Source of the DNA: a virus
Direction: 5' to 3' (one strand)
Length of the DNA stretch: 64,000 nucleotides
Virus record (IMG/VR): IMGVR_UViG_3300043411_001575
Span: 96,001 to 160,000 of that record
In this document: positions 1 through 64,000 of the stretch, piece by piece
How the letters are laid out: every line of letters starts with the position of its first letter
How positions within the stretch are numbered: the first letter of the stretch is position 1
Translations under genes and position numbers: made by a program
The notes under the pieces: generated by a model
Told to the model about the DNA's origin: nothing
The model's input: the letters and a program-made list of their open reading frames with translations, nothing else
Databases searched by the model: none

Positions 1-84
1 TATATACGCTGTTATAGCCAGTAGGGATTTTTAGCACAAACGTTTAATCGAAGCACTAAAAGAAAAATTAAAAAAAGAGAAGGG

Positions 85-840
85 ATGGAAATAAATAAAA
101 TATACACAGGAGATAATTTGGAATTGCTTAAAACATTCCCTGATAACACTATTGATTTGATTGTTACCTCACCAAATTATAATAATTGGAGAAACAGAAG
201 AACACAAGCAAGTAGGAAAGATTTTTGGGAACGAACCAATATAACTTATGATAATTGCACAGACAAAGAAGATGATGAAACATATGAAGCAAGGCAAATA
301 GAAATAATAAATGAGATGGTAAGAGTTCTAAAACCAACTGGAACAATTTGCTACAACCACAAAGATAGAATATTTGAATTTGAAGTAAAATCACCTTTGG
401 AATGGATTTTAAAGACAAATGCAAAATACAGACAGAGAATTACATGGGATAGATGTGGTATGCAAGCGTATAATCCTGTTAGATTTTATAGGGTTGATGA
501 AGATATTTATATACTTGGAAAAGAAGCAAAGGGATTTACTTGGAATAAAGAAGCTGCAAAGTATTTAAGTATTTGGCGAATTGTTCCAAACAAAAATATT
601 TACGGACATAATGCTACATTTCCAGAAGAACTTGTAAAAAGATGTGTTGAAGCATTTACCAATGAAGGAGATTTGGTTTTAGACCCATACAACGGAACTG
701 GAACAACAACCAAAGTAGCTTATGAGATGAAAAGAAATTTTATCGGAATTGATAATTCTGAAAAATATAATGAAATAGCTGAAACTCGTATTAAAGAGTG
801 CGGTGGGTCTTTTTTTAATTTTTCTAACGAAAATGATTAA
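85..840 (+). CDS. DNA methyltransferase, beta class (N4C/N6A), cassette 1
   Basis: Motif IV TSPNY precedes motif I DPYNGTGTT; HNATFP. Confidence 0.9.
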   Translation: MEINKIYTGDNLELLKTFPDNTIDLIVTSPNYNNWRNRRTQASRKDFWERTNITYDNCTDKEDDETYEARQIEIINEMVRVLKPTGTICYNHKDRIFEFEVKSPLEWILKTNAKYRQRITWDRCGMQAYNPVRFYRVDEDIYILGKEAKGFTWNKEAAKYLSIWRIVPNKNIYGHNATFPEELVKRCVEAFTNEGDLVLDPYNGTGTTTKVAYEMKRNFIGIDNSEKYNEIAETRIKECGGSFFNFSNEND

Positions 841-866
841 TCGAAGCACTTCACCCCTATTGGCTA

Positions 867-957
867 TAACGGTGGCGATTGGCGAAGTAAAAGCATTTCA
901 CTGCTGCTGATGGTTATCACTATGCTCAATGGCTTTTATTTTGCCAATTGCGTGTTA
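867..957. repeat. attC-like hairpin H1
   Basis: TAACG..GCGATTGGCGAAGTAAAAGC / GCTTTTATTTTGCCAATTGC..TGTTA. Confidence 0.85.
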
Positions 958-1024
958 GCTGCTGTTTTTTTTCTCTTTGATTGTCAGTACTTTAGAAAAT
1001 AATTTAAAAATATCTTTGAAAATG

Positions 1025-1055
1025 TTTGCAGATTCAAAATAATGTTGTATCTTTG
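1025..1055 (+). promoter_or_regulatory. Bacteroidota-type primary sigma promoter in cassette 2
   Basis: TTTG-N19-TATCTTTG. Confidence 0.7.
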
Positions 1056-1079
1056 TTCTACAATTAAAAACAAAATAAA

Positions 1080-1277
1080 ATGACAAATTTGAATGAAATA
1101 GAAGTAACAGTAAAGGGTAACGATAGTATCACAGGTAGCGAAAGTTGGGTATCTAATTTAGAAAACTTAAAAAGTTGGGAACTCACAAATGATGAGATAA
1201 ACGAAATAATAGAGGGCAAAACAGTTAAATGTATATCTCCAAATGGTAGAAGAATTATATGGATAACAAAAAAGTAA
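1080..1277 (+). CDS. hypothetical protein, cassette 2
   Basis: ORF directly after promoter, A-rich leader. Confidence 0.7.
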   Translation: MTNLNEIEVTVKGNDSITGSESWVSNLENLKSWELTNDEINEIIEGKTVKCISPNGRRIIWITKK

Positions 1278-1423
1278 AAAGAGGTGGTAAACGCAAAAAT
1301 GCTGGTGCTAAACCTAAATACTCGGAGCTAACTAAAACGGTTGCCTTTCGCTGTCCATTGTCAAAGGTTGATGAACTGAAAATAGTTGTCAAGTCTAAAC
1401 TTTCGGAGTGGTCGGTAAAATAG
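1259..1423 (+). CDS. small ribbon-helix-helix-like DNA-binding protein (54 aa, not in ORF track)
   Basis: MDNKKVKRGGKRKNAGAKPKYSELTKTVAFRCPLSKVDELKIVVKSKLSEWSVK; paralogs in cassettes 5, 8, 12. Confidence 0.75.
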   Translation: MDNKKVKRGGKRKNAGAKPKYSELTKTVAFRCPLSKVDELKIVVKSKLSEWSVK

Positions 1424-1427
1424 CAGC

Positions 1428-1517
1428 TAACGGTTTGCAGCTAACAGAAGTGGCTGCTTGTAAGAACTTCTGAATTAAAAACAAATGCTTTGCAGCCATT
1501 TTTGTTAGGTGCTGTTA
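1428..1517. repeat. attC-like hairpin H2
   Basis: CTAACAGAAGTGGCTGC / GCAGCCATTTTTGTTAG arms between TAACG and TGTTA. Confidence 0.85.
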
Positions 1518-1542
1518 TAAGCTGTAAAATAAAATTTGAGCG

Positions 1543-1716
1543 ATGGACACATACTTAAAATATTTAGATACAGATGAAATGAGGCTCATTATGGATGTGC
1601 AAAAAACACTTCCACAAAAAGGCTTTACTTACATAAGAGATGAAAAGAAAATAGGCAGAAATGAGCCTTGTAAATGCGGAAGCAATAGGAAGTACAAAAA
1701 ATGCTGTGGTGCGTAG
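1543..1716 (+). CDS. SEC-C motif (zinc-binding) protein, 57 aa, cassette 3 (not in ORF track)
   Basis: C-terminus [22 protein letters not shown] matches the SEC-C consensus GRNxPCxCGSxxKYKxCC. Confidence 0.8.
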
Positions 1717-1737
1717 GCAATTTTATTTTATTGCTTA

Positions 1738-1827
1738 TAACGTAGCGGGGCTTTGCGTAGTAGCCCTTAGTAGAAACTTAAAATTAACCACGACACTTGA
1801 TAGGGCTATTACGCAAAACCCTTGTTA
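1738..1827. repeat. attC-like hairpin H3
   Basis: TTTGCGTAGTAGCCCT / AGGGCTATTACGCAAA. Confidence 0.85.
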
Positions 1828-1848
1828 TGTGCCGTTTTTATTCGGATT

Positions 1849-2403
1849 ATGAAAAAGTATCAAATAATATATTCAGACCCAGCGTGGCGATTTGGTAATT
1901 CTGTTTATCAAGACAACAATAGAGATAACAGACATTTGCAAGACCAATATCAAACAATGACCATAGAACAATTAAAAGAATTACCACTTGCAAATATTTC
2001 TGCTGATGATTGTGCTTTGTTTTTATGGACAACAGACTTTCATTTACCTTTTTGTTTTGAATTATTTAAAGCGTGGGGTTTCAAATATAGAACTATTGCT
2101 TTTGTATGGAAAAAAGTAACTAAAAACGGTAAAACTTGTGCAAACTTGGGAGCGTGGACTATGAAAAATACAGAAATATGTTTATTGGCTACAAAAGGAA
2201 ATATGTTTAATAAAAGGAAAGTGAAGAATATATTTCAATTAGTTGAAGCAGAAAGAACTAAGCATAGTAAAAAACCACAAGAGGTAAGGGATAGGATAGA
2301 AAAACTATTTGGAGAATGTGAAAGACTTGAAATGTTTGCTCGTGAAAAGCACGAAGGCTGGGATGTTTGGGGAAATGAAGTTGAGAGTAGTGTCACTCTT
2401 TAA
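1849..2403 (+). CDS. MT-A70 family adenine methyltransferase, cassette 4
   Basis: YQIIYSDPAW, LFLWTT, WGFKY, HSKKP, LEMFAR, GWDVWGNE; ATG at 1849 preferred over the track start. Confidence 0.9.
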   Translation: MKKYQIIYSDPAWRFGNSVYQDNNRDNRHLQDQYQTMTIEQLKELPLANISADDCALFLWTTDFHLPFCFELFKAWGFKYRTIAFVWKKVTKNGKTCANLGAWTMKNTEICLLATKGNMFNKRKVKNIFQLVEAERTKHSKKPQEVRDRIEKLFGECERLEMFAREKHEGWDVWGNEVESSVTL

Positions 2404-2412
2404 AATGGCACA

Positions 2413-2474
2413 TAACGGTTTGCAGCTAAACGCTGATTTTGTTCTTCACAAAATTTGCGATTTAGGTGCTGTTA
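2413..2474. repeat. attC-like hairpin H4 (short)
   Basis: TAACGGTTTGCAGCTAAA..TTTAGGTGCTGTTA. Confidence 0.8.
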
Positions 2475-2551
2475 TGTATCAGTTTATTTTTTACTTTTTT
2501 GCGTTGGCTTTCAATTAGTTACACAATTTAACAAAAATAATCTTGAAATTG

Positions 2552-2582
2552 TTTGCAGATTCAAAATATAGCCGTATATTTG
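2552..2582 (+). promoter_or_regulatory. Bacteroidota-type promoter in cassette 5
   Basis: TTTG-N19-TATATTTG. Confidence 0.7.
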
Positions 2583-2602
2583 TATCAACAAAACGAAACA
2601 AC

Positions 2603-3004
2603 ATGGAAACAATTGAAAAAAAAATATTAGGATTCACAGAAGAAATAACAGTTTGTGATTGCTGTGGTAAGGCTGATTTAAAAGGAACTTACGCTATTGA
2701 TTGGGAAGGTACAATTGCATATTACGGAAGCGTTTGTGCTTTTAAAGTGCATGGTGCTACTATTGAAGAGCAAAAGGAAGTGAAGAAAGCATACACTAAA
2801 AGAATGAAAGCGACTGAAAAATTAGCACAAATGGAAGCTGAATACAATGGAACACAATATGCTTTAGTAAAAATGTTTCGTTTTGTTGAAGAGAAGAAAT
2901 TGGATGTAATGGCTTTCATTAATAAATACGGAAAAAAATGTGATGAGAACGATTATTACATTGCTTACGAAATTGGACACGTTGTAAAATGTATAGACAA
3001 ATGA
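2603..3004 (+). CDS. hypothetical Cys-motif protein, cassette 5
   Basis: CDCCGK..YYGSVCA; ATG at 2603 follows the promoter. Confidence 0.7.
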   Translation: METIEKKILGFTEEITVCDCCGKADLKGTYAIDWEGTIAYYGSVCAFKVHGATIEEQKEVKKAYTKRMKATEKLAQMEAEYNGTQYALVKMFRFVEEKKLDVMAFINKYGKKCDENDYYIAYEIGHVVKCIDK

Positions 3005-3297
3005 AAGAATGTACAATGTGCGCTTTAAAAGAGCCTGAATTTAAAAAGTGCATTTTTAGCGATTGCCCTAATGGTGTAAATTTTGTAACCTGCGATTGTG
3101 GAGAGAAAATTTACAACACGGATGGCAAAAAAGCGAAGTGCAAAAAATGCAAACCACATGGAGGTAAAAGGCTAAATGCAGGACGAAAAAGCCAATACAA
3201 AGAAGAAACGCAAACAATTTCTTTCCGTGTACCAAAATCACTAATTGAACCGATTACAAAATACGTCAAACGTGCGCTGGCAAAAAGTAAAAAATAA
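3001..3297 (+). CDS. Cys-rich protein with C-terminal RHH-like domain, cassette 5
   Basis: HGGKRLNAGRK..TISFRVPKSLIEPI. Confidence 0.7.
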   Translation: MKECTMCALKEPEFKKCIFSDCPNGVNFVTCDCGEKIYNTDGKKAKCKKCKPHGGKRLNAGRKSQYKEETQTISFRVPKSLIEPITKYVKRALAKSKK

Positions 3298-3305
3298 ATT
3301 GTACA

Positions 3306-3393
3306 TAACGTTTTGCGTATATGAGAAGTGGCACTTGCACAAACTTGAAATTTAGCACAAATGTTTCTGTGCCATTTCTTATATACGCTGTTA
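3306..3393. repeat. attC-like hairpin H5 (identical to H9)
   Basis: GCGTATATGAGAAGTGGCAC / GTGCCATTTCTTATATACGC. Confidence 0.9.
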
Positions 3394-3495
3394 TGTGTAG
3401 TTGCGGTTTAATAGCAGGGAGTTCAATTTGAAATGAGATACTTTTTCTTTTCTTTTTTGAGCGATGGCAAAAATAAATTTGAAAAATTTAAAAAT

Positions 3496-4308
3496 ATGAT
3501 TGATATAAACAAGAATTACAATGAAAGTAATTTAGAAACAATGGCAAAGATGCCTGATTGCTTTGTAGATTTAACAGTAACATCTCCACCTTATGATGGA
3601 TTGCGAACTTATAATGGATATTCATTTCCATTTGAAGATATTGCAAAGGAGTTGTTTAGAATTACAAAAGATGGTGGCGTATTAGTTTGGGTTATTTCAG
3701 ATGCTACCGTTCAAGGAAATGAAAGCGGAACATCATTTAAACAAGCCTTATATTTCAAAGAGATTGGTTTTAATTTGCACGACACAATGATTTGGATTAA
3801 AGACGGTGGTGGTGCAGTAGGAAGCAATAAGTGTTACACACAAAACTTTGAATATATGTTTGTGTTTTCAAAAGGAAAAATAAATACTACAAATCTAATT
3901 TATGATAAACCAAACGCTTCTTTTGGTAAAGATAAAAGCGGAGTAGGTAGAAGATTGGTAACTGGTGAACACAAAATAGAAAAGCGTAAACCAAGTGCCG
4001 AATTTAGTAGAAGAAACAACTATTGGTATATCGCACCACAAAAAGGCGAACACCCTGCGGTATTCCCAGAAGCACTTGCAAATGACCATATTTTAAGTTG
4101 GAGTAATGAGAATGACTTAATTTATGACCCATTTATGGGAAGTGGTACAACCGCTAAAATGAGTATTCTAAATAACAGAAATTGGATAGGCAGTGAATTA
4201 TCCTCTGAATACTGTGATATGATTGTGCAACGAATTAAAAAAGCGTTGGAAGAAAAAAGAAAAGAAAAAGATTTAATAGCAAACTCTTTATTTGGAAACG
4301 ACTTTTAG
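3496..4308 (+). CDS. DNA methyltransferase, beta class, cassette 6
   Basis: TSPPY, HPAVFP, DPFMGSGTT. Confidence 0.92.
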   Translation: MIDINKNYNESNLETMAKMPDCFVDLTVTSPPYDGLRTYNGYSFPFEDIAKELFRITKDGGVLVWVISDATVQGNESGTSFKQALYFKEIGFNLHDTMIWIKDGGGAVGSNKCYTQNFEYMFVFSKGKINTTNLIYDKPNASFGKDKSGVGRRLVTGEHKIEKRKPSAEFSRRNNYWYIAPQKGEHPAVFPEALANDHILSWSNENDLIYDPFMGSGTTAKMSILNNRNWIGSELSSEYCDMIVQRIKKALEEKRKEKDLIANSLFGNDF

Positions 4309-4318
4309 CAATTACACA

Positions 4319-4415
4319 TAACGTTTTGCGGCTTTGCGTTCGGTTTTTTGCCTTATCCGAATGTCCAAATTTAGCACAATGTTTAAAGGCAAAAACTGAC
4401 GCAAAACCGATGTTA
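4319..4415. repeat. attC-like hairpin H6
   Basis: TTTGCGTTCGGTTTTTTGCCTT / AAGGCAAAAACTGACGCAAA. Confidence 0.85.
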
Positions 4416-4489
4416 TAAGCTGGCTGCGGTTTATTAAACGAAAAGCTAAATACGAAGCACTAAAGAAAAGAATTTAAAAAAAGGAAGGG

Positions 4490-5308
4490 ATGGAAATAAA
4501 TAAAATATACAACGAAAATTGCCTTGAAACGATGGCTAAAATGCCTGACAATTTCATTGACTTAACGGTTACTTCTCCGCCTTATGACGATTTAAGAACA
4601 TACAATGGATATTGTTTTGACTTTGAAAATGTAGCAAAAGAATTGTTTAGAGTAACAAAACAAGGTGGTGTAGTTGTTTGGATTGTAAACGATAGCACAA
4701 AAAACGGTAGTGAAAGTTTAACATCATTTAAACAGGCTATTTATTTTGTTGGTTGTGGGTTTAATTTGCACGATACTATGATTTACAAAAAGAAAAATCC
4801 GATACCACTAAACCATAATAGATATGAGCAAAGTTTTGAATATATGTTTGTTTTTAGCAAGGGGAAACCGAAAACATTTAACCCTATTATGGAAGATTGT
4901 GTATTTGCTGGGAAAGACATAGTTAAGAACAGAACATTTTACCAAACAGATGAAAGTAAAACAAGTAAAGGACATAAGAATAAACCTATAAAAGAGCAAA
5001 AAATAAAACAGAACATTTTTGAATATTCACTATACGGAGGCAAAAAGGATTTTATACAAGGTGCTGTTTTTCCTGAACAACTTGCAACCGACCAAATAAT
5101 AAGTTGGAGCAATGAAAATGATTTGGTTTATGACCCTTTTATGGGAAGTGGTACAACGGCTAAAATGGCAATTTTGAATAATAGAAAATATATTGGCAGT
5201 GAAATTTCAGAAGATTACTGTAAGATTATCGAAACTCGTATTAAAGAGTGCGGTGGGCTTTTTTTTAATTCTTTTCAAACGGAATTGTCAAACGAAGCAG
5301 GAACGTAG
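4490..5308 (+). CDS. DNA methyltransferase, beta class, cassette 7
   Basis: TSPPY, DPFMGSGTT; paralog of cassette 6. Confidence 0.92.
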   Translation: MEINKIYNENCLETMAKMPDNFIDLTVTSPPYDDLRTYNGYCFDFENVAKELFRVTKQGGVVVWIVNDSTKNGSESLTSFKQAIYFVGCGFNLHDTMIYKKKNPIPLNHNRYEQSFEYMFVFSKGKPKTFNPIMEDCVFAGKDIVKNRTFYQTDESKTSKGHKNKPIKEQKIKQNIFEYSLYGGKKDFIQGAVFPEQLATDQIISWSNENDLVYDPFMGSGTTAKMAILNNRKYIGSEISEDYCKIIETRIKECGGLFFNSFQTELSNEAGT

Positions 5309-5319
5309 CAGCTTGCTTA

Positions 5320-5445
5320 TAACGGTTTCGGGCTTGGCGAAGAAGCGGACTTATACCACTAAAGTTGATACGAAGAACCAATGTTGATGCTACTACAAAT
5401 GTTCATACGAAGCACTAAACCCGCTTTTTTGCCAATACTTTGTTA
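5320..5445. repeat. attC-like hairpin H7 (near-identical to H11)
   Basis: TTGGCGAAGAAGCGG / CCGCTTTTTTGCCAA. Confidence 0.85.
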
Positions 5446-5527
5446 TGCGTTCGCCTTATTTTTTCGTGTTGATTTTCAGCAAGTTAGAAACTATTTTAAA
5501 AATAAATCAAAAATACTTTGAAAAAAG

Positions 5528-5558
5528 TTTGCAGTTATCAAAATAGGTTGTATATTTG
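5528..5558 (+). promoter_or_regulatory. Bacteroidota-type promoter in cassette 8
   Basis: TTTG-N19-TATATTTG. Confidence 0.7.
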
Positions 5559-5587
5559 TACCAGATAACAATTAAAAAATAAACAAA

Positions 5588-5737
5588 ATGACAACAGCAA
5601 CAGTAAAATCAGAAGCAAAATGGAAAACACAATTTCAAATAATGTGGAATAACACACCAAAGAAATTAAGAAGAACCATCTCACAAGTAAACAACATTAA
5701 ATCACAAGCAAAATTATACGCAGCATTATGGATGTAA
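5588..5737 (+). CDS. small hypothetical protein (49 aa), cassette 8
   Basis: ATG at the position equivalent to 8218 in sister cassette 12. Confidence 0.6.
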   Translation: MTTATVKSEAKWKTQFQIMWNNTPKKLRRTISQVNNIKSQAKLYAALWM

Positions 5738-5949
5738 CAGCAAAAATGGAGCAGGGCAATATAAAAGCCCTGTTCCCCAACTTAGGAATGGAAGTAATTA
5801 CAAATGGCTGTGTTTGCCAAATTATTCAAATCTCATCTCAACAAATCAAAGTCGAAATAACCGAAGCAATAAACCCGATGTATAAAGTTGGAAATCAAAT
5901 TTGGGTTGATAGCTTTTTAATACCATCCGATGAAAAAGAAAAAAACTAA
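5728..5949 (+). CDS. hypothetical protein, cassette 8
   Basis: ORF overlapping both neighbours. Confidence 0.6.
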   Translation: MDVTAKMEQGNIKALFPNLGMEVITNGCVCQIIQISSQQIKVEITEAINPMYKVGNQIWVDSFLIPSDEKEKN

Positions 5950-6097
5950 TAGAGGTGGAGTTCGGGATGGGGCTGGTAGAAAAAAAGCAGACTACGAAAC
6001 AAAAACTATTTCCTTTCGTGTTCGTCTTGAATTTGTAGAACCGATTAAAAAGATGGTCAAGGATTATGTTTCGGAGCGTCTTAAAGGTGACGCATAA
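5930..6097 (+). CDS. small RHH-like DNA-binding protein (55 aa), cassette 8
   Basis: RGGVRDGAGRKKADYETKTISFRVRLEFVEPIKKMV; stop codon is the TAA of TAAC. Confidence 0.75.
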   Translation: MKKKKTNRGGVRDGAGRKKADYETKTISFRVRLEFVEPIKKMVKDYVSERLKGDA

Positions 6098-6214
6098 CGT
6101 TCGAGGGCTTGGCGAAGTGGCTGAACCTGAAGCTAAATAGAATTACTAAACTTAAAAATTAAGAACGAATGATTGATAGAATTACTGAACAGCCATTTTG
6201 CCAAACCCGTGTTA
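6095..6214. repeat. attC-like hairpin H8, contains the start codon of the next gene
   Basis: TTGGCGAAGTGGCTG / CAGCCATTTTGCCAA; same family as H17, H18, H25. Confidence 0.9.
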
Positions 6215-6939
6215 GTGGCAGTACTTTTGTGAATGCTGATTGCTTTGATGTTTTTCCTTTTATCGAGGATAAATCAATTGATGCTATTATTGCCGATTTG
6301 CCTTATGGAACTACTCAAAATAAATGGGATAGTATTTTGCCACTTAATAAACTTTGGAAAGAATACAAGCGGATTTTAAAAGATAGTGGTTGTGTTGTTC
6401 TTTTTGCTCAAACTCCATTTGACAAAGTACTTGGTTGTTCAAATTTAGATTGGTTAAAATACGAATGGATTTGGGATAAAAAACTTGGAAGTGGTTCTTT
6501 GAATGTAAAAAAAATGCCTTTAAAAAGACACGAAAATATATTAGTATTTAGCAAAGGGAAAACCACATATAATCCACAAATGACAAAAGGTAAATTTAGA
6601 AATAAAAGTACAAGTAAGCCATCATCTAATAAAGGTAATTACGGAGAAATAACACACCAAAAAGATAATTTTAATGATGATTATTATCCAACCACTATTT
6701 TAGAATTTACTAATGCAAATGTAAGAGCAAGGGTTCATCCAACTGAAAAACAATTATCTCTTATGGAATACCTTGTAAAAACATACACAAACGAAGGCGA
6801 TACAGTTTTAGATAATACAATGGGTTCAGGAACAACAAACTTGGCTTGTATCAAATTAAATCGCAAATCAATTGGAATTGAAAAGGAAAAACAATATTAC
6901 GATGTCGCTGTTCGGAGGGCTTCGGAGTATTGCCACTAA
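6169..6939 (+). CDS. DNA methyltransferase, beta class, cassette 9
   Basis: DLPY, HPTEK, DNTMGSGTT. Confidence 0.9.
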   Translation: MIDRITEQPFCQTRVSGSTFVNADCFDVFPFIEDKSIDAIIADLPYGTTQNKWDSILPLNKLWKEYKRILKDSGCVVLFAQTPFDKVLGCSNLDWLKYEWIWDKKLGSGSLNVKKMPLKRHENILVFSKGKTTYNPQMTKGKFRNKSTSKPSSNKGNYGEITHQKDNFNDDYYPTTILEFTNANVRARVHPTEKQLSLMEYLVKTYTNEGDTVLDNTMGSGTTNLACIKLNRKSIGIEKEKQYYDVAVRRASEYCH

Positions 6940-7024
6940 CGTTTTGCGTATATGAGAAGTGGCACTTGCACAAACTTGAAATTTAGCACAAATGTTTCTG
7001 TGCCATTTCTTATATACGCTGTTA
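6937..7024. repeat. attC-like hairpin H9
   Basis: identical to 3306-3393. Confidence 0.9.
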
Positions 7025-7121
7025 TGCCCTCGTTGCGGTAATTTTAGAACTAACTTCAATCGAAGCACTAAGGCATTTTTATTCTTTTTGTGGGAGGGTT
7101 GAAAACTTTTTTAAAATAACA

Positions 7122-7152
7122 CTTGCTAATTAGCAAAATATAGTTACTTTTG
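7122..7152 (+). promoter_or_regulatory. Bacteroidota-type promoter in cassette 10
   Basis: CTTG-N19-TACTTTTG. Confidence 0.6.
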
Positions 7153-7188
7153 TAACGCAATAATGCAGAAAACTAAAATTTAAAAACA

Positions 7189-7419
7189 ATGTCAAAAGCA
7201 GTTTATCAATTATTATTTGCTAATCAATCTGCCGATTCAAAGGTGCGATATGAATTAGTTAGAGAAACAAAAATGTATGTTTTTTTAAGAGAAATCACAA
7301 AAGAACCTCAATACATTTTTAGAGTTCACAAAAAAACATTAAGCGTTAAGGGTATCAAGGAAGGTAAAAATGGTTATCAATTTGACGTGGCTGACGCAAG
7401 AATTTTAAAAAAAGTATAA
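7189..7419 (+). CDS. hypothetical protein, cassette 10
   Basis: ORF after promoter. Confidence 0.7.
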   Translation: MSKAVYQLLFANQSADSKVRYELVRETKMYVFLREITKEPQYIFRVHKKTLSVKGIKEGKNGYQFDVADARILKKV

Positions 7420-7421
7420 CT

Positions 7422-7607
7422 ATGCGACTATCTGTAACAGAATACGCAAAACAGCTTGGTGTAACTCGTCAAGCTGTTTTGTTACAGATTAAAGAAAAAA
7501 GGTTGCCTAATAATGTTAAGTCTGAAAAAATTGGCAACACTTACTCTTTAACTGTGGGTGGGCAAAAAAAGAATAAAAATGCTTCCAATAAACTACAATC
7601 GAAGTAG
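7422..7607 (+). CDS. small HTH DNA-binding protein, cassette 10
   Basis: LSVTEYAKQLGVTRQAVLLQIK helix-turn-helix pattern. Confidence 0.75.
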   Translation: MRLSVTEYAKQLGVTRQAVLLQIKEKRLPNNVKSEKIGNTYSLTVGGQKKNKNASNKLQSK

Positions 7608-7625
7608 TATCGTAGCAATGGGGCA

Positions 7626-7715
7626 TAACGGTTGAGTGTATGAGTAGTGTGGCTTTGTACATACTCTCGACTTACAGATAAATTTATTTAGCCACATTAC
7701 TTATACACTTTGTTA
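7626..7715. repeat. attC-like hairpin H10
   Basis: AGTGTATGAGTAGTGTGGCT / AGCCACATTACTTATACACT. Confidence 0.88.
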
Positions 7716-7738
7716 TAGGTATGTAAAATTTACGGATT

Positions 7739-7933
7739 ATGAAACAGAAATATGTAAGATGCTTAGATAAGTTTGAAGTAGAATTAAAAGAAGGTGATAT
7801 TGTTGATGTTCAAATGGATGGTGAACATGAAATATATAAGAAAGAAGGTGGACAACTCTACTTCAAACCTTATGGAAAAGAAGATATGGTAAGTGCTTAC
7901 TTCTCAAATGATATGATTAAGGTAGAACGGTAG
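7739..7933 (+). CDS. small hypothetical protein with YopX-like motif, cassette 11
   Basis: LDKFEVELKEGDIV resembles the YopX D-K-x-G-x-E-I-Y-E-G-D-I motif. Confidence 0.6.
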   Translation: MKQKYVRCLDKFEVELKEGDIVDVQMDGEHEIYKKEGGQLYFKPYGKEDMVSAYFSNDMIKVER

Positions 7934-7949
7934 TAAATTTTATTACCTA

Positions 7950-8074
7950 TAACGGACGAGTATTGGCGAAGAAGCGGACTTTTACCACTAAAGTTGATAC
8001 GAAGAACTAATGTTGATGTTACTACAAACGTTCATACGAAGCACTAAAACCGCTTTTTTGCCAATACTTTGTTA
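7950..8074. repeat. attC-like hairpin H11
   Basis: AGTATTGGCGAAGAAGCGG / CCGCTTTTTTGCCAATACT. Confidence 0.88.
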
Positions 8075-8156
8075 TGCGTTCGCCTTATTTTTTCGTGTTG
8101 ATTTTCAGTAAGTTAGAAAATATTTTGAAAATAAATCCAAAATACTTTGAAAAAAG

Positions 8157-8187
8157 TTTGCAGTTATCAAAATAGGTTGTATATTTG
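8157..8187 (+). promoter_or_regulatory. Bacteroidota-type promoter in cassette 12
   Basis: TTTG-N19-TATATTTG, same as cassette 8. Confidence 0.7.
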
Positions 8188-8217
8188 TACTCAGATAACA
8201 ATTAAAAAATAAACAAA

Positions 8218-8463
8218 ATGAGAACATTGATTTTAGAAGCAAACGTAATTGAAACTAAAAACAGTTACACAATAGACACTACTATTGAAAAAGAATGGGG
8301 AATGAAAAAACCTATAATGAAAAAAATTCTTTACGGGATAGAAATTCAAAAGCCAACTGCATATAGAATTTATAATCATGGAAACGGTTCTTCAAGAACT
8401 TGGGTGTTTGGTGATTTGGAAATAAACCCAGATAGTAGAAGTGTTAAAAAATTGGCAAAGTGA
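8218..8463 (+). CDS. hypothetical protein, cassette 12
   Basis: ORF after promoter. Confidence 0.7.
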   Translation: MRTLILEANVIETKNSYTIDTTIEKEWGMKKPIMKKILYGIEIQKPTAYRIYNHGNGSSRTWVFGDLEINPDSRSVKKLAK

Positions 8464-8627
8464 AAAAGAAAAAAGAAACGAGAGGGGGCAAACGCTCCTT
8501 CTCTGGTCGCAGAAAAGCATCATACGAAACTAAAACTATTTCCTTTAGAGTTCGTATTGAATTTGTCGAACCGATTAAAAAGATGGTTAAGGATTATGTT
8601 TCGGAGCGTCTTAAAGGTGACGCATAA
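8460..8627 (+). CDS. small RHH-like DNA-binding protein (55 aa, GTG start), cassette 12
   Basis: C-terminal half nearly identical to 5930-6097; GTGA overlap with the upstream stop. Confidence 0.7.
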   Translation: MKKKKETRGGKRSFSGRRKASYETKTISFRVRIEFVEPIKKMVKDYVSERLKGDA

Positions 8628-8713
8628 CGTTTTGCGTGTATGAGCAGTGGCACTTATACAACGCTTGAATTTGACCACAAAACTTCCTGTGCCATTGCTT
8701 ATACACGCTGTTA
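8625..8713. repeat. attC-like hairpin H12
   Basis: GCGTGTATGAGCAGTGGCAC / GTGCCATTGCTTATACACGC. Confidence 0.9.
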
Positions 8714-8750
8714 GCAGTAGTACGGATTATTAACGAATAAATTAAATAGA

Positions 8751-9545
8751 ATGAGTAATAAAATAGATTTAGATAAATATTATACACCATTGGATAAAGC
8801 TAAATATTGTATTGACAAGGTGTATGAAATTATCGGAGAGAATAATATAAGCGAAGCTATTGAACCAAGCGCAGGTAACGGTAGTTTTAGCTTACAAGTG
8901 CCGACTACTTGTTGGGCTTATGATATTGAACCTGAACACGAAAGTATTATAAAGCAAGATTTCTTGACGTTGGATGTTGATTATCTTTATGGTAGGTTAA
9001 TAATTGGAAACCCACCATTCGGCAGTAGAATGAATTTAGCACAAAAATTTTTCAAAAAAAGTATTGAATTAGGTGACTATGTTGCATTTATATTACCAAT
9101 TAGTCAATTGTGGAATACTAACAGTTTATTTGAATTTGATTTGATTCATAGTGAAGATTTAGGTAAAGTAAAATATAGTGATAGAGATTTACATTGTTGC
9201 TTTAACATTTATAAAAGACCTGAAATTGGATTGAATAACAGACCAAAAAACAAACTAAACTCTGTTAGTATAACAAGACAGGATAGCAAAGGATATGATA
9301 CTATCAATGATTTTGATATAAGAATGTGTTATTGGGGAAATGGGAGTGCTGGAAAAATACTAAAAGAAGGTGAAACTTATAGTGCGGAATACAAGATAAA
9401 AGTAAATGATGAATTTAGAAAAGACGTAATAGATGTTCTTTCTAATATTAATTGGTTTGATGAACTGAATTGTATTGCTATGTTAAAAATTCAACAATTT
9501 CACATAATCAATGTACTGAAAAAGTATGTGCCAAACATTGATTAA
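8751..9545 (+). CDS. N6-adenine DNA methyltransferase, gamma class, cassette 13
   Basis: YYTP, motif I EPSAGNGSF before motif IV GNPPFG. Confidence 0.88.
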   Translation: MSNKIDLDKYYTPLDKAKYCIDKVYEIIGENNISEAIEPSAGNGSFSLQVPTTCWAYDIEPEHESIIKQDFLTLDVDYLYGRLIIGNPPFGSRMNLAQKFFKKSIELGDYVAFILPISQLWNTNSLFEFDLIHSEDLGKVKYSDRDLHCCFNIYKRPEIGLNNRPKNKLNSVSITRQDSKGYDTINDFDIRMCYWGNGSAGKILKEGETYSAEYKIKVNDEFRKDVIDVLSNINWFDELNCIAMLKIQQFHIINVLKKYVPNID

Positions 9546-9568
9546 TAGCACTAACGTAGTATTACTGC

Positions 9569-9693
9569 TAACGGTTACGGCTTTGTGCAGTGTGGGAAAT
9601 TGAAAAACAAAATTTGAATTATGCAGAAAAGTTTATTTGAAAACGAAATGTTGAATATAGTACAAAAGCCCACATTGCACAAAGCCGATGTTA
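9569..9693. repeat. attC-like hairpin H13, contains the start codon of the next gene
   Basis: CGGCTTTGTGCAGTGTGGG / CCCACATTGCACAAAGCCG. Confidence 0.9.
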
Positions 9694-10424
9694 GCCGCAG
9701 TACATTCTATCAGGGTGATTGTCTTGTGGAAATGGATAAGATTTCCGATAAAAGTGTGGATATGATTTTATGTGATTTGCCTTATGGAACAACAGCTTGC
9801 AAATGGGATAGTGTCATTCCTTTTGAGCCACTTTGGAAGCAATATGAAAGGATTATAAAAGATAACGGGGCAATAGTTTTGACAGCTTCGCAACCATTTA
9901 CAACAATATTAATAAGCAGCAATATAAAGTTATTCAGGTATGAATTAATTTGGCAAAAGGATAAGGCAAGTGGGTTTTTAAATGCTAATAAAATACCATT
10001 GAAAGCACACGAAAACGTTTTAGTATTTTACAAAAAGTTACCTACATATAATCCGCAAAAAACCATTGGTGGGCTGCAAAGGAAAAGGACAAGGAAAAAA
10101 CCAACGCATGAGGTTTTAGGTAAAACTGGTGTAAATGAAAAACACGTTATTTGGCAAGATAACACAAGATACCCTATAAGTGTTTTAGAATTTGATGTAG
10201 ATACTATTAACCACAGTTTGCACCCTACTCAAAAACCAATAGCATTAATGGAATATTTAATAAAAACCTACACCAACGAAGGAGAAACAGTTTTAGATAA
10301 CTGTATGGGTTCAGGAACAACTGGTGTGGCTTGTAAAAAAACAGGTAGGCACTTTATCGGAATAGAAAAGGATGAAAAGTATTTTGAAATTGCCGTTAGC
10401 AGGGTGTCTGCGTATTGCGGCTAA
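9621..10424 (+). CDS. DNA methyltransferase, beta class, cassette 14
   Basis: GDCL, DLPY, HPTQKP, DNCMGSGTT. Confidence 0.9.
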   Translation: MQKSLFENEMLNIVQKPTLHKADVSRSTFYQGDCLVEMDKISDKSVDMILCDLPYGTTACKWDSVIPFEPLWKQYERIIKDNGAIVLTASQPFTTILISSNIKLFRYELIWQKDKASGFLNANKIPLKAHENVLVFYKKLPTYNPQKTIGGLQRKRTRKKPTHEVLGKTGVNEKHVIWQDNTRYPISVLEFDVDTINHSLHPTQKPIALMEYLIKTYTNEGETVLDNCMGSGTTGVACKKTGRHFIGIEKDEKYFEIAVSRVSAYCG

Positions 10425-10536
10425 CGTTTTGCAGATAGGCGTTGTTGCCTCACAAATGATTGATTGAAACACTAAATTTAATAATATGGGAAATGATAAT
10501 TTAAAAACGGAAAGCAATAACGCCAATGTGCTGTTA
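10422..10536. repeat. attC-like hairpin H14, contains the start codon of the next gene
   Basis: GGCGTTGTTGC / GCAATAACGCC. Confidence 0.8.
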
Positions 10537-10827
10537 GGTGCTGGGTTTGTTTACTTGGTAGAATGTTCATCAGGAAGTTGGGATAGTTACCATTGGTGGG
10601 TTGGAGGAATATTTGAAAAGCAAGAAGATGCTGATAAATATGCACAAAGCTTGAATGATGAAAACAAACGATTAAAAGAGGTTGAATGCTCAATAAAAAC
10701 ACCATTTGAAGATATGACTGATGAAGAAGAAACGGAGTATTACAGGTGGTGGAATGGTAACAATGATGCTATGGAATGGAATGGTGCTAAAGTTAAGCAG
10801 TACCCCATAAACAAACCTTGCACCTAA
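10486..10827 (+). CDS. hypothetical protein, cassette 15
   Basis: ORF fills the cassette; stop codon in TAAC. Confidence 0.75.
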   Translation: MGNDNLKTESNNANVLLGAGFVYLVECSSGSWDSYHWWVGGIFEKQEDADKYAQSLNDENKRLKEVECSIKTPFEDMTDEEETEYYRWWNGNNDAMEWNGAKVKQYPINKPCT

Positions 10828-10912
10828 CGATTGGGTGTATGAGAAGGTTTGCTTAGATGAACTTTTAAATTTACACAGAATTTTATAGCAAACTTTCTTA
10901 TACACCTTGTTA
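10825..10912. repeat. attC-like hairpin H15
   Basis: GGTGTATGAGAAGGTTTGCT / AGCAAACTTTCTTATACACC. Confidence 0.88.
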
Positions 10913-10975
10913 TGTACAGGCACGGTAAATTACCGATGAACTTAATTAAATGAACGAAACTAATAATTTTTAAAA

Positions 10976-11716
10976 ATGTGGGATGGCAAATATGCTTTTG
11001 AAAAAAGCAAAATAATACAAGGAGATAGTTTGGATAAAATAAAATATATACCTAATGGCAGTATTGACTTAATTGTAACTGACCCACCGTATAAAATGAC
11101 GAAACAAGGTAATTCTTGCAGACCAAATTATATGAAAAGTGGAATGGGTGAAAACTTATTTGATGGTGAATTACCAAATACAAAAGAATGGATGAAACTT
11201 TGTTTTGATAAACTAAAAGACGATGCCCATTTCTATGTATTTACCAATATAAATAGTTTGCACGAATACCTTGATGTTGCAAAAGAATGTGGATTTAAAC
11301 TACATAATATTATAAGTATGATTAAAGATACCAAAATGCCTAATAGATGGTATTTAAAATACACTGAATTTGTATTGTTTTTTAGAAAAGGTAAAGCGTT
11401 TCCAATAAACGATATGACAAGTAGAGATTATGAATTTGTTGAAACACCAACATTAAAAAATGGCAAAATACATATATCACAAAAACCATTGAATTTTATT
11501 GAAAAACTAATAACAAATTCATCAAATGAAGGTGAAATATGTTTGGATTTATTTAGTGGAAGCGGAACACTTGCAGAAGCCTGTATAAATACAAATAGAG
11601 ATTTCATTATTATAGAGAAAAACCCAAATGACTTTGAAAAAGGCAAAGAAAGGGTGGGAAAAATTTTTAAAAATTATGGAATTAACATACAACCTTTAAT
11701 CGAAGCACAAATGTAG
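10976..11716 (+). CDS. DNA methyltransferase, beta class, cassette 16
   Basis: TDPPY, HISQKP, DLFSGSGT. Confidence 0.92.
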   Translation: MWDGKYAFEKSKIIQGDSLDKIKYIPNGSIDLIVTDPPYKMTKQGNSCRPNYMKSGMGENLFDGELPNTKEWMKLCFDKLKDDAHFYVFTNINSLHEYLDVAKECGFKLHNIISMIKDTKMPNRWYLKYTEFVLFFRKGKAFPINDMTSRDYEFVETPTLKNGKIHISQKPLNFIEKLITNSSNEGEICLDLFSGSGTLAEACINTNRDFIIIEKNPNDFEKGKERVGKIFKNYGINIQPLIEAQM

Positions 11717-11726
11717 TGCTTGTACA

Positions 11727-11813
11727 TAACGTTTTCGGGCTTGGCGAAGGTGGGCTTGTAGGATGCTCAATTTTAGCACAATGTGTCTGCCCACTTTTGC
11801 CAAACCCGTGTTA
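11727..11813. repeat. attC-like hairpin H16
   Basis: TTGGCGAAGGTGGGC / GCCCACTTTTGCCAA. Confidence 0.88.
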
Positions 11814-11910
11814 TATGAAGTGCCGACTTATTAAGCAGAATTTTAAATTGAAACTATAAACAGAAAAACAAAAAAGAAAAAAAGCGTAGGGAATTTTAAA
11901 AACAAACAAT

Positions 11911-12177
11911 ATGGAAAAGAATTTTATTGAAAAAGCAGAAAAAGAAATTGGTAGAAAATTTGGTTTTTTCATCAGATGTGATGATAAAAACAAACCAACA
12001 GAAGTATTAACCGATATGTACTTTGAACTATGGGAAACAGAAAAGATGAACGAGATTTTATCTTTATGCGAAACACATAATCTTAAATACGATTTTGGTT
12101 TAGAAAGTTTTGATACCAAAATAGATGCTATTGAACAAGAAATATGTATTGTTTCAACTAATTGCGAAAATTCATAA
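11911..12177 (+). CDS. hypothetical protein, cassette 17
   Basis: ORF 1 nt upstream of the MTase ATG. Confidence 0.65.
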   Translation: MEKNFIEKAEKEIGRKFGFFIRCDDKNKPTEVLTDMYFELWETEKMNEILSLCETHNLKYDFGLESFDTKIDAIEQEICIVSTNCENS

Positions 12178-12178
12178 A

Positions 12179-12922
12179 ATGGAAGCAAATACGATTTACA
12201 AAGGCGATTGCTTTGAACTTATAAAGCAAATAACAAAAGCAGATAACGTCAAACTTATTATTACAGACCCACCATATTTACATAATAAAGGAGGTGGGAA
12301 AACATCGGGAACAGAGGGTAAAAGTTCAATAGCTAATAGCCCTATGTATAAATTCGATTCATTTATGATGGAAGATATGAGTTCTTTTTTAGAGGAAGAT
12401 GTTTATAATCTATTAGATGAATATAAAAGAATAATGACAAAATTAAACTGCTTTATATTTACTAATGACACTTTGATACCGTATTATACAATGTGGGCAG
12501 TTAAAAACAATAAAAAGTTTACAATTTTAACTTGGGAAAAACCATTGTCGATTTTAAACAGAAATAGATTTAGTCAGAATTTAGAATATGTTGTGAGGAT
12601 TTACGACAATGGAACTGCACTTAATTTAATAGATTTAGAAGCATATCCCGAAAAGAAAAACTACTACTCAAAAAACAGAAGGTTAAATTCGCCTACAAAT
12701 AAGATACACCCAACCCAAAAACCATTAGAATATCTACTTGGATTGATTGAGTTAAATACAAATGAAGGCGATTTAGTATTAGATACGTTTTTTGGTAGTG
12801 GACAAACAGGTAAGGCTTGTCAGATTTTAAATAGAAATTATATCGGTTTTGAAAGAGAAGAAAAGTATGTTGAATTATCAAATAAATATTTACAACAAGG
12901 ATTTGAAAAAACACTATTTTAA
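12179..12922 (+). CDS. DNA methyltransferase, beta class, cassette 17
   Basis: TDPPY, HPTQKP, DTFFGSG. Confidence 0.92.
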   Translation: MEANTIYKGDCFELIKQITKADNVKLIITDPPYLHNKGGGKTSGTEGKSSIANSPMYKFDSFMMEDMSSFLEEDVYNLLDEYKRIMTKLNCFIFTNDTLIPYYTMWAVKNNKKFTILTWEKPLSILNRNRFSQNLEYVVRIYDNGTALNLIDLEAYPEKKNYYSKNRRLNSPTNKIHPTQKPLEYLLGLIELNTNEGDLVLDTFFGSGQTGKACQILNRNYIGFEREEKYVELSNKYLQQGFEKTLF

Positions 12923-12997
12923 AAGTGTGGTGGCTTTTTTCTTTTTGTTTTTCATTAACGGAACTTCAATTGGAAACGGTCAGCAAGGCATTTCATA

Positions 12998-13117
12998 TAA
13001 CGTTCGAGGGCTTGGCGAAGTGGCTGAACCTGAAGCTAAATAGAATTACTAAACTTAAAAATTAAGAACGAATGATTGATATAATTACTGAACAGCCATT
13101 TTGCCAAACCCGTGTTA
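12998..13117. repeat. attC-like hairpin H17, contains start codon
   Basis: near-identical to H8. Confidence 0.9.
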
Positions 13118-13881
13118 GTGGCAGTACTTTTGTGAATGCTGATTGCTTTGATGTTTTTCCTTTTATCGAGGATAAATCAATTGATGCTATTATTTGCGAT
13201 TTGCCCTATGGAACAACTCAATGTAAATGGGATAGCATTATTAATTTAGATTTGATGTGGACGCAATACAACAGAATAATAAAAGATAACGGCATTTTTA
13301 TATTATTTGCAGATGAGCCTTTTACAAGCATATTAATAAATAGTAACATTAAAAATTTTAAGCAAAGAATAACTTGGGATAAACAAATAGCAGGAGGTCA
13401 TTTAAACGCTAAAAAAATGCTATTGAAAAGAACTGAGGATATATGCTTATTTTCAAATGTTAAAAATGGAAAATATACATACAATCCTATTTTAAAAGAT
13501 AAGGATTTTAAAAACATAAGAGATAGAAACGGAGAAAACAGAAAAGAGTTTAAAGGCGGTTATGTAGGGAAACACAATAGTACGTTGAGTAAAGAGCATA
13601 ACAATAAAAAAAGTTACCCAGATAATTTAATTTCCTTTTCAGCAAGAAAAGGCGATTGTAACCCTATAAATAGATTACACCCAACACAAAAACCACTTGA
13701 ATTGATGGAATATCTTATAAAAACCTATACTAATGAGGGCGATTTGGTTTTAGATAACACAATGGGTTCTGGAACAACAATTTTAGCTGCTATAAAAAAT
13801 AATAGAATTGGTATAGGAATTGAAAAGGAAAAACAATATTATGATGTCGCTGTTCGTAGGGCTTCGGAGTATTGCCACTAA
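13072..13881 (+). CDS. DNA methyltransferase, beta class, cassette 18
   Basis: DLPY, HPTQKP, DNTMGSGTT. Confidence 0.9.
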   Translation: MIDIITEQPFCQTRVSGSTFVNADCFDVFPFIEDKSIDAIICDLPYGTTQCKWDSIINLDLMWTQYNRIIKDNGIFILFADEPFTSILINSNIKNFKQRITWDKQIAGGHLNAKKMLLKRTEDICLFSNVKNGKYTYNPILKDKDFKNIRDRNGENRKEFKGGYVGKHNSTLSKEHNNKKSYPDNLISFSARKGDCNPINRLHPTQKPLELMEYLIKTYTNEGDLVLDNTMGSGTTILAAIKNNRIGIGIEKEKQYYDVAVRRASEYCH

Positions 13882-13998
13882 CGTTATCGGGCTTGGCGAA
13901 GTGGCTGAACCCGAAGCTAAATAGAATTACTAAACTTAAAAATTAAAAACGAATGTCAAATAGAATTACAGAACAGCCATTTTGCCAAACCAGTGTTA
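13879..13998. repeat. attC-like hairpin H18, contains start codon
   Basis: H8 family. Confidence 0.9.
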
Positions 13999-14711
13999 GT
14001 GGCAGTACTTTTGTAAATGCTGATTGCTTTGATGTTTTTCCTTTTATTGAGGACAAATCAATTGATGCTATTATTTGCGATTTGCCTTATGGAACTACTG
14101 CTTGTAAGTGGGATACAATTATACCATTTGAGCCGCTATGGGAGCAGTACAAGCGAGTGATTAAACCTAATGGTGCGATAGTGCTGTTTAGCAAAGAGCC
14201 ATTTACGTGCATATTGAGAACAAGTGAAATTAAAATTTTTAAGCAACCTCTTATTTGGGATAAGGTTAATTCAGATAACCCTATGCAGGCAAAAAGAAGA
14301 CATCTAAACACTACGGAGGATATTTCTATCTTTTACAAATCTCAATGTACTTATAACCCACAAGGTCTTATAAAGTCAAATATAAAAAAGGGAGGGAAGC
14401 AAGGGATAATGATTGATAGTAGTGGTAAGGAAAAAGAACAATATATTCAAGAGAATACCAATTATCCGAAAAATATATTAGTGTACCCGATAGAAAGAAA
14501 GGCGGTTCATCCAACTCAAAAACCCGAAGCACTCCTGCAATACTTAGTCAAAACCTACACTAACGAAGGCGATATAGTCTTAGATAACTGTATGGGTTCA
14601 GGTACAACAAATCTTGCTTGTTTAAAATTAAATCGCAAATCAATTGGAATAGAAAAGGAAAAACAATATTACGATGTCGCTGTTCGTAGGGCTTCTGAGT
14701 ATTGCCACTAA
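13953..14711 (+). CDS. DNA methyltransferase, beta class, cassette 19
   Basis: DLPY, HPTQKP, DNCMGSGTT. Confidence 0.9.
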   Translation: MSNRITEQPFCQTSVSGSTFVNADCFDVFPFIEDKSIDAIICDLPYGTTACKWDTIIPFEPLWEQYKRVIKPNGAIVLFSKEPFTCILRTSEIKIFKQPLIWDKVNSDNPMQAKRRHLNTTEDISIFYKSQCTYNPQGLIKSNIKKGGKQGIMIDSSGKEKEQYIQENTNYPKNILVYPIERKAVHPTQKPEALLQYLVKTYTNEGDIVLDNCMGSGTTNLACLKLNRKSIGIEKEKQYYDVAVRRASEYCH

Positions 14712-14765
14712 CGGTATCCGTATAAGGGAAGTGCGAGGAACGAGCATTTACTTTATACGGTGTTA
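14709..14765. repeat. attC-like hairpin H19 (shortest, 57 bp)
   Basis: CCGTATAAGG / CTTTATACGG. Confidence 0.85.
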
Positions 14766-14856
14766 GCAAAGTGCGTTGGGATTGTGTGTCGGCTCGTTCC
14801 AAAACCATTTATTTTCTTTTTTTTGGGGAGGTTTTGAAAACTTTTTTACTAAAATA

Positions 14857-14887
14857 CTTGCTAAATGACAATTTATATTTATCTTTG
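14857..14887 (+). promoter_or_regulatory. Bacteroidota-type promoter in cassette 20
   Basis: CTTG-N19-TATCTTTG. Confidence 0.6.
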
Positions 14888-14918
14888 AACCATATTAATA
14901 ATCTAAAAACAAAACAAA

Positions 14919-15230
14919 ATGATTTACAAAAAAACACACTATGATAAAAAGGCTTTAAACAGCCACGTTTCAAAAATAAAAGATGCAGGAGGAAATGCAA
15001 TAGTAGATGGATTATCGGTTAGATATTTCTATCCATCCAATACCATTGGTGAAATTAGATTAAAGCATAAGAGTTGGAAGAAAACAGAAAGACAAGAAGT
15101 TTTGTTTATTGTTTTAGTTTCTGAAAAAGATAAAACGCCATACTATTCAGCAATGTATTTCCCGAAATGGGTTGAAATAGGAGGTGTTTATGGAAACAAA
15201 AATGACATAACAATAATCGAAAAGTTTTAA
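14919..15230 (+). CDS. hypothetical protein, cassette 20
   Basis: ORF after promoter. Confidence 0.7.
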   Translation: MIYKKTHYDKKALNSHVSKIKDAGGNAIVDGLSVRYFYPSNTIGEIRLKHKSWKKTERQEVLFIVLVSEKDKTPYYSAMYFPKWVEIGGVYGNKNDITIIEKF

Positions 15231-15232
15231 CT

Positions 15233-15388
15233 ATGAAACTGTCTGTAACAGAATATGCAAAACAGCTTGGCGTAACTCGTCAAGCCGTTTTGTTACAAAT
15301 TAAAGAAAAAAGGTTGCCTAAAAATGTGAAGGTTGAAAAAATCGGAAATACTTATTCTTTAACTGTGGGTGGGCAAAAAAGAAAATAA
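15233..15388 (+). CDS. small HTH DNA-binding protein (51 aa, not in ORF track), cassette 20
   Basis: MKLSVTEYAKQLGVTRQAVLLQIKEKRLP, paralog of 7422-7607. Confidence 0.75.
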   Translation: MKLSVTEYAKQLGVTRQAVLLQIKEKRLPKNVKVEKIGNTYSLTVGGQKRK

Positions 15389-15407
15389 ATGGTTTTGGAA
15401 TGTTTGC

Positions 15408-15497
15408 TAACGTATGGTGCTATGAGCAGGTTTGCCTTGCAGAAATGTTCAAATTTAGCACTAATGTTATTGGCAAACTTGCTTATAGCACGTGTTA
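15408..15497. repeat. attC-like hairpin H20
   Basis: GTGCTATGAGCAGGTTTGCC / GGCAAACTTGCTTATAGCAC. Confidence 0.88.
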
Positions 15498-15533
15498 GCG
15501 GTAGTTTATTTTTCAAAAATTAAAATTAAAAAT

Positions 15534-15992
15534 ATGGGAACACAAGTAGTAGGAGAAAGTAACAGCGTTGAGTATAGCACTCCGTTGAAAATAGTACAGC
15601 CATTGATAAACGAATTTGGCTTAACAAGAGATGTTTGTGCAAGTGAATTAAACCACAAACTACCCGATTATTGGACAAAAGAAGATAATTCACTTGCTAT
15701 GAATTGGAAAGGTAATTGTTGGATGAACCCACCATTTAGCAGAGATTTGAATAAGTGGGTAAAGAAAGCGTGTAATGATGCTGAAAGGTTTGGAGGAACG
15801 AAAGTTTGTTTAATACCTGTAAGAAGCAATACAAAATGGTGGGCGGAAGTTTGTGTAAAAGCAGAAATTCGTTTTATCAATGGCGAAGTAAATTTTAATG
15901 ATGAAGAACGTGGACTTTGGTTGCCGATGTGTATTATCATTTTCGGTGAGAAGGCAAAGGTTGGCACGTTCTCTGTCTTAAATTACCGCTAA
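15534..15992 (+). CDS. phage Dam-like N6-adenine methyltransferase, cassette 21
   Basis: YSTP, DVCAS, WMNPPFS, LIPVRSNTKWW, EIRFI. Confidence 0.88.
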   Translation: MGTQVVGESNSVEYSTPLKIVQPLINEFGLTRDVCASELNHKLPDYWTKEDNSLAMNWKGNCWMNPPFSRDLNKWVKKACNDAERFGGTKVCLIPVRSNTKWWAEVCVKAEIRFINGEVNFNDEERGLWLPMCIIIFGEKAKVGTFSVLNYR

Positions 15993-16062
15993 CGTTTTGC
16001 AGCTAACAGAAGGCGGCTTTTTAGCAAACTTAGTACTTGCCGCTTTTTGTTAGCTGCTGTTA
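15990..16062. repeat. attC-like hairpin H21
   Basis: GCAGCTAACAGAAGGCGGC / GCCGCTTTTTGTTAGCTGC. Confidence 0.88.
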
Positions 16063-16120
16063 GTGGACTGTTAAATTATTAAAAAAGAAAAAAGGAGGGG
16101 TGCGAGGGCATCTAAACATA

Positions 16121-16957
16121 ATGGACAAGAAGAAACTTTTAATTGCTTTTAGTGGTGGAGAAACATCTGCATTTATGGCTCAATGGTTATGGAAACATAA
16201 ACAAGGTGAATACGAAATGTTATTTGCTTTTGCTAATACTGGGGTTGAGAATGAAGAAACTTTAAACTTTGTGCATAAATGCGAAGTTGAATTTGGTATA
16301 AATGTTAATTGGTTGGAAGCAGTAATAGACCAAGAGAAAGGGAAAGGCACAAGGCATAAGATTGTTGATTACAAAACAGCAAGTAGAAACGGACAACCAT
16401 TTGAGGAACTGATAAAGAAATACGGTTTACCAAACCAACAGCGATTTCACTGCACAAGGGAGTTAAAAAATAATACATTGATTTCATTTGCAAAAAGTAT
16501 TTGGGGAAAGGAAAAGTATTATTTAGCAATAGGAATTAGAGTAGATGAATTTGATAGGATGAATGATAAATTTAAAGAGTTGAGAATTGTTTATCCGTTA
16601 ATTTCAGAAATTCCAATGACAAAGCCAAAGATTAATTTTTGGTGGAAACAACAACCGTTTAGATTAGAATTAAAAGGTTATCAAGGGAATTGTGTTACTT
16701 GCTACAAAAAAAGTGATAAAAAATTGTTTCAGATAGCTAAAGAAAATCCAAGTGCATTTGATTTCTTTGATAGAATGGAAGAACAATATGGAGAAGGTAA
16801 GTATCAATTTTTTAGGCAGAACCGAACAGCTAAACAAATTATGGAACAAGCTAAAGAATGGAATGGCAATGTAACCGATGACGCACAAAATGTTACAATA
16901 CAAACAGATTTATTTAGCGAAAGTTGTGAAGCATTTACAAGCGATTGCGGTGTTTAA
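16121..16957 (+). CDS. PAPS reductase-like (adenine nucleotide alpha hydrolase fold) protein, cassette 22
   Basis: PP-loop FSGGETSA, FANTG, CTRELK, IGIRVDE, YPL, NCVTC. Confidence 0.85.
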   Translation: MDKKKLLIAFSGGETSAFMAQWLWKHKQGEYEMLFAFANTGVENEETLNFVHKCEVEFGINVNWLEAVIDQEKGKGTRHKIVDYKTASRNGQPFEELIKKYGLPNQQRFHCTRELKNNTLISFAKSIWGKEKYYLAIGIRVDEFDRMNDKFKELRIVYPLISEIPMTKPKINFWWKQQPFRLELKGYQGNCVTCYKKSDKKLFQIAKENPSAFDFFDRMEEQYGEGKYQFFRQNRTAKQIMEQAKEWNGNVTDDAQNVTIQTDLFSESCEAFTSDCGV

Positions 16958-17026
16958 CCTTTTCACAGTTTTGAAAAAACTGAAAGAGTGCGTGGGCTTT
17001 TTCTTTTTTAATAATTTAATTGCCAC

Positions 17027-17152
17027 TAACGGTTCGCAGGTATATTTAGTTGCGGACTTAGTAACACAAAACTTTAAATTTAGAAGAAATGAAGAAAGAA
17101 GAACAAAACTCGAATGAACCACAAAAACCGCAATTGAATATACCTGCTGTTA
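17027..17152. repeat. attC-like hairpin H22, contains start codon
   Basis: GCAGGTATATTTAGTTGCGG / CCGCAATTGAATATACCTGC. Confidence 0.9.
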
Positions 17153-17445
17153 GTTGCAGTGTTGTTCATTGCAAGAAAGCACCTTATGATGTTTATATTG
17201 GAAGACCAAGCAAATGGGGTAATCCATTCACACACATAAAAGACGGTAAAACACTTGCAAAACATATTGTAGGTAGTAGAGATGAAGCAGTCGAAGCATA
17301 TCTTGAATGGATTACCAACGGAGAAGGTAAACATTTGATGAGTGATTTACACGAATTGAAAGATAAGGTGCTTGGTTGTTGGTGTCATCCACAATCTTGT
17401 CACGGAGATGTACTTTCGGAGTTGGTTGCTAAACATTGCAACTAA
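17089..17445 (+). CDS. DUF4326-like protein, cassette 23
   Basis: VYIGRPSKWGNPF..LGCWCHPQSCHGDVL. Confidence 0.85.
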   Translation: MKKEEQNSNEPQKPQLNIPAVSCSVVHCKKAPYDVYIGRPSKWGNPFTHIKDGKTLAKHIVGSRDEAVEAYLEWITNGEGKHLMSDLHELKDKVLGCWCHPQSCHGDVLSELVAKHCN

Positions 17446-17567
17446 CGTTTTGCAGGTATATTTAGTGCCGAATTTAAAAACGAAAAATATGAATTTTATA
17501 CAAAAGTTATTTAAAAGCAGAAAGGTTAATGAACCGATGAACTCGGCATTGAATATACCTGTTGTTA
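17443..17567. repeat. attC-like hairpin H23, contains start codon
   Basis: CAGGTATATTTAGTGCCGA / TCGGCATTGAATATACCTG. Confidence 0.9.
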
Positions 17568-17791
17568 TACCTCGTTTATCTTCTGATTGGATAAAATTTG
17601 AGGATGAAAAACCACCACACGAAGTAGTATTAGCTGCTTGCGATACTTATGATTGTGGATGGACTATGGATACTGTTTGGTGGTATGAAGATAAGCAATG
17701 TTGGATGGTTACTGGTGCAGTTAAAAGTACAGAAGCACATTTACCATACACACATTGGCGTAAATTACCACCATTTCCAAATGAGGTATAA
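17489..17791 (+). CDS. DUF551-like protein, cassette 24
   Basis: WIKFEDEKPP..VLA..THWRKLPPFP. Confidence 0.75.
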   Translation: MNFIQKLFKSRKVNEPMNSALNIPVVIPRLSSDWIKFEDEKPPHEVVLAACDTYDCGWTMDTVWWYEDKQCWMVTGAVKSTEAHLPYTHWRKLPPFPNEV

Positions 17792-17914
17792 CGTATTGGT
17801 GCTATACGAAGGAGGCGATTATTAGCACTAAATTTGATGCGGAGTACAAATGTTTGTTTAACCACAAATGTTTCTGCGGAGTACCAAACCGCCTCTTTTG
17901 TATAGCACGTGTTA
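17789..17914. repeat. attC-like hairpin H24
   Basis: GTGCTATACGAAGGAGGCG / CGCCTCTTTTGTATAGCAC. Confidence 0.88.
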
Positions 17915-17978
17915 TACGCTGGCACGGTTGATTAAACGAGAAACTTAAATTGAAACACAAAACAAAATTTTTATTAAA

Positions 17979-18764
17979 ATGAGCGAGGGCAAAAAAGAAA
18001 TATTATTAGGAGATTGTTTGGAACTTATGAAGGATATACCAAACGGAAGTATTGATATGATACTTTGTGATTTACCATACGGAACAACTGCTTGTAAATG
18101 GGATAGTGTAATACCTTTTGAACCACTTTGGAAAGAATATGAAAGGATTATAAAGACCAATGGTGCTATTTTATTGTTTGGAACACAACCATTCACAACA
18201 GAACTAATATTGAGCAATAGAAAATTGTTTAAGTATGATATGGTTTGGTGCAAAGACAAACCTGCTGACTTCGGAAATGGCAATATAAAACCATTAAGAT
18301 ACCACGAAACAATTTGTGTATTTTATACCAAAACGCCAACATACAATAAGCAATTTGAAAGCAGAAAAGGAACTGGCTATTCAAGGGCTAAATATCCTGT
18401 AAATTACATAAACAATTCAGAGCATAAATTTGGAATGAAAGATGGTTCTTTTGATTATGCAAATAAAGACAGAATGATTGGAACTGTAATAGATATTACA
18501 ACTGGTGCAAGAGGTAGCATAAAACACCCAACAGTAAAGCCCGTTCCTTTATTTGAACATTTAATCAAAACATATACCAACGAAGGTGAATTGGTTTTAG
18601 ATAATACAGCAGGAAGCGGAACAACTGCAATTGCTTGTTTGAATACTAAAAGGCAATTTATAGTAATGGAAAAAGAACAAAAGTATTACGATATGATTTT
18701 AAAAAGGGTGGGAGATTTTAATAAAAATTTTGAACCGCAAACTCTCTTTGGAAACGAAATGTAG
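17979..18764 (+). CDS. DNA methyltransferase, beta class, cassette 25
   Basis: GDCL, DLPY, HPTVKP, DNTAGSGTT. Confidence 0.9.
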   Translation: MSEGKKEILLGDCLELMKDIPNGSIDMILCDLPYGTTACKWDSVIPFEPLWKEYERIIKTNGAILLFGTQPFTTELILSNRKLFKYDMVWCKDKPADFGNGNIKPLRYHETICVFYTKTPTYNKQFESRKGTGYSRAKYPVNYINNSEHKFGMKDGSFDYANKDRMIGTVIDITTGARGSIKHPTVKPVPLFEHLIKTYTNEGELVLDNTAGSGTTAIACLNTKRQFIVMEKEQKYYDMILKRVGDFNKNFEPQTLFGNEM

Positions 18765-18774
18765 TGCTTGCGTA

Positions 18775-18894
18775 TAACGGTATCGGGCTTGGCGAAGTGG
18801 CTGAACCGAATGTTTGATAGAAGCACAAAACTTAATAATTAAAAACGAATGATTGATAGAATTACTGAACAGCCATTTTGCCAAACCCGTGTTA
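18775..18894. repeat. attC-like hairpin H25, contains start codon
   Basis: H8 family stems. Confidence 0.9.
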
Positions 18895-19643
18895 TGTGCA
18901 GGGCGGTTGATAACCTTGAACTCCTTTTGTCGCAACCTGATGAAAGTGTAGATTTGATTTACTGTGATATTCTTTATGGAACGGGTAGGAATTTCGGTGA
19001 TTACCAAGACTTAAAACCAATTAGAAGCGAAATAGAAAGCCACTACCTACCAAGACTTATTGAAATGAAACGAGTTTTAAAAAGTACAGGTAGTATTTAT
19101 TTGCAAATGGATACACGAATAAACCATTGGATGCGCATTTTGATGGATGATGTTTTTGGGTATGAAAATTTCCGCAATGAAATAGTATTTGGATATAATG
19201 GGGGTGGTGTTTCAAAGAATTGTTATCCTAAAAAACACGACATAATCTTGTTTTATTCTGTTAGTGATAAATACTATTTTAATAACGAAAAGAAACCATA
19301 CTCCGCTTTAAGTTCACAAAACTTATTGTGGAAACATAGGAATAAAAAAAGACTTGATGAACTTAATGATGGCACACCTGTAACCGATGTATGGACTGAT
19401 TTGAAGTTTAAAATAAATTACCAAGAGGAAGAATATACAGGATATGCTACCCAAAAAACAAAAGAATTATTGAGCCGTATTGTTTTAGCTTCCACAAATG
19501 AAGGCGATACAGTTGCAGATTATTATTTAGGTAGTGGCACAACGGCAGTAGTTTGTAAGGAACTGAACCGAAATTTTATAGGTTGCGATATTAATCCAAA
19601 AGCTATTGAAATAACAAATGCTCGTTTAGATGCACTTTCGTAG
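18849..19643 (+). CDS. DNA methyltransferase, beta class, cassette 26
   Basis: DLIYCDILY (variant motif IV), FRNEIV, YATQK, DYYLGSGTT. Confidence 0.85.
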   Translation: MIDRITEQPFCQTRVMCRAVDNLELLLSQPDESVDLIYCDILYGTGRNFGDYQDLKPIRSEIESHYLPRLIEMKRVLKSTGSIYLQMDTRINHWMRILMDDVFGYENFRNEIVFGYNGGGVSKNCYPKKHDIILFYSVSDKYYFNNEKKPYSALSSQNLLWKHRNKKRLDELNDGTPVTDVWTDLKFKINYQEEEYTGYATQKTKELLSRIVLASTNEGDTVADYYLGSGTTAVVCKELNRNFIGCDINPKAIEITNARLDALS

Positions 19644-19702
19644 CTTTGCACATAACGTGTATTTAATGGAATGGAGTGTCAAAATCAATTAGTTACATAA
19701 TA
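19640..19702. other. putative attI-like primary recombination site
   Basis: Last TAACG (19653-19657) is followed by the integrase gene instead of a hairpin and TGTTA. Confidence 0.55.
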
Positions 19703-20572
19703 ATGGAAGATAAAATTAACAAATTAAGGAGGGAGTTATCCATAAGGAAATATGCTCCTAATACAGTTGAAACATATTGTTCATGTCTTAAAGTTATTTT
19801 TAGTAAATGTGGAATTAATCCAAGTATTGATTCTTTAAAGTCATATTTATTAACTATTGAAAATAGAAACTACCATAAACAAATAGTCGCTACATTCAGA
19901 AACTACTCTGAATTTGTATTAGGTATTAAATTATCTTTAAACGATGTTCCTTATCCTAGAAAACAAGAAAGTTTGCCTGAAATATATTCAGTTGAAGAGG
20001 TTTCTAAATTAATTAATATTCCTAAAAATTTAAAACATCAATCTATAATTTTTTTATTGTATGGATGTGGACTTAGAGTTAGTGAATTAATTAATTTAAA
20101 ATTAACTGATATAGATAGTGATAGAATGGTTGTTAACATCCGAAAAGCAAAAGGAAATAAGGACAGGCAAATAATGTTGGATGAATCTTTACTTAAATTA
20201 CTTCGTGATTATTACACTGAATATAAACCAATAAATTATTTATTCAATGGTCAAAAAAAAGACCAATATAGTGACAGGTCTGTAAATGAACTTCTTAAAT
20301 ATTGGTCTAAAAAAGCAGGTATAAAAAAACATATTCATGCTCATTTATTAAGGCATTCATTCGCTACCCATCTTTTAGATGCAGGAATAGACATGGCTAT
20401 AATTCAAAAGTTATTAGGTCATTCAAACATAAAAACAACGCAAATTTATGCAAAAATTTCAACCAAATTAATATCTCAAATTAAATCTCCATTATCAAAC
20501 ATTAAAATCAATTCAAATGAAAAATCTAGTAATATTATTCCTTTGTGGAATTCTGATAGGTTTCCAAACTAA
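19703..20572 (+). CDS. tyrosine recombinase (integron-integrase-like, no IntI insertion)
   Basis: N-terminal SAM-like RKYAPNTVETY; catalytic GLRVSE, KGNKDR, HLLRHSFATH, LGHSNIKTTQIY; alternative GTG start at 19676. Confidence 0.93.
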   Translation: MEDKINKLRRELSIRKYAPNTVETYCSCLKVIFSKCGINPSIDSLKSYLLTIENRNYHKQIVATFRNYSEFVLGIKLSLNDVPYPRKQESLPEIYSVEEVSKLINIPKNLKHQSIIFLLYGCGLRVSELINLKLTDIDSDRMVVNIRKAKGNKDRQIMLDESLLKLLRDYYTEYKPINYLFNGQKKDQYSDRSVNELLKYWSKKAGIKKHIHAHLLRHSFATHLLDAGIDMAIIQKLLGHSNIKTTQIYAKISTKLISQIKSPLSNIKINSNEKSSNIIPLWNSDRFPN

Positions 20573-20633
20573 GACCAAAAAGCAATTTAACTTTAAATCT
20601 CATTCAAAATTAACTAAAGCTGATTCCTAAAAC

Positions 20634-21395
20634 GTGCTAAAATTAGAAGATAAAGATTTCAATGACTATGTTACCCATCTTAGTGAATCAGGGTCAAGAT
20701 TTATTGTAGACGAAAAAAGGAACACTAAAAGTATAATTATTAGTGGAAAATATTTTGCATTTACAAAAAACAAAAACCATTTAGCTAAAGGTGAAGAAAA
20801 AAAAGAAATGTTATCTCTATTTAGTCAGGTAGGAAAATCTGTTTCAAACTACATAAAACTAAATGAGTTTGATGTAGAAAAAATAAAGCAGATTCATCCG
20901 CAAACTCAAGTTGACAGAAAAAAATATGAGAAGATGAAAGTAGGAGCTGAGTTCTTCTATGTTGATATTTCCCATTGTTTTTGGAGAATTGGTTTTTTAA
21001 AAGGATACATTAATCCAAAGCTATACAACAAAGTATTAAAGAACCCAAGTTTAAAGCAATTCAGGAACATGTCCCTTGCCATAATTAAAGCAGCTCGCTC
21101 TAGGTACTATTTTGATAATGGCAAACTAATAAATAAAGTTACTGAAGAAAGAACCCTGTGGGAGAATGTATATGATAACATCAGGTTCACCTGCTATAAC
21201 TTTTTAGGAGAAACAAAGAGTGTTGCAGGAAATAAATTCGTCGCTTACAAAACAGATGGTATAATGGTCACTAGACCCGCTTTAAAGAAGATTAAAGATG
21301 CTTTCACTGCGGCAGGATTCGAATACAAGGTTATCACCTGCTTTAAAGTTGATGATAAAAACTACTCTTATGGAGGTCTAATTAAGAAGATTTAG
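20634..21395 (+). CDS. hypothetical protein with family-B DNA polymerase-like palm motifs
   Basis: YVDISHCF, KQFRNMSL, YKTDGI in motif A/B/C order. Confidence 0.45.
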   Translation: MLKLEDKDFNDYVTHLSESGSRFIVDEKRNTKSIIISGKYFAFTKNKNHLAKGEEKKEMLSLFSQVGKSVSNYIKLNEFDVEKIKQIHPQTQVDRKKYEKMKVGAEFFYVDISHCFWRIGFLKGYINPKLYNKVLKNPSLKQFRNMSLAIIKAARSRYYFDNGKLINKVTEERTLWENVYDNIRFTCYNFLGETKSVAGNKFVAYKTDGIMVTRPALKKIKDAFTAAGFEYKVITCFKVDDKNYSYGGLIKKI

Positions 21396-21596
21396 AATCA
21401 ATATCATTGTGCAAAAACTCCAAACAAGGGTATTTTTACCCCTGAAAACAAATTATTTTTACAAGTTATTAACAAATTATGTTAAAATGGTATTTTTACC
21501 ATATTTATCAATAGTTTCATCACCAAATGAAATACTAAAAACACATTAAAAACAGGTAACTTTACCCCTAATTGTTAATATCTTTTAACTCACAAT

Positions 21597-21627
21597 TTTG
21601 GCACTTATCACAAAATACCTACATTTG
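21597..21627 (+). promoter_or_regulatory. Bacteroidota-type promoter heading the early gene cluster
   Basis: TTTG-N19-TACATTTG. Confidence 0.65.
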
Positions 21628-21784
21628 TATTGTAATTAACGGTCAAAATAAAACATAAGCCACCATGAAAATAACTATTCAACTCTCAGATATGGTAACT
21701 ACCATAGAAAAGATACTAAACTTTGAAGATGTTATGGCAATGGCTCTAATGTACAATCCTAATTAAACAAATAAAAACAATAAT

Positions 21785-22180
21785 ATGGAAATCAAATTAA
21801 CACCCCAAGAGAGCGAAAGCTATTTTTATAACGCTTTATGCAACGGAATTGATTATGTATCGGGATATGGACTAGAGTTCAATTATAAATCAGAAGACTA
21901 CCAAAAAGCTAAAAAAGTTTGGGCTAAGGCTAATCCTGATAGTTCACCATGTAGAGAAGATATATGGCTGCAAATATTAAGAAATGGTGGCGAATTAACG
22001 CTTATTGACCATGAGTGTGAAGGTGAGTACACTAAGTCAATAAACATTAAACATGTACACGAAAGAGTTCAATTAACGGAGGTTCAACATTTATTAGATA
22101 TGCGAAATGAAAATGATGATGCTACTACGGCTGATTGCATACTTCAAACTTGCTTTTACGAAGAGATAATTTTCGGATAA
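21785..22180 (+). CDS. hypothetical phage protein
   Basis: ORF in co-oriented cluster. Confidence 0.7.
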   Translation: MEIKLTPQESESYFYNALCNGIDYVSGYGLEFNYKSEDYQKAKKVWAKANPDSSPCREDIWLQILRNGGELTLIDHECEGEYTKSINIKHVHERVQLTEVQHLLDMRNENDDATTADCILQTCFYEEIIFG

Positions 22181-22199
22181 AATAATCAAATACAAAAAC

Positions 22200-22484
22200 A
22201 TGGAAACCATAATAAATAAATTCGGGGAACAACAGACGAGTTGGACAAGTCACAAGCACCCAAATAATCCTGATTTCATGCAGGTTGTTAAGTACACTCA
22301 TATTGTTAAATCAGATGGCAAAACTTCTTTACATTGGAGCTTATTTAACGCTTCATCTAATGATAATCATGTTATACCAAATATAACATTAGAAGAAGCA
22401 AAAAGTAGATTTACAGATGTAAATGAAAAAGAAATTACTGAGGAGAATTTTCAAAAATGGTTAAATGAAAAAAAACACCAATAA
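22200..22484 (+). CDS. hypothetical protein
   Basis: ORF in co-oriented cluster. Confidence 0.65.
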   Translation: METIINKFGEQQTSWTSHKHPNNPDFMQVVKYTHIVKSDGKTSLHWSLFNASSNDNHVIPNITLEEAKSRFTDVNEKEITEENFQKWLNEKKHQ

Positions 22485-22495
22485 AACAAGAAATC

Positions 22496-22807
22496 ATGGA
22501 TACAGAAAACGAAATACAAGAAGACATAAAGCATATTTTAATCTTCGATAGCAAAGGTGATTATTATTGTGAAACGAATGGAGTAACAAATGCAGGTAAA
22601 ATAACAGGTGCTAATCCATCAAATATTTTTAGAGTAGCTAATAATGGAGACATAATCAGCACAAGTGATTATTACTTCATTAGCAGGTCAACTACTAGAC
22701 AAACAATTGCAGACTTAGAACTCGCTATAAAACTAATCATTATCTGTAAAGATACAAGGGGGCTTTCAAATAGAATTAGAGAAATTTTAAAAACAATTAA
22801 AAAGTAA
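22496..22807 (+). CDS. hypothetical protein, possible NUMOD1-like HTH
   Basis: GVTNAGKITGANPSNIFRV pattern. Confidence 0.55.
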   Translation: MDTENEIQEDIKHILIFDSKGDYYCETNGVTNAGKITGANPSNIFRVANNGDIISTSDYYFISRSTTRQTIADLELAIKLIIICKDTRGLSNRIREILKTIKK

Positions 22808-22814
22808 AACAGCC

Positions 22815-23300
22815 ATGAAAAAAGAATTAAGCTTAGGTAAAGTAGCCTACGACGGAAAAACAAAGTCAAACGAGGTAAGTCTTGAATTGAGAATAGAAAC
22901 TAAAAAAGAGTGCATCGATTGGGATACATTGAAGCCAATTAAGAATGTAACCGAATTAGCAATCAGTGGGAATATTTGGAACAGCAAAAAAACTGATGTT
23001 TATTGTGGCGGTCAGTGCTTAGATACTATCTCTGAATTCATTAAAACAAAAGAGTTTAATCGTATTAAAGCTATTTGGGAAGAATACCACCTAAACGATA
23101 TGAATGCAGGAACTAAAGCTCAAACTGAGGCTATCAGAAAATGGGAAGCTAAGGGTAACAAATATGATTACACTAATGCTTGTAACCACCTTAAAAAAAT
23201 TGGACTTCTTCACGATAGAGGATACCAATATGGAACAGGATGGTTGTGTCAACAAATACCATCTGAAGTAATTAAGGAAATAGAAACTCTTTTTAGTTAA
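22815..23300 (+). CDS. hypothetical phage protein
   Basis: GGQCLD, WEEYHLNDM, YQYGTGW. Confidence 0.7.
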   Translation: MKKELSLGKVAYDGKTKSNEVSLELRIETKKECIDWDTLKPIKNVTELAISGNIWNSKKTDVYCGGQCLDTISEFIKTKEFNRIKAIWEEYHLNDMNAGTKAQTEAIRKWEAKGNKYDYTNACNHLKKIGLLHDRGYQYGTGWLCQQIPSEVIKEIETLFS

Positions 23301-23325
23301 TTTTAATCATAAAAAAAATAAAGTT

Positions 23326-23778
23326 ATGAAAGAATTAATAACTAACTCGCTAAATGATGCTTTTATTCTTTTAGAAAAGCAAGTACCGCAAACAAAAAGG
23401 AAAACTGAGAGCATAAGCATTCAAGGTGTAAAGCCATTAGAACTTTCATCATTCATGAAAGATAATAGTGTACCAAATGATGCTTATTTTAGTGGAAGAG
23501 ATAACGGATATGATGCTTGGGACGATATTATTTTAGCTTGGGAAGTAGACGTACCTACAACAGATAAAGATAAATTATTATTCAAAAGAAAAAGATTCTC
23601 AGATATTGCTTTCAGACTCGTATATGATTTGTTAACAAAATGTGGGTACAAAAGAGTTGGATATAACACAGGTTTATTAAAAGAATTTAAAGATACAACA
23701 GTGTACGACATGTATGTTAATAAAGAATTTGATAGACTAGTTAAATACTACTCATTACCATTTATTAAAGAATCATAA
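23326..23778 (+). CDS. hypothetical protein
   Basis: ORF in cluster. Confidence 0.7.
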   Translation: MKELITNSLNDAFILLEKQVPQTKRKTESISIQGVKPLELSSFMKDNSVPNDAYFSGRDNGYDAWDDIILAWEVDVPTTDKDKLLFKRKRFSDIAFRLVYDLLTKCGYKRVGYNTGLLKEFKDTTVYDMYVNKEFDRLVKYYSLPFIKES

Positions 23779-23827
23779 GTAAACCTATACGTATAATTAA
23801 AAGTTAAACAACTAAAAAACAATAACT

Positions 23828-24154
23828 ATGCAACATTTATTTGTAACATACGAAATAGCTAAGAAGCTAAAAGAATTAGGATTTGATAGACTTTGTTTCA
23901 CATATTTTTTTGCAGGTACTAATGATTTATATAATGGTACTGTAAGAATGTACAACTTTAATAAAGGATTAGAAACTTCTGCTCCACTATGGCAACAAGC
24001 TATTGATTGGTTTTACGATAACCACGAGATTTTAATAGTTCAGATTCCATCTTACAGTATGAAAGTTTGGGAAGTAAGTAAAAAAGGGAATAAAGATGTA
24101 ATTTCAGGGCTATCAATTAACAAGGCAATCGAGGAAGCAATTAAATTAATTTAA
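23828..24154 (+). CDS. hypothetical phage protein
   Basis: FVTYEIAKKLKELGF..SAPLWQQAIDWF. Confidence 0.7.
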   Translation: MQHLFVTYEIAKKLKELGFDRLCFTYFFAGTNDLYNGTVRMYNFNKGLETSAPLWQQAIDWFYDNHEILIVQIPSYSMKVWEVSKKGNKDVISGLSINKAIEEAIKLI

Positions 24155-24166
24155 AAAAAACAAATC

Positions 24167-24394
24167 GTGGAAAATTCAAACATAAATTCAGGTTCAGAAG
24201 TATTTCGCCCAAAGACAAGAGGTGAGCTATATGATAAAATTAAAGAAGGTGTTAAATGTGAAGTAGTAGCTTCAAACAAAGCGTTTACATCACTTGCACT
24301 ACAATCACTAGCAATCATTAAAAAAGAAGGGCTTAAATTCAAAACTAGTCCTTCAAAAAACATAGGGTGGGTAATTTTCGAAAAGTCAGTTTAA
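24167..24394 (+). CDS. hypothetical protein
   Basis: ORF in cluster. Confidence 0.55.
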   Translation: MENSNINSGSEVFRPKTRGELYDKIKEGVKCEVVASNKAFTSLALQSLAIIKKEGLKFKTSPSKNIGWVIFEKSV

Positions 24395-24415
24395 CTAATT
24401 TTAAAAAAAACGATT

Positions 24416-24631
24416 ATGGACGACATAAAAATCGGGGACTTTGTAAAAGGTTCTTATAAGTTCGGGTGTATCTGTGGAGTTGTTGTTGATGTTAAAAAAT
24501 CAATTGTAATAATTAAAAAATGTAATCAACATTACAATGAATATACTCTCACAGAAAAATTAGTAAATGTAACAAAAAGCAGAATTAGAGAAGTAGGTTT
24601 AAATGAAAACGAAACATTAAAATTAAGTTAA
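24416..24631 (+). CDS. hypothetical protein
   Basis: ORF in cluster. Confidence 0.6.
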   Translation: MDDIKIGDFVKGSYKFGCICGVVVDVKKSIVIIKKCNQHYNEYTLTEKLVNVTKSRIREVGLNENETLKLS

Positions 24632-24632
24632 A

Positions 24633-25064
24633 ATGAAAACTAAAGAAGTTGAAACTAAAAACAGATTAATTCTAAGAATAAACCTGTACGTTGATTATAC
24701 AAACGATACTCAACCATTAACTGAAAACCATAAGTTGTTTGAAGTAATAAAAGAAACAGAACACCGATTATACTTCAAGGGTGGCGGCTATACAAACAAA
24801 GAAAATATTGGTGATGTAAAAGGAACAATGAGTGTTATTGAAACAGCAGATAACAACTACAAAACAATATTCAATTCTTCAATCTATTGTAATCCTGAAG
24901 ACGAACAAGAGTACCAAGCATTACTAAGAGCTGACTTCATTAATCAAGTTACAAAGATGAAAAACCAAGTATCTAAGTTCCACAGCCTTTACGCTCATGA
25001 TGATATTCTCCCATCAGATTCAGATTATGTTGTCGTAACTAAAAAATCGGAAGTAGTAATTTAA
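24633..25064 (+). CDS. hypothetical protein
   Basis: ORF in cluster. Confidence 0.65.
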   Translation: MKTKEVETKNRLILRINLYVDYTNDTQPLTENHKLFEVIKETEHRLYFKGGGYTNKENIGDVKGTMSVIETADNNYKTIFNSSIYCNPEDEQEYQALLRADFINQVTKMKNQVSKFHSLYAHDDILPSDSDYVVVTKKSEVVI

Positions 25065-25178
25065 AAAAAACAAAAGCCATGATTTACCTTACAATTTTTA
25101 ATACAATAGCAATCATCGTAATTTTCTTTTTACTAGGTATACACAAAAAGTTTAGCATCGAGGTAAAAACAACTTTTT

Positions 25179-25451
25179 TTGATAAAACAAAAGTTGGCAT
25201 TCAATTTTAACAATAGAGGGTTCATGTATATTCCTTTAAGAAATAGAAGAAAGATTGAACTACACGAAGAAGTTTGTAGATTAATAGCAGGAAGTGAGCA
25301 GAATAGAATATATACTCTAAACGCTAAATTTTCTTGGGTAAAAACAGATAGGGAATTATATGAATTCGAGAAAGAATATTCTACTGTAGATAGAAAGATT
25401 GTTGAAACGCTAGTATCTAATTTCAAAAACAAAAATCATGGAACTCAATAA
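25179..25451 (+). CDS. hypothetical protein
   Basis: ORF in cluster; start uncertain. Confidence 0.5.
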   Translation: MIKQKLAFNFNNRGFMYIPLRNRRKIELHEEVCRLIAGSEQNRIYTLNAKFSWVKTDRELYEFEKEYSTVDRKIVETLVSNFKNKNHGTQ

Positions 25452-25698
25452 AATTTTAGAAAACCTTTGTTACTATGACAAGCGCAATCCTAACTGCACA
25501 ATGGATGATAAGGAATTAAAAGAGCATCGTGAAAGCAGAAAACGTAATAATTTAATCGCTTTGAAAAATCTACGAGCAAAAGGTGTGAAAATAACTGAAT
25601 ACGAATCAGGTTGCTCATGTGACAACTGCTTCTACGGGAGAACAGAATTAGCAGAGGAAATTTTAAAACTTAAAAATATTCAAAATGAAACAGTATAA
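25438..25698 (+). CDS. hypothetical protein
   Basis: LCYYDKRNP..CSCDNCFYG. Confidence 0.65.
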   Translation: MELNKILENLCYYDKRNPNCTMDDKELKEHRESRKRNNLIALKNLRAKGVKITEYESGCSCDNCFYGRTELAEEILKLKNIQNETV

Positions 25699-25885
25699 AT
25701 ACAAGGTAATATACCTTAACGGAAACGAAGAAACATTCACCTGTAATGGTTTCAATTCTGCAATTATTTTAGGCATGGCTCATGCTATCCATAAAGCTTG
25801 GGATATGAGAATAAAATACATCACCGATGAAAAAGGTGTACAAATTAAGGATATTGAATCACCTACTTACAATTATTCACATTAA
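25685..25885 (+). CDS. hypothetical protein
   Basis: ORF in cluster. Confidence 0.6.
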   Translation: MKQYKYKVIYLNGNEETFTCNGFNSAIILGMAHAIHKAWDMRIKYITDEKGVQIKDIESPTYNYSH

Positions 25886-25897
25886 AAGCCAAGCTCA

Positions 25898-26293
25898 ATG
25901 AAAAATAAACCTATAAAAATATCAATCCCATTTGGCTTATCTGCAAAAGATGAAGTTAATGCAATATCAGAAATGCTTATTCAAAAAAAATTAAGCGGAA
26001 AAGGGGTAAATGAAAATAAAAAGCAGATTGGCGATAGAGTTGATGTTCATTACTTAGAACAAACAATTATTGTAAAACGTGTTCCAAAAGAAAAAATTAT
26101 CGAACACGTTAAATGTTCTGCGTGTAATTGTGATTATCAGAGTGACTTATTTTTTCCTGTATTTGTTAACTATGGTGGCAAAAACAAAAAATTAAAATTT
26201 TGTTCTGTTATCTGCCAAGAAAATGTAATTGATTTATGTGGAGAAGGCAGAGCGTCAAAGAAAAATAATTTAAAACCACTTTTTAAACACTAA
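25898..26293 (+). CDS. hypothetical zinc-finger protein
   Basis: CSAC..FCSVIC. Confidence 0.6.
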   Translation: MKNKPIKISIPFGLSAKDEVNAISEMLIQKKLSGKGVNENKKQIGDRVDVHYLEQTIIVKRVPKEKIIEHVKCSACNCDYQSDLFFPVFVNYGGKNKKLKFCSVICQENVIDLCGEGRASKKNNLKPLFKH

Positions 26294-26430
26294 AAACAAA
26301 ATGAAAACAACAGCAACAGGTTATCGAATTTCTAAAAATGGTAGCATTATACCATCAATAGAAAAAGAAGCAATTAAGAAAACTTCATACGAAGGTAATT
26401 GCATTAAAGAAGAAGGTATTTATTACTTCT

Positions 26431-26832
26431 TTGACAGAAAACAAGGAAATATTTTCATTTATTTACCCTAACAAAAAAATCATGGAACTAAGTAAAGAAC
26501 AAATCATTGATGATTATAAAAGAAGATTAGAAAATATTTCTGAATTAATCAAAAGTCAAACACATAATGGAAGTGTTTACGACATACAAAAAAGAGAAAG
26601 ACTTGTCACTAAGCAATCTGAATATAGAACTTTTATATCAGATTTATCAAAATTAGCTCCTGCTAAAAATAATACTCAATCTAAAATTGACGAGTATACT
26701 GAAATGTTGAATAACATGAAGGAAAATCAATCTAAAGAAATTGACCATCTAAATGATGAGCAAATTCATTCTTACGAAGAATGTATCAGATTAACAGCAG
26801 GTTTCATTAAAACACTAAAAGAATTACTTTAA
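26431..26832 (+). CDS. hypothetical protein
   Basis: ORF; real start may be the internal ATG (MELSKEQ). Confidence 0.6.
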   Translation: MTENKEIFSFIYPNKKIMELSKEQIIDDYKRRLENISELIKSQTHNGSVYDIQKRERLVTKQSEYRTFISDLSKLAPAKNNTQSKIDEYTEMLNNMKENQSKEIDHLNDEQIHSYEECIRLTAGFIKTLKELL

Positions 26833-26893
26833 AAAAATAATCGTTCTTTATAAAAAATCAACCCAATTTAAAAACAAAAAAACAAAAACAGTT

Positions 26894-27589
26894 ATGCAAA
26901 CACAAGCAAACGAAGTTACTTCAAAAAAACAAAACACAGGTAACACAGAAAAAAAAGTAAACAATGGAGAAGGAGTTAAATTAGCATTTGAAAATGCTAT
27001 GAATAAACTACCTGAAAAATTAGATGGTCTTTGGGAAAAAGAAGGCGGAAAAAAATTCCTCAGCCATTTAATGTTCTCCTTCTTGCCAATCAACAGAAAA
27101 GAAGTATTTCAAATCGGAAATTTTGATTTACACAAAAAGTACAATGATGTACCTAAGATTTGTGCGCTTACAGGATTCGCTGTTGCTGATGTTACTTTTT
27201 CAATGGATGAAGTTACAAAAAATCATTTCCAAGAAAAAGGATTGAAAGTTAATAAATTGGTTTTCAACATCCCTTGTGTTGGTAGTACTGAATCAACAAA
27301 AATGGTTTCTACTTTTGCACTAAACATATTTAATGATTGGGTTCTTAAGGCTCTTGGAGAAGGAGAAACTAAAAAGTCCAATGAGATTAATAAAATCATA
27401 ACTGCTGCACGAAGAAAAGCAGACGGAACATTCAAGGTTAAAACAGAAGAAGCTCCTAAGAAGAAAAAAGTAGTATCTGAAAACACTAAGAATTTAGTAG
27501 TAGATAATCAAATTGTTGGTGAGCAAAAACCTCAAACCTATACTATGGGTGACAAATTTGATTTCAGTAAACTAAAATTTAACGATTAA
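26894..27589 (+). CDS. hypothetical protein
   Basis: 231 aa ORF followed by a hairpin. Confidence 0.7.
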   Translation: MQTQANEVTSKKQNTGNTEKKVNNGEGVKLAFENAMNKLPEKLDGLWEKEGGKKFLSHLMFSFLPINRKEVFQIGNFDLHKKYNDVPKICALTGFAVADVTFSMDEVTKNHFQEKGLKVNKLVFNIPCVGSTESTKMVSTFALNIFNDWVLKALGEGETKKSNEINKIITAARRKADGTFKVKTEEAPKKKKVVSENTKNLVVDNQIVGEQKPQTYTMGDKFDFSKLKFND

Positions 27590-27600
27590 AAAAAACAATA

Positions 27601-27630
27601 ATCCCCATTTACAAAAGTAGATGGGGATTT
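27601..27630 (+). terminator. putative intrinsic terminator
   Basis: ATCCCCATTTAC-AAAA-GTAGATGGGGAT then short T run. Confidence 0.55.
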
Positions 27631-27668
27631 AATTAAAAAAAGTTGGTAAATAATTTAATATAAATACC

Positions 27669-28325
27669 ATGAAAGAATTTACATTGTTTTGGTTGAATGG
27701 AAAATCCGAATTGATTTCCGCAACTACAATTGAAGAAGCTGTAACATCAATTACTAAAAAAGGAAGAGTTGTTTATTATCATGAAGGTAATTGCCTAGAT
27801 GATTATGAGTTTGATAGAAATGATAAATTTTGGTCTCCAAAAGCTAATGTAGAATTTAATTTAGAATTTTTTCCATTAGAAATGCAGGAAGGAGCAACCG
27901 ATAAAAAAGGAAATACAATCCGCTCATTCTTCATTGATGATACAGGAAAGAATAAGCTTATTGTTAAGCAAAACAATAAACTAATAACACTTACTCTTAA
28001 ATTAGGAGAAACTAAACCACGCCATATAGGTACTGCTACAAAAAGTACAAGAACTATTGCTATGGTAAGAACAAGGGATAAACATTTGTTTCGTAAAGGG
28101 AATGCTTATGGATTCGGATACTACGTACTAAAAAATCAATCTCTTATTGATTGGGTTAGATTATCCGACGACTTAGGTAATCATTGGAAAATACCTGTTA
28201 GATACATAGTTGAAAAAGGTAAGTTTCTATACTTTAAAAATCAAGGTTTCGAGTTGCAACGTTTTGTTTCACTTGAAGCACTTGAACAATTCAGAATTAC
28301 AGAACGAGAAAATAGAAGATTTTAA
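27669..28325 (+). CDS. hypothetical protein
   Basis: 218 aa ORF. Confidence 0.7.
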   Translation: MKEFTLFWLNGKSELISATTIEEAVTSITKKGRVVYYHEGNCLDDYEFDRNDKFWSPKANVEFNLEFFPLEMQEGATDKKGNTIRSFFIDDTGKNKLIVKQNNKLITLTLKLGETKPRHIGTATKSTRTIAMVRTRDKHLFRKGNAYGFGYYVLKNQSLIDWVRLSDDLGNHWKIPVRYIVEKGKFLYFKNQGFELQRFVSLEALEQFRITERENRRF

Positions 28326-28337
28326 AATCATAATAAA

Positions 28338-28544
28338 ATGGAAAAGACAAACTACGAAGTACTTTGGAGAAACGGAATTGAAAATGATATTTTCGAAACT
28401 GATGAACCTGTAGATAACGAAACTGTTTTCAAAACGTTTGCTCAAGCTAAGAAAAAATTACTCGCTCTACTAAAAAATGAAATCACTGAAGTGAAATTCA
28501 GGATTGAAGAGGTAAAGAAAAAAACTAAGGAAAATAACTTTTAA
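28338..28544 (+). CDS. hypothetical protein
   Basis: ORF in cluster. Confidence 0.6.
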   Translation: MEKTNYEVLWRNGIENDIFETDEPVDNETVFKTFAQAKKKLLALLKNEITEVKFRIEEVKKKTKENNF

Positions 28545-28556
28545 AAAACGGAAATA

Positions 28557-28784
28557 ATGGAAGTAGAATTCACAAAAGAAGAAAACAAAATCATGGCTCT
28601 CATGTGTAAAGAGCTTTCTGATAGAGAAATTGGAATTAAGTTAAAATTAAAAACAAAGCTAGTAAACAAAAGAACTGCTGCTTTGATTATTAAGACTAAT
28701 TCAAAAACACGAGTAGGAGTAGCGTTATATTACTTCAAATCAAAACTTAAAAAAGAAAATCCAAAACCAATTATTAATTTATGA
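28557..28784 (+). CDS. LuxR-type HTH protein
   Basis: FTKEENKIMALMCKELSDREIGIKL..TNSKTRVGVALY pattern. Confidence 0.6.
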   Translation: MEVEFTKEENKIMALMCKELSDREIGIKLKLKTKLVNKRTAALIIKTNSKTRVGVALYYFKSKLKKENPKPIINL

Positions 28785-29572
28785 TAATCAAAAATAAAAA
28801 TCAGGCAGGATTAAACTTCACTGAGTTTCAAAAACAAAGGTTAATAAAAGAAAGATTTGGTTCTATTGATTCTTTAAATATTGATGAGAATTTAAAAAGA
28901 ACCTCTAAGGATAGACTAATGAAAACAATAGAAGCAGATGGAAGTAAATTCTACCTGCTAACTAAAACTGTTTTAGATTTAGCCTCAAGAGTTAAGATTG
29001 ATTTGAATAATTTTGATTATAAATTTTTGGACACAATCACTGAGAACAAAATAACTTTCCTTTTGGGAGATAGATTCTATCGTTGGACAAAAACGGAAGG
29101 TAAAATAAATGTTCTTTGTGTTGAGCAACAAGAAATACCTGATTACATGAAGGGTGCATATCCAATAGGTACGACTCATGATATTTCTTACGTGTTTTTT
29201 TCTTTTGATACACATTATGGAGCATTATCTTTTCCTAATAATGCAGTAAAACCATTCAGTGAAGAAACAGCACTTGAATTCCTTCAGCTTTTAGTTTTCA
29301 CTGAACTTTCTCCGATTGAAACAAAGTCTATTTTTCCTAATCAAAGTACAGGAACTAGAAGAGCAGGAAAATACACAAATGATAGCAACTCAAAAGTTAT
29401 TATTGTTGATTCCACTTGGAATTTAAACATTGTGATAACAGGAGCATTTATTGTAAGTGGTTTTTTCCGCATGCAGCCATTTGGTGAAAATAATTCAAAA
29501 AGAAAATTAATTTGGATTTCTTCATTTAAAAAGAATGGATACACAAGAGGAGCAAAGAAAATTAATCATTAA
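28781..29572 (+). CDS. hypothetical phage protein
   Basis: C-terminal VSGFFRMQPFG..KLIWI motif. Confidence 0.7.
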   Translation: MIIKNKNQAGLNFTEFQKQRLIKERFGSIDSLNIDENLKRTSKDRLMKTIEADGSKFYLLTKTVLDLASRVKIDLNNFDYKFLDTITENKITFLLGDRFYRWTKTEGKINVLCVEQQEIPDYMKGAYPIGTTHDISYVFFSFDTHYGALSFPNNAVKPFSEETALEFLQLLVFTELSPIETKSIFPNQSTGTRRAGKYTNDSNSKVIIVDSTWNLNIVITGAFIVSGFFRMQPFGENNSKRKLIWISSFKKNGYTRGAKKINH

Positions 29573-29756
29573 AAAAAATGTTCATGGATGTTTTTTTTTA
29601 TTAAAAAAAAATTGTATATTTGCAATGCGCAATTAATTTTAGTCCATGAAAACCACAAAAAAATAAATATTTAAAATAAACCTTCAAGCAAGTAGGAATC
29701 TTCTCTATCATGGAGTTTTGATTGCGCAAACCTACTTGTAAGAAGGCTCTTTTGCA

Positions 29757-30926
29757 ATGTTAACCTATAAAAGAAAACTAAAAATAACTAAGGCTCAGGA
29801 GGAAAGAATTTCTTCATGGATTGGTGCGTGTCGTTTGGTTTACAATATGGGCTTAGAAATTAAAAAAGAAACGTGGAAAAATAAACAGCAAAATGTTTCT
29901 GCTTATGATTTATCGAAACAACTTCCCTCAATAAAAGACGTAGAATGGGTAGCTGATGTTCCTGCTCAATGCCTTCAGAATTCATTGGAACGACTTGATA
30001 GGTCATATAAAAACTTCTTCCGTAATTTTAAATCAGGAGGCGGATTTCCAAAATTTAAATCAAAAAGAGATTATAAGTCTATGTTGTTTAAACAAGGTGA
30101 TTTAAATGCAAAGACACCTTTAATAACTCTTAGTAAAAACAAAATAAAACTTCCTAAGCTTGGTGAGGTATCATTTTTCAAAGATAAATCACCGATTATA
30201 GGTAAAATAAAAACAGTAACAATAAAGATAGAACCAACAGGATTTTTCTTGTACATTGTCTGTGACGGAGTTAGTAAAAGCATCTCAAACCCTGACGAAA
30301 GCCAAGTCATAGGGATTGACATGGGAGTAGCTAACTTCTGTTCAGACAGCAACGGAAACTTCATCGAAAACCCAAGACACTTCAATAAATATGAAGATAG
30401 GCTTCGTATTGAAAATAGGAGTTTAGCTAGAAAAAAAAGAGGAAGTAACCGTTGGAAAAAACAAGCGAAAAAGCTATCACTTTTGCATCACAAAATATCT
30501 AATATTAGGAAGGATTTTTTGCATAAAGAATCCACCAAAATGGCTAAAAATTTCCATACTATTTATTTGGAAGATTTGAATATTTCGAATATGTCGAAAC
30601 GTCCAAAACCAAAGCAGGATGAGAATGGTAAGTTTATTCTAAATGGTTCTTCTGCAAAATCAGGATTAAACAAATCAATCCTAGATGCAGGTTGGGGAAT
30701 GTTTAGGGATATGCTCGAATACAAAACAAATGTAGTTCGAGTAGACCCAAAATACACCTCTCAAAAGTGCAACGAATGTGGCGAAAAAGATTCAAAGAAT
30801 AGGTTATCACAAAGCGAATTTGTTTGTTTAAGCTGCGGTCACATCAGTCATGCTGATACAAATGCAGCGAAAAATATTTTGAGCAAGGGCATTGCTCTCA
30901 ATCGTGAACGTAAGGCACTAGTCTAA
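29757..30926 (+). CDS. tnpB: TnpB (IS200/IS605 family RNA-guided endonuclease)
   Basis: CRLVYN, GFPKFK, RuvC residues in GIDMG, EDL and HADTNAAKNI; zinc finger CNEC/CLSC. Confidence 0.93.
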   Translation: MLTYKRKLKITKAQEERISSWIGACRLVYNMGLEIKKETWKNKQQNVSAYDLSKQLPSIKDVEWVADVPAQCLQNSLERLDRSYKNFFRNFKSGGGFPKFKSKRDYKSMLFKQGDLNAKTPLITLSKNKIKLPKLGEVSFFKDKSPIIGKIKTVTIKIEPTGFFLYIVCDGVSKSISNPDESQVIGIDMGVANFCSDSNGNFIENPRHFNKYEDRLRIENRSLARKKRGSNRWKKQAKKLSLLHHKISNIRKDFLHKESTKMAKNFHTIYLEDLNISNMSKRPKPKQDENGKFILNGSSAKSGLNKSILDAGWGMFRDMLEYKTNVVRVDPKYTSQKCNECGEKDSKNRLSQSEFVCLSCGHISHADTNAAKNILSKGIALNRERKALV

Positions 30927-30972
30927 GCGTTGGTTGAATAACCTCGTTTCCTTTAGGTTCGAGGTAGTTCAC
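30880..30972 (+). ncRNA. putative 3' part of TnpB omegaRNA / IS right end
   Basis: Hairpin ACCTCG..CGAGGT followed by TCAC at 30969-30972; 5' boundary unknown. Confidence 0.5.
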
Positions 30973-31149
30973 AGCCTGTATCCAAGTTGAAATAGGCTCT
31001 GATTTAGTTGTAATGACCAAAGAAGAGCTTGAAAAAAACAGGATGGATTTTCATCTTTCTATGGAAGGAACAGGTGATTGGAATTCTTGGCAATAGCCAA
31101 GCCAATCGCATGAAAAGTTTTAAACAAAATTCTATAATAATAAAATTAG

Positions 31150-31911
31150 TTGTATTTTTACAACTCATGGTCAAATACTAAAAAAATGGAAAAAGAAAAC
31201 GTAATTATCCCTCAGTTGGATATGCAAAAGCTTCAGGACGAGGCTAACAAATTCGCAATGCAAGGTGCTGTTAAAAGCATAGAAGAGTTCTATAGCGGAT
31301 ATAATTCACCCTACAGAAAAGCATTGGAAGAAAAATTAATCAAAACAGAAATCGGAGCTAATTTTGATTTGCCAAATATTATCGCTGCAATAAATGATTC
31401 TCTTTCAAAAGAAATTGATGCAATTGCAAACACAGCCATCTCGAAAACTTTTATTCCATTAGTACATAAGTTTCTAACTCGTGAGAAAAAAGAAATTAAT
31501 TTTTCTGATGTTCTTAAGGAGTTTATTGAAGCTACTGACTCTAAAGATATGGATGATTGTTCAGTTGAAATCGTAAAAAATGATAGACACGATTGGCTAG
31601 ATTTAACTCTATATGGATGTAAAGAAAAACAGTACCGATTAACATTACACTCTGACTATCGTAGCCGACAAGAGCAAGTTAAAAAATATCAATTTCTTTC
31701 CCTTCCAAATAACTACAATGACTACAAACAAACTATGAAGTTATCAATAGAAGGTGGAACTTTAGAACTTCCTTTCACAAGAGATATTTTGCACGATGAT
31801 TTTGTTTCTTATATAGCTAGATTAATCATGGCAGGCTCATTGATTACTATGGATTGCACTGATTTTAATGAGGATATGTTCCCTAGAGAAGATGAGTGTC
31901 ATTGTAATTAA
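31150..31911 (+). CDS. hypothetical protein
   Basis: long ORF; real start probably MEKENV. Confidence 0.7.
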   Translation: MYFYNSWSNTKKMEKENVIIPQLDMQKLQDEANKFAMQGAVKSIEEFYSGYNSPYRKALEEKLIKTEIGANFDLPNIIAAINDSLSKEIDAIANTAISKTFIPLVHKFLTREKKEINFSDVLKEFIEATDSKDMDDCSVEIVKNDRHDWLDLTLYGCKEKQYRLTLHSDYRSRQEQVKKYQFLSLPNNYNDYKQTMKLSIEGGTLELPFTRDILHDDFVSYIARLIMAGSLITMDCTDFNEDMFPREDECHCN

Positions 31912-31922
31912 AGAAAACAAAC

Positions 31923-32243
31923 ATGTATTCACAAAAAACAGTTAAAACATTAAAGCCTGAATGGTACTTGAAACTTTCACAAAAAGAAAAAATGGAAAGC
32001 CAAAAGTTATTAATAGAAACAAGAAATGTAATGTGGAATAATAAACCTCCTATTATTAAAAGTGGAACTTTCTTGACATCTAAAAAAGGTGGAAACTCAG
32101 TAACTAAAGGAAAAAAATATGCTATTCAAAACCATTTTTGTACATTAGTTACAACCATATATGATTCAAATTGGAATCAGTTCGTAACTATTAAAAATGA
32201 TGTTGGATTTACTGTAAAAATGAACTTAAATAATTTCGAATAA
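31923..32243 (+). CDS. hypothetical protein
   Basis: ORF in cluster. Confidence 0.65.
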   Translation: MYSQKTVKTLKPEWYLKLSQKEKMESQKLLIETRNVMWNNKPPIIKSGTFLTSKKGGNSVTKGKKYAIQNHFCTLVTTIYDSNWNQFVTIKNDVGFTVKMNLNNFE

Positions 32244-32244
32244 A

Positions 32245-32505
32245 ATGAGCATGAAAAGTAAATTCGGAGCGTTAGGCATGTTAGCGGCTATGGTAGCTAT
32301 GGGTAGTGATACACCCTACGATTACAGCGAACCAATTAAACATAAAGAAACAGAAGAAGAGCGCAAAAAGAGATTATCCGAAGCGGAAATTAAAACAAAA
32401 AAAGCTAATGGATTGAAGGAATTTTTTTATGGCGAAAATAGCTTGTTTGCACTGAATCAAAAGTCTGCTGATAAAAAAGCAAGAAAGCTAAATTGGATAA
32501 AATAA
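32245..32505 (+). CDS. hypothetical protein
   Basis: ORF in cluster. Confidence 0.65.
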   Translation: MSMKSKFGALGMLAAMVAMGSDTPYDYSEPIKHKETEEERKKRLSEAEIKTKKANGLKEFFYGENSLFALNQKSADKKARKLNWIK

Positions 32506-32508
32506 AAA

Positions 32509-32536
32509 GGGTGTGACCGAAACCACACCCAATTTT
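32509..32536 (+). terminator. putative intrinsic terminator
   Basis: GGGTGTG..CACACCC then AATTTT just after a stop. Confidence 0.5.
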
Positions 32537-32703
32537 AAATACATCTTAAAACAGCAAAAAGACGCATTCGTAACAGCGAGATAAAGGTAATTAGTTGTAT
32601 TGGTTTTTCATTGAAAAATAAATAGATAATAATCCTAGATTGCAACACTTTTTTTTGTTAACTTAGTGCCTTCGTAAAATCGGTCAAATTTTAAATTAAA
32701 ATT

Positions 32704-33645
32704 ATGGAACAGAAAGTTATTATTACACAGTCAATGATGAAAGAATACCAAGAGTATCATCTTGGAAATGCTTGTGGATTAGTATTTGTAGAAAAATACA
32801 TTAACAAAAGATATGATTTATTTCCACCATCTGATTCAATGCAGGTGGGAAATTGGTTTGAATATCAGTGCTTGGGAGCAACAACAAAAAGTGATTTAAT
32901 TCCTCAACCTGAGAAAACAAAATCAGGTGAGTTAACAGCTCCTTACAAGCGTATGCAATCCCATATAAACAATTTCAAACTTTTCATGACTCAGTATGGA
33001 ATTGAAATCGTAAGTGTTCAAGAAAAACTAAAGGTAGGTGAAACCATAATTGAAATAGAAGATAAAAATACAGGGGAAATAGTTCCATTTAACATTGATG
33101 GTCTTGAAGGCACTACAGATGCTATTTGCAGAGCAACAAAAGATATTTATGGGTTTTATGACACCAAAGATGAAGGTAACAAAAGAGTAATTAAAACTGA
33201 TGAATCTGTTATTATAAAAGCAGGAGAAAAGTTCATCATGGACGTAAAAACGAGTGGGCTACTTTCGGATAAATTTTCGGACTTTGGATGGCATTTAGAC
33301 TATCTTTCAGGTAAAGAGAAAATAATCAGGCAACCAATCCATTACAAGTATGTGAGTGAATTAATTTATGGAAAGCAATATCCTTTTTTATTCTTACTAT
33401 TCAGCCAAACAAACGAGTACGACTTCCGTTCTATTCTATTTAATATTGATGAAGACCAACATATTAAAGAACACAAAGAAAGAATTGTATGGACTAATAA
33501 ATGGATTAAATACCATCTTAAAAAAGGATTCAAAGCTAATCCTGATGTTGTAAGATGTCATGATTGCCCATTAAAAGTAGGATGTAAACATTTTGCAGCA
33601 GTCCCGAAGATTCAGATATTTTATTATCAGCCACAGACCACCTAA
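32704..33645 (+). CDS. PD-(D/E)XK exonuclease (RecB/Cas4-like)
   Basis: EGTTDAI, IMDVKTS, C-terminal CxxC-x4-C plus an N-terminal Cys. Confidence 0.7.
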   Translation: MEQKVIITQSMMKEYQEYHLGNACGLVFVEKYINKRYDLFPPSDSMQVGNWFEYQCLGATTKSDLIPQPEKTKSGELTAPYKRMQSHINNFKLFMTQYGIEIVSVQEKLKVGETIIEIEDKNTGEIVPFNIDGLEGTTDAICRATKDIYGFYDTKDEGNKRVIKTDESVIIKAGEKFIMDVKTSGLLSDKFSDFGWHLDYLSGKEKIIRQPIHYKYVSELIYGKQYPFLFLLFSQTNEYDFRSILFNIDEDQHIKEHKERIVWTNKWIKYHLKKGFKANPDVVRCHDCPLKVGCKHFAAVPKIQIFYYQPQTT

Positions 33646-33665
33646 TTTAACGTGTTAATAACTTT

Positions 33666-33699
33666 TTTGCGTGTAATATCAAAAATGTTATTATATTTG
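33666..33699 (+). promoter_or_regulatory. Bacteroidota-type promoter
   Basis: TTTG..TATATTTG. Confidence 0.5.
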
Positions 33700-33740
33700 C
33701 AATGGTCAAATACTAAAATTCAATTTTAAAATTCAAATAG

Positions 33741-34076
33741 ATGAAAAAATTTAACGAGAAAATACAAGCGCAATTTTCAAAAATGTGCGCAACAGGAAAA
33801 TTATTTAGAGTTGACTTAAGTGGTCAACAAGTATGGGATTTGTACTTAAAATCATTTGATAATGACCCAACATTCCGTGACCCTAATAGCTCTACGCATG
33901 CATGTAACACCTGTAATAACTTCATCAGAAGATACGGGAATATCGTATCTATTGATGAGAATTACAAAACAATGACAATATTTGATGTAGATGCAGAAGA
34001 TGAATTCATCCCTGTAGCAAAAGCATTGTCAGAAGCACTTAAAAAATCTACTCACCATAAGGGTTTAAATAATTAA
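33741..34076 (+). CDS. hypothetical phage protein, possibly truncated
   Basis: HACNTCNNFIRRYG motif. Confidence 0.6.
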   Translation: MKKFNEKIQAQFSKMCATGKLFRVDLSGQQVWDLYLKSFDNDPTFRDPNSSTHACNTCNNFIRRYGNIVSIDENYKTMTIFDVDAEDEFIPVAKALSEALKKSTHHKGLNN

Positions 34077-34086
34077 AATTAAAAAA

Positions 34087-35550
34087 ATGGCAAAGAATAA
34101 CAGCAAACAAGAAGCAGACCTTTTTGAAAACACAGCATTTGGTACTTTCGAAACAGAAGGAGAAAACAAACCGCAGGATAATGAAATATTGAAAGCGGAA
34201 GATATTTTCGGTTCAGAAGAACAACCAAATGCATTCATGTCAAATGACACAAGCATATTTGATTCAGAGCCTCCTGAAATTGAAGAAACAGAAGAATTCG
34301 TTGGAAACGAAGATGAAAAAAAGGAAAATATTACTGAAGAAGTAAAAATAGAGTCTTCAAATAAATCTACCGCTGCTCCTATCATTCAGTCATCTGAACA
34401 AGTTACATCTGCACTAAAAAAAGATTCTATTCAAATTTTCGAGCTACAGAGTAAACCTCTAATTGAAAAAGCTGCGAAAATAATTTCCATAAGTACTGAC
34501 GAAGACAATACATCCGCACGTACAATAGGAAAAGAACTTGCTGACCTTAAAACAAAAGTTAATGCAGAAAAATTAGCTAGAAACAAACCTCTTAAAATAG
34601 AGATGGATTCTAATATTGAGAAAGCAAAAAAAATAATAGAACCTATTGAATCACAAATTGACAGAGTTAAAATATTAATCACAAATTACGAGCTTGAAAA
34701 AGAACGTAAAAGAAAAGATGAAATCGCTAAGATAGAAGCAGAGAAGAAAGAGCGAGAAGAAAAAGAAAGATTAAACAATGAGCGTATTGCAAAGATACGT
34801 TTAGAGATTCAAAAATTAAGAGAATTATCTTCTAAAAGCATTGGAGATACAAAAACACTTGCTGACTTATTGAAGATTGAAACTAATATGGCTACTTGGA
34901 AGCCAAAACAAGAGTATTTCATGGAGTTTTTTGATGAAGTTGATATTACACTAAGAAACGAAATAAAATCTCTTATTGAAGCTAAAAAACCTATTCTTAT
35001 CGAATTAGATGAGCAAAGAGATAAAGCTGCCAAATTAGAAGAAAAAAACAAAGATGCTGCCGATAGAGAGAGAAAATTAATTGAAGAAAAACTAGAGGCG
35101 GAAAAAAAGAAAAAAGAACAGGAAGACGCTATAAAAAAGGCTCAGGAAGAAACTGAGGAAATGAATGCTAAAAATGAAATTACAGTTCTTGTAGCATCAT
35201 TAGGCATTAAGGATTTTGAGCCTTACATCGAAAATATTTTAAAGAAGTATGGAAACTACCGAACTGCATCTGAATCTCGTGAAAAAATAATTGAATCATT
35301 CCAAGAGGAGCAAGAAGAGAAAAGAAAAAAAGCTATTCTTGATGCTCAAAAAATGAAGAATCAACGTGTAGATTATGACTTTGAAATAATTGATGCATCT
35401 AAAGTCCCACTTCAATATTGGAGCGTAGATGAATCAAAAATTAAAAAAGCAATCCAAGAAGCTAGGGTTTTACTTGAAAAAGATGTAAATTCGTTCAAAA
35501 TTGATGGTATTGAAATTACTTCAACAACAAAAACAGTTTTAAAAAAGTAA
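34087..35550 (+). CDS. coiled-coil protein in recombination module
   Basis: long charged coiled coil; C-terminal FEIIDASKVP..VDESKIKKAI..IDGIEI. Confidence 0.7.
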   Translation: MAKNNSKQEADLFENTAFGTFETEGENKPQDNEILKAEDIFGSEEQPNAFMSNDTSIFDSEPPEIEETEEFVGNEDEKKENITEEVKIESSNKSTAAPIIQSSEQVTSALKKDSIQIFELQSKPLIEKAAKIISISTDEDNTSARTIGKELADLKTKVNAEKLARNKPLKIEMDSNIEKAKKIIEPIESQIDRVKILITNYELEKERKRKDEIAKIEAEKKEREEKERLNNERIAKIRLEIQKLRELSSKSIGDTKTLADLLKIETNMATWKPKQEYFMEFFDEVDITLRNEIKSLIEAKKPILIELDEQRDKAAKLEEKNKDAADRERKLIEEKLEAEKKKKEQEDAIKKAQEETEEMNAKNEITVLVASLGIKDFEPYIENILKKYGNYRTASESREKIIESFQEEQEEKRKKAILDAQKMKNQRVDYDFEIIDASKVPLQYWSVDESKIKKAIQEARVLLEKDVNSFKIDGIEITSTTKTVLKK

Positions 35551-35808
35551 ATGCTACCTGTACTTCTTAAAGATAAGATAAGAGAAAAGTTAGTTAAAGA
35601 TGCTGTTAAAGATTTACAAAGATGGATGTTTCCTAAAGTAAATAATATAAACATCTTTACTGATATAACATATGCTTATTTTTTCGAAAGAATTTTAGAG
35701 AAACAAATAGGAAAAAACGACCAAATTGATTTGGTAATAACAGGAATAAGGTATGAGCTATTTGATTTACATAACTCAAACAAACAAGTAAAAATTAAAA
35801 GAAGATGA
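35551..35808 (+). CDS. hypothetical protein
   Basis: abuts upstream stop. Confidence 0.6.
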   Translation: MLPVLLKDKIREKLVKDAVKDLQRWMFPKVNNINIFTDITYAYFFERILEKQIGKNDQIDLVITGIRYELFDLHNSNKQVKIKRR

Positions 35809-36047
35809 AGGCAGAGGAATTTAATAATAAGTGGAAGGACTACATCGAAGAAGGATTCGGAGGTTCTGAAACTGATAACGAAGATGTAAACAGTTATTTA
35901 GATTCTCAATTCACAAAAGAAATTGCAGTTAATCCTGATTTCAAATTTAATCAGATTAAATGGAAGTTTGGCTCAATTAGAATCTATGCAAATAGCGACA
36001 AAACTTCTGATTGGGAAAATAATATTAATGCTAATTTAAAGATTTAA
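35805..36047 (+). CDS. hypothetical protein
   Basis: QIKWKFGSIRIY motif; ATGA overlap. Confidence 0.65.
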   Translation: MKAEEFNNKWKDYIEEGFGGSETDNEDVNSYLDSQFTKEIAVNPDFKFNQIKWKFGSIRIYANSDKTSDWENNINANLKI

Positions 36048-36052
36048 ATAAA

Positions 36053-36748
36053 ATGACAAACGAAAACAATAAGTTATCAGTAAGAAAAACTCAAAGTTTA
36101 AAACCTGAAATAAAGCAATTAACAACTGAAGAGTTAAAAGAAGAGTCGAAAATTTATTTTAATTCAGGGTTAGCTCCTTCCCATTTGAAAAATTGGGAAG
36201 CTGTTTTTGTCGCTAAAAGTTGGGCGCAAGGATTAGGAATGCATACTACATTAGGTCTTAGGGATATTTTTGTTATTGATAACATTCCATCATTAAGAAC
36301 AGAAGCGGCAATGGCTCTTGTTGAAATAAGTGGCTTTTGTGAAAACTTTGAACAAGAATTCATAGGCAAACCATATGATGATAATTTTACTGCTGTGTGT
36401 AAAGTTAAAAGAAAAGGTAGAAAAGAACATATTTCTACATTTTCAGTTAAGGATGCAAAAATAGCTCTGCTTTGGGGAAAGAAAACTAACACAGGTAAAC
36501 CAACAGCATGGGTTACATATCCTCAGAGAATGTTGATGTATCGAGCCGTTGGATTTGCCATAAGGGACATATTTAGTGATGTTTTACGTGGAAGCCGCTT
36601 ATACGAAGAAATTGTCGATTATCCACAATATGAAATAATTGATGATAAATCTAATTCAACTGAAGTTAATGTTGTAGTTGGAAATAAAAAAACATTTAAC
36701 GGAGGTAACAAACCAATTAACCTACTTAATGATGAACCGCCTGAATAA
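36053..36748 (+). CDS. RecT-like single-strand annealing recombinase
   Basis: FSVKDAKIALLW..WVTYPQRMLMYRA..RDIFSDVL; exonuclease gene nearby. Confidence 0.7.
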   Translation: MTNENNKLSVRKTQSLKPEIKQLTTEELKEESKIYFNSGLAPSHLKNWEAVFVAKSWAQGLGMHTTLGLRDIFVIDNIPSLRTEAAMALVEISGFCENFEQEFIGKPYDDNFTAVCKVKRKGRKEHISTFSVKDAKIALLWGKKTNTGKPTAWVTYPQRMLMYRAVGFAIRDIFSDVLRGSRLYEEIVDYPQYEIIDDKSNSTEVNVVVGNKKTFNGGNKPINLLNDEPPE

Positions 36749-37019
36749 ACCAAAAATTTTAAATACAAAGGCTGAACTAGCTAAGTTAATTAAAGAAAAA
36801 GTTAATCCATTATTATTTAATAAATCACCAATGCATAATTACTATTGGTCAGGTAGTTATGAAATAAATGGAATTAAATATCATATTTTCTTTCAATTAT
36901 ATTGCAACTCAATTAAAAGAGGAACAGTTCATTATGTTGATATACGATTTTTACAAAATCATAAATCATTAACTGTTACTGAAATTAAAAAATTATTAGA
37001 AGAAGTAAAAAAATTGTGA
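36678..37019 (+). CDS. hypothetical protein
   Basis: ORF; real start probably MMNRL. Confidence 0.5.
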   Translation: MEIKKHLTEVTNQLTYLMMNRLNKPKILNTKAELAKLIKEKVNPLLFNKSPMHNYYWSGSYEINGIKYHIFFQLYCNSIKRGTVHYVDIRFLQNHKSLTVTEIKKLLEEVKKL

Positions 37020-37597
37020 TGAGACTTAAGAAAAAAGATTTATCAAAAATAGGATTAAAAATTGAAGGTGGAGTCGTTATAAAAAAGACTATCAAAATAG
37101 ACAAGGTTATTCGTGTAAAAGAGTCTCTAGGTAGCTTTAAATTCAACAATGGAACTCCTACCTCAGTTGATAGTTCAAAATACGTTTTAGATAAATCTAG
37201 GAGGTTTTATGCATTTGATGTTGTTCCTATGGGTAAACCAAGAATGACTCAATCAGATAAATGGAAAACAGACCCAAATCATCCTGACCCACTTAAAAGA
37301 AAAAGAGAAGTTGTTCATCGTTATCATCAATTACAAAATAGAGTTAGAGAGCAAGCGGAAAAAATGAAATTCGTTTTAGGAAAAACTTTTGAAGCAGTTT
37401 TTTTTGTTCCCCTACCAAATTCATGGAGTGATAAAAAGAAAAGTGAATTAGTTGGAATGCCATGTGAAGAGAAGCCCGATATTGACAATTACACGAAATT
37501 TTTTTTGGATACGATGGCAAAAGAAGATAAATCAGTTTGGAATATAAAAGCCGAAAAAAGATGGGCTTATTACGGAAGTATAATAATTTTTCAATAA
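37016..37597 (+). CDS. RusA-like Holliday junction resolvase
   Basis: PMGKPRMT, KPDIDNYTKFFLD, ED. Confidence 0.78.
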   Translation: MMRLKKKDLSKIGLKIEGGVVIKKTIKIDKVIRVKESLGSFKFNNGTPTSVDSSKYVLDKSRRFYAFDVVPMGKPRMTQSDKWKTDPNHPDPLKRKREVVHRYHQLQNRVREQAEKMKFVLGKTFEAVFFVPLPNSWSDKKKSELVGMPCEEKPDIDNYTKFFLDTMAKEDKSVWNIKAEKRWAYYGSIIIFQ

Positions 37598-37604
37598 TAA
37601 AAAT

Positions 37605-38345
37605 ATGAAGCGACTTGTCGAGACAGACAGATGGAAAGACTCTTTTTTCGTTGAACTACATCCCAATGCAAAGCTATTGCTTTCATATATGTATGATAAT
37701 TGTAATGAGGCAGGATTCATAGATTTAAATTGGGTTATATGGTCTAGTCAATTAAACATGCAACAAGAATTCATTAAAACTAGCTTAATAGCACTATCAA
37801 GTTTATTAGTTAGCGATAAGAAAAAGAAATTATTTATTAAGGATTTCCTGAAGCATCAAAGAAAATTACCTCTTATTAAAGGAAATGAAGAGTCAGATTT
37901 AATTATAGAAAAACTTCAATCTAATCTAAAAAAATTCAATGATGCGCCTGAGATACTTGAATTACTTAATTCAGTTAAGGTTAAAGTTGAATTTGAAGAA
38001 GAAAAAGTAAAGAGTGTAAAAAAAAATAGAACTCAAAGCGTAAAATTCACTCCTCCTTCTTATGAAGATTTTGAAGCTTATTACTTATCAGAAAGTCCTG
38101 ATACAGGAACAGAGAATATTAAAGAACTTTTCGACCACTACGTAGGTGTTGGATGGGTAACAAAAGGAGGAACACCTGTAAAGGATTATCAAGCAACTAT
38201 TAGAAACGCAATAAGAAGAGCTGAGAAAAATGAGATAAGTAAAGCAAAACAAGAATATGTTTCTAAATCATTCGGAAAAGAAAAAAAACAATCTAGGACT
38301 GATATAACTTTTTCTTTGGCTGATTCTATGAAAAAAGAAAATTAA
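37605..38345 (+). CDS. putative replication initiator / replisome organizer
   Basis: N-terminal KRLVETDRWKDSFFVELHPNAKLLLSY; C-terminal FTPPS..FDHYVGVGW. Confidence 0.6.
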   Translation: MKRLVETDRWKDSFFVELHPNAKLLLSYMYDNCNEAGFIDLNWVIWSSQLNMQQEFIKTSLIALSSLLVSDKKKKLFIKDFLKHQRKLPLIKGNEESDLIIEKLQSNLKKFNDAPEILELLNSVKVKVEFEEEKVKSVKKNRTQSVKFTPPSYEDFEAYYLSESPDTGTENIKELFDHYVGVGWVTKGGTPVKDYQATIRNAIRRAEKNEISKAKQEYVSKSFGKEKKQSRTDITFSLADSMKKEN

Positions 38346-38353
38346 TAATAATT

Positions 38354-39229
38354 ATGGAACAAGAAAAAAATAACAATTTAATTGTGAGTGAAAAGTTAAT
38401 GAATCATCCTACACTAACAATTAGTGATATTCAAAAATCAACTATTCCCGAACTAACTAAGCAAGTGATAATTGCATCTCAAAATTTCCCTAAAATAAGA
38501 ACATTAGATGAAAAAGTAGTAAAGCATAGTCTTATTGATTTAATACTTGCTATAATTTGGGAATCAGGTCACAATTTAGATGAAAAAGAGCAGACTGTTT
38601 TAGTTACCTATATGATTGAGGAGATTAAAAATGATTTCTCTAACCTAACATTAGAAGAGGTTAAAATAGCGTTAAAAAAAGGATTAAGAGGTTATTATGG
38701 TCAAGTATTTGGGATGAATGTCAAAATGATGTATTCATGGCTAGAAGGATACGTTTCAGAAACAAAAGCCGAATCATTAAAATACCTTACTATAATTGAG
38801 AAAAAAGAACCTGAAGAAAAATCAGATGACCATAAAAGGTATTTACATTTCGAATGGCTGAAATTATGTATTAATGCTTATGAAGAATACAAAGAAACAG
38901 GTAAAACAAGTTTTGTTGATGCTAAAAATAATCTCTATGATTACATCAGGTACAAGCTAAAATTAGCTGACCTAACAAAAGAAGAAGTTGATAATATTTG
39001 GCAATATGCAGTACTTGAATATAAATCAAATCACTCAATTGAAAAATCTAAAAACAAATATGAATTAGTAGATTTTAGGATAGCAATAAAAAAATTTCAA
39101 GATGGCGATTCTACTGAACAAGAAAAAGTAAAATTTATAGCAAGGAAAATCGCCCTCAATAAACTTTTTGAAAAGATTAAAGGGGCGAATATTGATTTTA
39201 GAGCGAAAATAATTGAATTCGAAAAATAA
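38354..39229 (+). CDS. hypothetical replication-associated protein
   Basis: LTLEEVKIALKKG..GYYG; follows the initiator. Confidence 0.6.
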   Translation: MEQEKNNNLIVSEKLMNHPTLTISDIQKSTIPELTKQVIIASQNFPKIRTLDEKVVKHSLIDLILAIIWESGHNLDEKEQTVLVTYMIEEIKNDFSNLTLEEVKIALKKGLRGYYGQVFGMNVKMMYSWLEGYVSETKAESLKYLTIIEKKEPEEKSDDHKRYLHFEWLKLCINAYEEYKETGKTSFVDAKNNLYDYIRYKLKLADLTKEEVDNIWQYAVLEYKSNHSIEKSKNKYELVDFRIAIKKFQDGDSTEQEKVKFIARKIALNKLFEKIKGANIDFRAKIIEFEK

Positions 39230-39505
39230 TTATTCTTTTACAATACTTGGAGATTTAACATTTCTCCATTTAGTACATTTACCCTTAGTATCTTCTGCCT
39301 CACATACTTTTGTATATCCTGCAACATTTGATTTTTCTTCTGATTTAGAACTAATCAAATACCCAACTACTGCACCTACTGCGAGACCTATTCCTGCAAA
39401 CATTAACATTCCTTTAGTAGGCTTTTTCATTAAGAATGCTACACCTGCTAATCCTGCTGCACCGATGCCCGCACCGATTGCCATTGGTTTTATTTTTTCT
39501 TTCAT
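39230..39505 (-). CDS. small membrane protein
   Basis: two Gly/Ala-rich hydrophobic segments. Confidence 0.65.
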   Translation of the reverse strand: MKEKIKPMAIGAGIGAAGLAGVAFLMKKPTKGMLMFAGIGLAVGAVVGYLISSKSEEKSNVAGYTKVCEAEDTKGKCTKWRNVKSPSIVKE

Positions 39506-39530
39506 TTTTTTGGTTTTTGTTATTTTTTAT

Positions 39531-40238
39531 TTAATGATTCAATTTTTTATCTACATACTTACTAGTTGAAGCACCTATTACAGCTCCCGCTAATAAATTA
39601 ACCCAAGTACGCTCATACCATTTCTTTTTAGGCTCATATACGAACCCACTAATATTAGATGTCTTGATATATGGATTACTATTATTAACCTCTACAACTA
39701 AACTAGATTTCATTTTAAGAAAACCTGTTCTTTTATCTCCAATAATTATTTTAGCTTCATTAGGTATTTTTAAACTATCAATCGTTAAACCTGTATTAGC
39801 AATAGTAGTATAGAATAAAAAATCTTTTGTTTCCTTCTTGGCTTGAAATGGCTTGAAATCACAAGGTATAACTTTATCAAAAGGAACAGGTACTTCTCTA
39901 ACTATTGTTGTTTCTCTTACTATTACACCACCTTTAACTTCTTTAAATTTAGAAATCCATTCTCTCATTGTATCATCTGATGCAAGAAGAGATTTCATTT
40001 GGTCTTGTGTTTCTAAAGCTAAAGCTCTATTAGTATTAATTTCTAAACCAAGTTTTGTTTTATATACAGATGATTCAGTTTTATAATTAGCAATATCACT
40101 AACTAATTTATCTGTTTTATTTTGATTAGAACATTCACGAAATAAAAAAATAGCTACAATAATAATTATTGCAATTATATAATTCCTGTGAGTTTTTGAT
40201 TCAGGATTAAATTGAGGTATATTAAATCTACTTACCAT
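39531..40238 (-). CDS. membrane-anchored lysis-module protein (spanin-like)
   Basis: N-terminal TM, C-terminal KKWY plus hydrophobic tail; next to amidase. Confidence 0.55.
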   Translation of the reverse strand: MVSRFNIPQFNPESKTHRNYIIAIIIIVAIFLFRECSNQNKTDKLVSDIANYKTESSVYKTKLGLEINTNRALALETQDQMKSLLASDDTMREWISKFKEVKGGVIVRETTIVREVPVPFDKVIPCDFKPFQAKKETKDFLFYTTIANTGLTIDSLKIPNEAKIIIGDKRTGFLKMKSSLVVEVNNSNPYIKTSNISGFVYEPKKKWYERTWVNLLAGAVIGASTSKYVDKKLNH

Positions 40239-40242
40239 TTTT

Positions 40243-40704
40243 CTATCCTAAGTCTTCTATTTTATTTTTTTCTTCATTTGACTTATCATCTACCTTAGCA
40301 TCTTTCTTTTCATCTACAGGTGCTTCATTTGATTTATCAGGAGTAGTATTGTTTTCTGTTTTAGGAGCAGCTTCATTAGCTCCAAAGTATTTGGATGCCA
40401 TTCTAATTCCATATAATCCACAAACAAAAGTAAGTATAGATATAAAATAATATTCAGGAAGCAAATGTGATGGAGCATATATTACAGCAACAATGGTTGC
40501 AAATGCTAATATCTTAGCAAAGATAAACGCAGTTAGAGATTTACCACTAGCCTTACCATTTTCAGAAAATGATGCAAGAAACCAAACTTTCAATTCCTTA
40601 TCTTTAAATACATATCTACTAACAATCCAAACAGAAATAAGGTATACTAATAATATTATTAGTACATAAATTTGTTTTGAATATTGTTGTAGTATCTGTT
40701 GCAT
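40243..40704 (-). CDS. putative holin
   Basis: three TM segments, charged tail, adjacent to endolysin. Confidence 0.55.
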   Translation of the reverse strand: MQQILQQYSKQIYVLIILLVYLISVWIVSRYVFKDKELKVWFLASFSENGKASGKSLTAFIFAKILAFATIVAVIYAPSHLLPEYYFISILTFVCGLYGIRMASKYFGANEAAPKTENNTTPDKSNEAPVDEKKDAKVDDKSNEEKNKIEDLG

Positions 40705-40705
40705 T

Positions 40706-41407
40706 TTAAATTCCTTGTTCTATTTCTTGAAGCATTTTAATAACCTTTGGAAGTGGTGCTAAATCGAACTTATCACTTCTGTAACTCACATGACTGAATA
40801 TACCATTTTCTCCATCCAATGCTCTTGTACAAATATCCCACATATCAGCATTATATTTTTTTGATATTTTATACTTATCGCATAAATAAATTACAAGTTC
40901 TTTTAATGATGCTATTTGAGAGTCAGTCAAGTCTTGGTAGTATAAATATCCACGATGCGGTTTATCTAAAGTGACAACTTCATTAGCAGGAACTATTCCA
41001 TTTACATAATTTTTGAAGTTACCATCTTTATCTTTAATTAAACATCCCCAATTGCATATCTCTACTGCTACAGACTCTTTAGCTCTTTGAGTTTCTAAAG
41101 TAAAATTATGGTACTTTGAAGGCACTTTGTTTGTATTTTTGCTAAACGCAATATGGTAAGCCCAATATTTAGAACCAAAAGCTTGGAAAATTTCACCGTC
41201 TTTTTCTGTTTTACTACCACGAGAAATGACAAAAGCAGTACCAACTCTTTCAGGATTAAACTGCCATCCATGAATAGTATTAGCCGCACTTGGCGCACCT
41301 GCCGTGAAATGCAATAAGATTTGTTTTTTTACAGCAGAACAATCTTCTTTGAAGTATTGATTCGGAGTAAGTTCTTCCTGATTAATTTTCGTTACATCTA
41401 AAGGCAT
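40706..41407 (-). CDS. N-acetylmuramoyl-L-alanine amidase (endolysin)
   Basis: ILLHFTAG, WAYH, VEICN, SHVSYRSDKFD zinc amidase motifs. Confidence 0.85.
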   Translation of the reverse strand: MPLDVTKINQEELTPNQYFKEDCSAVKKQILLHFTAGAPSAANTIHGWQFNPERVGTAFVISRGSKTEKDGEIFQAFGSKYWAYHIAFSKNTNKVPSKYHNFTLETQRAKESVAVEICNWGCLIKDKDGNFKNYVNGIVPANEVVTLDKPHRGYLYYQDLTDSQIASLKELVIYLCDKYKISKKYNADMWDICTRALDGENGIFSHVSYRSDKFDLAPLPKVIKMLQEIEQGI

Positions 41408-41427
41408 GGCTGTTATTTTTTTTAATA

Positions 41428-41682
41428 TTATTTGCTGTAAAAAAGTTCAACTAAAAATTTAGCTAACCAAAGTATTCCACCGCCAAGAAATCCATATATT
41501 CCTATCTGAGCCTTCTTTACAGCTTGATTTTTTTCATATTCAACTTTGAATTCAGTAAGTTCTCGTTTTAAATCATTAACTTTAGCTATAAGACCCTTCT
41601 CTCCCGTACCCTCATCATTGTGAAGATAGTTTATCACCTTGTCAATTTTCCTAGTTAAAATTGCAACTTCTTCGTCAGACAT
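41428..41682 (-). CDS. coiled-coil protein with C-terminal TM (lysis-associated)
   Basis: hydrophobic C-terminus; position. Confidence 0.55.
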   Translation of the reverse strand: MSDEEVAILTRKIDKVINYLHNDEGTGEKGLIAKVNDLKRELTEFKVEYEKNQAVKKAQIGIYGFLGGGILWLAKFLVELFYSK

Positions 41683-41769
41683 AATTATTGTATATTTTTT
41701 GTAAAAATAATGAATAATATTATTTCTTAAAGAATAATATTTGTAACAAAAAAATCATAAAATGTTGCG

Positions 41770-42336
41770 TTAGTACTTTCCTTCAAAAAGTAGCTCTGTA
41801 GTGAACTCATTCCTGAATCTAATGTAGTCCTGTGGGAAGGCAATAGAAAGTAAAGTAAATTGAAGAGTACCCATGTTTAAAGCTTCAAAGCTTTTTCTTA
41901 CAGATTGACTGCAAATATTATATTTGCCTCTTAATTTAATTTTTAATTTAAAACCGAAAGCTCGGTTCAGTAATTCCTTTATTCCATTTCTGAAATCATA
42001 TTTTGTTCTAGCCTCATCACTCTCATTTATGAAATCAACAACGTTAGATTGAATAATATCTTCGTCTACACTGCTTCTTATAACAATGAAGTCTGAGTTC
42101 TTGTAATAACTCTCAATTCTTGTTGATAGCCATTCAGGTTTATTACCTCTTGCATTACTATCTACAATTAAAAATCTATTTTTTAATTTTACAACTCTTC
42201 CAATATGGGAGGCAAATGAATCACTATCTGCCTCCCTTATTACTGAAGCTACTACTCCTGTTCCACTAAAAAGAATAAAATCGCCATCTTTTATTTGACC
42301 ACGAACTCTTTTGTATTTTTCAGAAATAGTTTCCAT
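41770..42336 (-). CDS. permuted papain-like (NlpC/P60, YiiX-like) enzyme
   Basis: GDFILF, SHIG, YD, ICS in His-before-Cys order. Confidence 0.65.
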   Translation of the reverse strand: METISEKYKRVRGQIKDGDFILFSGTGVVASVIREADSDSFASHIGRVVKLKNRFLIVDSNARGNKPEWLSTRIESYYKNSDFIVIRSSVDEDIIQSNVVDFINESDEARTKYDFRNGIKELLNRAFGFKLKIKLRGKYNICSQSVRKSFEALNMGTLQFTLLSIAFPQDYIRFRNEFTTELLFEGKY

Positions 42337-42343
42337 TTAAATT

Positions 42344-42766
42344 TTAATCTTTCGTTTCATCATGCTCAATAAGTTCATACAACTTTGCCATAGTTGTTCC
42401 TTTCAATCCTTTTATTTTTTTAAGTTCAGATTCTTTTATCGTAAAAATTTTAGTGTCAACAGTAGCATCTTGAATTTTTTCAATCTCAGAAATATAATTA
42501 TCTTTATCTTCTTTTGATTTGAAAACATAAGAATTATTTTCTACCTTGTAATTACCATCTTCACCCAAGCTGATATGTTTTTTCTTGAAAGATTCAATAG
42601 TTTTATTAATGGCTTTTTCTACCATACCTAAATTATTTATTGTCTTTGCTATTTGATAGTTAGTTTTAAAATCTTCAATATCAAGATTACCTAATTCTGT
42701 CAATCCAATAATAATACGTGTAACTTCACTGTTTAAAATAACACCTGTTTTTTTTTCTTTTTCCAT
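42344..42766 (-). CDS. hypothetical protein
   Basis: ORF in late cluster. Confidence 0.65.
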   Translation of the reverse strand: MEKEKKTGVILNSEVTRIIIGLTELGNLDIEDFKTNYQIAKTINNLGMVEKAINKTIESFKKKHISLGEDGNYKVENNSYVFKSKEDKDNYISEIEKIQDATVDTKIFTIKESELKKIKGLKGTTMAKLYELIEHDETKD

Positions 42767-42803
42767 TTTTATTTATTTTTAATACAAATATAAATAATAT
42801 TTT

Positions 42804-44297
42804 TTAAAATTTAGTTATTGGGTCATTAACAAACCCGTCATCTATACCATAACAAGGTGGATAAGAAACACCAAGACCCTTACTTATTCCATTAGGAATA
42901 TTATTAATATATCTTATACCTAAATTAGAGCCTGCATTACTCAAATCAGTAATTATTAACAGTTGATTTCTATTTGTTATGGTACAATTACTTATTTTTA
43001 TGAATTTAGATATTTTTTCAAAATTATCAGTAAAAGAAATAATATAATTAGATGTAGATGTAGATGTTATTCTAGTTTTTATTTCAGCAGACCCACTAAA
43101 AAATTCATTCATTGTTAAAGCTCCACCTCCTGATACAAAAACTCTCTTAAATACAATTCTATTTATATTTATAAGAGTAGCTGTATTAACAGTAAAATCT
43201 ACATTTTTACCACTTACAGCTGCAAGCCTTTTTACTTCCATTGTGGCATTACTGAAAATAGTATTACTTGTTAATGTTGTATTACAGCCATTTTCAAAAA
43301 TAACATTACATCTTAGTTGTCCACCACCTGACCAAGTTCCTCTATCATAAAAAACAATAGTACCTGTACTTATATTTAATATGTTAGGTGCAACCAAATT
43401 TTTAGTATAAAAATAACCTGTTCCAGCATTTATTGCACCATTTGTTGAAAGTTGTATAGTATCTCTAACAATAACGTCACCATTTGGAATAAGAGTTACA
43501 CTCCCAGCAACTGCTCTAATACCATGTATTACAAGTCCATTTAATTCAAAAGTTGTTGTTCCAGTTCCTAAACGGAAAAAACTCCAGTCCATATTAACAA
43601 AACCACTTAAATATTTAAATGTTCTACCTGAATAATTGTAGAATTTTTCAGTAGTAACAAAAGTTCCATGTAGTAAAGTACAAGTTCCTGTTCCACAATC
43701 AATTGTAGTATCTAAACAAATACCTGCATTTTGTCCTGAACTTGCACCAATTGAGGTATTATCTCCTGTTATAATTACACCTGAAGTTCCTGTTGTTAAT
43801 ACATTAGTTCCATTATTTATAAATGTTGAATTATCTTCAATGTAAAAATTATTACCATTAATAACAGAAAGAGAACTTCTAACAATTCCGTTATTAATAT
43901 AAAAATCATCTCCTAGTGTACAGGTTGTGCTTGAACCAAATGCAATTGGAAAATTAATAACAAGTGCATTACTTGTTATTGTCATATTAGCATTAAAAAC
44001 AAAAGTATTTGATGTAGTACTAACAACACTCATTGTATTTGAAAAAATACAACTAGTTCCATTAATCTGTAAATTGAGAGTGGTGAATGTAAAAGTATTT
44101 GAATAACCTGTACAATCTAAATTTGCACAAACTTTGTTTGAAGTATCAATTGTACAATTACCACTATTAGTTGTAAAGAAAGCATTATCAGCAGTTGTTG
44201 GAACAGCACCATCAGCACCTCCACCATCTGTTAAACTCCAATTACTTGCAGTTCCCCAATTAACATTTCCTGTATTTCTAAAGTAATAATCAGCCAT
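42804..44297 (-). CDS. putative virion fibre / beta-helix protein
   Basis: NWGTASNWS..GAVPT N-terminus; T/N/G-rich. Confidence 0.6.
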   Translation of the reverse strand: MADYYFRNTGNVNWGTASNWSLTDGGGADGAVPTTADNAFFTTNSGNCTIDTSNKVCANLDCTGYSNTFTFTTLNLQINGTSCIFSNTMSVVSTTSNTFVFNANMTITSNALVINFPIAFGSSTTCTLGDDFYINNGIVRSSLSVINGNNFYIEDNSTFINNGTNVLTTGTSGVIITGDNTSIGASSGQNAGICLDTTIDCGTGTCTLLHGTFVTTEKFYNYSGRTFKYLSGFVNMDWSFFRLGTGTTTFELNGLVIHGIRAVAGSVTLIPNGDVIVRDTIQLSTNGAINAGTGYFYTKNLVAPNILNISTGTIVFYDRGTWSGGGQLRCNVIFENGCNTTLTSNTIFSNATMEVKRLAAVSGKNVDFTVNTATLININRIVFKRVFVSGGGALTMNEFFSGSAEIKTRITSTSTSNYIISFTDNFEKISKFIKISNCTITNRNQLLIITDLSNAGSNLGIRYINNIPNGISKGLGVSYPPCYGIDDGFVNDPITKF

Positions 44298-44719
44298 TAA
44301 TAATCATTCGCAAAAGCAATTCCATGATTTAAGTCTTGCGCCCCAGCGTAAACAGATTGACATATCCCGATTAATTGTCCTGACCTCATAATGATAGGTT
44401 GAGCAAAAGTAATAGTAACAGAAGAGCCAAGAACCGTGTTGCTCCTTGTTGCTGATGCCATTACACCTTGCCCAATTAACCTAAAGTTAGCCCCCGCAAC
44501 ATCAGACAAGAAAATATTTATCCTCATGGCAGAAGAGGCGGCAGGGGATGCTTGTGCATTGGTTATAGTTACTCCGTCAACTCTAGTTCCATCTGCGTTT
44601 GCCGTTACTAAAGTTACAATAGTTCCTGAGCCATCAGACGCTGTGTTTGCTGTTGTTCCAAGTGAAACAGGAAGCATGTTTCCTGAATCACAAAATATAG
44701 GTATAGTATTAGCTGCCAT
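44297..44719 (-). CDS. putative virion structural protein
   Basis: beta-rich, A/T/G-rich composition. Confidence 0.6.
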   Translation of the reverse strand: MAANTIPIFCDSGNMLPVSLGTTANTASDGSGTIVTLVTANADGTRVDGVTITNAQASPAASSAMRINIFLSDVAGANFRLIGQGVMASATRSNTVLGSSVTITFAQPIIMRSGQLIGICQSVYAGAQDLNHGIAFANDY

Positions 44720-44988
44720 TAGTTTTCAGAATTAGATAATTTTTCTATATAATCATTTAACATCGTAATTTCTTCCTCTATTTTAGGTACTAAAGAATCA
44801 ATAAAATCAGAAACTACTTTTTCATAAATAGGATTTTCGACCAATGTATTGAAAGTTACTGACTCTGTATTAGTTCTTATACTAATCCCTTTTACTTGTT
44901 TACCTTTTTGTAAAAGATAAGATTCCTTTGTCATTTTTAACTGAGAAATTTTATCAGTTAAAACTTCTATTTGTTCTTGTTTTGTCAT
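44719..44988 (-). CDS. hypothetical protein
   Basis: translationally coupled ORF. Confidence 0.6.
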   Translation of the reverse strand: MTKQEQIEVLTDKISQLKMTKESYLLQKGKQVKGISIRTNTESVTFNTLVENPIYEKVVSDFIDSLVPKIEEEITMLNDYIEKLSNSEN

Positions 44989-44990
44989 GG

Positions 44991-45617
44991 TTATATGAAT
45001 TGATAATAATTAAATAATCTATTTGAAACGGCTGTATTGTTTGATATTGCTTGTGAAACAAAAGCTGTTGTTGCTAACTTTGTTGAGTTATCATTTACTG
45101 CCTGAGTAGGAGCGGTTGGTGTACCTATAAAAGCAGGTGAATTTAACACCGCATAATTTGATATTATATAGTTTATTTGCCCTTGTGCCTTTTCCGACAC
45201 TTCTTGAAAATCATCCCCAACTACAATAGCTGTATTTGATGGGGCAAAAGGAGTTTTTATAACCGTACCACTAAATTCAATCCAAGTTAATCCATTATAA
45301 TAATTAAAAGATAATGTTGTTGTATTATAAATTAAAAGAGCATTTACGGGAGTAATAATAGCATCCCTTTGAATAGTTGTCATTCGTGGACTTAAAAAAC
45401 CTTGTGTAGTAGAGGTTAAGTCTAGTAAAGCAGAAGCATCAGGAGTAATAGTTCCTAAACCTGCTGAAATACCATTATCGAAAAACATACTGTTTCCAAT
45501 ATTTAATCCATCAGGAGTGAATTTACACAAATAATTTAGTGTACCACCACCTCCGATAGTACCTCCGCCACCACCTCCGCCTGCGCCACTAAATCCAAAT
45601 GGAGAATTTCCGAACAT
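44991..45617 (-). CDS. short fibre-like protein
   Basis: SPAFIGTPTAPT..NSTKLATTAFV phage fibre repeat; N-terminus shared with 45921-48521. Confidence 0.7.
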   Translation of the reverse strand: MFGNSPFGFSGAGGGGGGGTIGGGGTLNYLCKFTPDGLNIGNSMFFDNGISAGLGTITPDASALLDLTSTTQGFLSPRMTTIQRDAIITPVNALLIYNTTTLSFNYYNGLTWIEFSGTVIKTPFAPSNTAIVVGDDFQEVSEKAQGQINYIISNYAVLNSPAFIGTPTAPTQAVNDNSTKLATTAFVSQAISNNTAVSNRLFNYYQFI

Positions 45618-45628
45618 TGATTATTATT
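45375..45628. repeat. about 250 bp direct repeat, copy 1 (copy 2 at about 48279-48529)
   Basis: near-identical DNA encoding the shared N-terminus. Confidence 0.85.
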
Positions 45629-45659
45629 TTAAATTACTACTAAAAATATATTCCTAAAA

Positions 45660-45905
45660 TTAAGCAACAGGTGGATAAGTCGCTAAAATATAAGCATCAA
45701 CTTGTGTTTGTGTAACAGCCATAATGTTTGCTACATCCGCAACAGGACAAACTAAATTAAATATTGTTTGAGGTGTAACTAAATCCAAATATGTATTCCC
45801 CTCCACATAAAGTTCTGTATTTGCTTGATAAGTTACTGCTGTATTATCTTCGTTAAATCTTAATGAAGATTCTAATACTACTGTGTTTCTTGATTTTATT
45901 GTCAT
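45660..45905 (-). CDS. hypothetical protein
   Basis: ORF in late cluster. Confidence 0.6.
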   Translation of the reverse strand: MTIKSRNTVVLESSLRFNEDNTAVTYQANTELYVEGNTYLDLVTPQTIFNLVCPVADVANIMAVTQTQVDAYILATYPPVA

Positions 45906-45920
45906 GACTTTTTTATTATA

Positions 45921-48521
45921 TTAAACTTTTCTGCCTACTACTAAATCTCCATTTGCTAAAATATTGGCTGCGGTATCTACATATAAATCGCCACTAGATA
46001 ATCCAGCATTTCCTGTTTGTAAAGACATGTTTATAATTCCACCTGATTTAATAGACATTCTTTCAGAACCCGTTGTAACAAAAGCTAAATCATGCGCTGA
46101 TGTCGTTCCAAATAATGCTCTTTGACCTATTACTGCTTGAACTAAATTGGTTACGTTGTCAGAAACTAATGTGCCTATTTCACCATTTAGTATTTGAACG
46201 TGAAATTTATAAGCAGGTAAAGCAACTCCTACTCCAACAAACCCATCATTCCTTACATAAAGCAAAGGAGAGGGTGCAGAGTTATCTACTTTTAATGCGT
46301 AGTTTGATGATGTTTCATCAACTCCTTTAACTTGTAATTTAGCTGATGCAGAATCAACCCCTATACCAACAGTATTATTTACCATTGATAAAATAGAGGT
46401 TGCAGTATCTATTGTTCCATTATAAAACCTCCAATATCCTAAATCAGCGTTTATAAATTGAAACCCTGCTACTCCTGTACCTAAATATAGACTTCCTGTA
46501 TTATTAGCTCCATAAGCAGTAAAGGCATTTACCGCAGAACCTTTAACCCCCATTGTAATACCCGTATTTCCTCCCGATAACCATTCGGTATGAACCATAG
46601 CATTAGTGGCATTTGATTCAACTCTTGATAATACTTGATAAGCCCCACCCGTTGTGTAAACGTGTAGTTTATTTTGTGGAGTACTTGTTCCTATACCTAC
46701 ATTTCCACCATTTGCTTGTAATGATAAATTAAGTATAGTAGCATTAGTTGATAATGCTTGAATGTTAGGCACATTAGTTCCTCCTAATTGAAATGCTAAA
46801 GTAGAATTTGTTGCATTTGGCGTTAATGCTTCACTATCAGCAATCCATAATTGTCTGTTATTACCTGTGTTTACGCCAAGAAGCATAGATATACCACCTG
46901 TACTTGAAGCAATACCTAAAAAATCAGCACCACTAAGTTTAAGGTGTTCTTGTGTAAAAGAGCTTTCCTCAAGTTGTAGTTTAGCTGTTGGAGATGTTGT
47001 TCCAATGCCGACATTGCCAAACTCGTTAATAACCATTTTTTCAGTTGGTGTTCCTGCGGTAGTTGTAAAGAACTTCAAAAAACCATCTTCACTTCCATTA
47101 GTGTTATCAACAATTCCACCACTTATAACCGCATACGTTTTTTGAGAGCCAACTGAATTATTTAAGTCAAAATTAATTGCATAACCATAAGTTAAATTTG
47201 GCTCATTTCTATGTAGAGTAAAAGTATTTGGGCTTAATCTTGCAAGTGTAGAACTACCATGATACCAAGTAAAATCATAAGCATTACTATCTGCTCTAAA
47301 GAATAATTCTGTTTGACCTGCTCCATTATAAGAAACACCCAATCCACTTCTTCCTATTCCATTATTATAAATAACTAATTTAGGATTAGCCCCATTTACA
47401 TTTGAATATTGCCCCCCTAAGTCTAATGATATTGGTGATACAACAGAAACAAAAGTATTGTTACCCATATAAGCATTACCATCATTTCTAACATAGAATA
47501 AAGGAGAAGAAGCAGAGTTATCTACCTTTAATGCGTAGTTAGAATTTGTTGCATCCTCTCCTCTAATTTGTAATGTAGAAGAAGCTGCAAAATATGTTGC
47601 TCCAATACCAAAGTATTTATTCGGCTGCAAGAACATATTGAAATTATCACCAAAAAATGTTCCACTCGTAACAGCTCCATTATTTATTTTAAAAGAAATT
47701 GATGGATTTGAACCTCCATTACTTATCATATTTAGAGCAGCATTTCCTGCTCTCATAGTGAAATTATTGCCATTATATGTAGCAAAACTATTATCGTCAA
47801 TAGAAAATACTTCTCCAATAGTATTAAAATTAACAGATAGTCCTTTTGCTCCTGTACTAACAGTATTTTGAAGTATATCTAATTTAGCAGAAGGAGTTTT
47901 ACCAACACCTAAATTACCTGCTGTACTAAGAGTCATGGTAGTCGAAGTACCATTATAGAATGTCAAATCATTGGCATAATCAAAAACAGAAGCCATAAAA
48001 ATAGTTCCTATTCTGTGAGTTGCATCTCCAATATTTGAGCCTGTTGTAACAGGAAGATAATCATTAGTTGAGTAATACCAAGTAGCATCTCCAATTACGC
48101 TGTTACCACCATCAGTCCAAAGAACAGCACGATTAGTCGTTCCACTTCCTGAAACATCACCGCCTGTTGAAGTGTCAATTTGAATCCAAGTTGAACCATT
48201 CCAATAATTGAAAAATGATGATGAGGTATTATAAATAAACAATCCATTAACGGGAGCTACAATTGCATCACGCTCCACAGTTGTCATTCGTGGACTTAAA
48301 AAACCTTGTGTAGTAGAGGTTAAGTCTAGTAAAGCAGAAGCATCAGGAGTAATAGTTCCTAAACCTGCTGAAATACCATTATCGAAAAACATACTGTTTC
48401 CAATATTTAATCCATCAGGAGTGAATTTACACAAATAATTTAGTGTACCACCACCTCCGATAGTACCTCCGCCTCCACCTCCGCCTGCGCCACTAAATCC
48501 AAATGATGTATTTCCAAACAT
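45921..48521 (-). CDS. long fibre / receptor-binding-like protein
   Basis: repeated GNVGIGTTSP-type motifs; duplicated NYALKVDNSAxSPLxYVRNDG. Confidence 0.72.
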   Translation of the reverse strand: MFGNTSFGFSGAGGGGGGGTIGGGGTLNYLCKFTPDGLNIGNSMFFDNGISAGLGTITPDASALLDLTSTTQGFLSPRMTTVERDAIVAPVNGLFIYNTSSSFFNYWNGSTWIQIDTSTGGDVSGSGTTNRAVLWTDGGNSVIGDATWYYSTNDYLPVTTGSNIGDATHRIGTIFMASVFDYANDLTFYNGTSTTMTLSTAGNLGVGKTPSAKLDILQNTVSTGAKGLSVNFNTIGEVFSIDDNSFATYNGNNFTMRAGNAALNMISNGGSNPSISFKINNGAVTSGTFFGDNFNMFLQPNKYFGIGATYFAASSTLQIRGEDATNSNYALKVDNSASSPLFYVRNDGNAYMGNNTFVSVVSPISLDLGGQYSNVNGANPKLVIYNNGIGRSGLGVSYNGAGQTELFFRADSNAYDFTWYHGSSTLARLSPNTFTLHRNEPNLTYGYAINFDLNNSVGSQKTYAVISGGIVDNTNGSEDGFLKFFTTTAGTPTEKMVINEFGNVGIGTTSPTAKLQLEESSFTQEHLKLSGADFLGIASSTGGISMLLGVNTGNNRQLWIADSEALTPNATNSTLAFQLGGTNVPNIQALSTNATILNLSLQANGGNVGIGTSTPQNKLHVYTTGGAYQVLSRVESNATNAMVHTEWLSGGNTGITMGVKGSAVNAFTAYGANNTGSLYLGTGVAGFQFINADLGYWRFYNGTIDTATSILSMVNNTVGIGVDSASAKLQVKGVDETSSNYALKVDNSAPSPLLYVRNDGFVGVGVALPAYKFHVQILNGEIGTLVSDNVTNLVQAVIGQRALFGTTSAHDLAFVTTGSERMSIKSGGIINMSLQTGNAGLSSGDLYVDTAANILANGDLVVGRKV

Positions 48522-48538
48522 TGATTATTGTTTTATAA

Positions 48539-48802
48539 TTATCTACCAACTATAATTAAAGCCTCACCTGCTGATGCATCAATAACATATCCATCAATAG
48601 GAAATTGAAATGATACATTAAGAGGAGTGCCACTAGATAGAGTTATAGGGTCACTTGTTCTCGCTCCTAAACTTAAACTACCACTAACAGTTACAGTTCC
48701 GCTAACTAGTAAAACAGATACACTAGTAACACCCATACTTGCTACTATTGTCAAAGTATCTGCTGATAATACGTATGTACCTACGTTTTCTGTGAATGCC
48801 AT
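48539..48802 (-). CDS. hypothetical structural protein
   Basis: beta-rich ORF. Confidence 0.6.
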   Translation of the reverse strand: MAFTENVGTYVLSADTLTIVASMGVTSVSVLLVSGTVTVSGSLSLGARTSDPITLSSGTPLNVSFQFPIDGYVIDASAGEALIIVGR

Positions 48803-48813
48803 TTTATTTTATT

Positions 48814-49203
48814 TTAACTAATTAATTCTTCTATTTTAACCTCTCTAATTGGAGTGTCATTATTATACAAATATAATCTTGGATTAAAATCATCGCTTGT
48901 AGTATAAAACCTTCCATTCACAGTGTTTTCATCAATATTCTCTTTTTTAGCAAAATTAGCTAACGCATTACCTAAATACGTATTAACTAAAGGTGCTTGA
49001 ATTGGATTAAGACCAAGTAAATCTTTTAAACTCACTTCACTAACCGAATCCATTTTTTGCATTACATCACATTTTACTGTGCTTGCAATAAATCCTTTTT
49101 TTCGAGATATACGAACACGAACTTCTTTTGTTGGTATTCCATTACTCTCAGCGCAACTTTTTAAAGCTGACTGAATTTTACTTACAATTTCTGCTGTTTC
49201 CAT
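48814..49203 (-). CDS. hypothetical protein
   Basis: ORF. Confidence 0.65.
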   Translation of the reverse strand: METAEIVSKIQSALKSCAESNGIPTKEVRVRISRKKGFIASTVKCDVMQKMDSVSEVSLKDLLGLNPIQAPLVNTYLGNALANFAKKENIDENTVNGRFYTTSDDFNPRLYLYNNDTPIREVKIEELIS

Positions 49204-49279
49204 TGTGTTTTTATTTTTTTGCTGTTAAGGTTCAAAAATAATAAAAATAATGGTTACTTATAAAAAAAAGACACTCAAC

Positions 49280-49810
49280 TTATGTAACATTTTCAACATC
49301 TTTATTTGTGCTACTAGTTACATCAGCTAAAGTAAAAGGAAGTTCAAATGGATATTTTTTCATATTTACAATTCCTGCCTTTATGTTCAATTTTCCTTTT
49401 ATAAGGATTTTAACATTTTTCTGATTATTAAGTAAATCTGAAATATTAGCTATACCTGCTTTTACTACATCTTTTGGGTCTAAATTAACATAGAATGGTA
49501 TTTTAGAAACTGAGTTAGACTTAATCTTAACATCCTCATCGTTTGTTATTTTAGAAACAAATTTTCCATTTACAAATACATCATAATTTTGTCCTGATAT
49601 AATTACACTTAAATCACCTTTATTATCTACATTATAGAATAAAGTAAAGCTAATTTTATCTAAAGCTACCTTTAGATTTTTAACTCCACCCATTGCCCAT
49701 TTAGCATTATAAATGTAGTCGAATTGTTTTTTTAGATAAAGTCCTACTACTCCTAAAACAAGTGTAACTCCACCTGCTATTCCCCATTTTTGTCCTTTTG
49801 TTAGTGTCAT
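49280..49810 (-). CDS. membrane-anchored LEA_2-like protein
   Basis: N-terminal TM; VDN..YDVFVNGKFV..IKSNSVSKIPF pattern. Confidence 0.6.
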   Translation of the reverse strand: MTLTKGQKWGIAGGVTLVLGVVGLYLKKQFDYIYNAKWAMGGVKNLKVALDKISFTLFYNVDNKGDLSVIISGQNYDVFVNGKFVSKITNDEDVKIKSNSVSKIPFYVNLDPKDVVKAGIANISDLLNNQKNVKILIKGKLNIKAGIVNMKKYPFELPFTLADVTSSTNKDVENVT

Positions 49811-49839
49811 TTTGTTATTATTTTTAATACTTATTTATT

Positions 49840-50505
49840 TTAAATCAAGATGTCTAGTATCGAATTAACTCCAATTAGCTTCTTTATATAGTTTGCTGTT
49901 TCAGTTGGAACTAACTTGATTAATTCATTTGTTGAACCTTTGAATGGAATTATTTTCTTTGATGATTTACTAAATCTACCACCGTTATAAACAGCAATCA
50001 CCTTATCTAATCTAACCTTACCATTTTCAACAAATTCATCACATAATTGCTTCAGCAATATGCTCCCCACCAAAATGCTAAAACTTGGATTTAAAAGGTC
50101 TGATTTCGTTATAAATGTCTTACCTAATGATTTCTGTTTAGGCTTAACTTTTTCAATTATTGAATACCTATTACCTAAATATTTTTTCAGTAAGTCTTGC
50201 TCAGGTTTATCTAATCTACCTGCACCTTTTTCGAAAATAAGAGCATCCGAAGCCGTTGCGGGTGAAAGTTGCATGATTCCTATTGCGTATGGTGATTGAG
50301 CGTCCCACTTACCTGCCGACTCCACGAACATAACACCTTCAATTAATTCTGAAGGTAAGCCAACTATACTTCCAATATAATTAATTGTTTTCCCATACTT
50401 AGGTCTAATGAAATTTACTATTTTTTCTTCATTAGCTTTAGCGGAATCATCATCATAAAATGATTGTGATATAGCAGGTATTTTTATATTAAGCGTAGAA
50501 GCCAT
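49840..50505 (-). CDS. lytic transglycosylase (SLT family)
   Basis: VESAG, AIGIMQL, YNGG, ETANYI. Confidence 0.85.
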   Translation of the reverse strand: MASTLNIKIPAISQSFYDDDSAKANEEKIVNFIRPKYGKTINYIGSIVGLPSELIEGVMFVESAGKWDAQSPYAIGIMQLSPATASDALIFEKGAGRLDKPEQDLLKKYLGNRYSIIEKVKPKQKSLGKTFITKSDLLNPSFSILVGSILLKQLCDEFVENGKVRLDKVIAVYNGGRFSKSSKKIIPFKGSTNELIKLVPTETANYIKKLIGVNSILDILI

Positions 50506-50519
50506 TTTGTTTTATTTTT

Positions 50520-50756
50520 TTAATCTTCTCTTGTAAAAACTATTTTATTTTTTTTTGAATCAGCGTCAACTTTACCTTCTCCAACTAAATCATCTTCTAC
50601 TGCAAAATACCCTAATGCTGCTCCTGCTATTAAACCAATAACTGAAGAAACAATATTGTTTGCGGAAGGTCTCCTAAAAATAAATTTAGAAATAGAGTAT
50701 CCAACAAGAGTTCCTGTTGCTCCAAATCCTAATGCGTATTTAACTTTTTTATTCAT
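50520..50756 (-). CDS. small membrane protein
   Basis: two Gly-rich hydrophobic segments. Confidence 0.6.
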   Translation of the reverse strand: MNKKVKYALGFGATGTLVGYSISKFIFRRPSANNIVSSVIGLIAGAALGYFAVEDDLVGEGKVDADSKKNKIVFTRED

Positions 50757-50758
50757 GA

Positions 50759-51193
50759 TTAGCTTAATTTTTTATTTAATAATAAAATTGAGGCTGAAAT
50801 TAACACTACTCCTAATGAAGCTATAGCTATGTATTTACCTAGTTTGTTTTCTTTTTTAATAACTCTTTTCGAAACAATTGGTACATCAGCTAATATAGTT
50901 TGAGCATCTTCTTTTAGAGTTTTTTTAATGGCTCTTATAGGCATACCCATACCTGTTAAATCAATAGGAACTACAGATTTCGCAGGGAAAATATTTTTAT
51001 TATATCCAACCATAGTGATGGTTATATAATCAGAATCTTGAACTCCATCAAGAATCCATTTTCCTTTTTCATCTGACTGAGTATTTTTAGAACCTGATAA
51101 TGGCTTTCCATTTGCATCAGATGTGTAGATGGTAGCAAACTCAATTGGCTTGTTACTTGAATCTACTAATTGACCCATTACTTTATATCCCAT
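50759..51193 (-). CDS. carboxypeptidase-regulatory-like domain protein with C-terminal TM
   Basis: GQLVDS..PIEFATI..TQSDEKG..VGY. Confidence 0.65.
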   Translation of the reverse strand: MGYKVMGQLVDSSNKPIEFATIYTSDANGKPLSGSKNTQSDEKGKWILDGVQDSDYITITMVGYNKNIFPAKSVVPIDLTGMGMPIRAIKKTLKEDAQTILADVPIVSKRVIKKENKLGKYIAIASLGVVLISASILLLNKKLS

Positions 51194-51513
51194 TATTTTA
51201 ATTTATTAAGAAATTCTCTTACTTTTATTTTCTCTGATGCAGTTAGAGACTTTTCTGAACTTTCGCCTTTGCTAAGCATCGACATAAATTCATTATGACT
51301 TTTTCTGTTGAATTTATCTAAATATTTTTTCTTAACTAAAGCTAGTCTATCAACAGAAATATCAAAAATATCCTGTCCTTTATTTTTAGACAAACTTACA
51401 AGCGCATCAAAATCTGAATCAGAAAGTTTATTATCTTTTTTATAGATGTATATTCCAACACCTATACCTAATGCAGCTAATACAGTAACCCCTAATAATA
51501 ATCCTTTTTTCAT
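51193..51513 (-). CDS. small membrane-anchored protein
   Basis: N-terminal TM. Confidence 0.65.
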   Translation of the reverse strand: MKKGLLLGVTVLAALGIGVGIYIYKKDNKLSDSDFDALVSLSKNKGQDIFDISVDRLALVKKKYLDKFNRKSHNEFMSMLSKGESSEKSLTASEKIKVREFLNKLK

Positions 51514-51543
51514 TTTATTTTTTTTTAATTTCTTATGAAATTT

Positions 51544-51993
51544 TTATTTTGTAAAAAAACCATCAAATCCACTATCAAGATTTTCCATATTTGATAAATC
51601 ACTTCCATCAAATGCAGTTATAGTTTGAACTTTGTTTTTATTATTTGAAACTTCACGAACAGGTAAAACATCAAATCCAATACTAAGGGCATCAATATAT
51701 TTTCTATCTCCACTTAAAGGATTAACTAAAACCCAATATTCACGTTCAATAGTTTGAACACCTCCTGTTCTATCAGGACGTATTACATTAATTTTAGATG
51801 TATTATCTTTAATAATAAAAGAATTACCTATGTTTACAGGAACATTTATTCCGTTTAATTCGTCTAAATAGCCATCTGATTTAACCGAAAAAACATATGT
51901 TTGTTGCGGTAAAACTTGTTGACCTGTACGTGGGTCAACTCTCGGTCTATTGAACACTAATCTTTTCATATGTTTATTTTTTAGGTGGAACAA
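51544..51993 (-). CDS. hypothetical protein
   Basis: ORF in late cluster. Confidence 0.6.
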   Translation of the reverse strand: MFHLKNKHMKRLVFNRPRVDPRTGQQVLPQQTYVFSVKSDGYLDELNGINVPVNIGNSFIIKDNTSKINVIRPDRTGGVQTIEREYWVLVNPLSGDRKYIDALSIGFDVLPVREVSNNKNKVQTITAFDGSDLSNMENLDSGFDGFFTK

Positions 51994-52528
51994 TTTTTAC
52001 AGATGCAGCAGCTACCAATGTACCTATAAATGAGAATAACAATGCGTATCCAATATAACCTTTAACACTTGATTTTTTATAGTGAGCAAATCCTAAACCT
52101 GCTACAAAACCAATAGGAGATAATACTTTTGCTCTATCTGAAAAAGATTTCAATTTACCCATTGCGCTTTCTAATGATTTAGGCAGTTCTATTGTTGCAT
52201 TTGTATTTACATCAGATTGTTTTATAGCATCAGAAGGAGCGATAAGCATCTGTGGTTTACCTCCAATAAATCCTTTTGGAATCCAATTCATGTACATTCC
52301 GTTGTCTGCAATTAACTTATTATTTTCTTTACTAACAATATTAATAGAACGATAATCCTTACCATCATTTCTGTTAGTAACTTTATCACGTAAATTAACT
52401 CCATAATTAGGCGCAAAAATAATTGTTGAAGGAACAATGAAGTCCTCTATTTTATCAGGAAATAAATACCCTTTTATTTCTTTACCTTCAGCTTGTGCCG
52501 TACCTTTTATAGTAATTAATTCTGCCAT
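51974..52528 (-). CDS. membrane protein
   Basis: two C-terminal TM segments. Confidence 0.65.
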   Translation of the reverse strand: MAELITIKGTAQAEGKEIKGYLFPDKIEDFIVPSTIIFAPNYGVNLRDKVTNRNDGKDYRSINIVSKENNKLIADNGMYMNWIPKGFIGGKPQMLIAPSDAIKQSDVNTNATIELPKSLESAMGKLKSFSDRAKVLSPIGFVAGLGFAHYKKSSVKGYIGYALLFSFIGTLVAAASVKIVPPKK

Positions 52529-52548
52529 TTTTTTTTAAATTATATTAT

Positions 52549-53136
52549 TTATTTTTTTGATTTACTTAAATTACCTGAAACACTTACTCTATCATAATCT
52601 ATGATAATCGTAACTGTTGTTTTTGGTTGAATAACGTAATCTAAAAAGCAAGTACCATCTAATATTAAATTATTCGGTCTAATCTCGGTCATTTTAGATT
52701 GAAACTGCATAGTTGACATCATTGGTATATACTCTTCAGTAGCAGAATTTCCTGATGCATCCTTACAAGTCTTTACAAACATTTGATTTGTTTGAGACAC
52801 TGCGTTTACTCCATTAGCTATTACTTTTATTGTTTTAACTTTCTTAGGTTCTCTAGGAAGAGTTTGATTAAAGTAAGGTAAGTTTGTATTTGATAAACTA
52901 GAATAATTACCTCCACCATAAGTATCAAACAATCTTATTTGAACAGCATTTGATGAATTATTTTTAAATGCAAATTGGGTTAAAGAAGCCTTGCCAAAAT
53001 TATCCAACATGTCTTCAACAAAGTTAGACTTATCTTCTTGCTCTTTATTTTTTCTGTATTTTTTTACACCAATAACAACTAATGTAGCTGCTAAAACAAC
53101 ACCACATGCTAATAATATTTTATTGTTTTTTGTCAT
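52549..53136 (-). CDS. membrane-anchored beta-rich protein
   Basis: N-terminal TM, then predicted beta-strand-rich domain. Confidence 0.6.
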   Translation of the reverse strand: MTKNNKILLACGVVLAATLVVIGVKKYRKNKEQEDKSNFVEDMLDNFGKASLTQFAFKNNSSNAVQIRLFDTYGGGNYSSLSNTNLPYFNQTLPREPKKVKTIKVIANGVNAVSQTNQMFVKTCKDASGNSATEEYIPMMSTMQFQSKMTEIRPNNLILDGTCFLDYVIQPKTTVTIIIDYDRVSVSGNLSKSKK

Positions 53137-53142
53137 TTCTTA

Positions 53143-53865
53143 TTATGCTAATTTAAATTTTGTGTTTTTATTAATAAATCCGAAATAAACTATCCCTGCA
53201 ATTCCTAAACTAATTAATAGAATCGGAATAACATGGCTATCTTTCACTCCTTGTTCCACTTCATTAGCAGTAATTTCAGCAGCGTTTTTTAATTGGTCTA
53301 TAATTCCTGCGATTTTATTTCCGCCTTGTCTTACTAAACTACTATCACTTTTTATTCTACTATCTAAAGCAACTCTAACTAGTTCGTTTTTATTAGCAAT
53401 ACCTTTTGAAACAGCTTCATTAAAATCATTTGCAAATCTTTGAAACCATCCTGAACCATTCCATGTAGCATAAATAAAATTAAATAAAAGCCTATCATCA
53501 GATTCAATTATTTTTCTTGATTCAGAAGACAGGTATCTATTTGCTAATTTATCATATTGTTCATACATAACATCAGCAGCACCTAATTTTAATTTATCTT
53601 CATATTGCCCACCTTTGTAATTCCACTTCCAATTTTTTCTAGCTCCAACCAAATCTATGGCTTTCCAAAATCTAATTCCTGAAGGAGATGTGTTCAAGCT
53701 ACCACCATTTTTTCTATCAATACCAAACATGGTTTCACCGCTACTTGCATATCGATTATCTTTAACTCTTCCATCTTTCAACATATCAGGATGGTAGTAT
53801 CCACCCTCAATATTATCTATAATGAAATTAGTTATCTTTATATATCTTTCCTTATTTATTGACAT
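53143..53865 (-). CDS. GH108-like lysozyme with C-terminal TM
   Basis: IEGGYY..GETMFGID. Confidence 0.6.
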   Translation of the reverse strand: MSINKERYIKITNFIIDNIEGGYYHPDMLKDGRVKDNRYASSGETMFGIDRKNGGSLNTSPSGIRFWKAIDLVGARKNWKWNYKGGQYEDKLKLGAADVMYEQYDKLANRYLSSESRKIIESDDRLLFNFIYATWNGSGWFQRFANDFNEAVSKGIANKNELVRVALDSRIKSDSSLVRQGGNKIAGIIDQLKNAAEITANEVEQGVKDSHVIPILLISLGIAGIVYFGFINKNTKFKLA

Positions 53866-54254
53866 TATTTATTATCAAAAATATTATGCATCAATTTTAG
53901 AAAATTAGTATTTTTCTCTTCGTTATTTTTAGCTAAACCATTTTTAGCTGTTTCGTAAACAATCTTTAGTTCATCAAGCGTTATTAATTCAGAAAGATTT
54001 TCAATCTGTTTTAAAAGTCTTAAATCATATCCAAAAGGTGTTGGATATTCAACATATTTAACACCTTCATGAAATTCATCGAAATTATTAATTTCCTTAT
54101 ATTTTTCACGCATTGAGTTTATGAATTTCTGATTCTCACTTAATGCTTCTTCTTCTTTTTTCTTTAACCTATAGGAAGAGACAGCGGCATTTGTAGCAAG
54201 TGAAAGTCCTAATCCAACAATTAAAAAAAATACTATTTTAGTTCCCTTTGTCAT
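53865..54254 (-). CDS. membrane-anchored protein
   Basis: N-terminal TM. Confidence 0.65.
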   Translation of the reverse strand: MTKGTKIVFFLIVGLGLSLATNAAVSSYRLKKKEEEALSENQKFINSMREKYKEINNFDEFHEGVKYVEYPTPFGYDLRLLKQIENLSELITLDELKIVYETAKNGLAKNNEEKNTNFLKLMHNIFDNK

Positions 54255-54625
54255 TAAATCTTTTTTAAATCTTCAAATAATTTTTCAATTTCTTTTTCCT
54301 TAATCGCTTTCAAACCTTTTTCTGAAATAACAGAAATATTAATTTCATTCTTTTTTTCATTTGGAATAGTAGCCATAAAGTAGTCGTAAAATGGATTAAA
54401 ATCATCAGTTTTCATTGATGATAAAGTTTTTTTCCAATTGCTAATTAACTCTTCGTTTCCACCTTCTAATTTTGTTTTATCAGATAATATTTTTTTAGTT
54501 ACTTCATCTAAAATTTTCTTTTCTTTATTTTTTCGTAATAGATAAATAGTACCAAAGTACCCAACGGATATTACTGATGGAACTAAAACGGCAATCAATA
54601 TGTTTTTAACTAAAGTCTTATTCAC
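54254..54625 (-). CDS. membrane-anchored protein
   Basis: N-terminal TM. Confidence 0.65.
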   Translation of the reverse strand: MNKTLVKNILIAVLVPSVISVGYFGTIYLLRKNKEKKILDEVTKKILSDKTKLEGGNEELISNWKKTLSSMKTDDFNPFYDYFMATIPNEKKNEINISVISEKGLKAIKEKEIEKLFEDLKKI

Positions 54626-54635
54626 TATTTATATA

Positions 54636-55187
54636 TTATTTGAAACGGTATTGAGGCATTGTTTTTAAAATATTAGCTAGTCTATCTACTAATAGAATAG
54701 AACCTCCTTGACTTGTAGTTAAAATTCCAATAGAGCCTTTTCTAAAAGCAGATTCTTCAAATATATCCTGCATTAAATTTCTTGTTGTTAATTTAACATA
54801 AGCTAAGTTGACCATTTGCCACTCTAAAACACTCCCTATTTTATTAAGAGTATTATAAAAAGAATCTGTATCTGTTCCTACTCTTTCAATTGCCTTTCTA
54901 AAATCACTTGCTAACTGAACGGTTATTTTACCCCAATCTTCTTTTTTATTATTAAAAATTTTAACTCCTTTTGGAAGTGGATTTGTTTTAGTATCTAATA
55001 AGTTTTTTTTGTATAAATTTTCTATAATATTTACATCTCCACTATTTTCAGTTTTAAATTCTTCTATTTTCTCAAGAATAAAATCAACCTCTGCGCTCTT
55101 TTTAGCTCTATTATATAGAATAAAAATAGTTGTACCTGTAACAATAATACCACCAATTATTAATAATTTATTATCTTTTAAGTTCAT
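54636..55187 (-). CDS. membrane-anchored protein with annexin-like motif
   Basis: N-terminal TM; AIERVGTDTD..Y..NLMQDI resembles the annexin repeat GxGTDE. Confidence 0.55.
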   Translation of the reverse strand: MNLKDNKLLIIGGIIVTGTTIFILYNRAKKSAEVDFILEKIEEFKTENSGDVNIIENLYKKNLLDTKTNPLPKGVKIFNNKKEDWGKITVQLASDFRKAIERVGTDTDSFYNTLNKIGSVLEWQMVNLAYVKLTTRNLMQDIFEESAFRKGSIGILTTSQGGSILLVDRLANILKTMPQYRFK

Positions 55188-55588
55188 TTTTTTATCCCTC
55201 CCCCGACTAAAGCATTTGGATTTTTCGCTACATTATAAACAAGAAGTCCTAAGCCTAAAATTAATATTCCTCCAACTGCAAAAGCAGCATATTTTCCAAT
55301 TTTCATGATATTACCAAAAGAATCTGAAATACCTCCACCTAAGTCAGCTATTTCATTTAGAACACCTTCTGATATATTAATACCATCTTCAGAAAGAACC
55401 TTTCTTAATTGATAAGTATTAGCATCTTTACTTCCACGTTTTCTCCATGCAGCCATGAATATACGAGCAGAATCTTGTCTTCCATATCTGCCATTTATTT
55501 TGTCGTACCAATTAATCCACTCAAAATCTTTTGATTTGAAATTTGGCATTGACAAAAGAAGCTTAACATTTTTTTCTTTAATGTTCAT
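55184..55588 (-). CDS. membrane protein
   Basis: C-terminal TM. Confidence 0.65.
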   Translation of the reverse strand: MNIKEKNVKLLLSMPNFKSKDFEWINWYDKINGRYGRQDSARIFMAAWRKRGSKDANTYQLRKVLSEDGINISEGVLNEIADLGGGISDSFGNIMKIGKYAAFAVGGILILGLGLLVYNVAKNPNALVGGGIKK

Positions 55589-55589
55589 C

Positions 55590-56381
55590 TTAAATAATTT
55601 TATAGTAAGGCTTTAAAAAACACTTACGTAATTTTAGAGTTCCGACAACTTCTTCGTACTTGGCTTTTCTTTGAAGTATTTGCTCAAAGTGCGATTCATG
55701 AATTTCGTTGCCGACTAAATGTTGTCTTAAAATACTTTCCTGATTATTACTATTATCATAGTCAGGTAAAATCAAATCTCCTGATGGATTAGGCTCTTCA
55801 GTTTTAACTTGTTCAGTTGATTGAACCTGAGTATTAACTAAATTTTCCTGACCAACAGAAGGTACATCTTGAGTAGAAGGAACAGTTCTAATTGGAGCTG
55901 TTGTTTTAAAATACTCTTGACTTAAAAGTTCGCTTCCTTGCAGGCTGCCTCCATCTGATTTCTTCTCATAATTTTCAATATTTTGAAGTTCAAAAAGAGG
56001 CATACCTTTATTGGAATCGGTAAAGAATAAAGTATAATCTTGAGACCCTTCAATTTTTATATTTTCGGGACTAGCTTTATCTGTTAGAATTCCTTGTTGC
56101 TTAAGAACATCAATGATTTTATCATTTTTAGTTCCAAAAGGAAATTCAATAAGTTTTTCAGAAGAAAAAATTTGATTTACATAAAATCCACTATCATTGC
56201 TTCCATGAATGTCATAAGTTACTAACCTACAACTTACATTTTCAACAACATTACCTCCATCAGCAAGTTTTTTACTACCACTAACTTCTTTTTTTGAATT
56301 TTTCATAAATCGATTACCTGCGGGTTTAACAACCTGCTTGTCATTTATTTTTTTCTTCTTACTATCCTTATTTTCAGACAT
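55590..56381 (-). CDS. modular protein with DGG linkers
   Basis: LADGG, KSDGG; C-terminus similar to that of 56729-61699. Confidence 0.7.
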   Translation of the reverse strand: MSENKDSKKKKINDKQVVKPAGNRFMKNSKKEVSGSKKLADGGNVVENVSCRLVTYDIHGSNDSGFYVNQIFSSEKLIEFPFGTKNDKIIDVLKQQGILTDKASPENIKIEGSQDYTLFFTDSNKGMPLFELQNIENYEKKSDGGSLQGSELLSQEYFKTTAPIRTVPSTQDVPSVGQENLVNTQVQSTEQVKTEEPNPSGDLILPDYDNSNNQESILRQHLVGNEIHESHFEQILQRKAKYEEVVGTLKLRKCFLKPYYKII

Positions 56382-56384
56382 AGA

Positions 56385-56684
56385 TTACTTACCTGCCTCT
56401 ACGTTAGCAACTGTTTTAACTGCTTCTGCTGCTGCTTTAACTGCATCTGCGGTTTTAGCTGTAGCTTCTGCTGCCTTAACTTCAGGGTTAACTTGTTTAA
56501 GTGTAGTGTCAGCTTTTTTACCTCCTAAGAAGTAACCCGCTAAAGCACCTGCAACTAATCCTGCACCTGCAAAAATTAACATGTTTTTCATGTCTTTTTT
56601 CTTCATAAAATAAGCGATTGCTGCTCCTGAAGCTGTACCGATACCTCCCCCGATAAGCATTGTTTTCATGTCCATTTTTTTCAT
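56385..56684 (-). CDS. small membrane protein
   Basis: two glycine-zipper-like segments; similar to 39230-39505. Confidence 0.65.
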   Translation of the reverse strand: MKKMDMKTMLIGGGIGTASGAAIAYFMKKKDMKNMLIFAGAGLVAGALAGYFLGGKKADTTLKQVNPEVKAAEATAKTADAVKAAAEAVKTVANVEAGK

Positions 56685-56728
56685 TTTTCTTTTTTTTTTA
56701 AATTATTAATTTGATTTATATACAGGGT

Positions 56729-59700
56729 TTAATCTGCCACTTTAAAGTATGGTCTTAAAAAGCACTTGCGCACCTTAAATCCAACCACGTTTTCTTCAAA
56801 CTTAGGTTTACGACCTAAGTAAGAAGTCAATTTATCTACGCTCACTTCTTTTCCTGAAGAAAGAGATTTAAGTATTGAACCTTCGATTCCTACTAAATCA
56901 AATTCTCCAACAGAACCTCCATCTTCAAACTCTTTTACATCTTTAATATCAAGACCTTTTTCTTTAGCTACACTCTTTAATTTACTTTGTATTTTAGAAG
57001 TAGTTGGAGAAAACTTTTTATCTAATATTTTAACAACATCTCCTTTACGAGTTGCTATTAATGTATAGTAGTTTCTAAGTAAAATTTCTTTATCATATTC
57101 ATTGTAATGAGTAGATAAGTTTTTAGTTGATACTTCTTCGGTTGAAGTAAGGAAACTTTCGATTACATCTTCATTTTTACCAACTCGTCCACCTTTAGCA
57201 AATTTATAAGTAGCAGCCTGATTGAACATACTTAAAAATTCACTTGCTGCGGATGTTTTACCTCCACTATTTCTTTTTCCACCAAAAGAGTTTTTAAATT
57301 CATTTTTATATTTTGAATCTAAAACCTTATCCAAATGGTTTATGATGTTTTTCTTTAGTTCAGGTTTTGGGCATTCACAGTCTTCCAATATACTTTTGAA
57401 TTTCTCAATGTTTTCTTTTGATGCTTCTTTATCAGAAATAGAAAGTAACTTATCCATTTTTTCATTTCCTTTCATATCACTTGATAATTCGGATAAACCA
57501 TCAAACCAAGAGTCGGTATCCTCATTGAATGAAGAAGATATTTTACCACCTTTAGCATAAGTACCTGCTCTATCAAAAATAACATAACCCTGTTCAAGCA
57601 TAGTATCAATAAATGAATCAATCATGTACCTTTCATGGTAATACAATTCAGAATCATCATGACCTTCATCAGTTAAATCTCCGTTATCATCATAATAGAA
57701 TCCATCAGTAATAGCAGGAGCTTCAGTTAATCCAAAACCTTGTGCGCCAATATCATCAAAATACATAAGTTCAGAATTCCCTCTTACATCATCAAATAAT
57801 TCTGACATGATATAATCATCATTTCTGTCATCATCACGCATTTCTAAAACTTCTGCTCTTCCATCTTCATCTAATGTAATTTTCAAATTACCATTAGGTG
57901 TAATATCAAGGCTAATGTATCTTCCTGAATGTAAATGTTTAGACAAATCTAATTTACCACCTTCTTTAAGAATAGGATTTTTAGTTGTTCTAACTTCAAA
58001 CCAACCTTCTTGATTCTTTAAAGCTTCAGCATTTTTATTTATAGCCTCATTCATTTCTTTAGTATCTCTACCATTCATAGTTAATGATGATTTTTTAAAT
58101 ACTCTACTTGATGGACTTTCTTTATATTCAATACCAAAAATAAATCTTTCACTAATACCACCGCCATTTTTCATTTCTTTATTTCCTTTAACTATTTCTT
58201 GTAATAATTTTAAAATATTATCATAAGTTTTAGGCATCTCGTACCCATTCATTTCATCCCATATTTTTACTCTTACTTTATAATCAAAATTATTATCTTT
58301 TTCAAAATAGTAAATTAAATCTTTTAAATCCCATCGGTGTTTTTTAACTGCTTTAGTCATATACTCAGCAATTTTTTCTAAATCTTCAGAACTTGTAATT
58401 TTTAAATTAGATTCTTCTCCAACTCCACCGCCTTTAGCAAAGTTTTCATTTACCATAACACTAGCACTATCAAACGTACTAGCAAAATCTTCTGCTTCTA
58501 TTTCATTATCAAAATATTTTTCAATGTTTTGAGTTTTATAATTATAAACATAGTAAGGCTTTTCTGATTCAACATCACCGCCATTTTTCATTTCGTTATT
58601 TAAAAGCTTATCGTAATCAACATACTCTTTGTATTTCAAAGTATCAATATTTTCTTTGAGTGTCTTTTTATAGTTCTCAGCAAACTTCTCAATCGCTTTT
58701 AACACAGCACCTTCTTCTTTAGTAGGGGTTCTAAAAGGAATCTTAACTGATTTCATAGCTAAGTATTGTTCCTTTGGGTCATTCATATTTGGATTTCTAT
58801 AAATAGATTGACCACCATTACCTCCAAATATTTGAGGATGTAATTCAAGTGAAGATAAGTCTAAAGTAAGACTAACAGCTTGTGGGTATTGACCTCTTAC
58901 ATTATTAATAGCGTAATCAGAAGCGGCAATAACGATACCTAAATTTTTACCTTCTGAGAAGAAGTTTTTATATGTCCAAATGTTATGATAAAAATTAGGA
59001 ACTACTTTATTTAAAATAGCTTCAATTTTTGATTTTAATTCTTGTTCTTTTTCAGTAAGTTCTCCGCCTTCTGCAAACTTCTTTGTTCTATTAACATCAG
59101 AACGATTTTCTCTGTTTTCATAGTAAACATTACCTTCAGCAGAAACACGTTTTCCACCATGTAAAGCTTTCACTGATTTATCTCTTGAAATTGCTAACTT
59201 AGAACGTTTTAAACTTCCACCTTTTTTATATTGTCCACTATTAACATGTGCTTCTAAAACTCGTTTTGTGTGGTCAGTTAAATCAGAATAATTTTTATCT
59301 TTTTGAACAATCCTAGAATAACCTAAATTATTTTCTAATCTATCATCATCTAAAAGTTCACTATGGTCTAATAAAAAGTGACTTCTTTGAGCCTCACTCC
59401 AATTATTCCAAATATCTTCAGAACTATGACCATCATATTTATTTTTTAAACTAATTTTTCCACCTTTTTTGAAAACACCTAATTGATGAATCATTCCATC
59501 ATCTCCAACTTCAAGGTCAACACTTTTCATTTCACGAGCAGCGTTTTCTAATTTTTCTTCAACATCTTTATCGTAACCTCTATCAAAGAATCCTGCACCA
59601 TGACCATTACGTGTAAGCCATATATCATGACCTAGTTGCTCATCAGATGAACCACTTGCTTCAATAGCATCGTAGTTATCTTCAATGAACATTTTAACGT

Positions 59701-61699
59701 CCTTGTACATTCTTTCTCTTGTAGCAGGAGCAATATCAGAAACAGAGTAATTAGCATCTAATGGCTCATCAGTATCCATATCAGTAGAAGACCATAAAGC
59801 GGCAATCATGTAGTTATCTAAAACTTCATTTATTCTATCTTCAGAAATCTCTCCACCTTTAGCGTATTCTTTTTTACTTTCAAAGTCAATAAAATCAAAA
59901 TCAACATACATAGTTCTGCCATTAGAAGAAGTTACTTCATATCCATATGATAATACTTCTTCAATTTTAGCACTCATTCCTGATGGCTTTATCTTTATAG
60001 TATCTCCAACTTTTTTATCACCAACCCCACCGCCATTAGCGTATATCAACCTATCAACCCTATCTTTTAGGGGTAAATCTATACCGTATTTTTCCACCTT
60101 TGACTTTATAGTTGGATTTTCACCTAACGGCTCGTAATAAGCTGACCATTCAGTATCCAATCCCATTTCAAGTATATGAAGTGCTAATCTCTTAACCTCA
60201 TCCGACTTTCTTGTAGATATAATTTTGAATAACCTATACTTACCTGAACTTCTATCTAAAAGAGATTCTTCTTTTGCTTGAAAATCAAATCCGTTTTTAT
60301 TTAAAAAATTCACTATTGCTGAATCTGTATATTCACCTTTTGAAGAAATATTAATACCTCTAAAATTATGAACACCTCCATTAAAACGAATTGCTTTTAC
60401 AAGTTCATTCCAATTTGATATAGTTCTAATTTTACCAACTCCACCACCTTTAGCGTATGTTTTTTTGCCATCTTCAGTATTTATATTATGTCCTCTTCTT
60501 TGTTTTGCTCTTAAATAAAATCCTCTATCATCTTGAAGATAACCCTTAAATCCGTTCCAAATATTTTGACCTACACCAACAGGTTCAAAAACTCCAAATA
60601 AACCATCTTGAGGAGTTGAATCATAACCATTATAACCATCTACAATAGATGCCTCCCCAACATATTTATTTCCCTTAAGAAAAACATTTTCAGGTAATGT
60701 TATTTTATTATAATTATCAATAACATCTTTATATTTAATGTTTTTAATTTTACCAACTCCACCACCTTTAGCGTAATCCTCATCTTCTTCATCTATAACG
60801 TATCCATTTTCTAAAGCATCTGAATAAAAATGAGGGTATTCTAAATATTCTTTGTAATAGAAATCCATTACTTCTCCAATATTTTTTAATTTAAGAATTT
60901 CTTTTTTTATTTTTTTAGCATCTTTTTCCCATAAATCATCATAAGTTTTATCAAAAGAATGTTTGTAGTCAGCTTGATTAAATCTCCAAGCTTTATTACC
61001 TCCACTTAGCCAATAAACAATTGTTTTTTCATCAGATTTTTTTAATTGTTTTGGAGTAATAGCTATCTCACGAATTTTAGGATTTTTTTTGTATTTACTA
61101 TTTATCATTATAGCTACTGCTTCACCAATATCATCAGTACTATATCTCCAACCTGTCGAATTATTAGAGTCAAAATCAACATCTAAAGTACCATCACTAC
61201 GTCTTTCAATTAATAATGGATGTTCAAGAAACTCTTGCTTAATAGAACCACCTTTAGCGAACTCTTCTTCTTCATTTAATTCACGTTCTTGCCAAAAATT
61301 ATCGTATTGTTTTTCAGAAACATTTGGAACATTATAACTTGAATCAGAACTAATAATTGTCATATCACCATTAGTAGACCAAGTAGCTGAAATCAAATCT
61401 TTACCTACTGATTTAGATTCAGTATTTAAGTATTTTTGAATTCTTTTTGTTGGTGCTTCGTAATTCCAATATTTATAAGGGATAGAAACGCAATATGAAT
61501 CTTCAAACTTTTCTTTAGCTTCTTCAAGAGTTAATTCATCTGTAGAACCACCTTTAGCGAATCTCTTTGTTCTGTTGACATCAGAACGATTTTCACGATA
61601 TTCATAATAAGTATTACCATCAGCAGATGTACGTTTACCTGCGTGTTGAGCCTTAATATTTTTGTCTCTTGCTAAAGCTAATTTTGTTCTTCTGTTCAT
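56729..61699 (-). CDS. large modular protein (1656 aa) with repeated phi-x-x-GG linkers
   Basis: about 16 FAKGG/YAKGG/MKNGG-type motifs separating unrelated modules. Confidence 0.85.
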   Translation of the reverse strand: MNRRTKLALARDKNIKAQHAGKRTSADGNTYYEYRENRSDVNRTKRFAKGGSTDELTLEEAKEKFEDSYCVSIPYKYWNYEAPTKRIQKYLNTESKSVGKDLISATWSTNGDMTIISSDSSYNVPNVSEKQYDNFWQERELNEEEEFAKGGSIKQEFLEHPLLIERRSDGTLDVDFDSNNSTGWRYSTDDIGEAVAIMINSKYKKNPKIREIAITPKQLKKSDEKTIVYWLSGGNKAWRFNQADYKHSFDKTYDDLWEKDAKKIKKEILKLKNIGEVMDFYYKEYLEYPHFYSDALENGYVIDEEDEDYAKGGGVGKIKNIKYKDVIDNYNKITLPENVFLKGNKYVGEASIVDGYNGYDSTPQDGLFGVFEPVGVGQNIWNGFKGYLQDDRGFYLRAKQRRGHNINTEDGKKTYAKGGGVGKIRTISNWNELVKAIRFNGGVHNFRGINISSKGEYTDSAIVNFLNKNGFDFQAKEESLLDRSSGKYRLFKIISTRKSDEVKRLALHILEMGLDTEWSAYYEPLGENPTIKSKVEKYGIDLPLKDRVDRLIYANGGGVGDKKVGDTIKIKPSGMSAKIEEVLSYGYEVTSSNGRTMYVDFDFIDFESKKEYAKGGEISEDRINEVLDNYMIAALWSSTDMDTDEPLDANYSVSDIAPATRERMYKDVKMFIEDNYDAIEASGSSDEQLGHDIWLTRNGHGAGFFDRGYDKDVEEKLENAAREMKSVDLEVGDDGMIHQLGVFKKGGKISLKNKYDGHSSEDIWNNWSEAQRSHFLLDHSELLDDDRLENNLGYSRIVQKDKNYSDLTDHTKRVLEAHVNSGQYKKGGSLKRSKLAISRDKSVKALHGGKRVSAEGNVYYENRENRSDVNRTKKFAEGGELTEKEQELKSKIEAILNKVVPNFYHNIWTYKNFFSEGKNLGIVIAASDYAINNVRGQYPQAVSLTLDLSSLELHPQIFGGNGGQSIYRNPNMNDPKEQYLAMKSVKIPFRTPTKEEGAVLKAIEKFAENYKKTLKENIDTLKYKEYVDYDKLLNNEMKNGGDVESEKPYYVYNYKTQNIEKYFDNEIEAEDFASTFDSASVMVNENFAKGGGVGEESNLKITSSEDLEKIAEYMTKAVKKHRWDLKDLIYYFEKDNNFDYKVRVKIWDEMNGYEMPKTYDNILKLLQEIVKGNKEMKNGGGISERFIFGIEYKESPSSRVFKKSSLTMNGRDTKEMNEAINKNAEALKNQEGWFEVRTTKNPILKEGGKLDLSKHLHSGRYISLDITPNGNLKITLDEDGRAEVLEMRDDDRNDDYIMSELFDDVRGNSELMYFDDIGAQGFGLTEAPAITDGFYYDDNGDLTDEGHDDSELYYHERYMIDSFIDTMLEQGYVIFDRAGTYAKGGKISSSFNEDTDSWFDGLSELSSDMKGNEKMDKLLSISDKEASKENIEKFKSILEDCECPKPELKKNIINHLDKVLDSKYKNEFKNSFGGKRNSGGKTSAASEFLSMFNQAATYKFAKGGRVGKNEDVIESFLTSTEEVSTKNLSTHYNEYDKEILLRNYYTLIATRKGDVVKILDKKFSPTTSKIQSKLKSVAKEKGLDIKDVKEFEDGGSVGEFDLVGIEGSILKSLSSGKEVSVDKLTSYLGRKPKFEENVVGFKVRKCFLRPYFKVAD

Positions 61700-61722
61700 C
61701 TTGAGTGTCTTTTTTTATTTAA

Positions 61723-62226
61723 TTAAATAGCTACGTTTAAACCTACTGATGGCATTTTATAATCTACACCATTAGCTCCGCCTTTGAAGTAAATCATAAT
61801 AGTACCTTTGCTATCTTTAGTTGCTTTTGTTATTCTACCTAAGAATTTATCTTTTGTAGTTTTGAATGCTTCTTTACCTGCTAAATCATACACTTTTAAA
61901 CCATCTATTTTAGCGGAAATACTTTTTCCATTTGCGCCATCAGTATTCTCTGATAAATAATCAATCAAAGTAACTAATTTAGTTGGCTTGTAAGCAACTC
62001 CTAAATTACCTGAACCTGTAGATGTTCGAGATGGTTTTACGTTAGAACTTGGACTAATATCACTAGGAATATCAGAGCCACTTTCAGGATTACTTTCCTT
62101 ACTTGAATCACCTCCTGTATCAGTATTATCAGGCTTGTTCTTTCTGTAAGAATAAATTGCTATACCTGCTGCAATAGCTAATAAGCTTCCGCCTATCAAT
62201 AATACTTTTTTTAATTGAGGTGTCAT
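61723..62226 (-). CDS. membrane-anchored protein
   Basis: N-terminal TM, S/P-rich linker. Confidence 0.65.
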   Translation of the reverse strand: MTPQLKKVLLIGGSLLAIAAGIAIYSYRKNKPDNTDTGGDSSKESNPESGSDIPSDISPSSNVKPSRTSTGSGNLGVAYKPTKLVTLIDYLSENTDGANGKSISAKIDGLKVYDLAGKEAFKTTKDKFLGRITKATKDSKGTIMIYFKGGANGVDYKMPSVGLNVAI

Positions 62227-62288
62227 TTGAAAATTTGCTTTAAAAAATATTTGTAAAATTAATGAATATTAATCTTTTATTTTAAACA

Positions 62289-62330
62289 ATATCTGTAACA
62301 CCTTTTGAGAATGTTACAGATATTTTTTTT
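62289..62330. terminator. putative terminator hairpin
   Basis: ATATCTGTAACA..TGTTACAGATAT beside a T run, at a gene end. Confidence 0.55.
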
Positions 62331-64000
62331 TAGTATGCTCTTTTATTTTTAGGGTTTTTATCTGAATGGTCACGACGATTCTCCTGATAAATCATTTTTC
62401 TCGCTTTCACATCTCCTTCTTCATATGCTTTAATATCTTTTTGGGTCACAGGTTTGTAATATTCTTTATCTGTTTTTTTAATTTTACGCATCATTCCTGT
62501 AGACTTATCTAAAATCTTACGATAACGGTATCCAACAAGTCGGGATTGTACTGACGTGTCTCTTGAACCATAAGGAACATCTCTTTCATATTGTGCGCCT
62601 CTTTGTTTGATAGCTCCACCTTTTTTGTAGTCATCCTCACCTGCCCAATCTGAATAACCAACGTTAAAGGCAATAGGGTCATTCTTTCTTAACCAAAGTC
62701 CATAAGTATTTAAATGCTTATAAGGAACTCTTCCTCCGTATTCAGGATGGTCATGTTCAGGAACTCCTATTTCGTTTAGAAGCTCAACGTATTTTGCTTT
62801 TGTTTTTTTTAAGCTTCCACCTTTAGCAAATTCTTCATCATCGAATTCAGGAACTCCTGCTGCTTCTAATAATTCAACATCACCTTTATCAATATATTTT
62901 GATAATGATTGAAGTTCAATCAATTCACCTTGACTAATTCGTTCTTCACGAAGTTCTCCTCTCAAATATTCTAATCGTTCTTTAATTTCTTCCGTATTAT
63001 CAAGTCCACCACCATCAGCGTATTCATTAAAATATTTTATCAATTCGTTTTCTTCTTCATCCGTTAAAGAAAGTTGTCCACTTGAATAAAGATTATTTAA
63101 TTCTTGTTTTGATGGCTTATAGCCATACTTTTTTTCATATTTTCCAATAATATTTTTAATTAAAATACTTTCACCAACTCCACCACCATCAGCGTATTCA
63201 TCATTTATTTTTAATTTTTCTCCTATAAAATACTCTTTACCATTATACACTACAACAAAATTACCTTTTTTTAATTCTTTTCGTATAAATGGCTTTGTTC
63301 TTTTTATAAATTCTTCTACTTCTTCTCCCGTTTCAAATGTCATTCCACCCTGCGAACTATAAATATCTTTATATCTAAATTTTTCTTCTTCCACTTCATC
63401 ATCATCTTCAAATTCAGGAACTCCTGCTGCTTCTAATAATTCCACATCACCTTTATCAATATATTTTGATAATGATTGAAGTTCAATCAATTCACCTTGA
63501 CTAATTCGCTCTGCACGAAGTTCTTTTCTAAGATACTCTAATCTTTTTTTAATTTTTTTCGTATCACTAACTCCTCCACCTTTAGCAAATTCTTCATCAT
63601 TTTCGTATTCCCAAAAACCAAAGTCAGAACCATTTCCTTCGTGTGAACCAAAAGAAGTTCCTTCAGGAGCAATGTTATTTAATAAATCGAAAATATCTTC
63701 ATTTAAAATGTATGTAGCGGTTTCTTCAGACTCACCAACGAAATCACCATCTTCATCTTTTTCTAAAGCATTAACTTCTTCCTGAAGATTATTTACTTTT
63801 TCTTCAATACCAAGTTCTACTTTTACAGATTGTAAAAAATCCATGAAAGACTCTATAAGATGTTCTGACTTCAATGTACCACTTGATAGAGATTTGCCTA
63901 TCATACTTGATGACAATTCACCGCCATTAGCCATTTTACCTTTACTACTTCTTGCTTCATATTCTTCTTGGTATCTAGGCAAGTTATGTGGTTCATTAGG
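62330..64000 (-). CDS. modular protein with phi-x-x-GG linkers (5' end beyond window)
   Basis: Frame is open to the window edge; MANGG, FAKGG, YADGG, YKKGG linkers; about 45 aa internal duplication (about 62844-62974 and 63411-63543). Confidence 0.8.
   Translation of the reverse strand, partial: PNEPHNLPRYQEEYEARSSKGKMANGGELSSSMIGKSLSSGTLKSEHLIESFMDFLQSVKVELGIEEKVNNLQEEVNALEKDEDGDFVGESEETATYILNEDIFDLLNNIAPEGTSFGSHEGNGSDFGFWEYENDEEFAKGGGVSDTKKIKKRLEYLRKELRAERISQGELIELQSLSKYIDKGDVELLEAAGVPEFEDDDEVEEEKFRYKDIYSSQGGMTFETGEEVEEFIKRTKPFIRKELKKGNFVVVYNGKEYFIGEKLKINDEYADGGGVGESILIKNIIGKYEKKYGYKPSKQELNNLYSSGQLSLTDEEENELIKYFNEYADGGGLDNTEEIKERLEYLRGELREERISQGELIELQSLSKYIDKGDVELLEAAGVPEFDDEEFAKGGSLKKTKAKYVELLNEIGVPEHDHPEYGGRVPYKHLNTYGLWLRKNDPIAFNVGYSDWAGEDDYKKGGAIKQRGAQYERDVPYGSRDTSVQSRLVGYRYRKILDKSTGMMRKIKKTDKEYYKPVTQKDIKAYEEGDVKARKMIYQENRRDHSDKNPKNKRAY

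Follow-up and report, generated by a model that had tools for sequence, protein, structure and literature searches.

A phage array of integron-like units in which the recombination hairpin precedes its gene and probably holds the gene's start

In integrons, the attC recombination site lies behind the gene of each cassette, and cassettes need a promoter and mostly their own start signals. Sedentary chromosomal integrons also contain inverted cassettes, such as toxin-antitoxin cassettes with their own promoters; these are a minority, and carry internal promoters and starts. The short reading frames ORF-11, ORF-18 and ORF-17 of the class 1 integron site attI1, together with the short ORFs of attC sites, are reviewed in PMC8876359. 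Clusters of attC sites lacking integrase (CALINs) are known in phages (Qi et al. 2023, PMC9892861), one of them in a Polaribacter phage with two methyltransferases (PMC9892861), and in Muminvirus the methyltransferase content tracks plating efficiency (PMC7077304). Genes starting inside recombination hairpins were not found described in the literature that we searched.

The locus considered here is probably (with a probability of about three in four) an integron-like array of inverted genes, whose unit is a hairpin plus the gene body behind it, and in which the loop of the long hairpins supplies the start codon and an N-terminal leader.

The array, its hairpins and a neighbouring recombinase

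The window is a stretch of 64,000 nucleotides from the 169,658-bp virus record IMGVR_UViG_3300043411_001575, a large Flavobacterium-type phage, and holds the 3' half of an array of about 45 units extending over about 38 kb of the record. These units are small genes, mostly DNA methyltransferases. Their hairpins were located with a local-alignment scan, adopted after an ungapped scan had returned zero sites and a strict global-alignment scan only a few, on account of a one-sided bulge. Across the array, 45 attC-like sites of 57–130 nt (20 long and 25 short) were identified as imperfect hairpins with inverse ...AAC / GTT... cores and of variable length and sequence, each folding with a stem of about 20 bp, a core box of 6–7 bp and a bulge of 4 nt on one side. 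When folded as RNA, hairpins of the window form stems of about 20 bp and loops of 60–75 nt, with z-scores of −3.4 to −6.9, and, as with integron cassettes, each body opens with bases complementary to those at its end. The window gave no matches in Rfam and tRNA scans, and no clear match to the Bacteroidota promoter motif was seen by eye in the loops. Public DNA runs from freshwater, groundwater and wastewater contain 27–93% of the sampled words, and RNA runs 8–12%; in four public DNA runs contigs break at hairpins, as at any repeat, and many joints in the same runs lie 5–10 nt after TAAC, with sides shorter than 30 nt and in mixed communities, and were not counted as evidence.

The array ends in a TAAC (19653..19656, + strand) that has no hairpin behind it and is a candidate insertion point; the bases just ahead of it are complementary to those with which the last body begins. 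This TAAC lies 20–50 nt before the ORF of an XerA-like tyrosine recombinase encoded directly after the array on the same strand (19676..20572, +; probable ATG at 19703), an arrangement found likewise in L126. This Xer-like protein is the sole tyrosine recombinase of the record, in which no IntI was found. Among NCBIfam models it best matches XerA (206 bits, below the cut-off of 220), and in the PDB again XerA (4a8e), over a single stretch; the matches to IntI4 (2a3v) and to TIGR02249 (154.8 bits, cut-off 265) are each split in two, and the extra segment specific to the IntI clade is absent. Homologues are 266–276 residues long, and those of further phage contigs and of a Flavobacterium chromosome lie downstream of hairpin arrays, with the same polarity; a related-locus search with the recombinase retrieved one close viral relative, truncated where its contig ends, and nothing of use from the genome collection. 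The XerA-like recombinase is probably the enzyme acting on the array. No tyrosine recombinase was found in the Muminvirus genomes, where PF00589 proteins are lacking altogether, or in a complete 187-kb phage record, though arrays are present in all of these, so that the enzyme may act in trans or be a different one.

Reading frames that open in the loops of long hairpins

In the sequence-only reading, eight ORFs had been proposed to begin at an ATG in a hairpin loop and to read through the right arm and the core, and all eight (8/8) are indeed open and in frame from loop ATG through core. The hairpins ahead of them, all long and on the + strand, measure 115–126 nt from TAAC to GTTA and lie where that reading had placed them. 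The hairpin at 6095..6214 (120 nt, attC-like) holds the ATG of an N6/N4 DNA methyltransferase (6169–6939, +) at −45, offsets being counted from the last A of GTTA; its leader of 15 residues is encoded by the hairpin, and the gene terminates at the TAA within the TAAC that follows. The last hairpin of the array (18775..18894, 120 nt) opens, also at −45, an N6/N4 methyltransferase of another subfamily (18849–19643, +) with the very same 15-residue leader, so that the claim of one leader shared by two methyltransferase subfamilies stands, the bodies being only about 30% identical. Other N6/N4 methyltransferases open at −45 in the hairpins at 12998..13117 (120 nt; ORF 13072–13881, +, with a hairpin-encoded leader) and 13879..13998 (120 nt; ORF 13953–14711, +), and at −72 in that at 9569..9693 (125 nt, loop ATGs at 9621 and 9648; ORF 9621–10424, +). 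A DUF4326 protein (17089–17445, +) starts at −63 in the hairpin at 17027..17152 (126 nt). Two ORFs of unknown function start at their loop ATG and stop at the TAA within the following TAAC: one of 113 residues (10486–10827, +), which fills its unit and opens at −50 in the hairpin at 10422..10536 (115 nt) in the frame that reads TTA as Leu, and one of 100 residues (17489–17791, +), which opens at −78 in the hairpin at 17443..17567 (125 nt, loop ATGs at 17489 and 17537).

Over the whole array, the following ORF opens at the loop ATG in 14 of the 20 long hairpins. Behind the 25 short hairpins the frame reaches into the hairpin in 3 only, up to a GTG or TTG 5 nt before the core end. In the long hairpin at 5320..5445 (+), the loop ATG (5381) opens an ORF of just 46 codons, and a paralogue of this hairpin (7950–8074) has ACG in the place of that ATG. 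Behind the long hairpin at 17789..17914 (+), the methyltransferase has its own ATG (17979), and the loop ORF reaches its stop codon within the 5' untranslated region.

A pooled set of 445 hairpins from 115 phage contigs was used for comparison, in which cassettes with a reading frame open from the core onward are termed "core-open". Behind long hairpins, an in-frame hairpin ATG accompanies 184 of 204 core-open cassettes (68/408 in control frames), or 117 of 136 unique core-open pairings after deduplication (58/272 in control frames); a hairpin ATG is open to the core in 86–90% of the used frame versus 17–21% of control frames. The remaining 19 unique pairings all have their own ATG within 25 codons, and the start-less genes have an in-frame hairpin ATG without exception (117/117 unique pairings). 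The claim, made from the eight ORFs, that the site supplies start codon and leader is supported, with leaders of 14–25 residues. That more than one frame is used also holds, except that the two frames originally counted become three in the wider family. One hairpin class has two variants that differ by 1 nt in the distance from ATG to GTT, and the shorter goes with the TTA frame, the longer with the GTT frame (74/74). One TTA-frame methyltransferase body stands behind three different hairpins, each with an in-frame ATG, and the body of 9621 behind two, the other in L048, the loop ATG being in frame in both. Over 92 copies, the loop ATG shows a conservation of at least 99%, but loops of the same class are highly conserved overall, so that this conservation alone is weak evidence; one hairpin copy has GTG instead. 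The 30 nt upstream of the loop ATGs are A-rich and resemble those of other genes of the phage. When unrelated phage proteins were examined for such leaders, and their DNA for the hairpin, a check proposed with the original claim, 113 distinct leaders were found on 72 unrelated protein families, the same or similar ones occurring on N6/N4 and C5 methyltransferases, PAPS-reductase-like proteins, DUF4326 proteins and dozens of unknowns; Pfam domains start 4–12 residues past the core in the DUF4326, C5 methyltransferase and PAPS-reductase proteins. The GenBank starts at loop ATGs in Muminvirus are choices of gene callers.

Could translation instead start within the bodies, at a GTG, a TTG, the core ATG or a near-cognate codon, the loop ORFs being untranslated by-products or short upstream ORFs that ease ribosomes through the stem? 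In 6169 and 13072, a GTG five codons past the core is a possible start of their own, as is, in 18849, the second ATG directly after GTT (at 18894), a core ATG already flagged as a caveat by the sequence-only reading. In addition, 78 of 105 long hairpins before genes with their own start hold a loop ATG open to the core, which would fit a coupling role like that of ORF-11 or of short attC ORFs (PMC8876359). Against this, the GTG five codons past the core is GTA or TAT in orthologues, and body-internal starts are absent or implausible for 9621 (none ahead of the conserved GDC motif), for 13953 (the first alternative is a TTG 84 nt past the core) and for 17089, whose Pfam domain begins at residue 25, 4 residues past the core Val, so that its start must lie in the hairpin. 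The frame matching, like the 1-nt variant that tracks the body frame, would not be selected unless the loop ATG were read into the body, and we regard starts confined to the bodies as unlikely. From these sequence patterns, ribosomes probably start at the loop ATG.

Hairpins move together with the gene downstream

The Muminvirus isolates mumin6-1 and mumin6-3 differ by 506 bp, which correspond to one hairpin plus gp008 inserted at TAAC|GTT, with the downstream hairpin kept in both, and in filifjonk9-1 three additional hairpin-plus-body units stand ahead of a retained hairpin. These indels came from Muminvirus isolates; the pooled loci, screened automatically, yielded no collinear pair differing by the insertion of a unit. 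Within the array, paralogous blocks start at TAAC and extend through the hairpin into the body (6094–6336 and 12997–13239, for example, are 96.7% identical, the latter enclosing the hairpin of 13072), and those at gene 3' ends stop at TAAC; arrays terminate in TAAC with no hairpin behind. Between pairs with the same upstream and a different downstream flank, the hairpin is shared in 0 of 99. What moves as a unit is a hairpin with the gene that follows, and the start codon is part of this unit, not lent by a neighbour; since the hairpin travels with its downstream gene, start and body are normally linked in cis. Where the same body stands behind different hairpins, the breakpoint falls exactly at GTTA in 29 of 33 unbiased pairs, and exchange must therefore also occur at the right edge of the hairpin, which leaves a one-crossover picture incomplete. 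The frame is kept in every one of the rare hairpin swaps at the GTT core, which makes occasional re-pairing possible and offers no evidence of switching.

These data bear on the idea that each hairpin is part of the cassette upstream of it, as it would be in a canonical integron, and acts as a portable start-and-leader module, so that shuffling would turn genes on and off. Canonical integron polarity was considered first, and was ruled out by the linkage and indel data. The GTTA breakpoints, the fusion of one leader to many unrelated bodies and the precedent of ORF-11 and ORF-18 of attI1, where a start borne by the site is read across the crossover point (PMC8876359), speak for such a module. 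In contrast, the Muminvirus indels add or remove a hairpin together with the gene after it, no hairpin is shared among the 99 pairs, paralogous blocks span TAAC, hairpin and body, and the last unit has no hairpin after it. Nor was a start-less gene without an in-frame hairpin ATG (an "off" state) seen among the 136 unique core-open pairings of long hairpins. The model is largely refuted by the indel and linkage data, and appears quite improbable. Of what had been proposed, the presence of leaders on unrelated proteins is retained, while free re-pairing of the hairpin gives way to its movement with the downstream gene, and the on/off switch is not supported.

It is very improbable that the hairpins serve mainly as RNA elements (as terminators, as processing sites or as operators of translation) and are exchanged by homologous recombination between repeats, an idea favoured by their strong folding as RNA, by the array-bearing phages without a tyrosine recombinase and by short-read contigs breaking at hairpins, but countered by the lack of any T-run after the stems, by breakpoints exactly at 4-nt cores though the flanking hairpins are unrelated in sequence, by body starts complementary to their own ends and by the recurrence of a related recombinase clade beside such arrays.

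The anatomy, the matching of frames, the linkage of each hairpin to its downstream gene and the exact unit indels are shown by the data. In the preferred reading as an inverted integron-like array, each unit consists of an attC-like hairpin followed by a gene body ending in or just before the TAAC of the next unit, and exchange would take place within TAAC|GTT, at the hairpin's left edge. On the opposite strand, the geometry is that of a normal integron (body, attC, recombinase at the insertion end) with every gene inverted, hence a recombination site in front of its own gene. In the long class, the loop (60–75 nt) holds the ATG and ahead of it an A-rich region of the Bacteroidota type for translation initiation, and the right arm and GTT(A) core encode the last 8–10 residues of the 14–25-residue leader, the body continuing in frame to a stop codon that is often the TAA of the next TAAC. 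The leader itself would have no role beyond carrying the start across the site. A wider interpretation, possible yet on balance doubtful, is that the long hairpin is a complete expression adaptor, with initiation region, start and leader for all three frames, the next site giving the stop, by which ORFs without start or stop would be stored, transferred and expressed; now and then, exchange at the GTT core would re-pair bodies with new leaders, yielding new N-termini or silencing, in an integron lineage under an Xer-type enzyme common to Bacteroidota phages and their hosts. If so, the recombination site would double as a translational part.

Comparison with integrons and with start codons borne by their sites

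If the preferred reading is correct, a large family of phage arrays reverses the integron rule, the site standing before the gene and holding its start, and such a site would be under constraints of DNA structure and of coding at once. This would explain the odd shared N-termini that gene callers assign to methyltransferases, and it bears on the origin of cassettes because the bodies run almost exactly from codon 2 to the stop. It also concerns genes that set phage host range, and cultured phage-host pairs make the claim directly testable.

Like integron cassettes, the phage units have imperfect hairpin sites with inverse ...AAC / GTT... cores, are promoterless single-gene units in one orientation with complementary ends, and are gained and lost precisely at the cores, and their array has a tyrosine recombinase at one end. 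Unlike them, they carry the site 5' of their own gene, with genes inverted relative to the recombination geometry: the order of a gene followed by its own attC and reading away from the integrase is replaced here by a hairpin linked to the downstream gene. The recombinase is XerA-like, without the IntI insertion; the long sites carry a start region, a start codon and a leader; and the cargo consists mostly of phage DNA methyltransferases, in an array residing in a virus. With at least two attC-like sites and no integron integrase nearby, the array falls within the definition of a CALIN. Inverted cassettes of chromosomal integrons resemble it in the direction of their genes, from attC towards the integrase, but inversion is the rule in the phage array, and the start is built into the site.

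The ORFs of attI1 and the short ORFs of attC share with the phage hairpins a start codon and initiation region inside a recombination site, read across the crossover into the cassette, and help cassettes that lack an initiation region of their own. They encode short peptides that are stopped in the cassette and act by translational coupling, and they sit in the single attI or occasionally in attC, whereas in the phage the ORF is fused in frame to the protein, at the majority of long sites and with all three frames in use, and site and gene are parts of one unit. The eight loop ORFs run stop-free into a whole protein, and differ in this from coupling of the ORF-11 type; an arrangement of the coupling type may nevertheless exist at long hairpins before genes with their own start, such as that at 17789–17914.

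Organization of the array and its hairpins

The source record comprises 169,658 bp (estimated completeness 82%). The window has a G+C content of about 31%, and its second half contains phage structural genes on the minus strand. The first 19,656 nt of the window hold a row of short units on the plus strand, separated by imperfect hairpins that open with TAAC and close with GTTA. According to our own hairpin scan, the array spans about 38 kb of the whole record (record bases 77,777-115,656) and includes 45 hairpins; the part upstream of the window (record 77,777-96,000, i.e. window -18,223 to 0, about 18 kb) contributes 20 of them. The products encoded by the units are mostly DNA methyltransferases of the PF01555, MT-A70 (for example at 1822-2403) and Dam (15492-15992) types, and the remaining cargo consists of a PAPS-reductase-like protein (16100-16957), possibly involved in DNA modification, a DUF4326 protein and numerous small ORFs. 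In content the array resembles a repository of DNA-modification genes. Metagenomes of freshwater, groundwater and wastewater, sampled in several studies (public sequencing runs X1, X2, X5 and X11), contain DNA nearly identical to window 700-20600. Several-fold differences in depth are seen among units in the wastewater run, and may reflect units that are common to different phages there.

The hairpins fall into two size classes, short (57-97 nt) and long (115-130 nt). Folding of either the RNA or the single-stranded DNA gives a core box of 6-7 bp, a stem of roughly 20 bp and a 4-nt bulge confined to the TAAC side, and the loop of the long class (60-75 nt) is weakly structured. In two IMG/VR loci (L022 and L054), the left arm and loop of the 120-nt hairpin are followed directly by a gene, without the right arm, the gene starting at the usual position of the loop ATG; in another (L071), the left and right arms derive from different hairpin classes and do not pair with each other. 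Such sites may be decayed or hybrid.

Gene starts within hairpin loops

The sequence-only reading had placed the starts of eight ORFs (6169, 9621, 10486, 13072, 13953, 17089, 17489 and 18849) inside long hairpins, and all eight indeed begin at an ATG in the loop and continue without a stop across the right arm and the GTTA core, GTT being read as Val in seven of them and TTA as Leu in ORF 10486. The hairpin-encoded leader said to be common to two methyltransferases was also recovered, with 15 identical residues in 6169 and 18849, two proteins whose remaining sequences are about 30% identical. In 9621, 13953 and 17089, the body (the gene part after the core) offers no usable start ahead of the conserved residues, and the DUF4326 domain of 17089 begins four residues past the core Val. 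The caveats attached to the original claim stand, namely a GTG five codons past the core in 6169 and 13072, and an ATG right after GTT in 18849.

Across the whole array, 14 of the 20 long hairpins supply the start of the following ORF from a loop ATG, including six of the nine located upstream of the window; behind short hairpins, the frame extends back into the hairpin in 3 of 25 cases, reaching no farther than a GTG or TTG situated 5 nt before the core end. The TAA of the next TAAC is the stop codon in nine of the 14 loop-started ORFs, and within the window, TAAC motifs that provide the stop of the preceding ORF are located at 6937-6940, 10422-10425, 10825-10828, 13879-13882, 14709-14712, 15990-15993, 17443-17446 and 17789-17792.

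Generality and chance level were assessed on a pool of 445 hairpins, from this array and from 114 IMG/VR contig stretches selected because they contain an exact copy of 22 nt from the left arm of the 120-nt hairpin. Of the 309 long-hairpin cassettes in the pool, 204 are core-open: a reading frame extends from the core for 60 codons or more without a stop. An in-frame hairpin ATG occurs in 184 of these 204, versus 68 of 408 in the other two frames, and in 117 of 136 once identical hairpin-body pairings are collapsed (58 of 272 in the control frames). Because the 19 exceptions among the 136 unique pairings all carry their own ATG at most 25 codons from the core, not one start-less body without a hairpin start is seen among these core-open pairings, and the suggestion that re-pairing of hairpins and bodies could switch genes on or off is left unsupported. 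Complete leader-fused ORFs of the pool stop at the TAA of TAAC in 79 of 182 cases, and 55 more stop at most 30 nt before the next hairpin.

The two frames described earlier, GTT and TTA, are both in use, but the pooled data extend them to three, with 61, 40 and 16 unique pairings. In the 120-nt class, the ATG-to-GTT distance is 42 nt for GTT-frame bodies and 41 nt for TTA-frame bodies, without exception in 74 cases; one hairpin copy has a GTG in place of the loop ATG. As anticipated, leaders are found on unrelated proteins: 113 different leaders, usually 14-25 residues long, are joined to 72 unrelated protein families (all-against-all BLAST), and the fusions confirmed by Pfam concern N6/N4 and C5 methyltransferases, PAPS-reductase-like and DUF4326 proteins, whose domains start 4-12 residues past the core. 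Three unrelated hairpins precede one and the same TTA-frame methyltransferase body, and two precede the 9621 body, each of them providing an in-frame ATG. Some orthologues of the 6169-type body have GTA or TAT instead of the GTG five codons past the core. The 30 nt ahead of loop ATGs are A-rich, as they are ahead of the other genes of this phage, which fits the Shine-Dalgarno-poor starts of Bacteroidota. The loop-ATG observation is real, statistically robust and general, and these ATGs are, on sequence grounds, very probably the true starts of the genes concerned.

Units in which the gene has its own start (window 3393-3433, 4415-4490, 17914-17979 and similar ones) display a conserved 5' leader after the core, the last part of which, just before the ATG, is A-rich. 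This 5' leader resembles the sequence that precedes loop ATGs, and a start or promoter signal common to both is possible. Two paralogous multi-ORF units of one hairpin class (5320-6097 and 7950-8627) differ at the loop ATG that opens a 46-codon ORF in the former, an ACG occupying this position in the latter: either this ORF is not real, or it was lost in the 7950-8627 copy.

The mobile unit

Does the hairpin move as a portable start module, as first proposed, or together with its gene? When flanks of 150 nt are compared at a minimum of 85% identity, 99 hairpin pairs have the same upstream gene end and differ downstream, and the hairpin is in common in none of them; in the 120-nt class, a set biased by its selection, 237 pairs have the same downstream body and differ upstream, and the reverse pattern is found in none. 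The same hairpins are present in cultured phages of Flavobacterium that belong to the genus Muminvirus. Over the region compared, two of these phages, mumin6-1 and mumin6-3, share about 99.9% identity outside a 506-bp segment, which corresponds exactly to one hairpin plus gp008, inserted inside TAAC|GTT, the hairpin after the insertion point being retained in both. Three additional hairpin-plus-body units precede a retained hairpin in filifjonk9-1, and the last position in tooticki6-1 is occupied by a different hairpin-plus-C5-methyltransferase unit; in all these phages, as in the window array, TAAC closes the last body and no hairpin follows. Similarity blocks within the array begin at TAAC, span the hairpin and extend into the body (6094-6336 and 12997-13239, for instance, are 96.7% identical), and blocks covering gene 3' ends terminate at TAAC. 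Flank linkage, Muminvirus indels and paralogous blocks thus identify the mobile unit as the hairpin plus the gene after it, and contradict a freely moving module.

Exchange at the right edge occurs too: 29 of 33 unbiased pairs show one body joined to two different hairpins, the breakpoint lying at GTTA. Such exchange is not explained by a single crossover point, and may correspond to occasional use of the other strand. The first bases of each body are complementary to its own end, and a circular unit would therefore contain a fully paired site.

The recombinase and comparison with integrons

Directly after the last unit, and on the same (plus) strand as the array, lies a tyrosine recombinase ORF (19676-20572, probable ATG at 19703), whose product is XerA-like as judged from its sequence. 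Its best NCBIfam model, an archaeal XerA / integron integrase model, does not reach its cut-off, the match to the integron integrase model is split in two and falls far short of the cut-off, and among PDB structures Pyrococcus XerA (4a8e) aligns in one stretch and IntI4 in two. Homologues of 266-276 residues are common in metagenomes. Those of phage-like contigs L126 and L127 are 60% identical and have a hairpin array of the same polarity upstream, the last gene of L126 also starting in a hairpin loop; a 48%-identical homologue occupies the same position and polarity in a Flavobacterium chromosome (locus L123, GCA_046293665.1). The array of this chromosomal locus (1414-5717) is made up of hairpins of 126-128 nt and lies about 4 kb upstream of the recombinase, and its called genes begin 15-30 nt past the hairpins, not in loops. 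A PF00589 protein is absent from three Muminvirus genomes and from a complete 187-kb phage record, all with arrays; therefore, either the enzyme is often supplied in trans, or the arrays are merely inherited.

Read on the minus strand, each unit presents a body followed by attC, with a crossover at G|TT, which is the standard integron geometry, and the recombinase stands at the probable insertion end, its transcription leading away from the units. What departs from integrons is that every gene is inverted, which explains why a gene starts inside its "own" recombination site. The system is integron-like in its working, but differs from integrons by two of their defining features, the IntI enzyme and an attC located 3' of its gene.

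Our literature search found no description of gene starts inside recombination hairpins. Small attC clusters lacking an integrase have been reported in phages by Qi et al. 2023 (PMC9892861), for example with two methyltransferases in a Polaribacter phage, and term searches of that paper retrieved no mention of start codons in sites, inverted polarity or a Xer-type enzyme. Muminvirus methyltransferase content has been linked to plating efficiency by Nilsson et al. 2020 (PMC7077304), where the word "hairpin" does not appear. The nearest functional precedent is found in class 1 integrons, in which ORF-11, ORF-17 and ORF-18 of attI1, and short ORFs of some attC sites, aid translation by coupling (PMC8876359), but these encode short, separate peptides.

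Follow-up and report, generated by a model that had tools for sequence, protein, structure and literature searches.

A probable array integrase without the IntI insertion, next to a cassette array in a freshwater phage

We have identified, in a large freshwater phage, a tyrosine recombinase that is likely to be the dedicated integrase of the cassette array ending just upstream of its gene. The gene lies in the window, by which we mean the whole 64,000-nt stretch of DNA that was analysed (positions 96,001 to 160,000 of the IMG/VR virus record IMGVR_UViG_3300043411_001575). The enzyme is predicted to act with a crossover at the AAC box that adjoins a short attI-like platform, and its probable substrate is the folded plus strand. 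Judged from sequence comparisons, the phage enzyme most likely does the job of an integron integrase without being a member of the IntI family.

Integrase gene and protein

The features of the integrase gene are the following.

19703..20572, plus strand: integrase gene, encoding a two-domain tyrosine recombinase of 289 aa without an arm-binding domain and without the I2 segment
20075..20449, plus strand: catalytic codons for R125 (20075-20077), K150 (20150-20152), H214 (20342-20344), R217 (20351-20353), H240 (20420-20422) and Y249 (20447-20449)
20231..20260, plus strand: two points at which the protein lacks residues that IntI has, I177/N178 (31 aa) and K185/K186 (11 aa)

The ATG at 19703 and the stop codon ending at 20572 are those of the plus-strand ORF list of the window. 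An alternative GTG start at 19676 is unlikely, since all close homologues have their start codon where this ATG is and the preceding 46 nt are conserved as non-coding DNA. The protein matches the Pfam family Phage_integrase (PF00589, 1.9e-43). In an alignment of 34 homologues the columns of R125, K150, H214, R217, H240 and Y249 are invariant, and a MAFFT alignment places all six on the catalytic residues of IntI and XerD. The full R-K-H-R-H-Y set that a sequence-only reading of this DNA had described in about 290 aa is present, as R125-K150-H214-R217-H240-Y249 in 289 aa.

The integrase gene is the only one with a PF00589 match in the 169,658-bp virus record that holds the window, and the source is a large phage with tRNA operons and no second recombinase in this ∼170-kb record. 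The ORF downstream of the integrase (253 aa, 20634-21395) has neither a Pfam nor a PHROG match. It is not a conserved partner of the enzyme, as none of 165 related loci has a homologue of it.

The segment missing relative to IntI

Aligned by MAFFT with three true IntI proteins, the window protein lacks 42 residues in two parts. The larger part, 31 aa, precedes the YLFNG strand, where IntI has ‘LPDAL-RKYP’, the region of the I2 helix; the smaller, 11 aa, follows the YLFNG strand, where IntI has the hairpin extension ‘STDPRSG-RRH’. The distance from the box I arginine to the box II histidine is 89 aa in the window protein versus 131 in IntI. The same gap is visible with the NCBIfam model of integron integrases, TIGR02249, which aligns over model positions 2-181 and 239-314 only; the match skips 57 model positions (182-238), for which the window protein has 15 residues. 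The earlier proposal that the IntI-specific insertion is absent is thus borne out by both the TIGR02249 gap and the alignment, while its location between the YLFNG and HLLRH motifs has to be corrected for the larger part. Only 11 of the missing residues fall between these motifs and 31 fall on the N-terminal side of YLFNG; from YLFNG (179-183) to HLLRH (214-218) there are 30 residues, compared with ∼41 in the equivalent part of true IntI.

No strong match to an IntI-specific model was found. The protein scored 154.8 bits, in two pieces, on TIGR02249 (cut-off 265) and 107.8 bits on NF011946 (cut-off 435); such a match is what the sequence-only reading had named as evidence against its proposal. 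The true IntI controls, which we found among the related viral loci, scored 468, 453 and 395 bits on TIGR02249 (L085, L086 and L088, respectively). These three genes are located on IMG/VR viral contigs (L085:4047-4997, L086:491-1435 and L088:9989-10972) and have the insertion. The L085 integrase has three chained cassettes upstream; its DNA is GC-rich, and the orientation of its ORFs is hence an uninformative control. The best NCBIfam model for the window protein was that of XerA (NF040815, 206 bits, below the cut-off of 220), on which the array-linked relatives described below scored 146-198 bits. Scores on the XerC and XerD models were 163 bits (TIGR02224, cut-off 335) and 171 bits (TIGR02225, cut-off 330).

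Structure prediction had been suggested along with the earlier proposal. The AlphaFold2 model of the integrase (pLDDT 87.3) has as its closest Foldseek match the integron integrase VchIntIA (2a3v, E 3e-17, TM 0.69), followed by XerA; the Brujita integrase 5vfz is also among the structural matches. We counted the VchIntIA match in favour of the array being served by its own integrase. By sequence, the closest solved structure is that of Pyrococcus abyssi XerA (4a8e, 2.9e-44), and Brujita 5vfz is matched at 8.7e-12.

The missing segment is the one by which integron integrases are recognized. The I2 element has been described as a 20-residue domain that accommodates the extrahelical bases of folded attC and was ‘not identified elsewhere’ (PMC4792948), although the insertion is ‘not fully conserved’ in an integron-like subgroup (Smyshlyaev et al., PMC8138268). 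IntegronFinder calls an IntI only if both PF00589 and the intI_Cterm profile match (PMC4889954). That standard tools would miss the window enzyme, as had been anticipated, follows from this definition, the intI_Cterm profile being exactly the missing region. The IntegronFinder authors did come across recombinases other than IntI close to attC sites, 21 in all, which they regarded as scattered (PMC4889954).

The cassette array and its hairpin sites

The array covers ∼37 kb. It begins ∼18.2 kb upstream of the first nucleotide of the window, at genome position 77,777, and reaches window position 19,656. Its main features in the window are:

1..19656, plus strand: in-window part of the cassette array, with methyltransferase-rich ORFs (at least 47 hairpin sites in the whole array)
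18775..18894, plus strand: last complete hairpin, 120 nt; the last methyltransferase cassette ORF begins within its right arm

The sites, at least 47 in number, have the form RYYYAAC-G-(3-4 nt bulge)-arm...arm-T-GTTRRRY, with the two boxes of each site 50-130 nt apart and joined by a long imperfect stem. In a run of 17 consecutive sites, the last pair of boxes included, each 7-nt right box pairs exactly, as reverse complement, with the left box that comes next. Such chaining of complementary boxes is the classical signature of integron cassettes. The cassette ORFs, many of them encoding DNA methyltransferases, are co-directional with the integrase gene, which we counted in favour of the array having its own integrase. 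Sites at 6088, 12991, 13872 and 18768 that had been taken for ‘half sites’ are complete, their right arms sitting inside the start of the next ORF.

The G.T pair and the bulge of the sites are nearly invariant. A T precedes GTTA in all 47 sites and a G follows TAAC in 43 of them; the 5′ arm has a net excess of 3-4 nt in 40/47. The stems contain 48 G.T pairs versus 23 A.C pairs. The plus strand is the more stable one in 40 of the 47 sites, with mean folding energies (RNA parameters) of −30.5 versus −25.7 kcal/mol; the strand asymmetry is only moderate in energy, and this was counted against a dedicated array integrase. A search of Rfam gave no family for the array hairpins, the sole match being a chance one to an sRNA (E 0.026).

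Repeats within the window show a hairpin together with the start of the following methyltransferase gene duplicated as one piece. A small cassette gene for a helix-turn-helix-like protein (MKLSVTEYAKQLGVTRQAV...) is present twice, at 7392-7578 and 15203-15389 (84% identity); more copies precede the window, around genome positions 89,206 and 93,915. Repeats of another kind occur in the structural region, where a Gly-rich motif of ∼57 nt (…GGTGGTGGAGTTGG… on the coding strand) has nine copies on the minus strand at 57161-63604, inside ORFs of 1656 and 550 aa.

Terminal box, attI-like platform and crossover point

The array ends in a box with no hairpin after it; only 46 nt separate this box from the ATG of the integrase.

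19650..19656, plus strand: terminal box ACATAAC, the exact reverse complement of GTTATGT at 18888-18894 (right box of the last hairpin)
19657..19702, plus strand: attI-like platform, 46 nt; the closest relatives keep TAAC-RTNNATTTAAYRGAATC...AAAATCAATTAGTTACA

Through exact 7-nt complementarity the terminal box is chained to at least 12 upstream cassettes. The larger (main) sub-clade of related phage integrases has another conserved stretch, TAAC-TAYTATATGTA, at the equivalent place; thus, the attI-like sequence is conserved within sub-clades and different between them.

Strain variation falls at this box. A 1793-nt contig from another sample (run X15) is identical to the window over the integrase region and diverges just upstream of 19651; among the Logan contigs most joints fall in repeated methyltransferase sequence, and the evidence used here is this one long identical contig. 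The Polaribacter phage Freya, known from ten isolates with genomes of 44.0-48.9 kb (PMC8776804), provides a comparison within one phage species. Its integrase is 31.5% identical to the window integrase and was placed in our first tree inside the phage clade, on a long branch. Isolates Freya_1 and Freya_10 have in common an ORF ending ...TTTACAAC. In Freya_1 the attI-like stretch and the integrase come immediately after this ORF, whereas Freya_10 has ∼5 kb of DNA with 12 ORFs, ending ...TGCTAAC, between this ORF and the same attI-like stretch. Other Freya isolates have different subsets of cassettes between flanks that are 100% identical, and the Danklef phages have some cassettes in common with Freya at 97% identity.

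The Freya comparison, at the sequence level, puts the exchange in the left box that adjoins the integrase, at its AAC or within it, with cassettes gained and lost there. A crossover at this point means that each cassette consists of a hairpin and the ORF downstream of it, in agreement with both the in-window duplications and the divergence of the 1793-nt contig at 19651. In the classical arrangement (Model A) each hairpin would go with the ORF before it and attI would stand at the left-hand end of the array. This model was rejected because in Freya_1 and Freya_10 the same ORF has different sequence right after its AAC box.

Array linkage among related phages

A protein search gave many homologues of ∼268 aa, nearly all of them unnamed or annotated as XerD. 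We extended the set by 77 loci from viruses and by 80 from GTDB genomes and traced cassettes backward from an AAC box located 24-93 nt before the integrase start, with pseudo-starts as controls; counts for the clade were limited to loci with at least 1.5 kb of upstream DNA. At least three chained cassettes (up to 16) were found directly upstream of the integrase in 30 of the 42 clade loci. Outside the clade the same test was positive for 2 of 69 loci (one in a sister phage group, one a true IntI), and for 2 of the 312 pseudo-start controls. The initial proposal had called the integrase cassette-associated and had named homologues away from TAAC/GTTA arrays as evidence against it; in the clade the association holds at this frequency. 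An earlier scan by minimum free energy only, with a loose count of chains, was noisy, giving chains of 2-4 also in downstream and opposite-strand control scans; two chains of six in these control scans (L110 and L118) are real arrays, which are described below.

In the array-linked clade loci the distance from the terminal box to the start codon is 36-82 nt, mostly 46-52 nt (∼50), and the layout recurs across integrases of 37-79% identity. All array-linked members lack the insertion, with 84-93 aa between the box I arginine and the box II histidine, and all fail TIGR02249. Fewer than three chained cassettes were found in 12/42 clade loci, most of which still have a box ∼50 nt upstream; these short chains were counted against the array being served by the adjoining enzyme. 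Many clade contigs end within a few hundred nucleotides upstream of the integrase, which fits assemblies breaking at repetitive arrays. Six archaeal loci in the set had no chain of three or more beside the integrase.

Hairpins and cassettes are 85-99% identical at the nucleotide level between arrays whose integrases are only 37-46% identical. This points to a common pool of cassettes. In the scan of GTDB genomes, clade members were nearly absent from bacterial genomes: one contig of a Saccharimonadales MAG fell inside the clade and one contig of a Chryseobacterium MAG just outside it.

Sequencing runs related to the window give a view of its distribution. At least half of the sampled words of the stretch 17800-20700 were present in 19 runs from freshwater, groundwater, wastewater and sediment, as well as in six runs with coded organism names; at least part of the stretch was present in 22 runs from 16 studies. 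In two of the four public runs examined the cassettes were covered and the DNA after the integrase was not, an indication that the cassettes circulate in other backbones.

Phylogeny and bacterial relatives

The tree was built with IQ-TREE from 66 sequences (LG+C20+F+G4 by PMSF), only three of them IntI. The phage clade is monophyletic (UFBoot 91/SH-aLRT 91); it joins a small sister phage group (88/82), and the two together join two groups of insertion-less integrases from Bacteroidota chromosomes (85/85). IntI (100/100) is located elsewhere in the tree, weakly beside XerA-like proteins of DPANN archaea (57/17), and XerC/D (100/100) is apart from the phage clade, the Bacteroidota groups and IntI. 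The sequence-only reading had spoken of a distinct clade, and the tree agrees with it in separating the phage clade (91/91) from both IntI and XerC/D. In this tree, with its three IntI sequences, the phage clade is neither nested in IntI nor placed as its sister.

Arrays of the same hairpin family were observed near chromosomal relatives of the integrase, all without the insertion, in a Flavobacterium (L115:10682-12496), an unclassified bacterium (L111, downstream, +838 to +2160), a Lutibacter (L118:7563-14019) and a member of Spirochaetia (L110:4600-10081). The layout is convergent, integrase and array being on opposite strands. In L115 and L110 the array begins 40-50 nt past the stop codon of the integrase; the L111 array is also downstream of the integrase, and in the Lutibacter the array is 1.3 kb away. 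At least nine contigs of the Bacteroidota groups, from genomes or viruses, end <400 nt after the integrase stop (L098, L114, L116, L162, L119, L097, L096, L108 and L083). In other Bacteroidota-group relatives with long downstream sequence an array was not found. A palindrome, TTTTGTATTG...ACGCAATGCGT...CAATACAAAA, is conserved after the integrase stop in L099, L111, L094, L097, L115 and L096; it could be a terminator or a platform site of these relatives.

Proposed mechanism and alternative explanations

If the window enzyme is the integrase of the array, it would bind the double-stranded attI-like site together with the folded single plus strand of a cassette hairpin. Cleavage at the AAC box by Y249 would be followed by exchange of one strand, with the product resolved by replication, as in integrons. 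The choice of strand and a block on cleavage of the second strand could be supplied by the site itself, in place of I2; the candidate features, of the kind suggested in the sequence-only reading, are the one-sided bulge of 3-4 nt and the invariant G.T pair that adjoins the box, which would do the work of I2 for an enzyme without this helix to hold extrahelical bases. The phage would gain a stock of interchangeable small genes, those for DNA methyltransferases included, from a pool common to phages. As I2 has been held necessary for the extrahelical bases (PMC4792948), single-strand recombination without it is a new claim, and we counted this against a dedicated array integrase.

A different mode of action on the same array has to be considered: the enzyme may treat the array as duplex DNA, as Xer does at dif or pdif, with the boxes as half-sites and exchange of two strands. 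We regard this as unlikely. The boxes, 50-130 nt apart on a long imperfect stem, do not have the geometry of a duplex core site; the arms vary in sequence while their pairing is kept; and the invariant G.T, the one-sided bulge and the better folding of the plus strand in 40/47 sites matter only when the strand is folded. Moreover, IntI1, a user of folded strands, recombined a hairpin of the same family from phage P12002L (PMC9892861). On the other side, the closest relationship by sequence is to XerA (4a8e, 2.9e-44; NF040815, 206 bits), the segment for extrahelical bases is missing, and integron integrases themselves keep an ancestral activity on duplexes (PMC4792948).

It is also conceivable that the enzyme has no part in moving the cassettes. 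It could be an ordinary lysogeny integrase of the simple, Xer-like Brujita kind that is merely located beside cassettes moved by another enzyme: simple tyrosine recombinases without arm-binding domains, that of Brujita for example, integrate phages (PMC8138268), Brujita 5vfz is among the structural matches, and the authors describing Freya, Danklef and Leef took the integrases as a sign of a possible temperate life (PMC8776804). However, several observations make a lysogeny function quite improbable. Clade integrases with as little as 37% identity keep the spacing between terminal box and start codon, and it is precisely at the terminal box that strains differ. The clade is nearly absent from bacterial genomes in the GTDB scan (one Saccharimonadales MAG contig inside), and the 170-kb phage record, which has tRNA operons, encodes no recombinase besides this one. 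We give still less credence to a role in Xer-like resolution of phage genome multimers, in which case host enzymes would shuffle the cassettes, or else similar hairpins would recombine homologously. Homologous recombination accounts neither for the exact 7-nt complementarity of cassette ends nor for the clean AAC junctions beside a conserved platform that is not repeated, and the protein is outside the XerC/D clade (100/100), even though it does resemble the Xer family and the array has repeated hairpins and methyltransferase genes that could recombine homologously.

A dedicated array integrase thus remains the reading that we prefer, and it has a bearing on how integrons are recognized. Both the study of integrons and the programs that look for them depend on a single marker, an integrase with the I2 insertion, which is held necessary for folded attC; here a coherent clade of insertion-less integrases goes together with arrays that have the classical cassette signature. 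Should these enzymes be active, integron-type gene capture can do without the insertion, surveys of integrons count too few such systems in phages and Bacteroidota, and at least some attC clusters called integrase-less have an integrase nearby. The phages would be using an integron-like device to keep a supply of DNA methyltransferases, in line with a rapid adaptation to the restriction systems of their hosts. A laboratory system for study is available in the Polaribacter-Freya phages, which are in culture and vary in their cassettes at the terminal box.

More tentatively, and with greater doubt than confidence, one may suggest that recombination of hairpin cassettes is an older and wider trait of the XerA/IntI-like branch, in which several insertion-less lineages run integron-like arrays. 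These lineages might comprise the phage clade, Bacteroidota (L115, L111, L118), the spirochaete L110 and possibly DPANN XerA-like proteins. Should this be true, many ‘integrase-less’ CALINs have an unrecognised integrase, and phages trade cassettes via a common pool.

Comparison with known systems

A search of the literature gave no description of the insertion-less phage integrase clade or of its link to arrays. The window system resembles those of IntI (IntI1, VchIntIA 2a3v) in having a tyrosine recombinase beside a platform and cassettes bounded by RYYYAAC...GTTRRRY imperfect hairpins, with complementary cassette ends and the same order of array, platform and integrase on the integrase-sense strand. 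The window protein itself is IntI-like in its N-terminal half and in its C-terminal SPL motif. In contrast to IntI, the phage enzyme is without the 42-residue segment including I2, fails TIGR02249 and NF011946, and is outside the IntI clade. The phage cassette ORFs point toward the integrase and lie downstream of their own hairpins, the reverse of the classical layout; the platform is only ∼46 nt long and the element is carried by a phage. The sites differ as well, those of the phage having a one-sided bulge of 3-4 nt and a fixed G.T pair, whereas attC sites of IntI have two extrahelical bases and an unpaired central spacer.

With the archaeal XerA proteins (P. abyssi 4a8e, T. acidophilum 5hxy) the window protein has in common a short two-domain build with no insertion. 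XerA, though, resolves chromosome dimers at dif, while the phage enzyme adjoins a cassette array, scores below the cut-off of NF040815 and groups in the tree with Bacteroidota-linked integrases. The Brujita integrase (5vfz) is likewise a small phage tyrosine recombinase with no arm-binding domain; it inserts the whole phage at attB, unlike the window enzyme, which is tied to a cassette array. In the pdif modules of Acinetobacter plasmids, genes bounded by inverted sites are moved by an Xer-type enzyme. The pdif sites are 28-bp duplex sites for the host XerC/XerD, not long hairpins chained by 7-nt boxes, and the modules are without a dedicated adjoining integrase, unlike the phage array.

A further known case is that of the attC clusters lacking integrases (CALINs) in virulent phages, among them P12002L of Polaribacter, one hairpin of which was recombined by IntI1 (Qi et al. 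2023, PMC9892861). In the P12002L genome (L170, NC_028924) we observed chained hairpins around methyltransferase genes at ∼29,000-39,900 on the minus strand, and a tblastn search of this genome gave no integrase homologue. On this sequence evidence P12002L is a genuine integrase-less cluster. Cassettes can thus persist without a recombinase encoded alongside, which we counted against the array being served by its own integrase. The P12002L CALIN and the window array have the same hairpin family (YAAC-G-bulge...T-GTTR), methyltransferase genes and a flavobacterial phage host. Unlike the P12002L cluster, the window array and at least 30 related phage contigs end at an integrase gene that would escape an IntI-specific search.

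Follow-up and report, generated by a model that had tools for sequence, protein, structure and literature searches.

Giant proteins of an uncultured virus consist of small unrelated modules strung by a conserved eight-residue Gly-Gly joint

Several polyvalent proteins, such as N4 vRNAP, ArdC and TraC1, travel uncut, and a zincin-type metallopeptidase has been proposed as the processing enzyme of polyvalent proteins (Iyer et al. 2017, J Bacteriol, PMC5512222). Neither "linker" nor "glycine" occurs in the text of that paper, which thus describes neither a conserved eight-residue joint nor the lack of one at termini nor a role in exchange. The head cargo represented by IPI-III and Alt of T4 with gp21, and by the ejection proteins of phiKZ, 201phi2-1 and SPN3US with gp175/gp245, carries an N-terminal targeting segment, is cut at a short consensus by the prohead protease and is injected with the DNA (PMC10052503, PMC7411985). 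The Bacteroides phage crAss001 contains large cargo proteins in capsid and tail which are ejected before the DNA; its gp45 was modelled as one continuous capsid-to-tail chain, and cleavage is not mentioned (Bayfield et al. 2023, PMC10172136). Literature searches with the joint pentapeptides described below returned only noise, and those on phage Gly-Gly polyproteins no relevant paper.

The proteins described here are encoded on an IMG/VR virus contig of a Bacteroidota-type phage (G000; 169,658 bp), which is about 82% complete and lacks the head genes; the window is the whole stretch of 64,000 nucleotides analysed. The contig carries tail-fibre-like and SLT genes as well as bacterial-virus-like genes (HNH, RtcB and an NA37 nucleoid-associated protein), and its relative G001 a weak split terminase. 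The same genome also carries a cassette array. Four of its ORFs, named A to D, are jointed. ORF A (P0001; 56729..61699, minus strand) encodes 1656 aa, i.e. 17 modules of 50-162 aa with 16 phi-x-x-G-G joints. ORF B (P0079; genome positions 158330-164149, minus strand) encodes 1939 aa with 18 modules and 16-17 joints; its C-terminal 556 aa lie in the window (62330..64000), and the ORF extends past the window edge to the equivalent of position 68149. The next gene upstream of B encodes a smaller jointed protein, ORF C. ORF D (P0003; 55590..56381, minus strand) has 263 aa and a basic N-terminus. Between A and B lies P0267 (61723..62226, minus strand), a 167-aa single-pass membrane protein with a homolog in the distant relative G001 (31% identity). 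A small membrane protein of 99 aa, glycine-zipper / YtxH-like and with weak holin-like matches, is encoded between D and A (56385..56684, minus strand).

Our analysis confirmed that A and B each consist of about 17 small unrelated modules strung by one conserved eight-residue joint with the consensus K-[YFM]-A-[KD]-G-G-x-[VIL], the total connector comprising about 10-12 residues. The pattern [FYML][AKEG..][KNDE]GG was counted 16 times in A and 16-17 times in B, compared to means of 0.21 and 0.39 per protein and a maximum of 3-4 in 2000 residue shuffles. In its strictest form the motif is found 15 and 14 times in A and B, and among the other approximately 297 ORFs only once, in ORF C. A looser form has 8 matches in the remaining 46.8 k residues, corresponding to an about 50-fold enrichment in A/B. 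The joints of A span 56915..61561 on the minus strand (61547-61561, 61247-61261, 60761-60775, 60443-60457, 60029-60043, 59852-59866, 59459-59473, 59216-59230, 59063-59077, 58577-58591, 58427-58441, 58160-58174, 57956-57970, 57545-57559, 57188-57202 and 56915-56929). Those of B inside the window span 62615..63934, also on the minus strand (63920-63934, 63575-63589, 63182-63196, 63008-63022, 62816-62830 and 62615-62629). An earlier note on this DNA had listed about 16 linkers in the 1656 aa ORF and six in the ORF at the edge, and our counts agree. It had further placed two linkers in 55590-56381, i.e. in ORF D; there LADGG (56253-56267, minus strand) fits the motif, but the weaker KSDGG (55947-55961, minus strand) lacks the hydrophobic residue. 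The module size given there, 50-170 aa, holds for A but not for B, in which the inter-joint segment B661-1062 comprises 402 aa and contains weaker joints. The motif is also present in 117 metagenomic homologs. Over 1910 GG sites, Y/F/M is found at -3 in 68%, Ala at -2 in 44%, K/D at -1 in 50% and V/I/L/T/M at +2 in 72%.

The connector belongs to neither of the adjoining modules and is found only where another module comes next. BLAST segments end at most 3-6 residues from a joint in 26-64% of cases (49-64% for the C-terminal ends), compared to 7-13% for random placement. The Pfam domains ArdA, LPD11 and DUF7659 of relatives sit between joints. In a structure model of A558-880, pLDDT falls below 50 at each joint, with predicted folded units between; Foldseek gave only weak SH3/Tudor-like matches for this model, all for module A6. 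Modules also exist as separate genes, which the earlier note had proposed to look for. These stand-alone homologs stop 1-4 residues ahead of the hydrophobic residue of the joint, and none of them spans a joint; domains across the GG motifs had been named by the note as evidence against its interpretation. P0118, at one stage considered a joint-spanning homolog, was rejected as a spurious extension of the alignment to module A7. The motif thus marks the borders of unrelated modules, as had been supposed.

Module A7 (A617-742; 59474..59851, minus strand) belongs to the phrog_1915 family with the motif WLTRNGHGAGFFDRGY and is flanked by YAKGG (59852-59866) and FKKGG (59459-59473). Its homologs are stand-alone proteins of about 125 aa in many cultured phages. 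The first module of ORF C likewise has a free-standing paralog in the same genome. A Pfam search recognised no domain in A or B, and module B8 (402 aa) had no sequence match in the PDB and no match in the ESM Atlas.

The variable interior of the jointed proteins is enclosed by constant bookends: the N-terminal one is a basic 45-aa tag, the C-terminal one either a KCFLRPYY module or another tag-like module. The N-terminal tag of A (61562..61699, minus strand; pattern DK.IKA.H.GKR.S..GN.YYE.R.NRSD.NR) shares 98% identity with the N-terminus of B, and after it comes the first joint, FAKGG (61547-61561). An internal second copy in A (A829-874; 59078..59215, minus strand), predicted to be disordered in the structure model, lies between YKKGG (59216-59230) and FAEGG (59063-59077). 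Of 98 non-terminal copies of the basic tag, 89 have phi-x-x-GG after them, and at 32 C-terminal copies the protein ends right ahead of the GG. Within A and B, similarity between modules is confined to the tag and a few duplicates. The two duplications proposed earlier were both recovered, a 51-aa basic module (98% identity between A1 and B1, 71% to A829-879) and the RLEYLR module (two copies, 81% identity). The C-terminal bookend of A (A1596-1656; 56732..56914, minus strand), ending VRKCFLRPYFKVAD, recurs in conserved form at the C-terminal end of jointed proteins from relatives. The KCFLKPYY bookend of D (55593-55772, minus strand) is common to A and D (39% identity, E 2e-11), in agreement with the RKCFLxPY module described for these two ORFs.

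Insertions, deletions and relocations of modules in relatives also take place at the joint. Close relatives exhibit whole-module indels at joints, and module A12 is located in the B-type protein of relatives; the module shuffling suggested by the earlier note is thereby reflected in a differing module order with breakpoints at joints. The clade is without a cultured member. In searches against cultured phages, megablast of the 24-kb region and tblastn of P0266, a putative protease described below, found nothing, tblastn of A only the stand-alone relatives of module A7, and tblastn of B only one stretch of 44 residues. IMG/VR scans with A, P0006, P0069 and P0067 yielded no relatives, and a scan with the 51-aa tag unrelated contexts only. 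A 21-base pattern of the joint DNA was found at 16 IMG/VR loci, with L021 (G001) as sole relative.

Like polyvalent proteins, A and B are very large phage proteins with many unrelated small domains and extensive mosaicism. Unlike these, they themselves contain no Pfam-recognised domain of the polyvalent network. Their relatives do: ArdA and LPD11, both belonging to that network, lie between joints in the jointed homologs P0046 and P0064, from which we infer that A and B are polyvalent proteins sensu Iyer et al. 2017. Cargo processed by prohead proteases differs in that its sites end in Glu (L/I-x-E, S/A/G-x-E) instead of Gly-Gly, and in that the majority of substrates receive one or a few cuts, compared to 16-17 Gly-Gly joints per protein here. 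Whereas the T4/phiKZ type has a prohead protease, S77 and S78 profiles gave no credible match on this contig, which lacks the head module. With the same restriction for G000, PF04586 had no match in G000 or 25 relatives, and PF03420 none in G000 or G001. The gp45 protein of crAss001 contains 20 GG pairs, including FAEGG-like sites, but only one strict site in 842 aa; it has no sequence homology to A or B and lacks their dense and regular joint pattern.

The sole protease-like candidate found is P0266, a conserved protein of 289 aa whose gene lies upstream of both ORF C (by about 1 kb) and B (by 2.2 kb). It is a putative M48-like zincin, and hence another kind of enzyme than the earlier note had proposed. 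The residues of its HExxH...E motif (H208, E209, H212, E226) are invariant in 32 sequences. In a structure model (pLDDT 92.6), the C-terminal domain matches best the M48 peptidase BepA (Z 8.1, rmsd 3.6, 116 residues aligned), although in the full structural scan a Z near 8 can occur by chance for helical domains; 3c37, ZMPSTE24 and Ste24 follow with Z 6.2-6.5. These M48 matches came from the full scan only, Foldseek giving nothing clear for the P0266 model. P0266 resembles the M48 peptidases BepA, HtpX and Ste24/ZMPSTE24 in its HExxH with downstream Glu and possibly in the predicted helical fold of the catalytic domain. It differs from them by an N-terminal beta-sandwich instead of TPR or membrane domains, and by a Pfam M48 score under threshold: Peptidase_M48 has no match in P0266 itself, and the homolog in G015 reaches 12.6 bits, below the cut-off of 20.3. 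M56 matches weakly (E 0.058) in 2 of 32 family members. To our knowledge, M48 peptidases have no Gly-Gly preference. The gene is syntenic with jointed genes in G000 and L030-L033, and P0266 and jointed proteins occur together in all ten genomes checked, including G001 and four complete relatives. A conserved zinc-protease-like gene just upstream indicates that the joints may be cutting sites. However, P0266 is clade-wide, beyond the genomes with many joints, and 71 of the 79 IMG/VR contigs carrying it have no joint-dense protein within 10 kb, indicating a possible general role apart from joints.

The explanation we prefer, while giving it slightly less than an even chance, is that A, B, C and D are polyvalent proteins which are delivered and cut at the joints by a phage protease, with P0266 as candidate. 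The modules would be independently folding and of kinds that phages otherwise encode as separate small genes. The strings would be made late, in an operon with transglycosylase and fibre genes, and the bookends would load them into the particle for delivery together with the DNA. A phage protease reading the joint peptide, possibly the M48-like zinc metallopeptidase P0266, would then split them into separate small proteins, and the uniform joint DNA may in addition provide microhomology for the in-frame exchange of modules. We infer both cleavage at the joints and packaging into the virion; since the contig has no head genes, it is the gene order only, i.e. the late operon with SLT and fibre genes, that points to packaging. 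The candidate zincin is encoded by a separate gene of M48-like type, unlike the MPTase embedded in polyvalent proteins, and MPTase-PolyVal (PF18818) is absent.

Alternatively it might be that the strings stay whole and each module acts while tethered, which we regard as a serious rival and a real possibility. The Gly-Gly connector would then be a standard flexible hinge or a docking handle allowing the chain to be stored and its modules to be threaded singly through portal and tail, and the bookends at both termini may serve to anchor the chain. A passive hinge leaves unexplained why aromatic/Met, Ala, Lys/Asp and beta-branched residues are conserved where the modules of different lineages share no similarity. 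Tandem arrays of the 45-aa basic tag linked by the motif resemble precursors of small peptides, and the normal active form of modules such as ArdA is a free dimer. For uncut strings speak the predicted short disordered connectors linking small folded units, the conserved bookends around a variable interior, and profile searches that found no Gly-Gly-specific protease on this about 82% complete contig. Furthermore, N4 vRNAP is an example of a polyvalent protein that is delivered without being cut (PMC5512222), and the crAss001 gp45 model is a single capsid-to-tail chain (PMC10172136). We consider it rather improbable that the motif is kept merely at the DNA level, as microhomology for in-frame exchange, with no reader of the peptide. 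The breakpoints at joints fit such a role, and the DNA of the joints varies less than would be expected from codon usage or codon-pair usage. The Ala codon GCT is used 19:1 within joints and 151:107 outside, and GGC is enriched at the first joint Gly in this genome and in L030-L032 (four genomes). The conserved linker DNA seen earlier was recovered as well: the 11-mer CCACCTTTAGC has 12 occurrences in the genome, 9 of which lie in the window (about 0.08 expected by chance), always on the plus strand and only inside A and B. Yet the joint codons vary between lineages (AAA, AAT or GAT at -1; GCT, GAA or AAA at -2) while the peptide phi..GG.[VIL] persists, and several codons are in use for the conserved hydrophobic residue two positions past Gly-Gly, so that it is the peptide on which selection acts.

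The earlier note had attributed cutting after Gly-Gly to a clan CE cysteine protease of the adenain, ASFV pS273R or Ulp1 type, which appears very improbable to us. Clan CE proteases cut virion precursors of adenovirus and ASFV after the second Gly of (M/L/I)-x-G-G-x, or at G-G-x. The joints resemble these sites in their invariant Gly-Gly and the upstream hydrophobic residue, but this residue, mostly aromatic, is at P5 and not P4, i.e. a residue farther from Gly-Gly than at the sites of adenain, PLpro or DUB. Adenovirus and ASFV precursors contain several virion proteins each, whereas the modules here look like effectors and not like structural proteins. The other genes point to a bacterial host (HNH, RtcB and NA37; the weak split terminase in G001). 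Neither the Ulp1 profile Peptidase_C48 (PF02902) nor adenain C5 (PF00770) has a match at E<=1 in the contig, and C5 has none in G001; as the contig is only about 82% complete, such a gene could sit in the missing part. The sole match to a C39 double-glycine peptidase, with 15 bits below the cut-off of 22, was rejected; the 247-aa ORF concerned contains an HNH motif as well. Terminase_6N, TerL_ATPase, HK97 capsid and protein-primed polymerase had no match in the contig or in 16-25 relatives, and an NCLDV capsid profile was uninformative, since its control matched nowhere. As a whole, the interpretation given in the note is thus partly supported.

A stronger version of the cleavage reading, which we consider unlikely, is that the P0266 family reads the joints throughout the clade and frees dozens of effectors from injected polyproteins, the joint doubling as exchange site. 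The family, which has more than 420 members, would then represent unannotated M48-like zinc peptidases with an N-terminal beta-sandwich. The clade would comprise aquatic Bacteroidota-type viruses of 50-170 kb or larger, with capsid, portal and terminase genes missed by the standard profiles tried, and exchange at joints would be the protein-level counterpart of the cassette array of the genome.

If the joints are cutting sites, two genes would provide about 35 different small proteins at infection, swappable module by module, and thereby a compact and evolvable store of counter-defence proteins. The joint would then also offer a simple rule by which hundreds of giant unannotated metagenomic proteins could be divided into units suited for testing. 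Should the strings remain uncut, the joint is still a portable connector of natural origin with which multi-domain proteins can be assembled. With the P0266 family, a viral clade that is poorly understood has a conserved core gene which is protease-like and had no annotation.

The two giant proteins A (1656 aa, window 56729-61699, minus strand) and B (1939 aa, genome 158330-164149, minus strand) consist of 17 and 18 modules separated by a conserved Gly-Gly connector, here called the joint. A has 16 and B 16-17 matches to the motif [FYML][AKEG..][KNDE]GG, compared to 0.2-0.4 expected after residue shuffling, bearing out an earlier sequence-only note which had described Gly-Gly linkers in these ORFs. 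The duplicated modules and the common C-terminal module reported there were found as well. In its strictest form, the motif has 29 matches in A and B and a single one in the other approximately 297 ORFs, located in the smaller jointed protein C. Listing of all GG yielded the longer consensus E/K-[FYM]-A-K-G-G-[G/S/E/K]-[V/I/L]. Metagenomic homologs retrieved by a word-index search, 75 of them large and 42 shorter, contain 5-13 motifs per 1000 residues almost without exception. Across their 1910 GG sites, Y, F or M takes position -3 in 68% and Ala position -2 in 44%, K or D directly precedes GG (position -1) in 50%, and V, I, L, T or M stands two residues past GG in 72%.

Five independent lines of evidence concur that the motif is a connector between modules and belongs to neither neighbour. 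Starts and ends of BLAST segments between A or B and their homologs lie no more than 3-6 residues from a joint in 26-64% (C-ends 49-64%), compared to 7-13% for random placement. Pfam domains in relatives sit between joints: ArdA starts 8 residues past a joint, DUF7659 equals exactly one inter-joint segment and LPD11 lies inside one such segment. The structure model of A558-880 (16 aligned sequences) comprises three folded units (one small and beta, one helical with pLDDT 75-88, one mixed), with pLDDT below 50 at every joint. Free versions of module A7 (A617-742), the proteins P0092, P0095 and P0109 (123-130 aa), lack the joint motif and align from about 4 residues past the upstream GG to 1-4 residues short of the hydrophobic residue of the next joint. 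Module A12 has a stand-alone counterpart, P0093, with the same joint-to-joint limits, and a free-standing paralog of C's first module is encoded in the same genome (window 23828-24154). Stand-alone homologs of modules split at GG, a check proposed in the earlier note, were found for modules of A and C; domains spanning GG, which that note had named as evidence against its proposal, were not seen, as no homolog among those compared extends across a joint. A7 (window 59474-59851) belongs to the phrog_1915 family (motif WLTRNGHGAGF[FW]DRGY), known as a stand-alone protein from 378 cultured phage records (Mycobacterium, Escherichia, Gordonia, Caulobacter and others).

A and B both start with a basic module of 45 residues plus joint (the tag), 98% identical between them and present in a third copy within A (copies in A: window 61562-61699 and 59078-59215, minus strand). 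The tag has the consensus GKR.S..GN.YYE.R.NRSD and no Pfam family. An exhaustive profile-free search detected it in 173 protein clusters, placed N-terminally, internally, in tandem arrays of 2-3 copies and frequently at the extreme C-terminus of otherwise unrelated proteins, and also as stand-alone proteins of 50-100 aa. Where a module lies downstream, phi-x-x-GG comes next in 89 of 98 cases, and with 32 C-terminal copies the protein ends just short of the expected GG position, indicating that the joint is used only as connector. Modelling predicts the tag to be disordered; from its charge and terminal positions, we can only guess at a function in DNA-binding or as an address.

When the proteins of close relatives were divided at the joints and every piece was matched to the modules of A and B, entire modules proved to be inserted, deleted or replaced, and A12 was found in the B-type protein of three relatives. 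Common modules within one protein ranged from 51% to 100% identity. Variation affects the interior, both the N-terminal tag and the final two modules being retained. This comparison of module order, suggested beforehand in the note, shows modules to be exchanged at the joints. In the IMG/VR relatives L030-L032, jointed proteins likewise carry the ending KCFLRPYY, and GESWxDAxKR is a second ending used by more distant relatives. Two alternative conserved endings, ...KCF[LM][RK]PYY.. and ...GESWxDAxKR..., occur across L030-L032 and the genomes G001, G015, G023 and G024, and may represent two classes of anchoring or targeting module.

The 11-mer CCACCTTTAGC has 12 copies in the genome, all within A and B and on one strand. 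Joint Ala is encoded by GCT over GCA at 19:1, compared to 151:107 for those Ala codons elsewhere in the genome that precede AAA or AAT. For the first Gly of the joint GGC is enriched, also in three other genomes, and GGA avoided; GGC accounts for 27-60% in the joints of A, B and L030-L032 versus 4-13% in the genome background. Possible causes of this bias are that the joints share an origin or that GGAGG is avoided. Joint DNA is more uniform than the peptide demands, which is compatible with recombination between joints or with their shared origin. It is nevertheless improbable that the joint acts purely at DNA level: codons and residues at -2 and -1 vary by lineage while phi..GG.[VIL] is retained, placing the primary constraint on the peptide. 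The proposal that conserved linker DNA helps shuffling agrees with the uniform DNA and the exchange at joints.

The source contig, an IMG/VR virus of 169,658 bp (window = bases 96001-160000) with 31% G+C and without terminal repeat, is 82% complete as estimated by CheckV. It also encodes a 389-aa transposase (window 29757-30926, plus strand; phrog_506, E 6e-108), a homolog of the bacterial 37-kDa nucleoid-associated protein NA37 (genome 50142-51194, minus strand, E 1e-32) and about 20 ORFs of 250-290 aa in a row (window 85-21400, plus strand). A and B are part of a long minus-strand gene block comprising, in order of transcription, two conserved unknown genes, the candidate protease gene P0266 (289 aa), a 205-aa and a 149-aa gene, C (334 aa, one joint), B (only the final 556 residues within the window), a 167-aa membrane protein, A, a 99-aa glycine-zipper protein, the jointed protein D (263 aa), small ORFs, an SLT transglycosylase and tail-fibre-like genes.

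P0266 (genome 166303-167172, L001:16303-17172, minus strand) was picked out among the few genes common to the contig and G001, a distant 52-kb relative with three jointed proteins. It lies 6.3 kb past the window end and upstream of both C (by about 1 kb) and B (by 2.2 kb), and contains LLHEYSHKW. Its family (more than 420 members, about 275 aa) has no Pfam or PHROG annotation; the 32 sequences compared all share H208, E209, H212, N216, E226 and D230. The structure model, a confident one (pLDDT 92.6, pTM 0.90), shows a beta-sandwich of carbohydrate-binding-module or jelly-roll type at residues 1-108 (Z about 7) and a helical C-terminal domain. Through the latter, the top match overall in a full scan of 48,161 chains was BepA (Z 8.1, rmsd 3.6, 116 aligned), a Z near 8 being possible by chance for helical domains; further M48 zinc peptidase matches were 3c37 (Z 6.5), ZMPSTE24 (Z 6.4) and Ste24 (Z 6.2). 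The model is suggestive of an M48-like zincin fold, and the invariant HExxH...E, together with weak profile matches to M48 and M56, adds to this.

The gene order P0266, 205-aa gene, jointed proteins is kept in the contig and four IMG/VR contigs; 71 of 79 IMG/VR contigs with a P0266 homolog have no joint-dense protein within 10 kb. Four complete relatives, searched over their entire genomes, each possess a homolog of P0266, with jointed proteins encoded at other places (e.g. G015, 1371 aa with 14 joints; G023, 1094 aa with 9 joints). P0266 and jointed proteins occur together in 10 of 10 genomes, but any core gene of the clade would show the same pattern, making a functional link a lead rather than a result. 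P0266 is a core protein of a large viral clade.

The earlier note had ascribed cutting after Gly-Gly to a clan CE protease. We regard this version as very improbable; profile searches gave no credible Ulp1 or adenain match in the contig (82% complete). C39, HK97-type and T4-type prohead proteases and polyvalent MPTase likewise lacked a credible match (contig for all, relatives for some families); the sole C39 signal reached 15 bits in a 247-aa ORF (genome 45121-45864, minus strand) which also shows a weak HNH motif. Neither terminase nor capsid genes were detected on the contig; the head module probably lies in its missing part, so that an absent head protease means little. Profiles of Terminase_6N, TerL_ATPase, HK97-type capsid, S78 protease and protein-primed polymerase found no match in the contig or 16-25 of the relatives G001 and G004-G028 (7 with a completeness rating of 90% or more). 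Among about 50 of the larger ORFs of contig and relatives, PHROG matches were limited to fibres, glycosyltransferases, methyltransferases, an AAA ATPase and, in G001, one weak split terminase. Two complete relatives contain very long single ORFs of 3772 aa (G015, 40053-51371; no meaningful PHROG match) and 5338 aa (G023, 52323-68339). G024 (IMGVR_UViG_3300013005_000037, L109-L112; complete, 72.5 kb) has a perfect 123-bp inverted terminal repeat; three relatives are classed by IMG/VR as having such repeats, which are unusual in tailed phages.

A, B and the smaller C and D appear to be polyvalent proteins sensu Iyer et al. 2017 (PMC5512222). The conserved Gly-Gly connector is a feature of the jointed proteins here and is not described in that paper, where the words 'linker' and 'glycine' are absent from the text; our literature searches turned up no paper on such joints in proteins of phages. 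For several polyvalent proteins, transfer in uncut form is known (Iyer et al. 2017), and the best-studied Bacteroidota phage cargo protein, crAss001 gp45, was modelled as a single chain from capsid to tail, processing not being mentioned (PMC10172136). Strings of modules remaining uncut are a realistic, if somewhat doubtful, possibility; gp45 is a weak argument for it because of its few similar GG sites and lack of homology to A or B.

A cut polyprotein has, in our estimation, not quite an even chance. The sequence-specific eight-residue joint persists across lineages without common modules, the modules are like proteins normally acting alone, and the tandem tag arrays look like precursors, all of which would agree with cutting. 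Directly shown are how the proteins are built, that the joint marks module borders and is the site of exchange, that the motif serves only as a connector, and that a conserved zincin-like gene lies nearby. By inference, the strings would be expressed late, loaded into the particle, delivered together with the DNA and cut at the joints.
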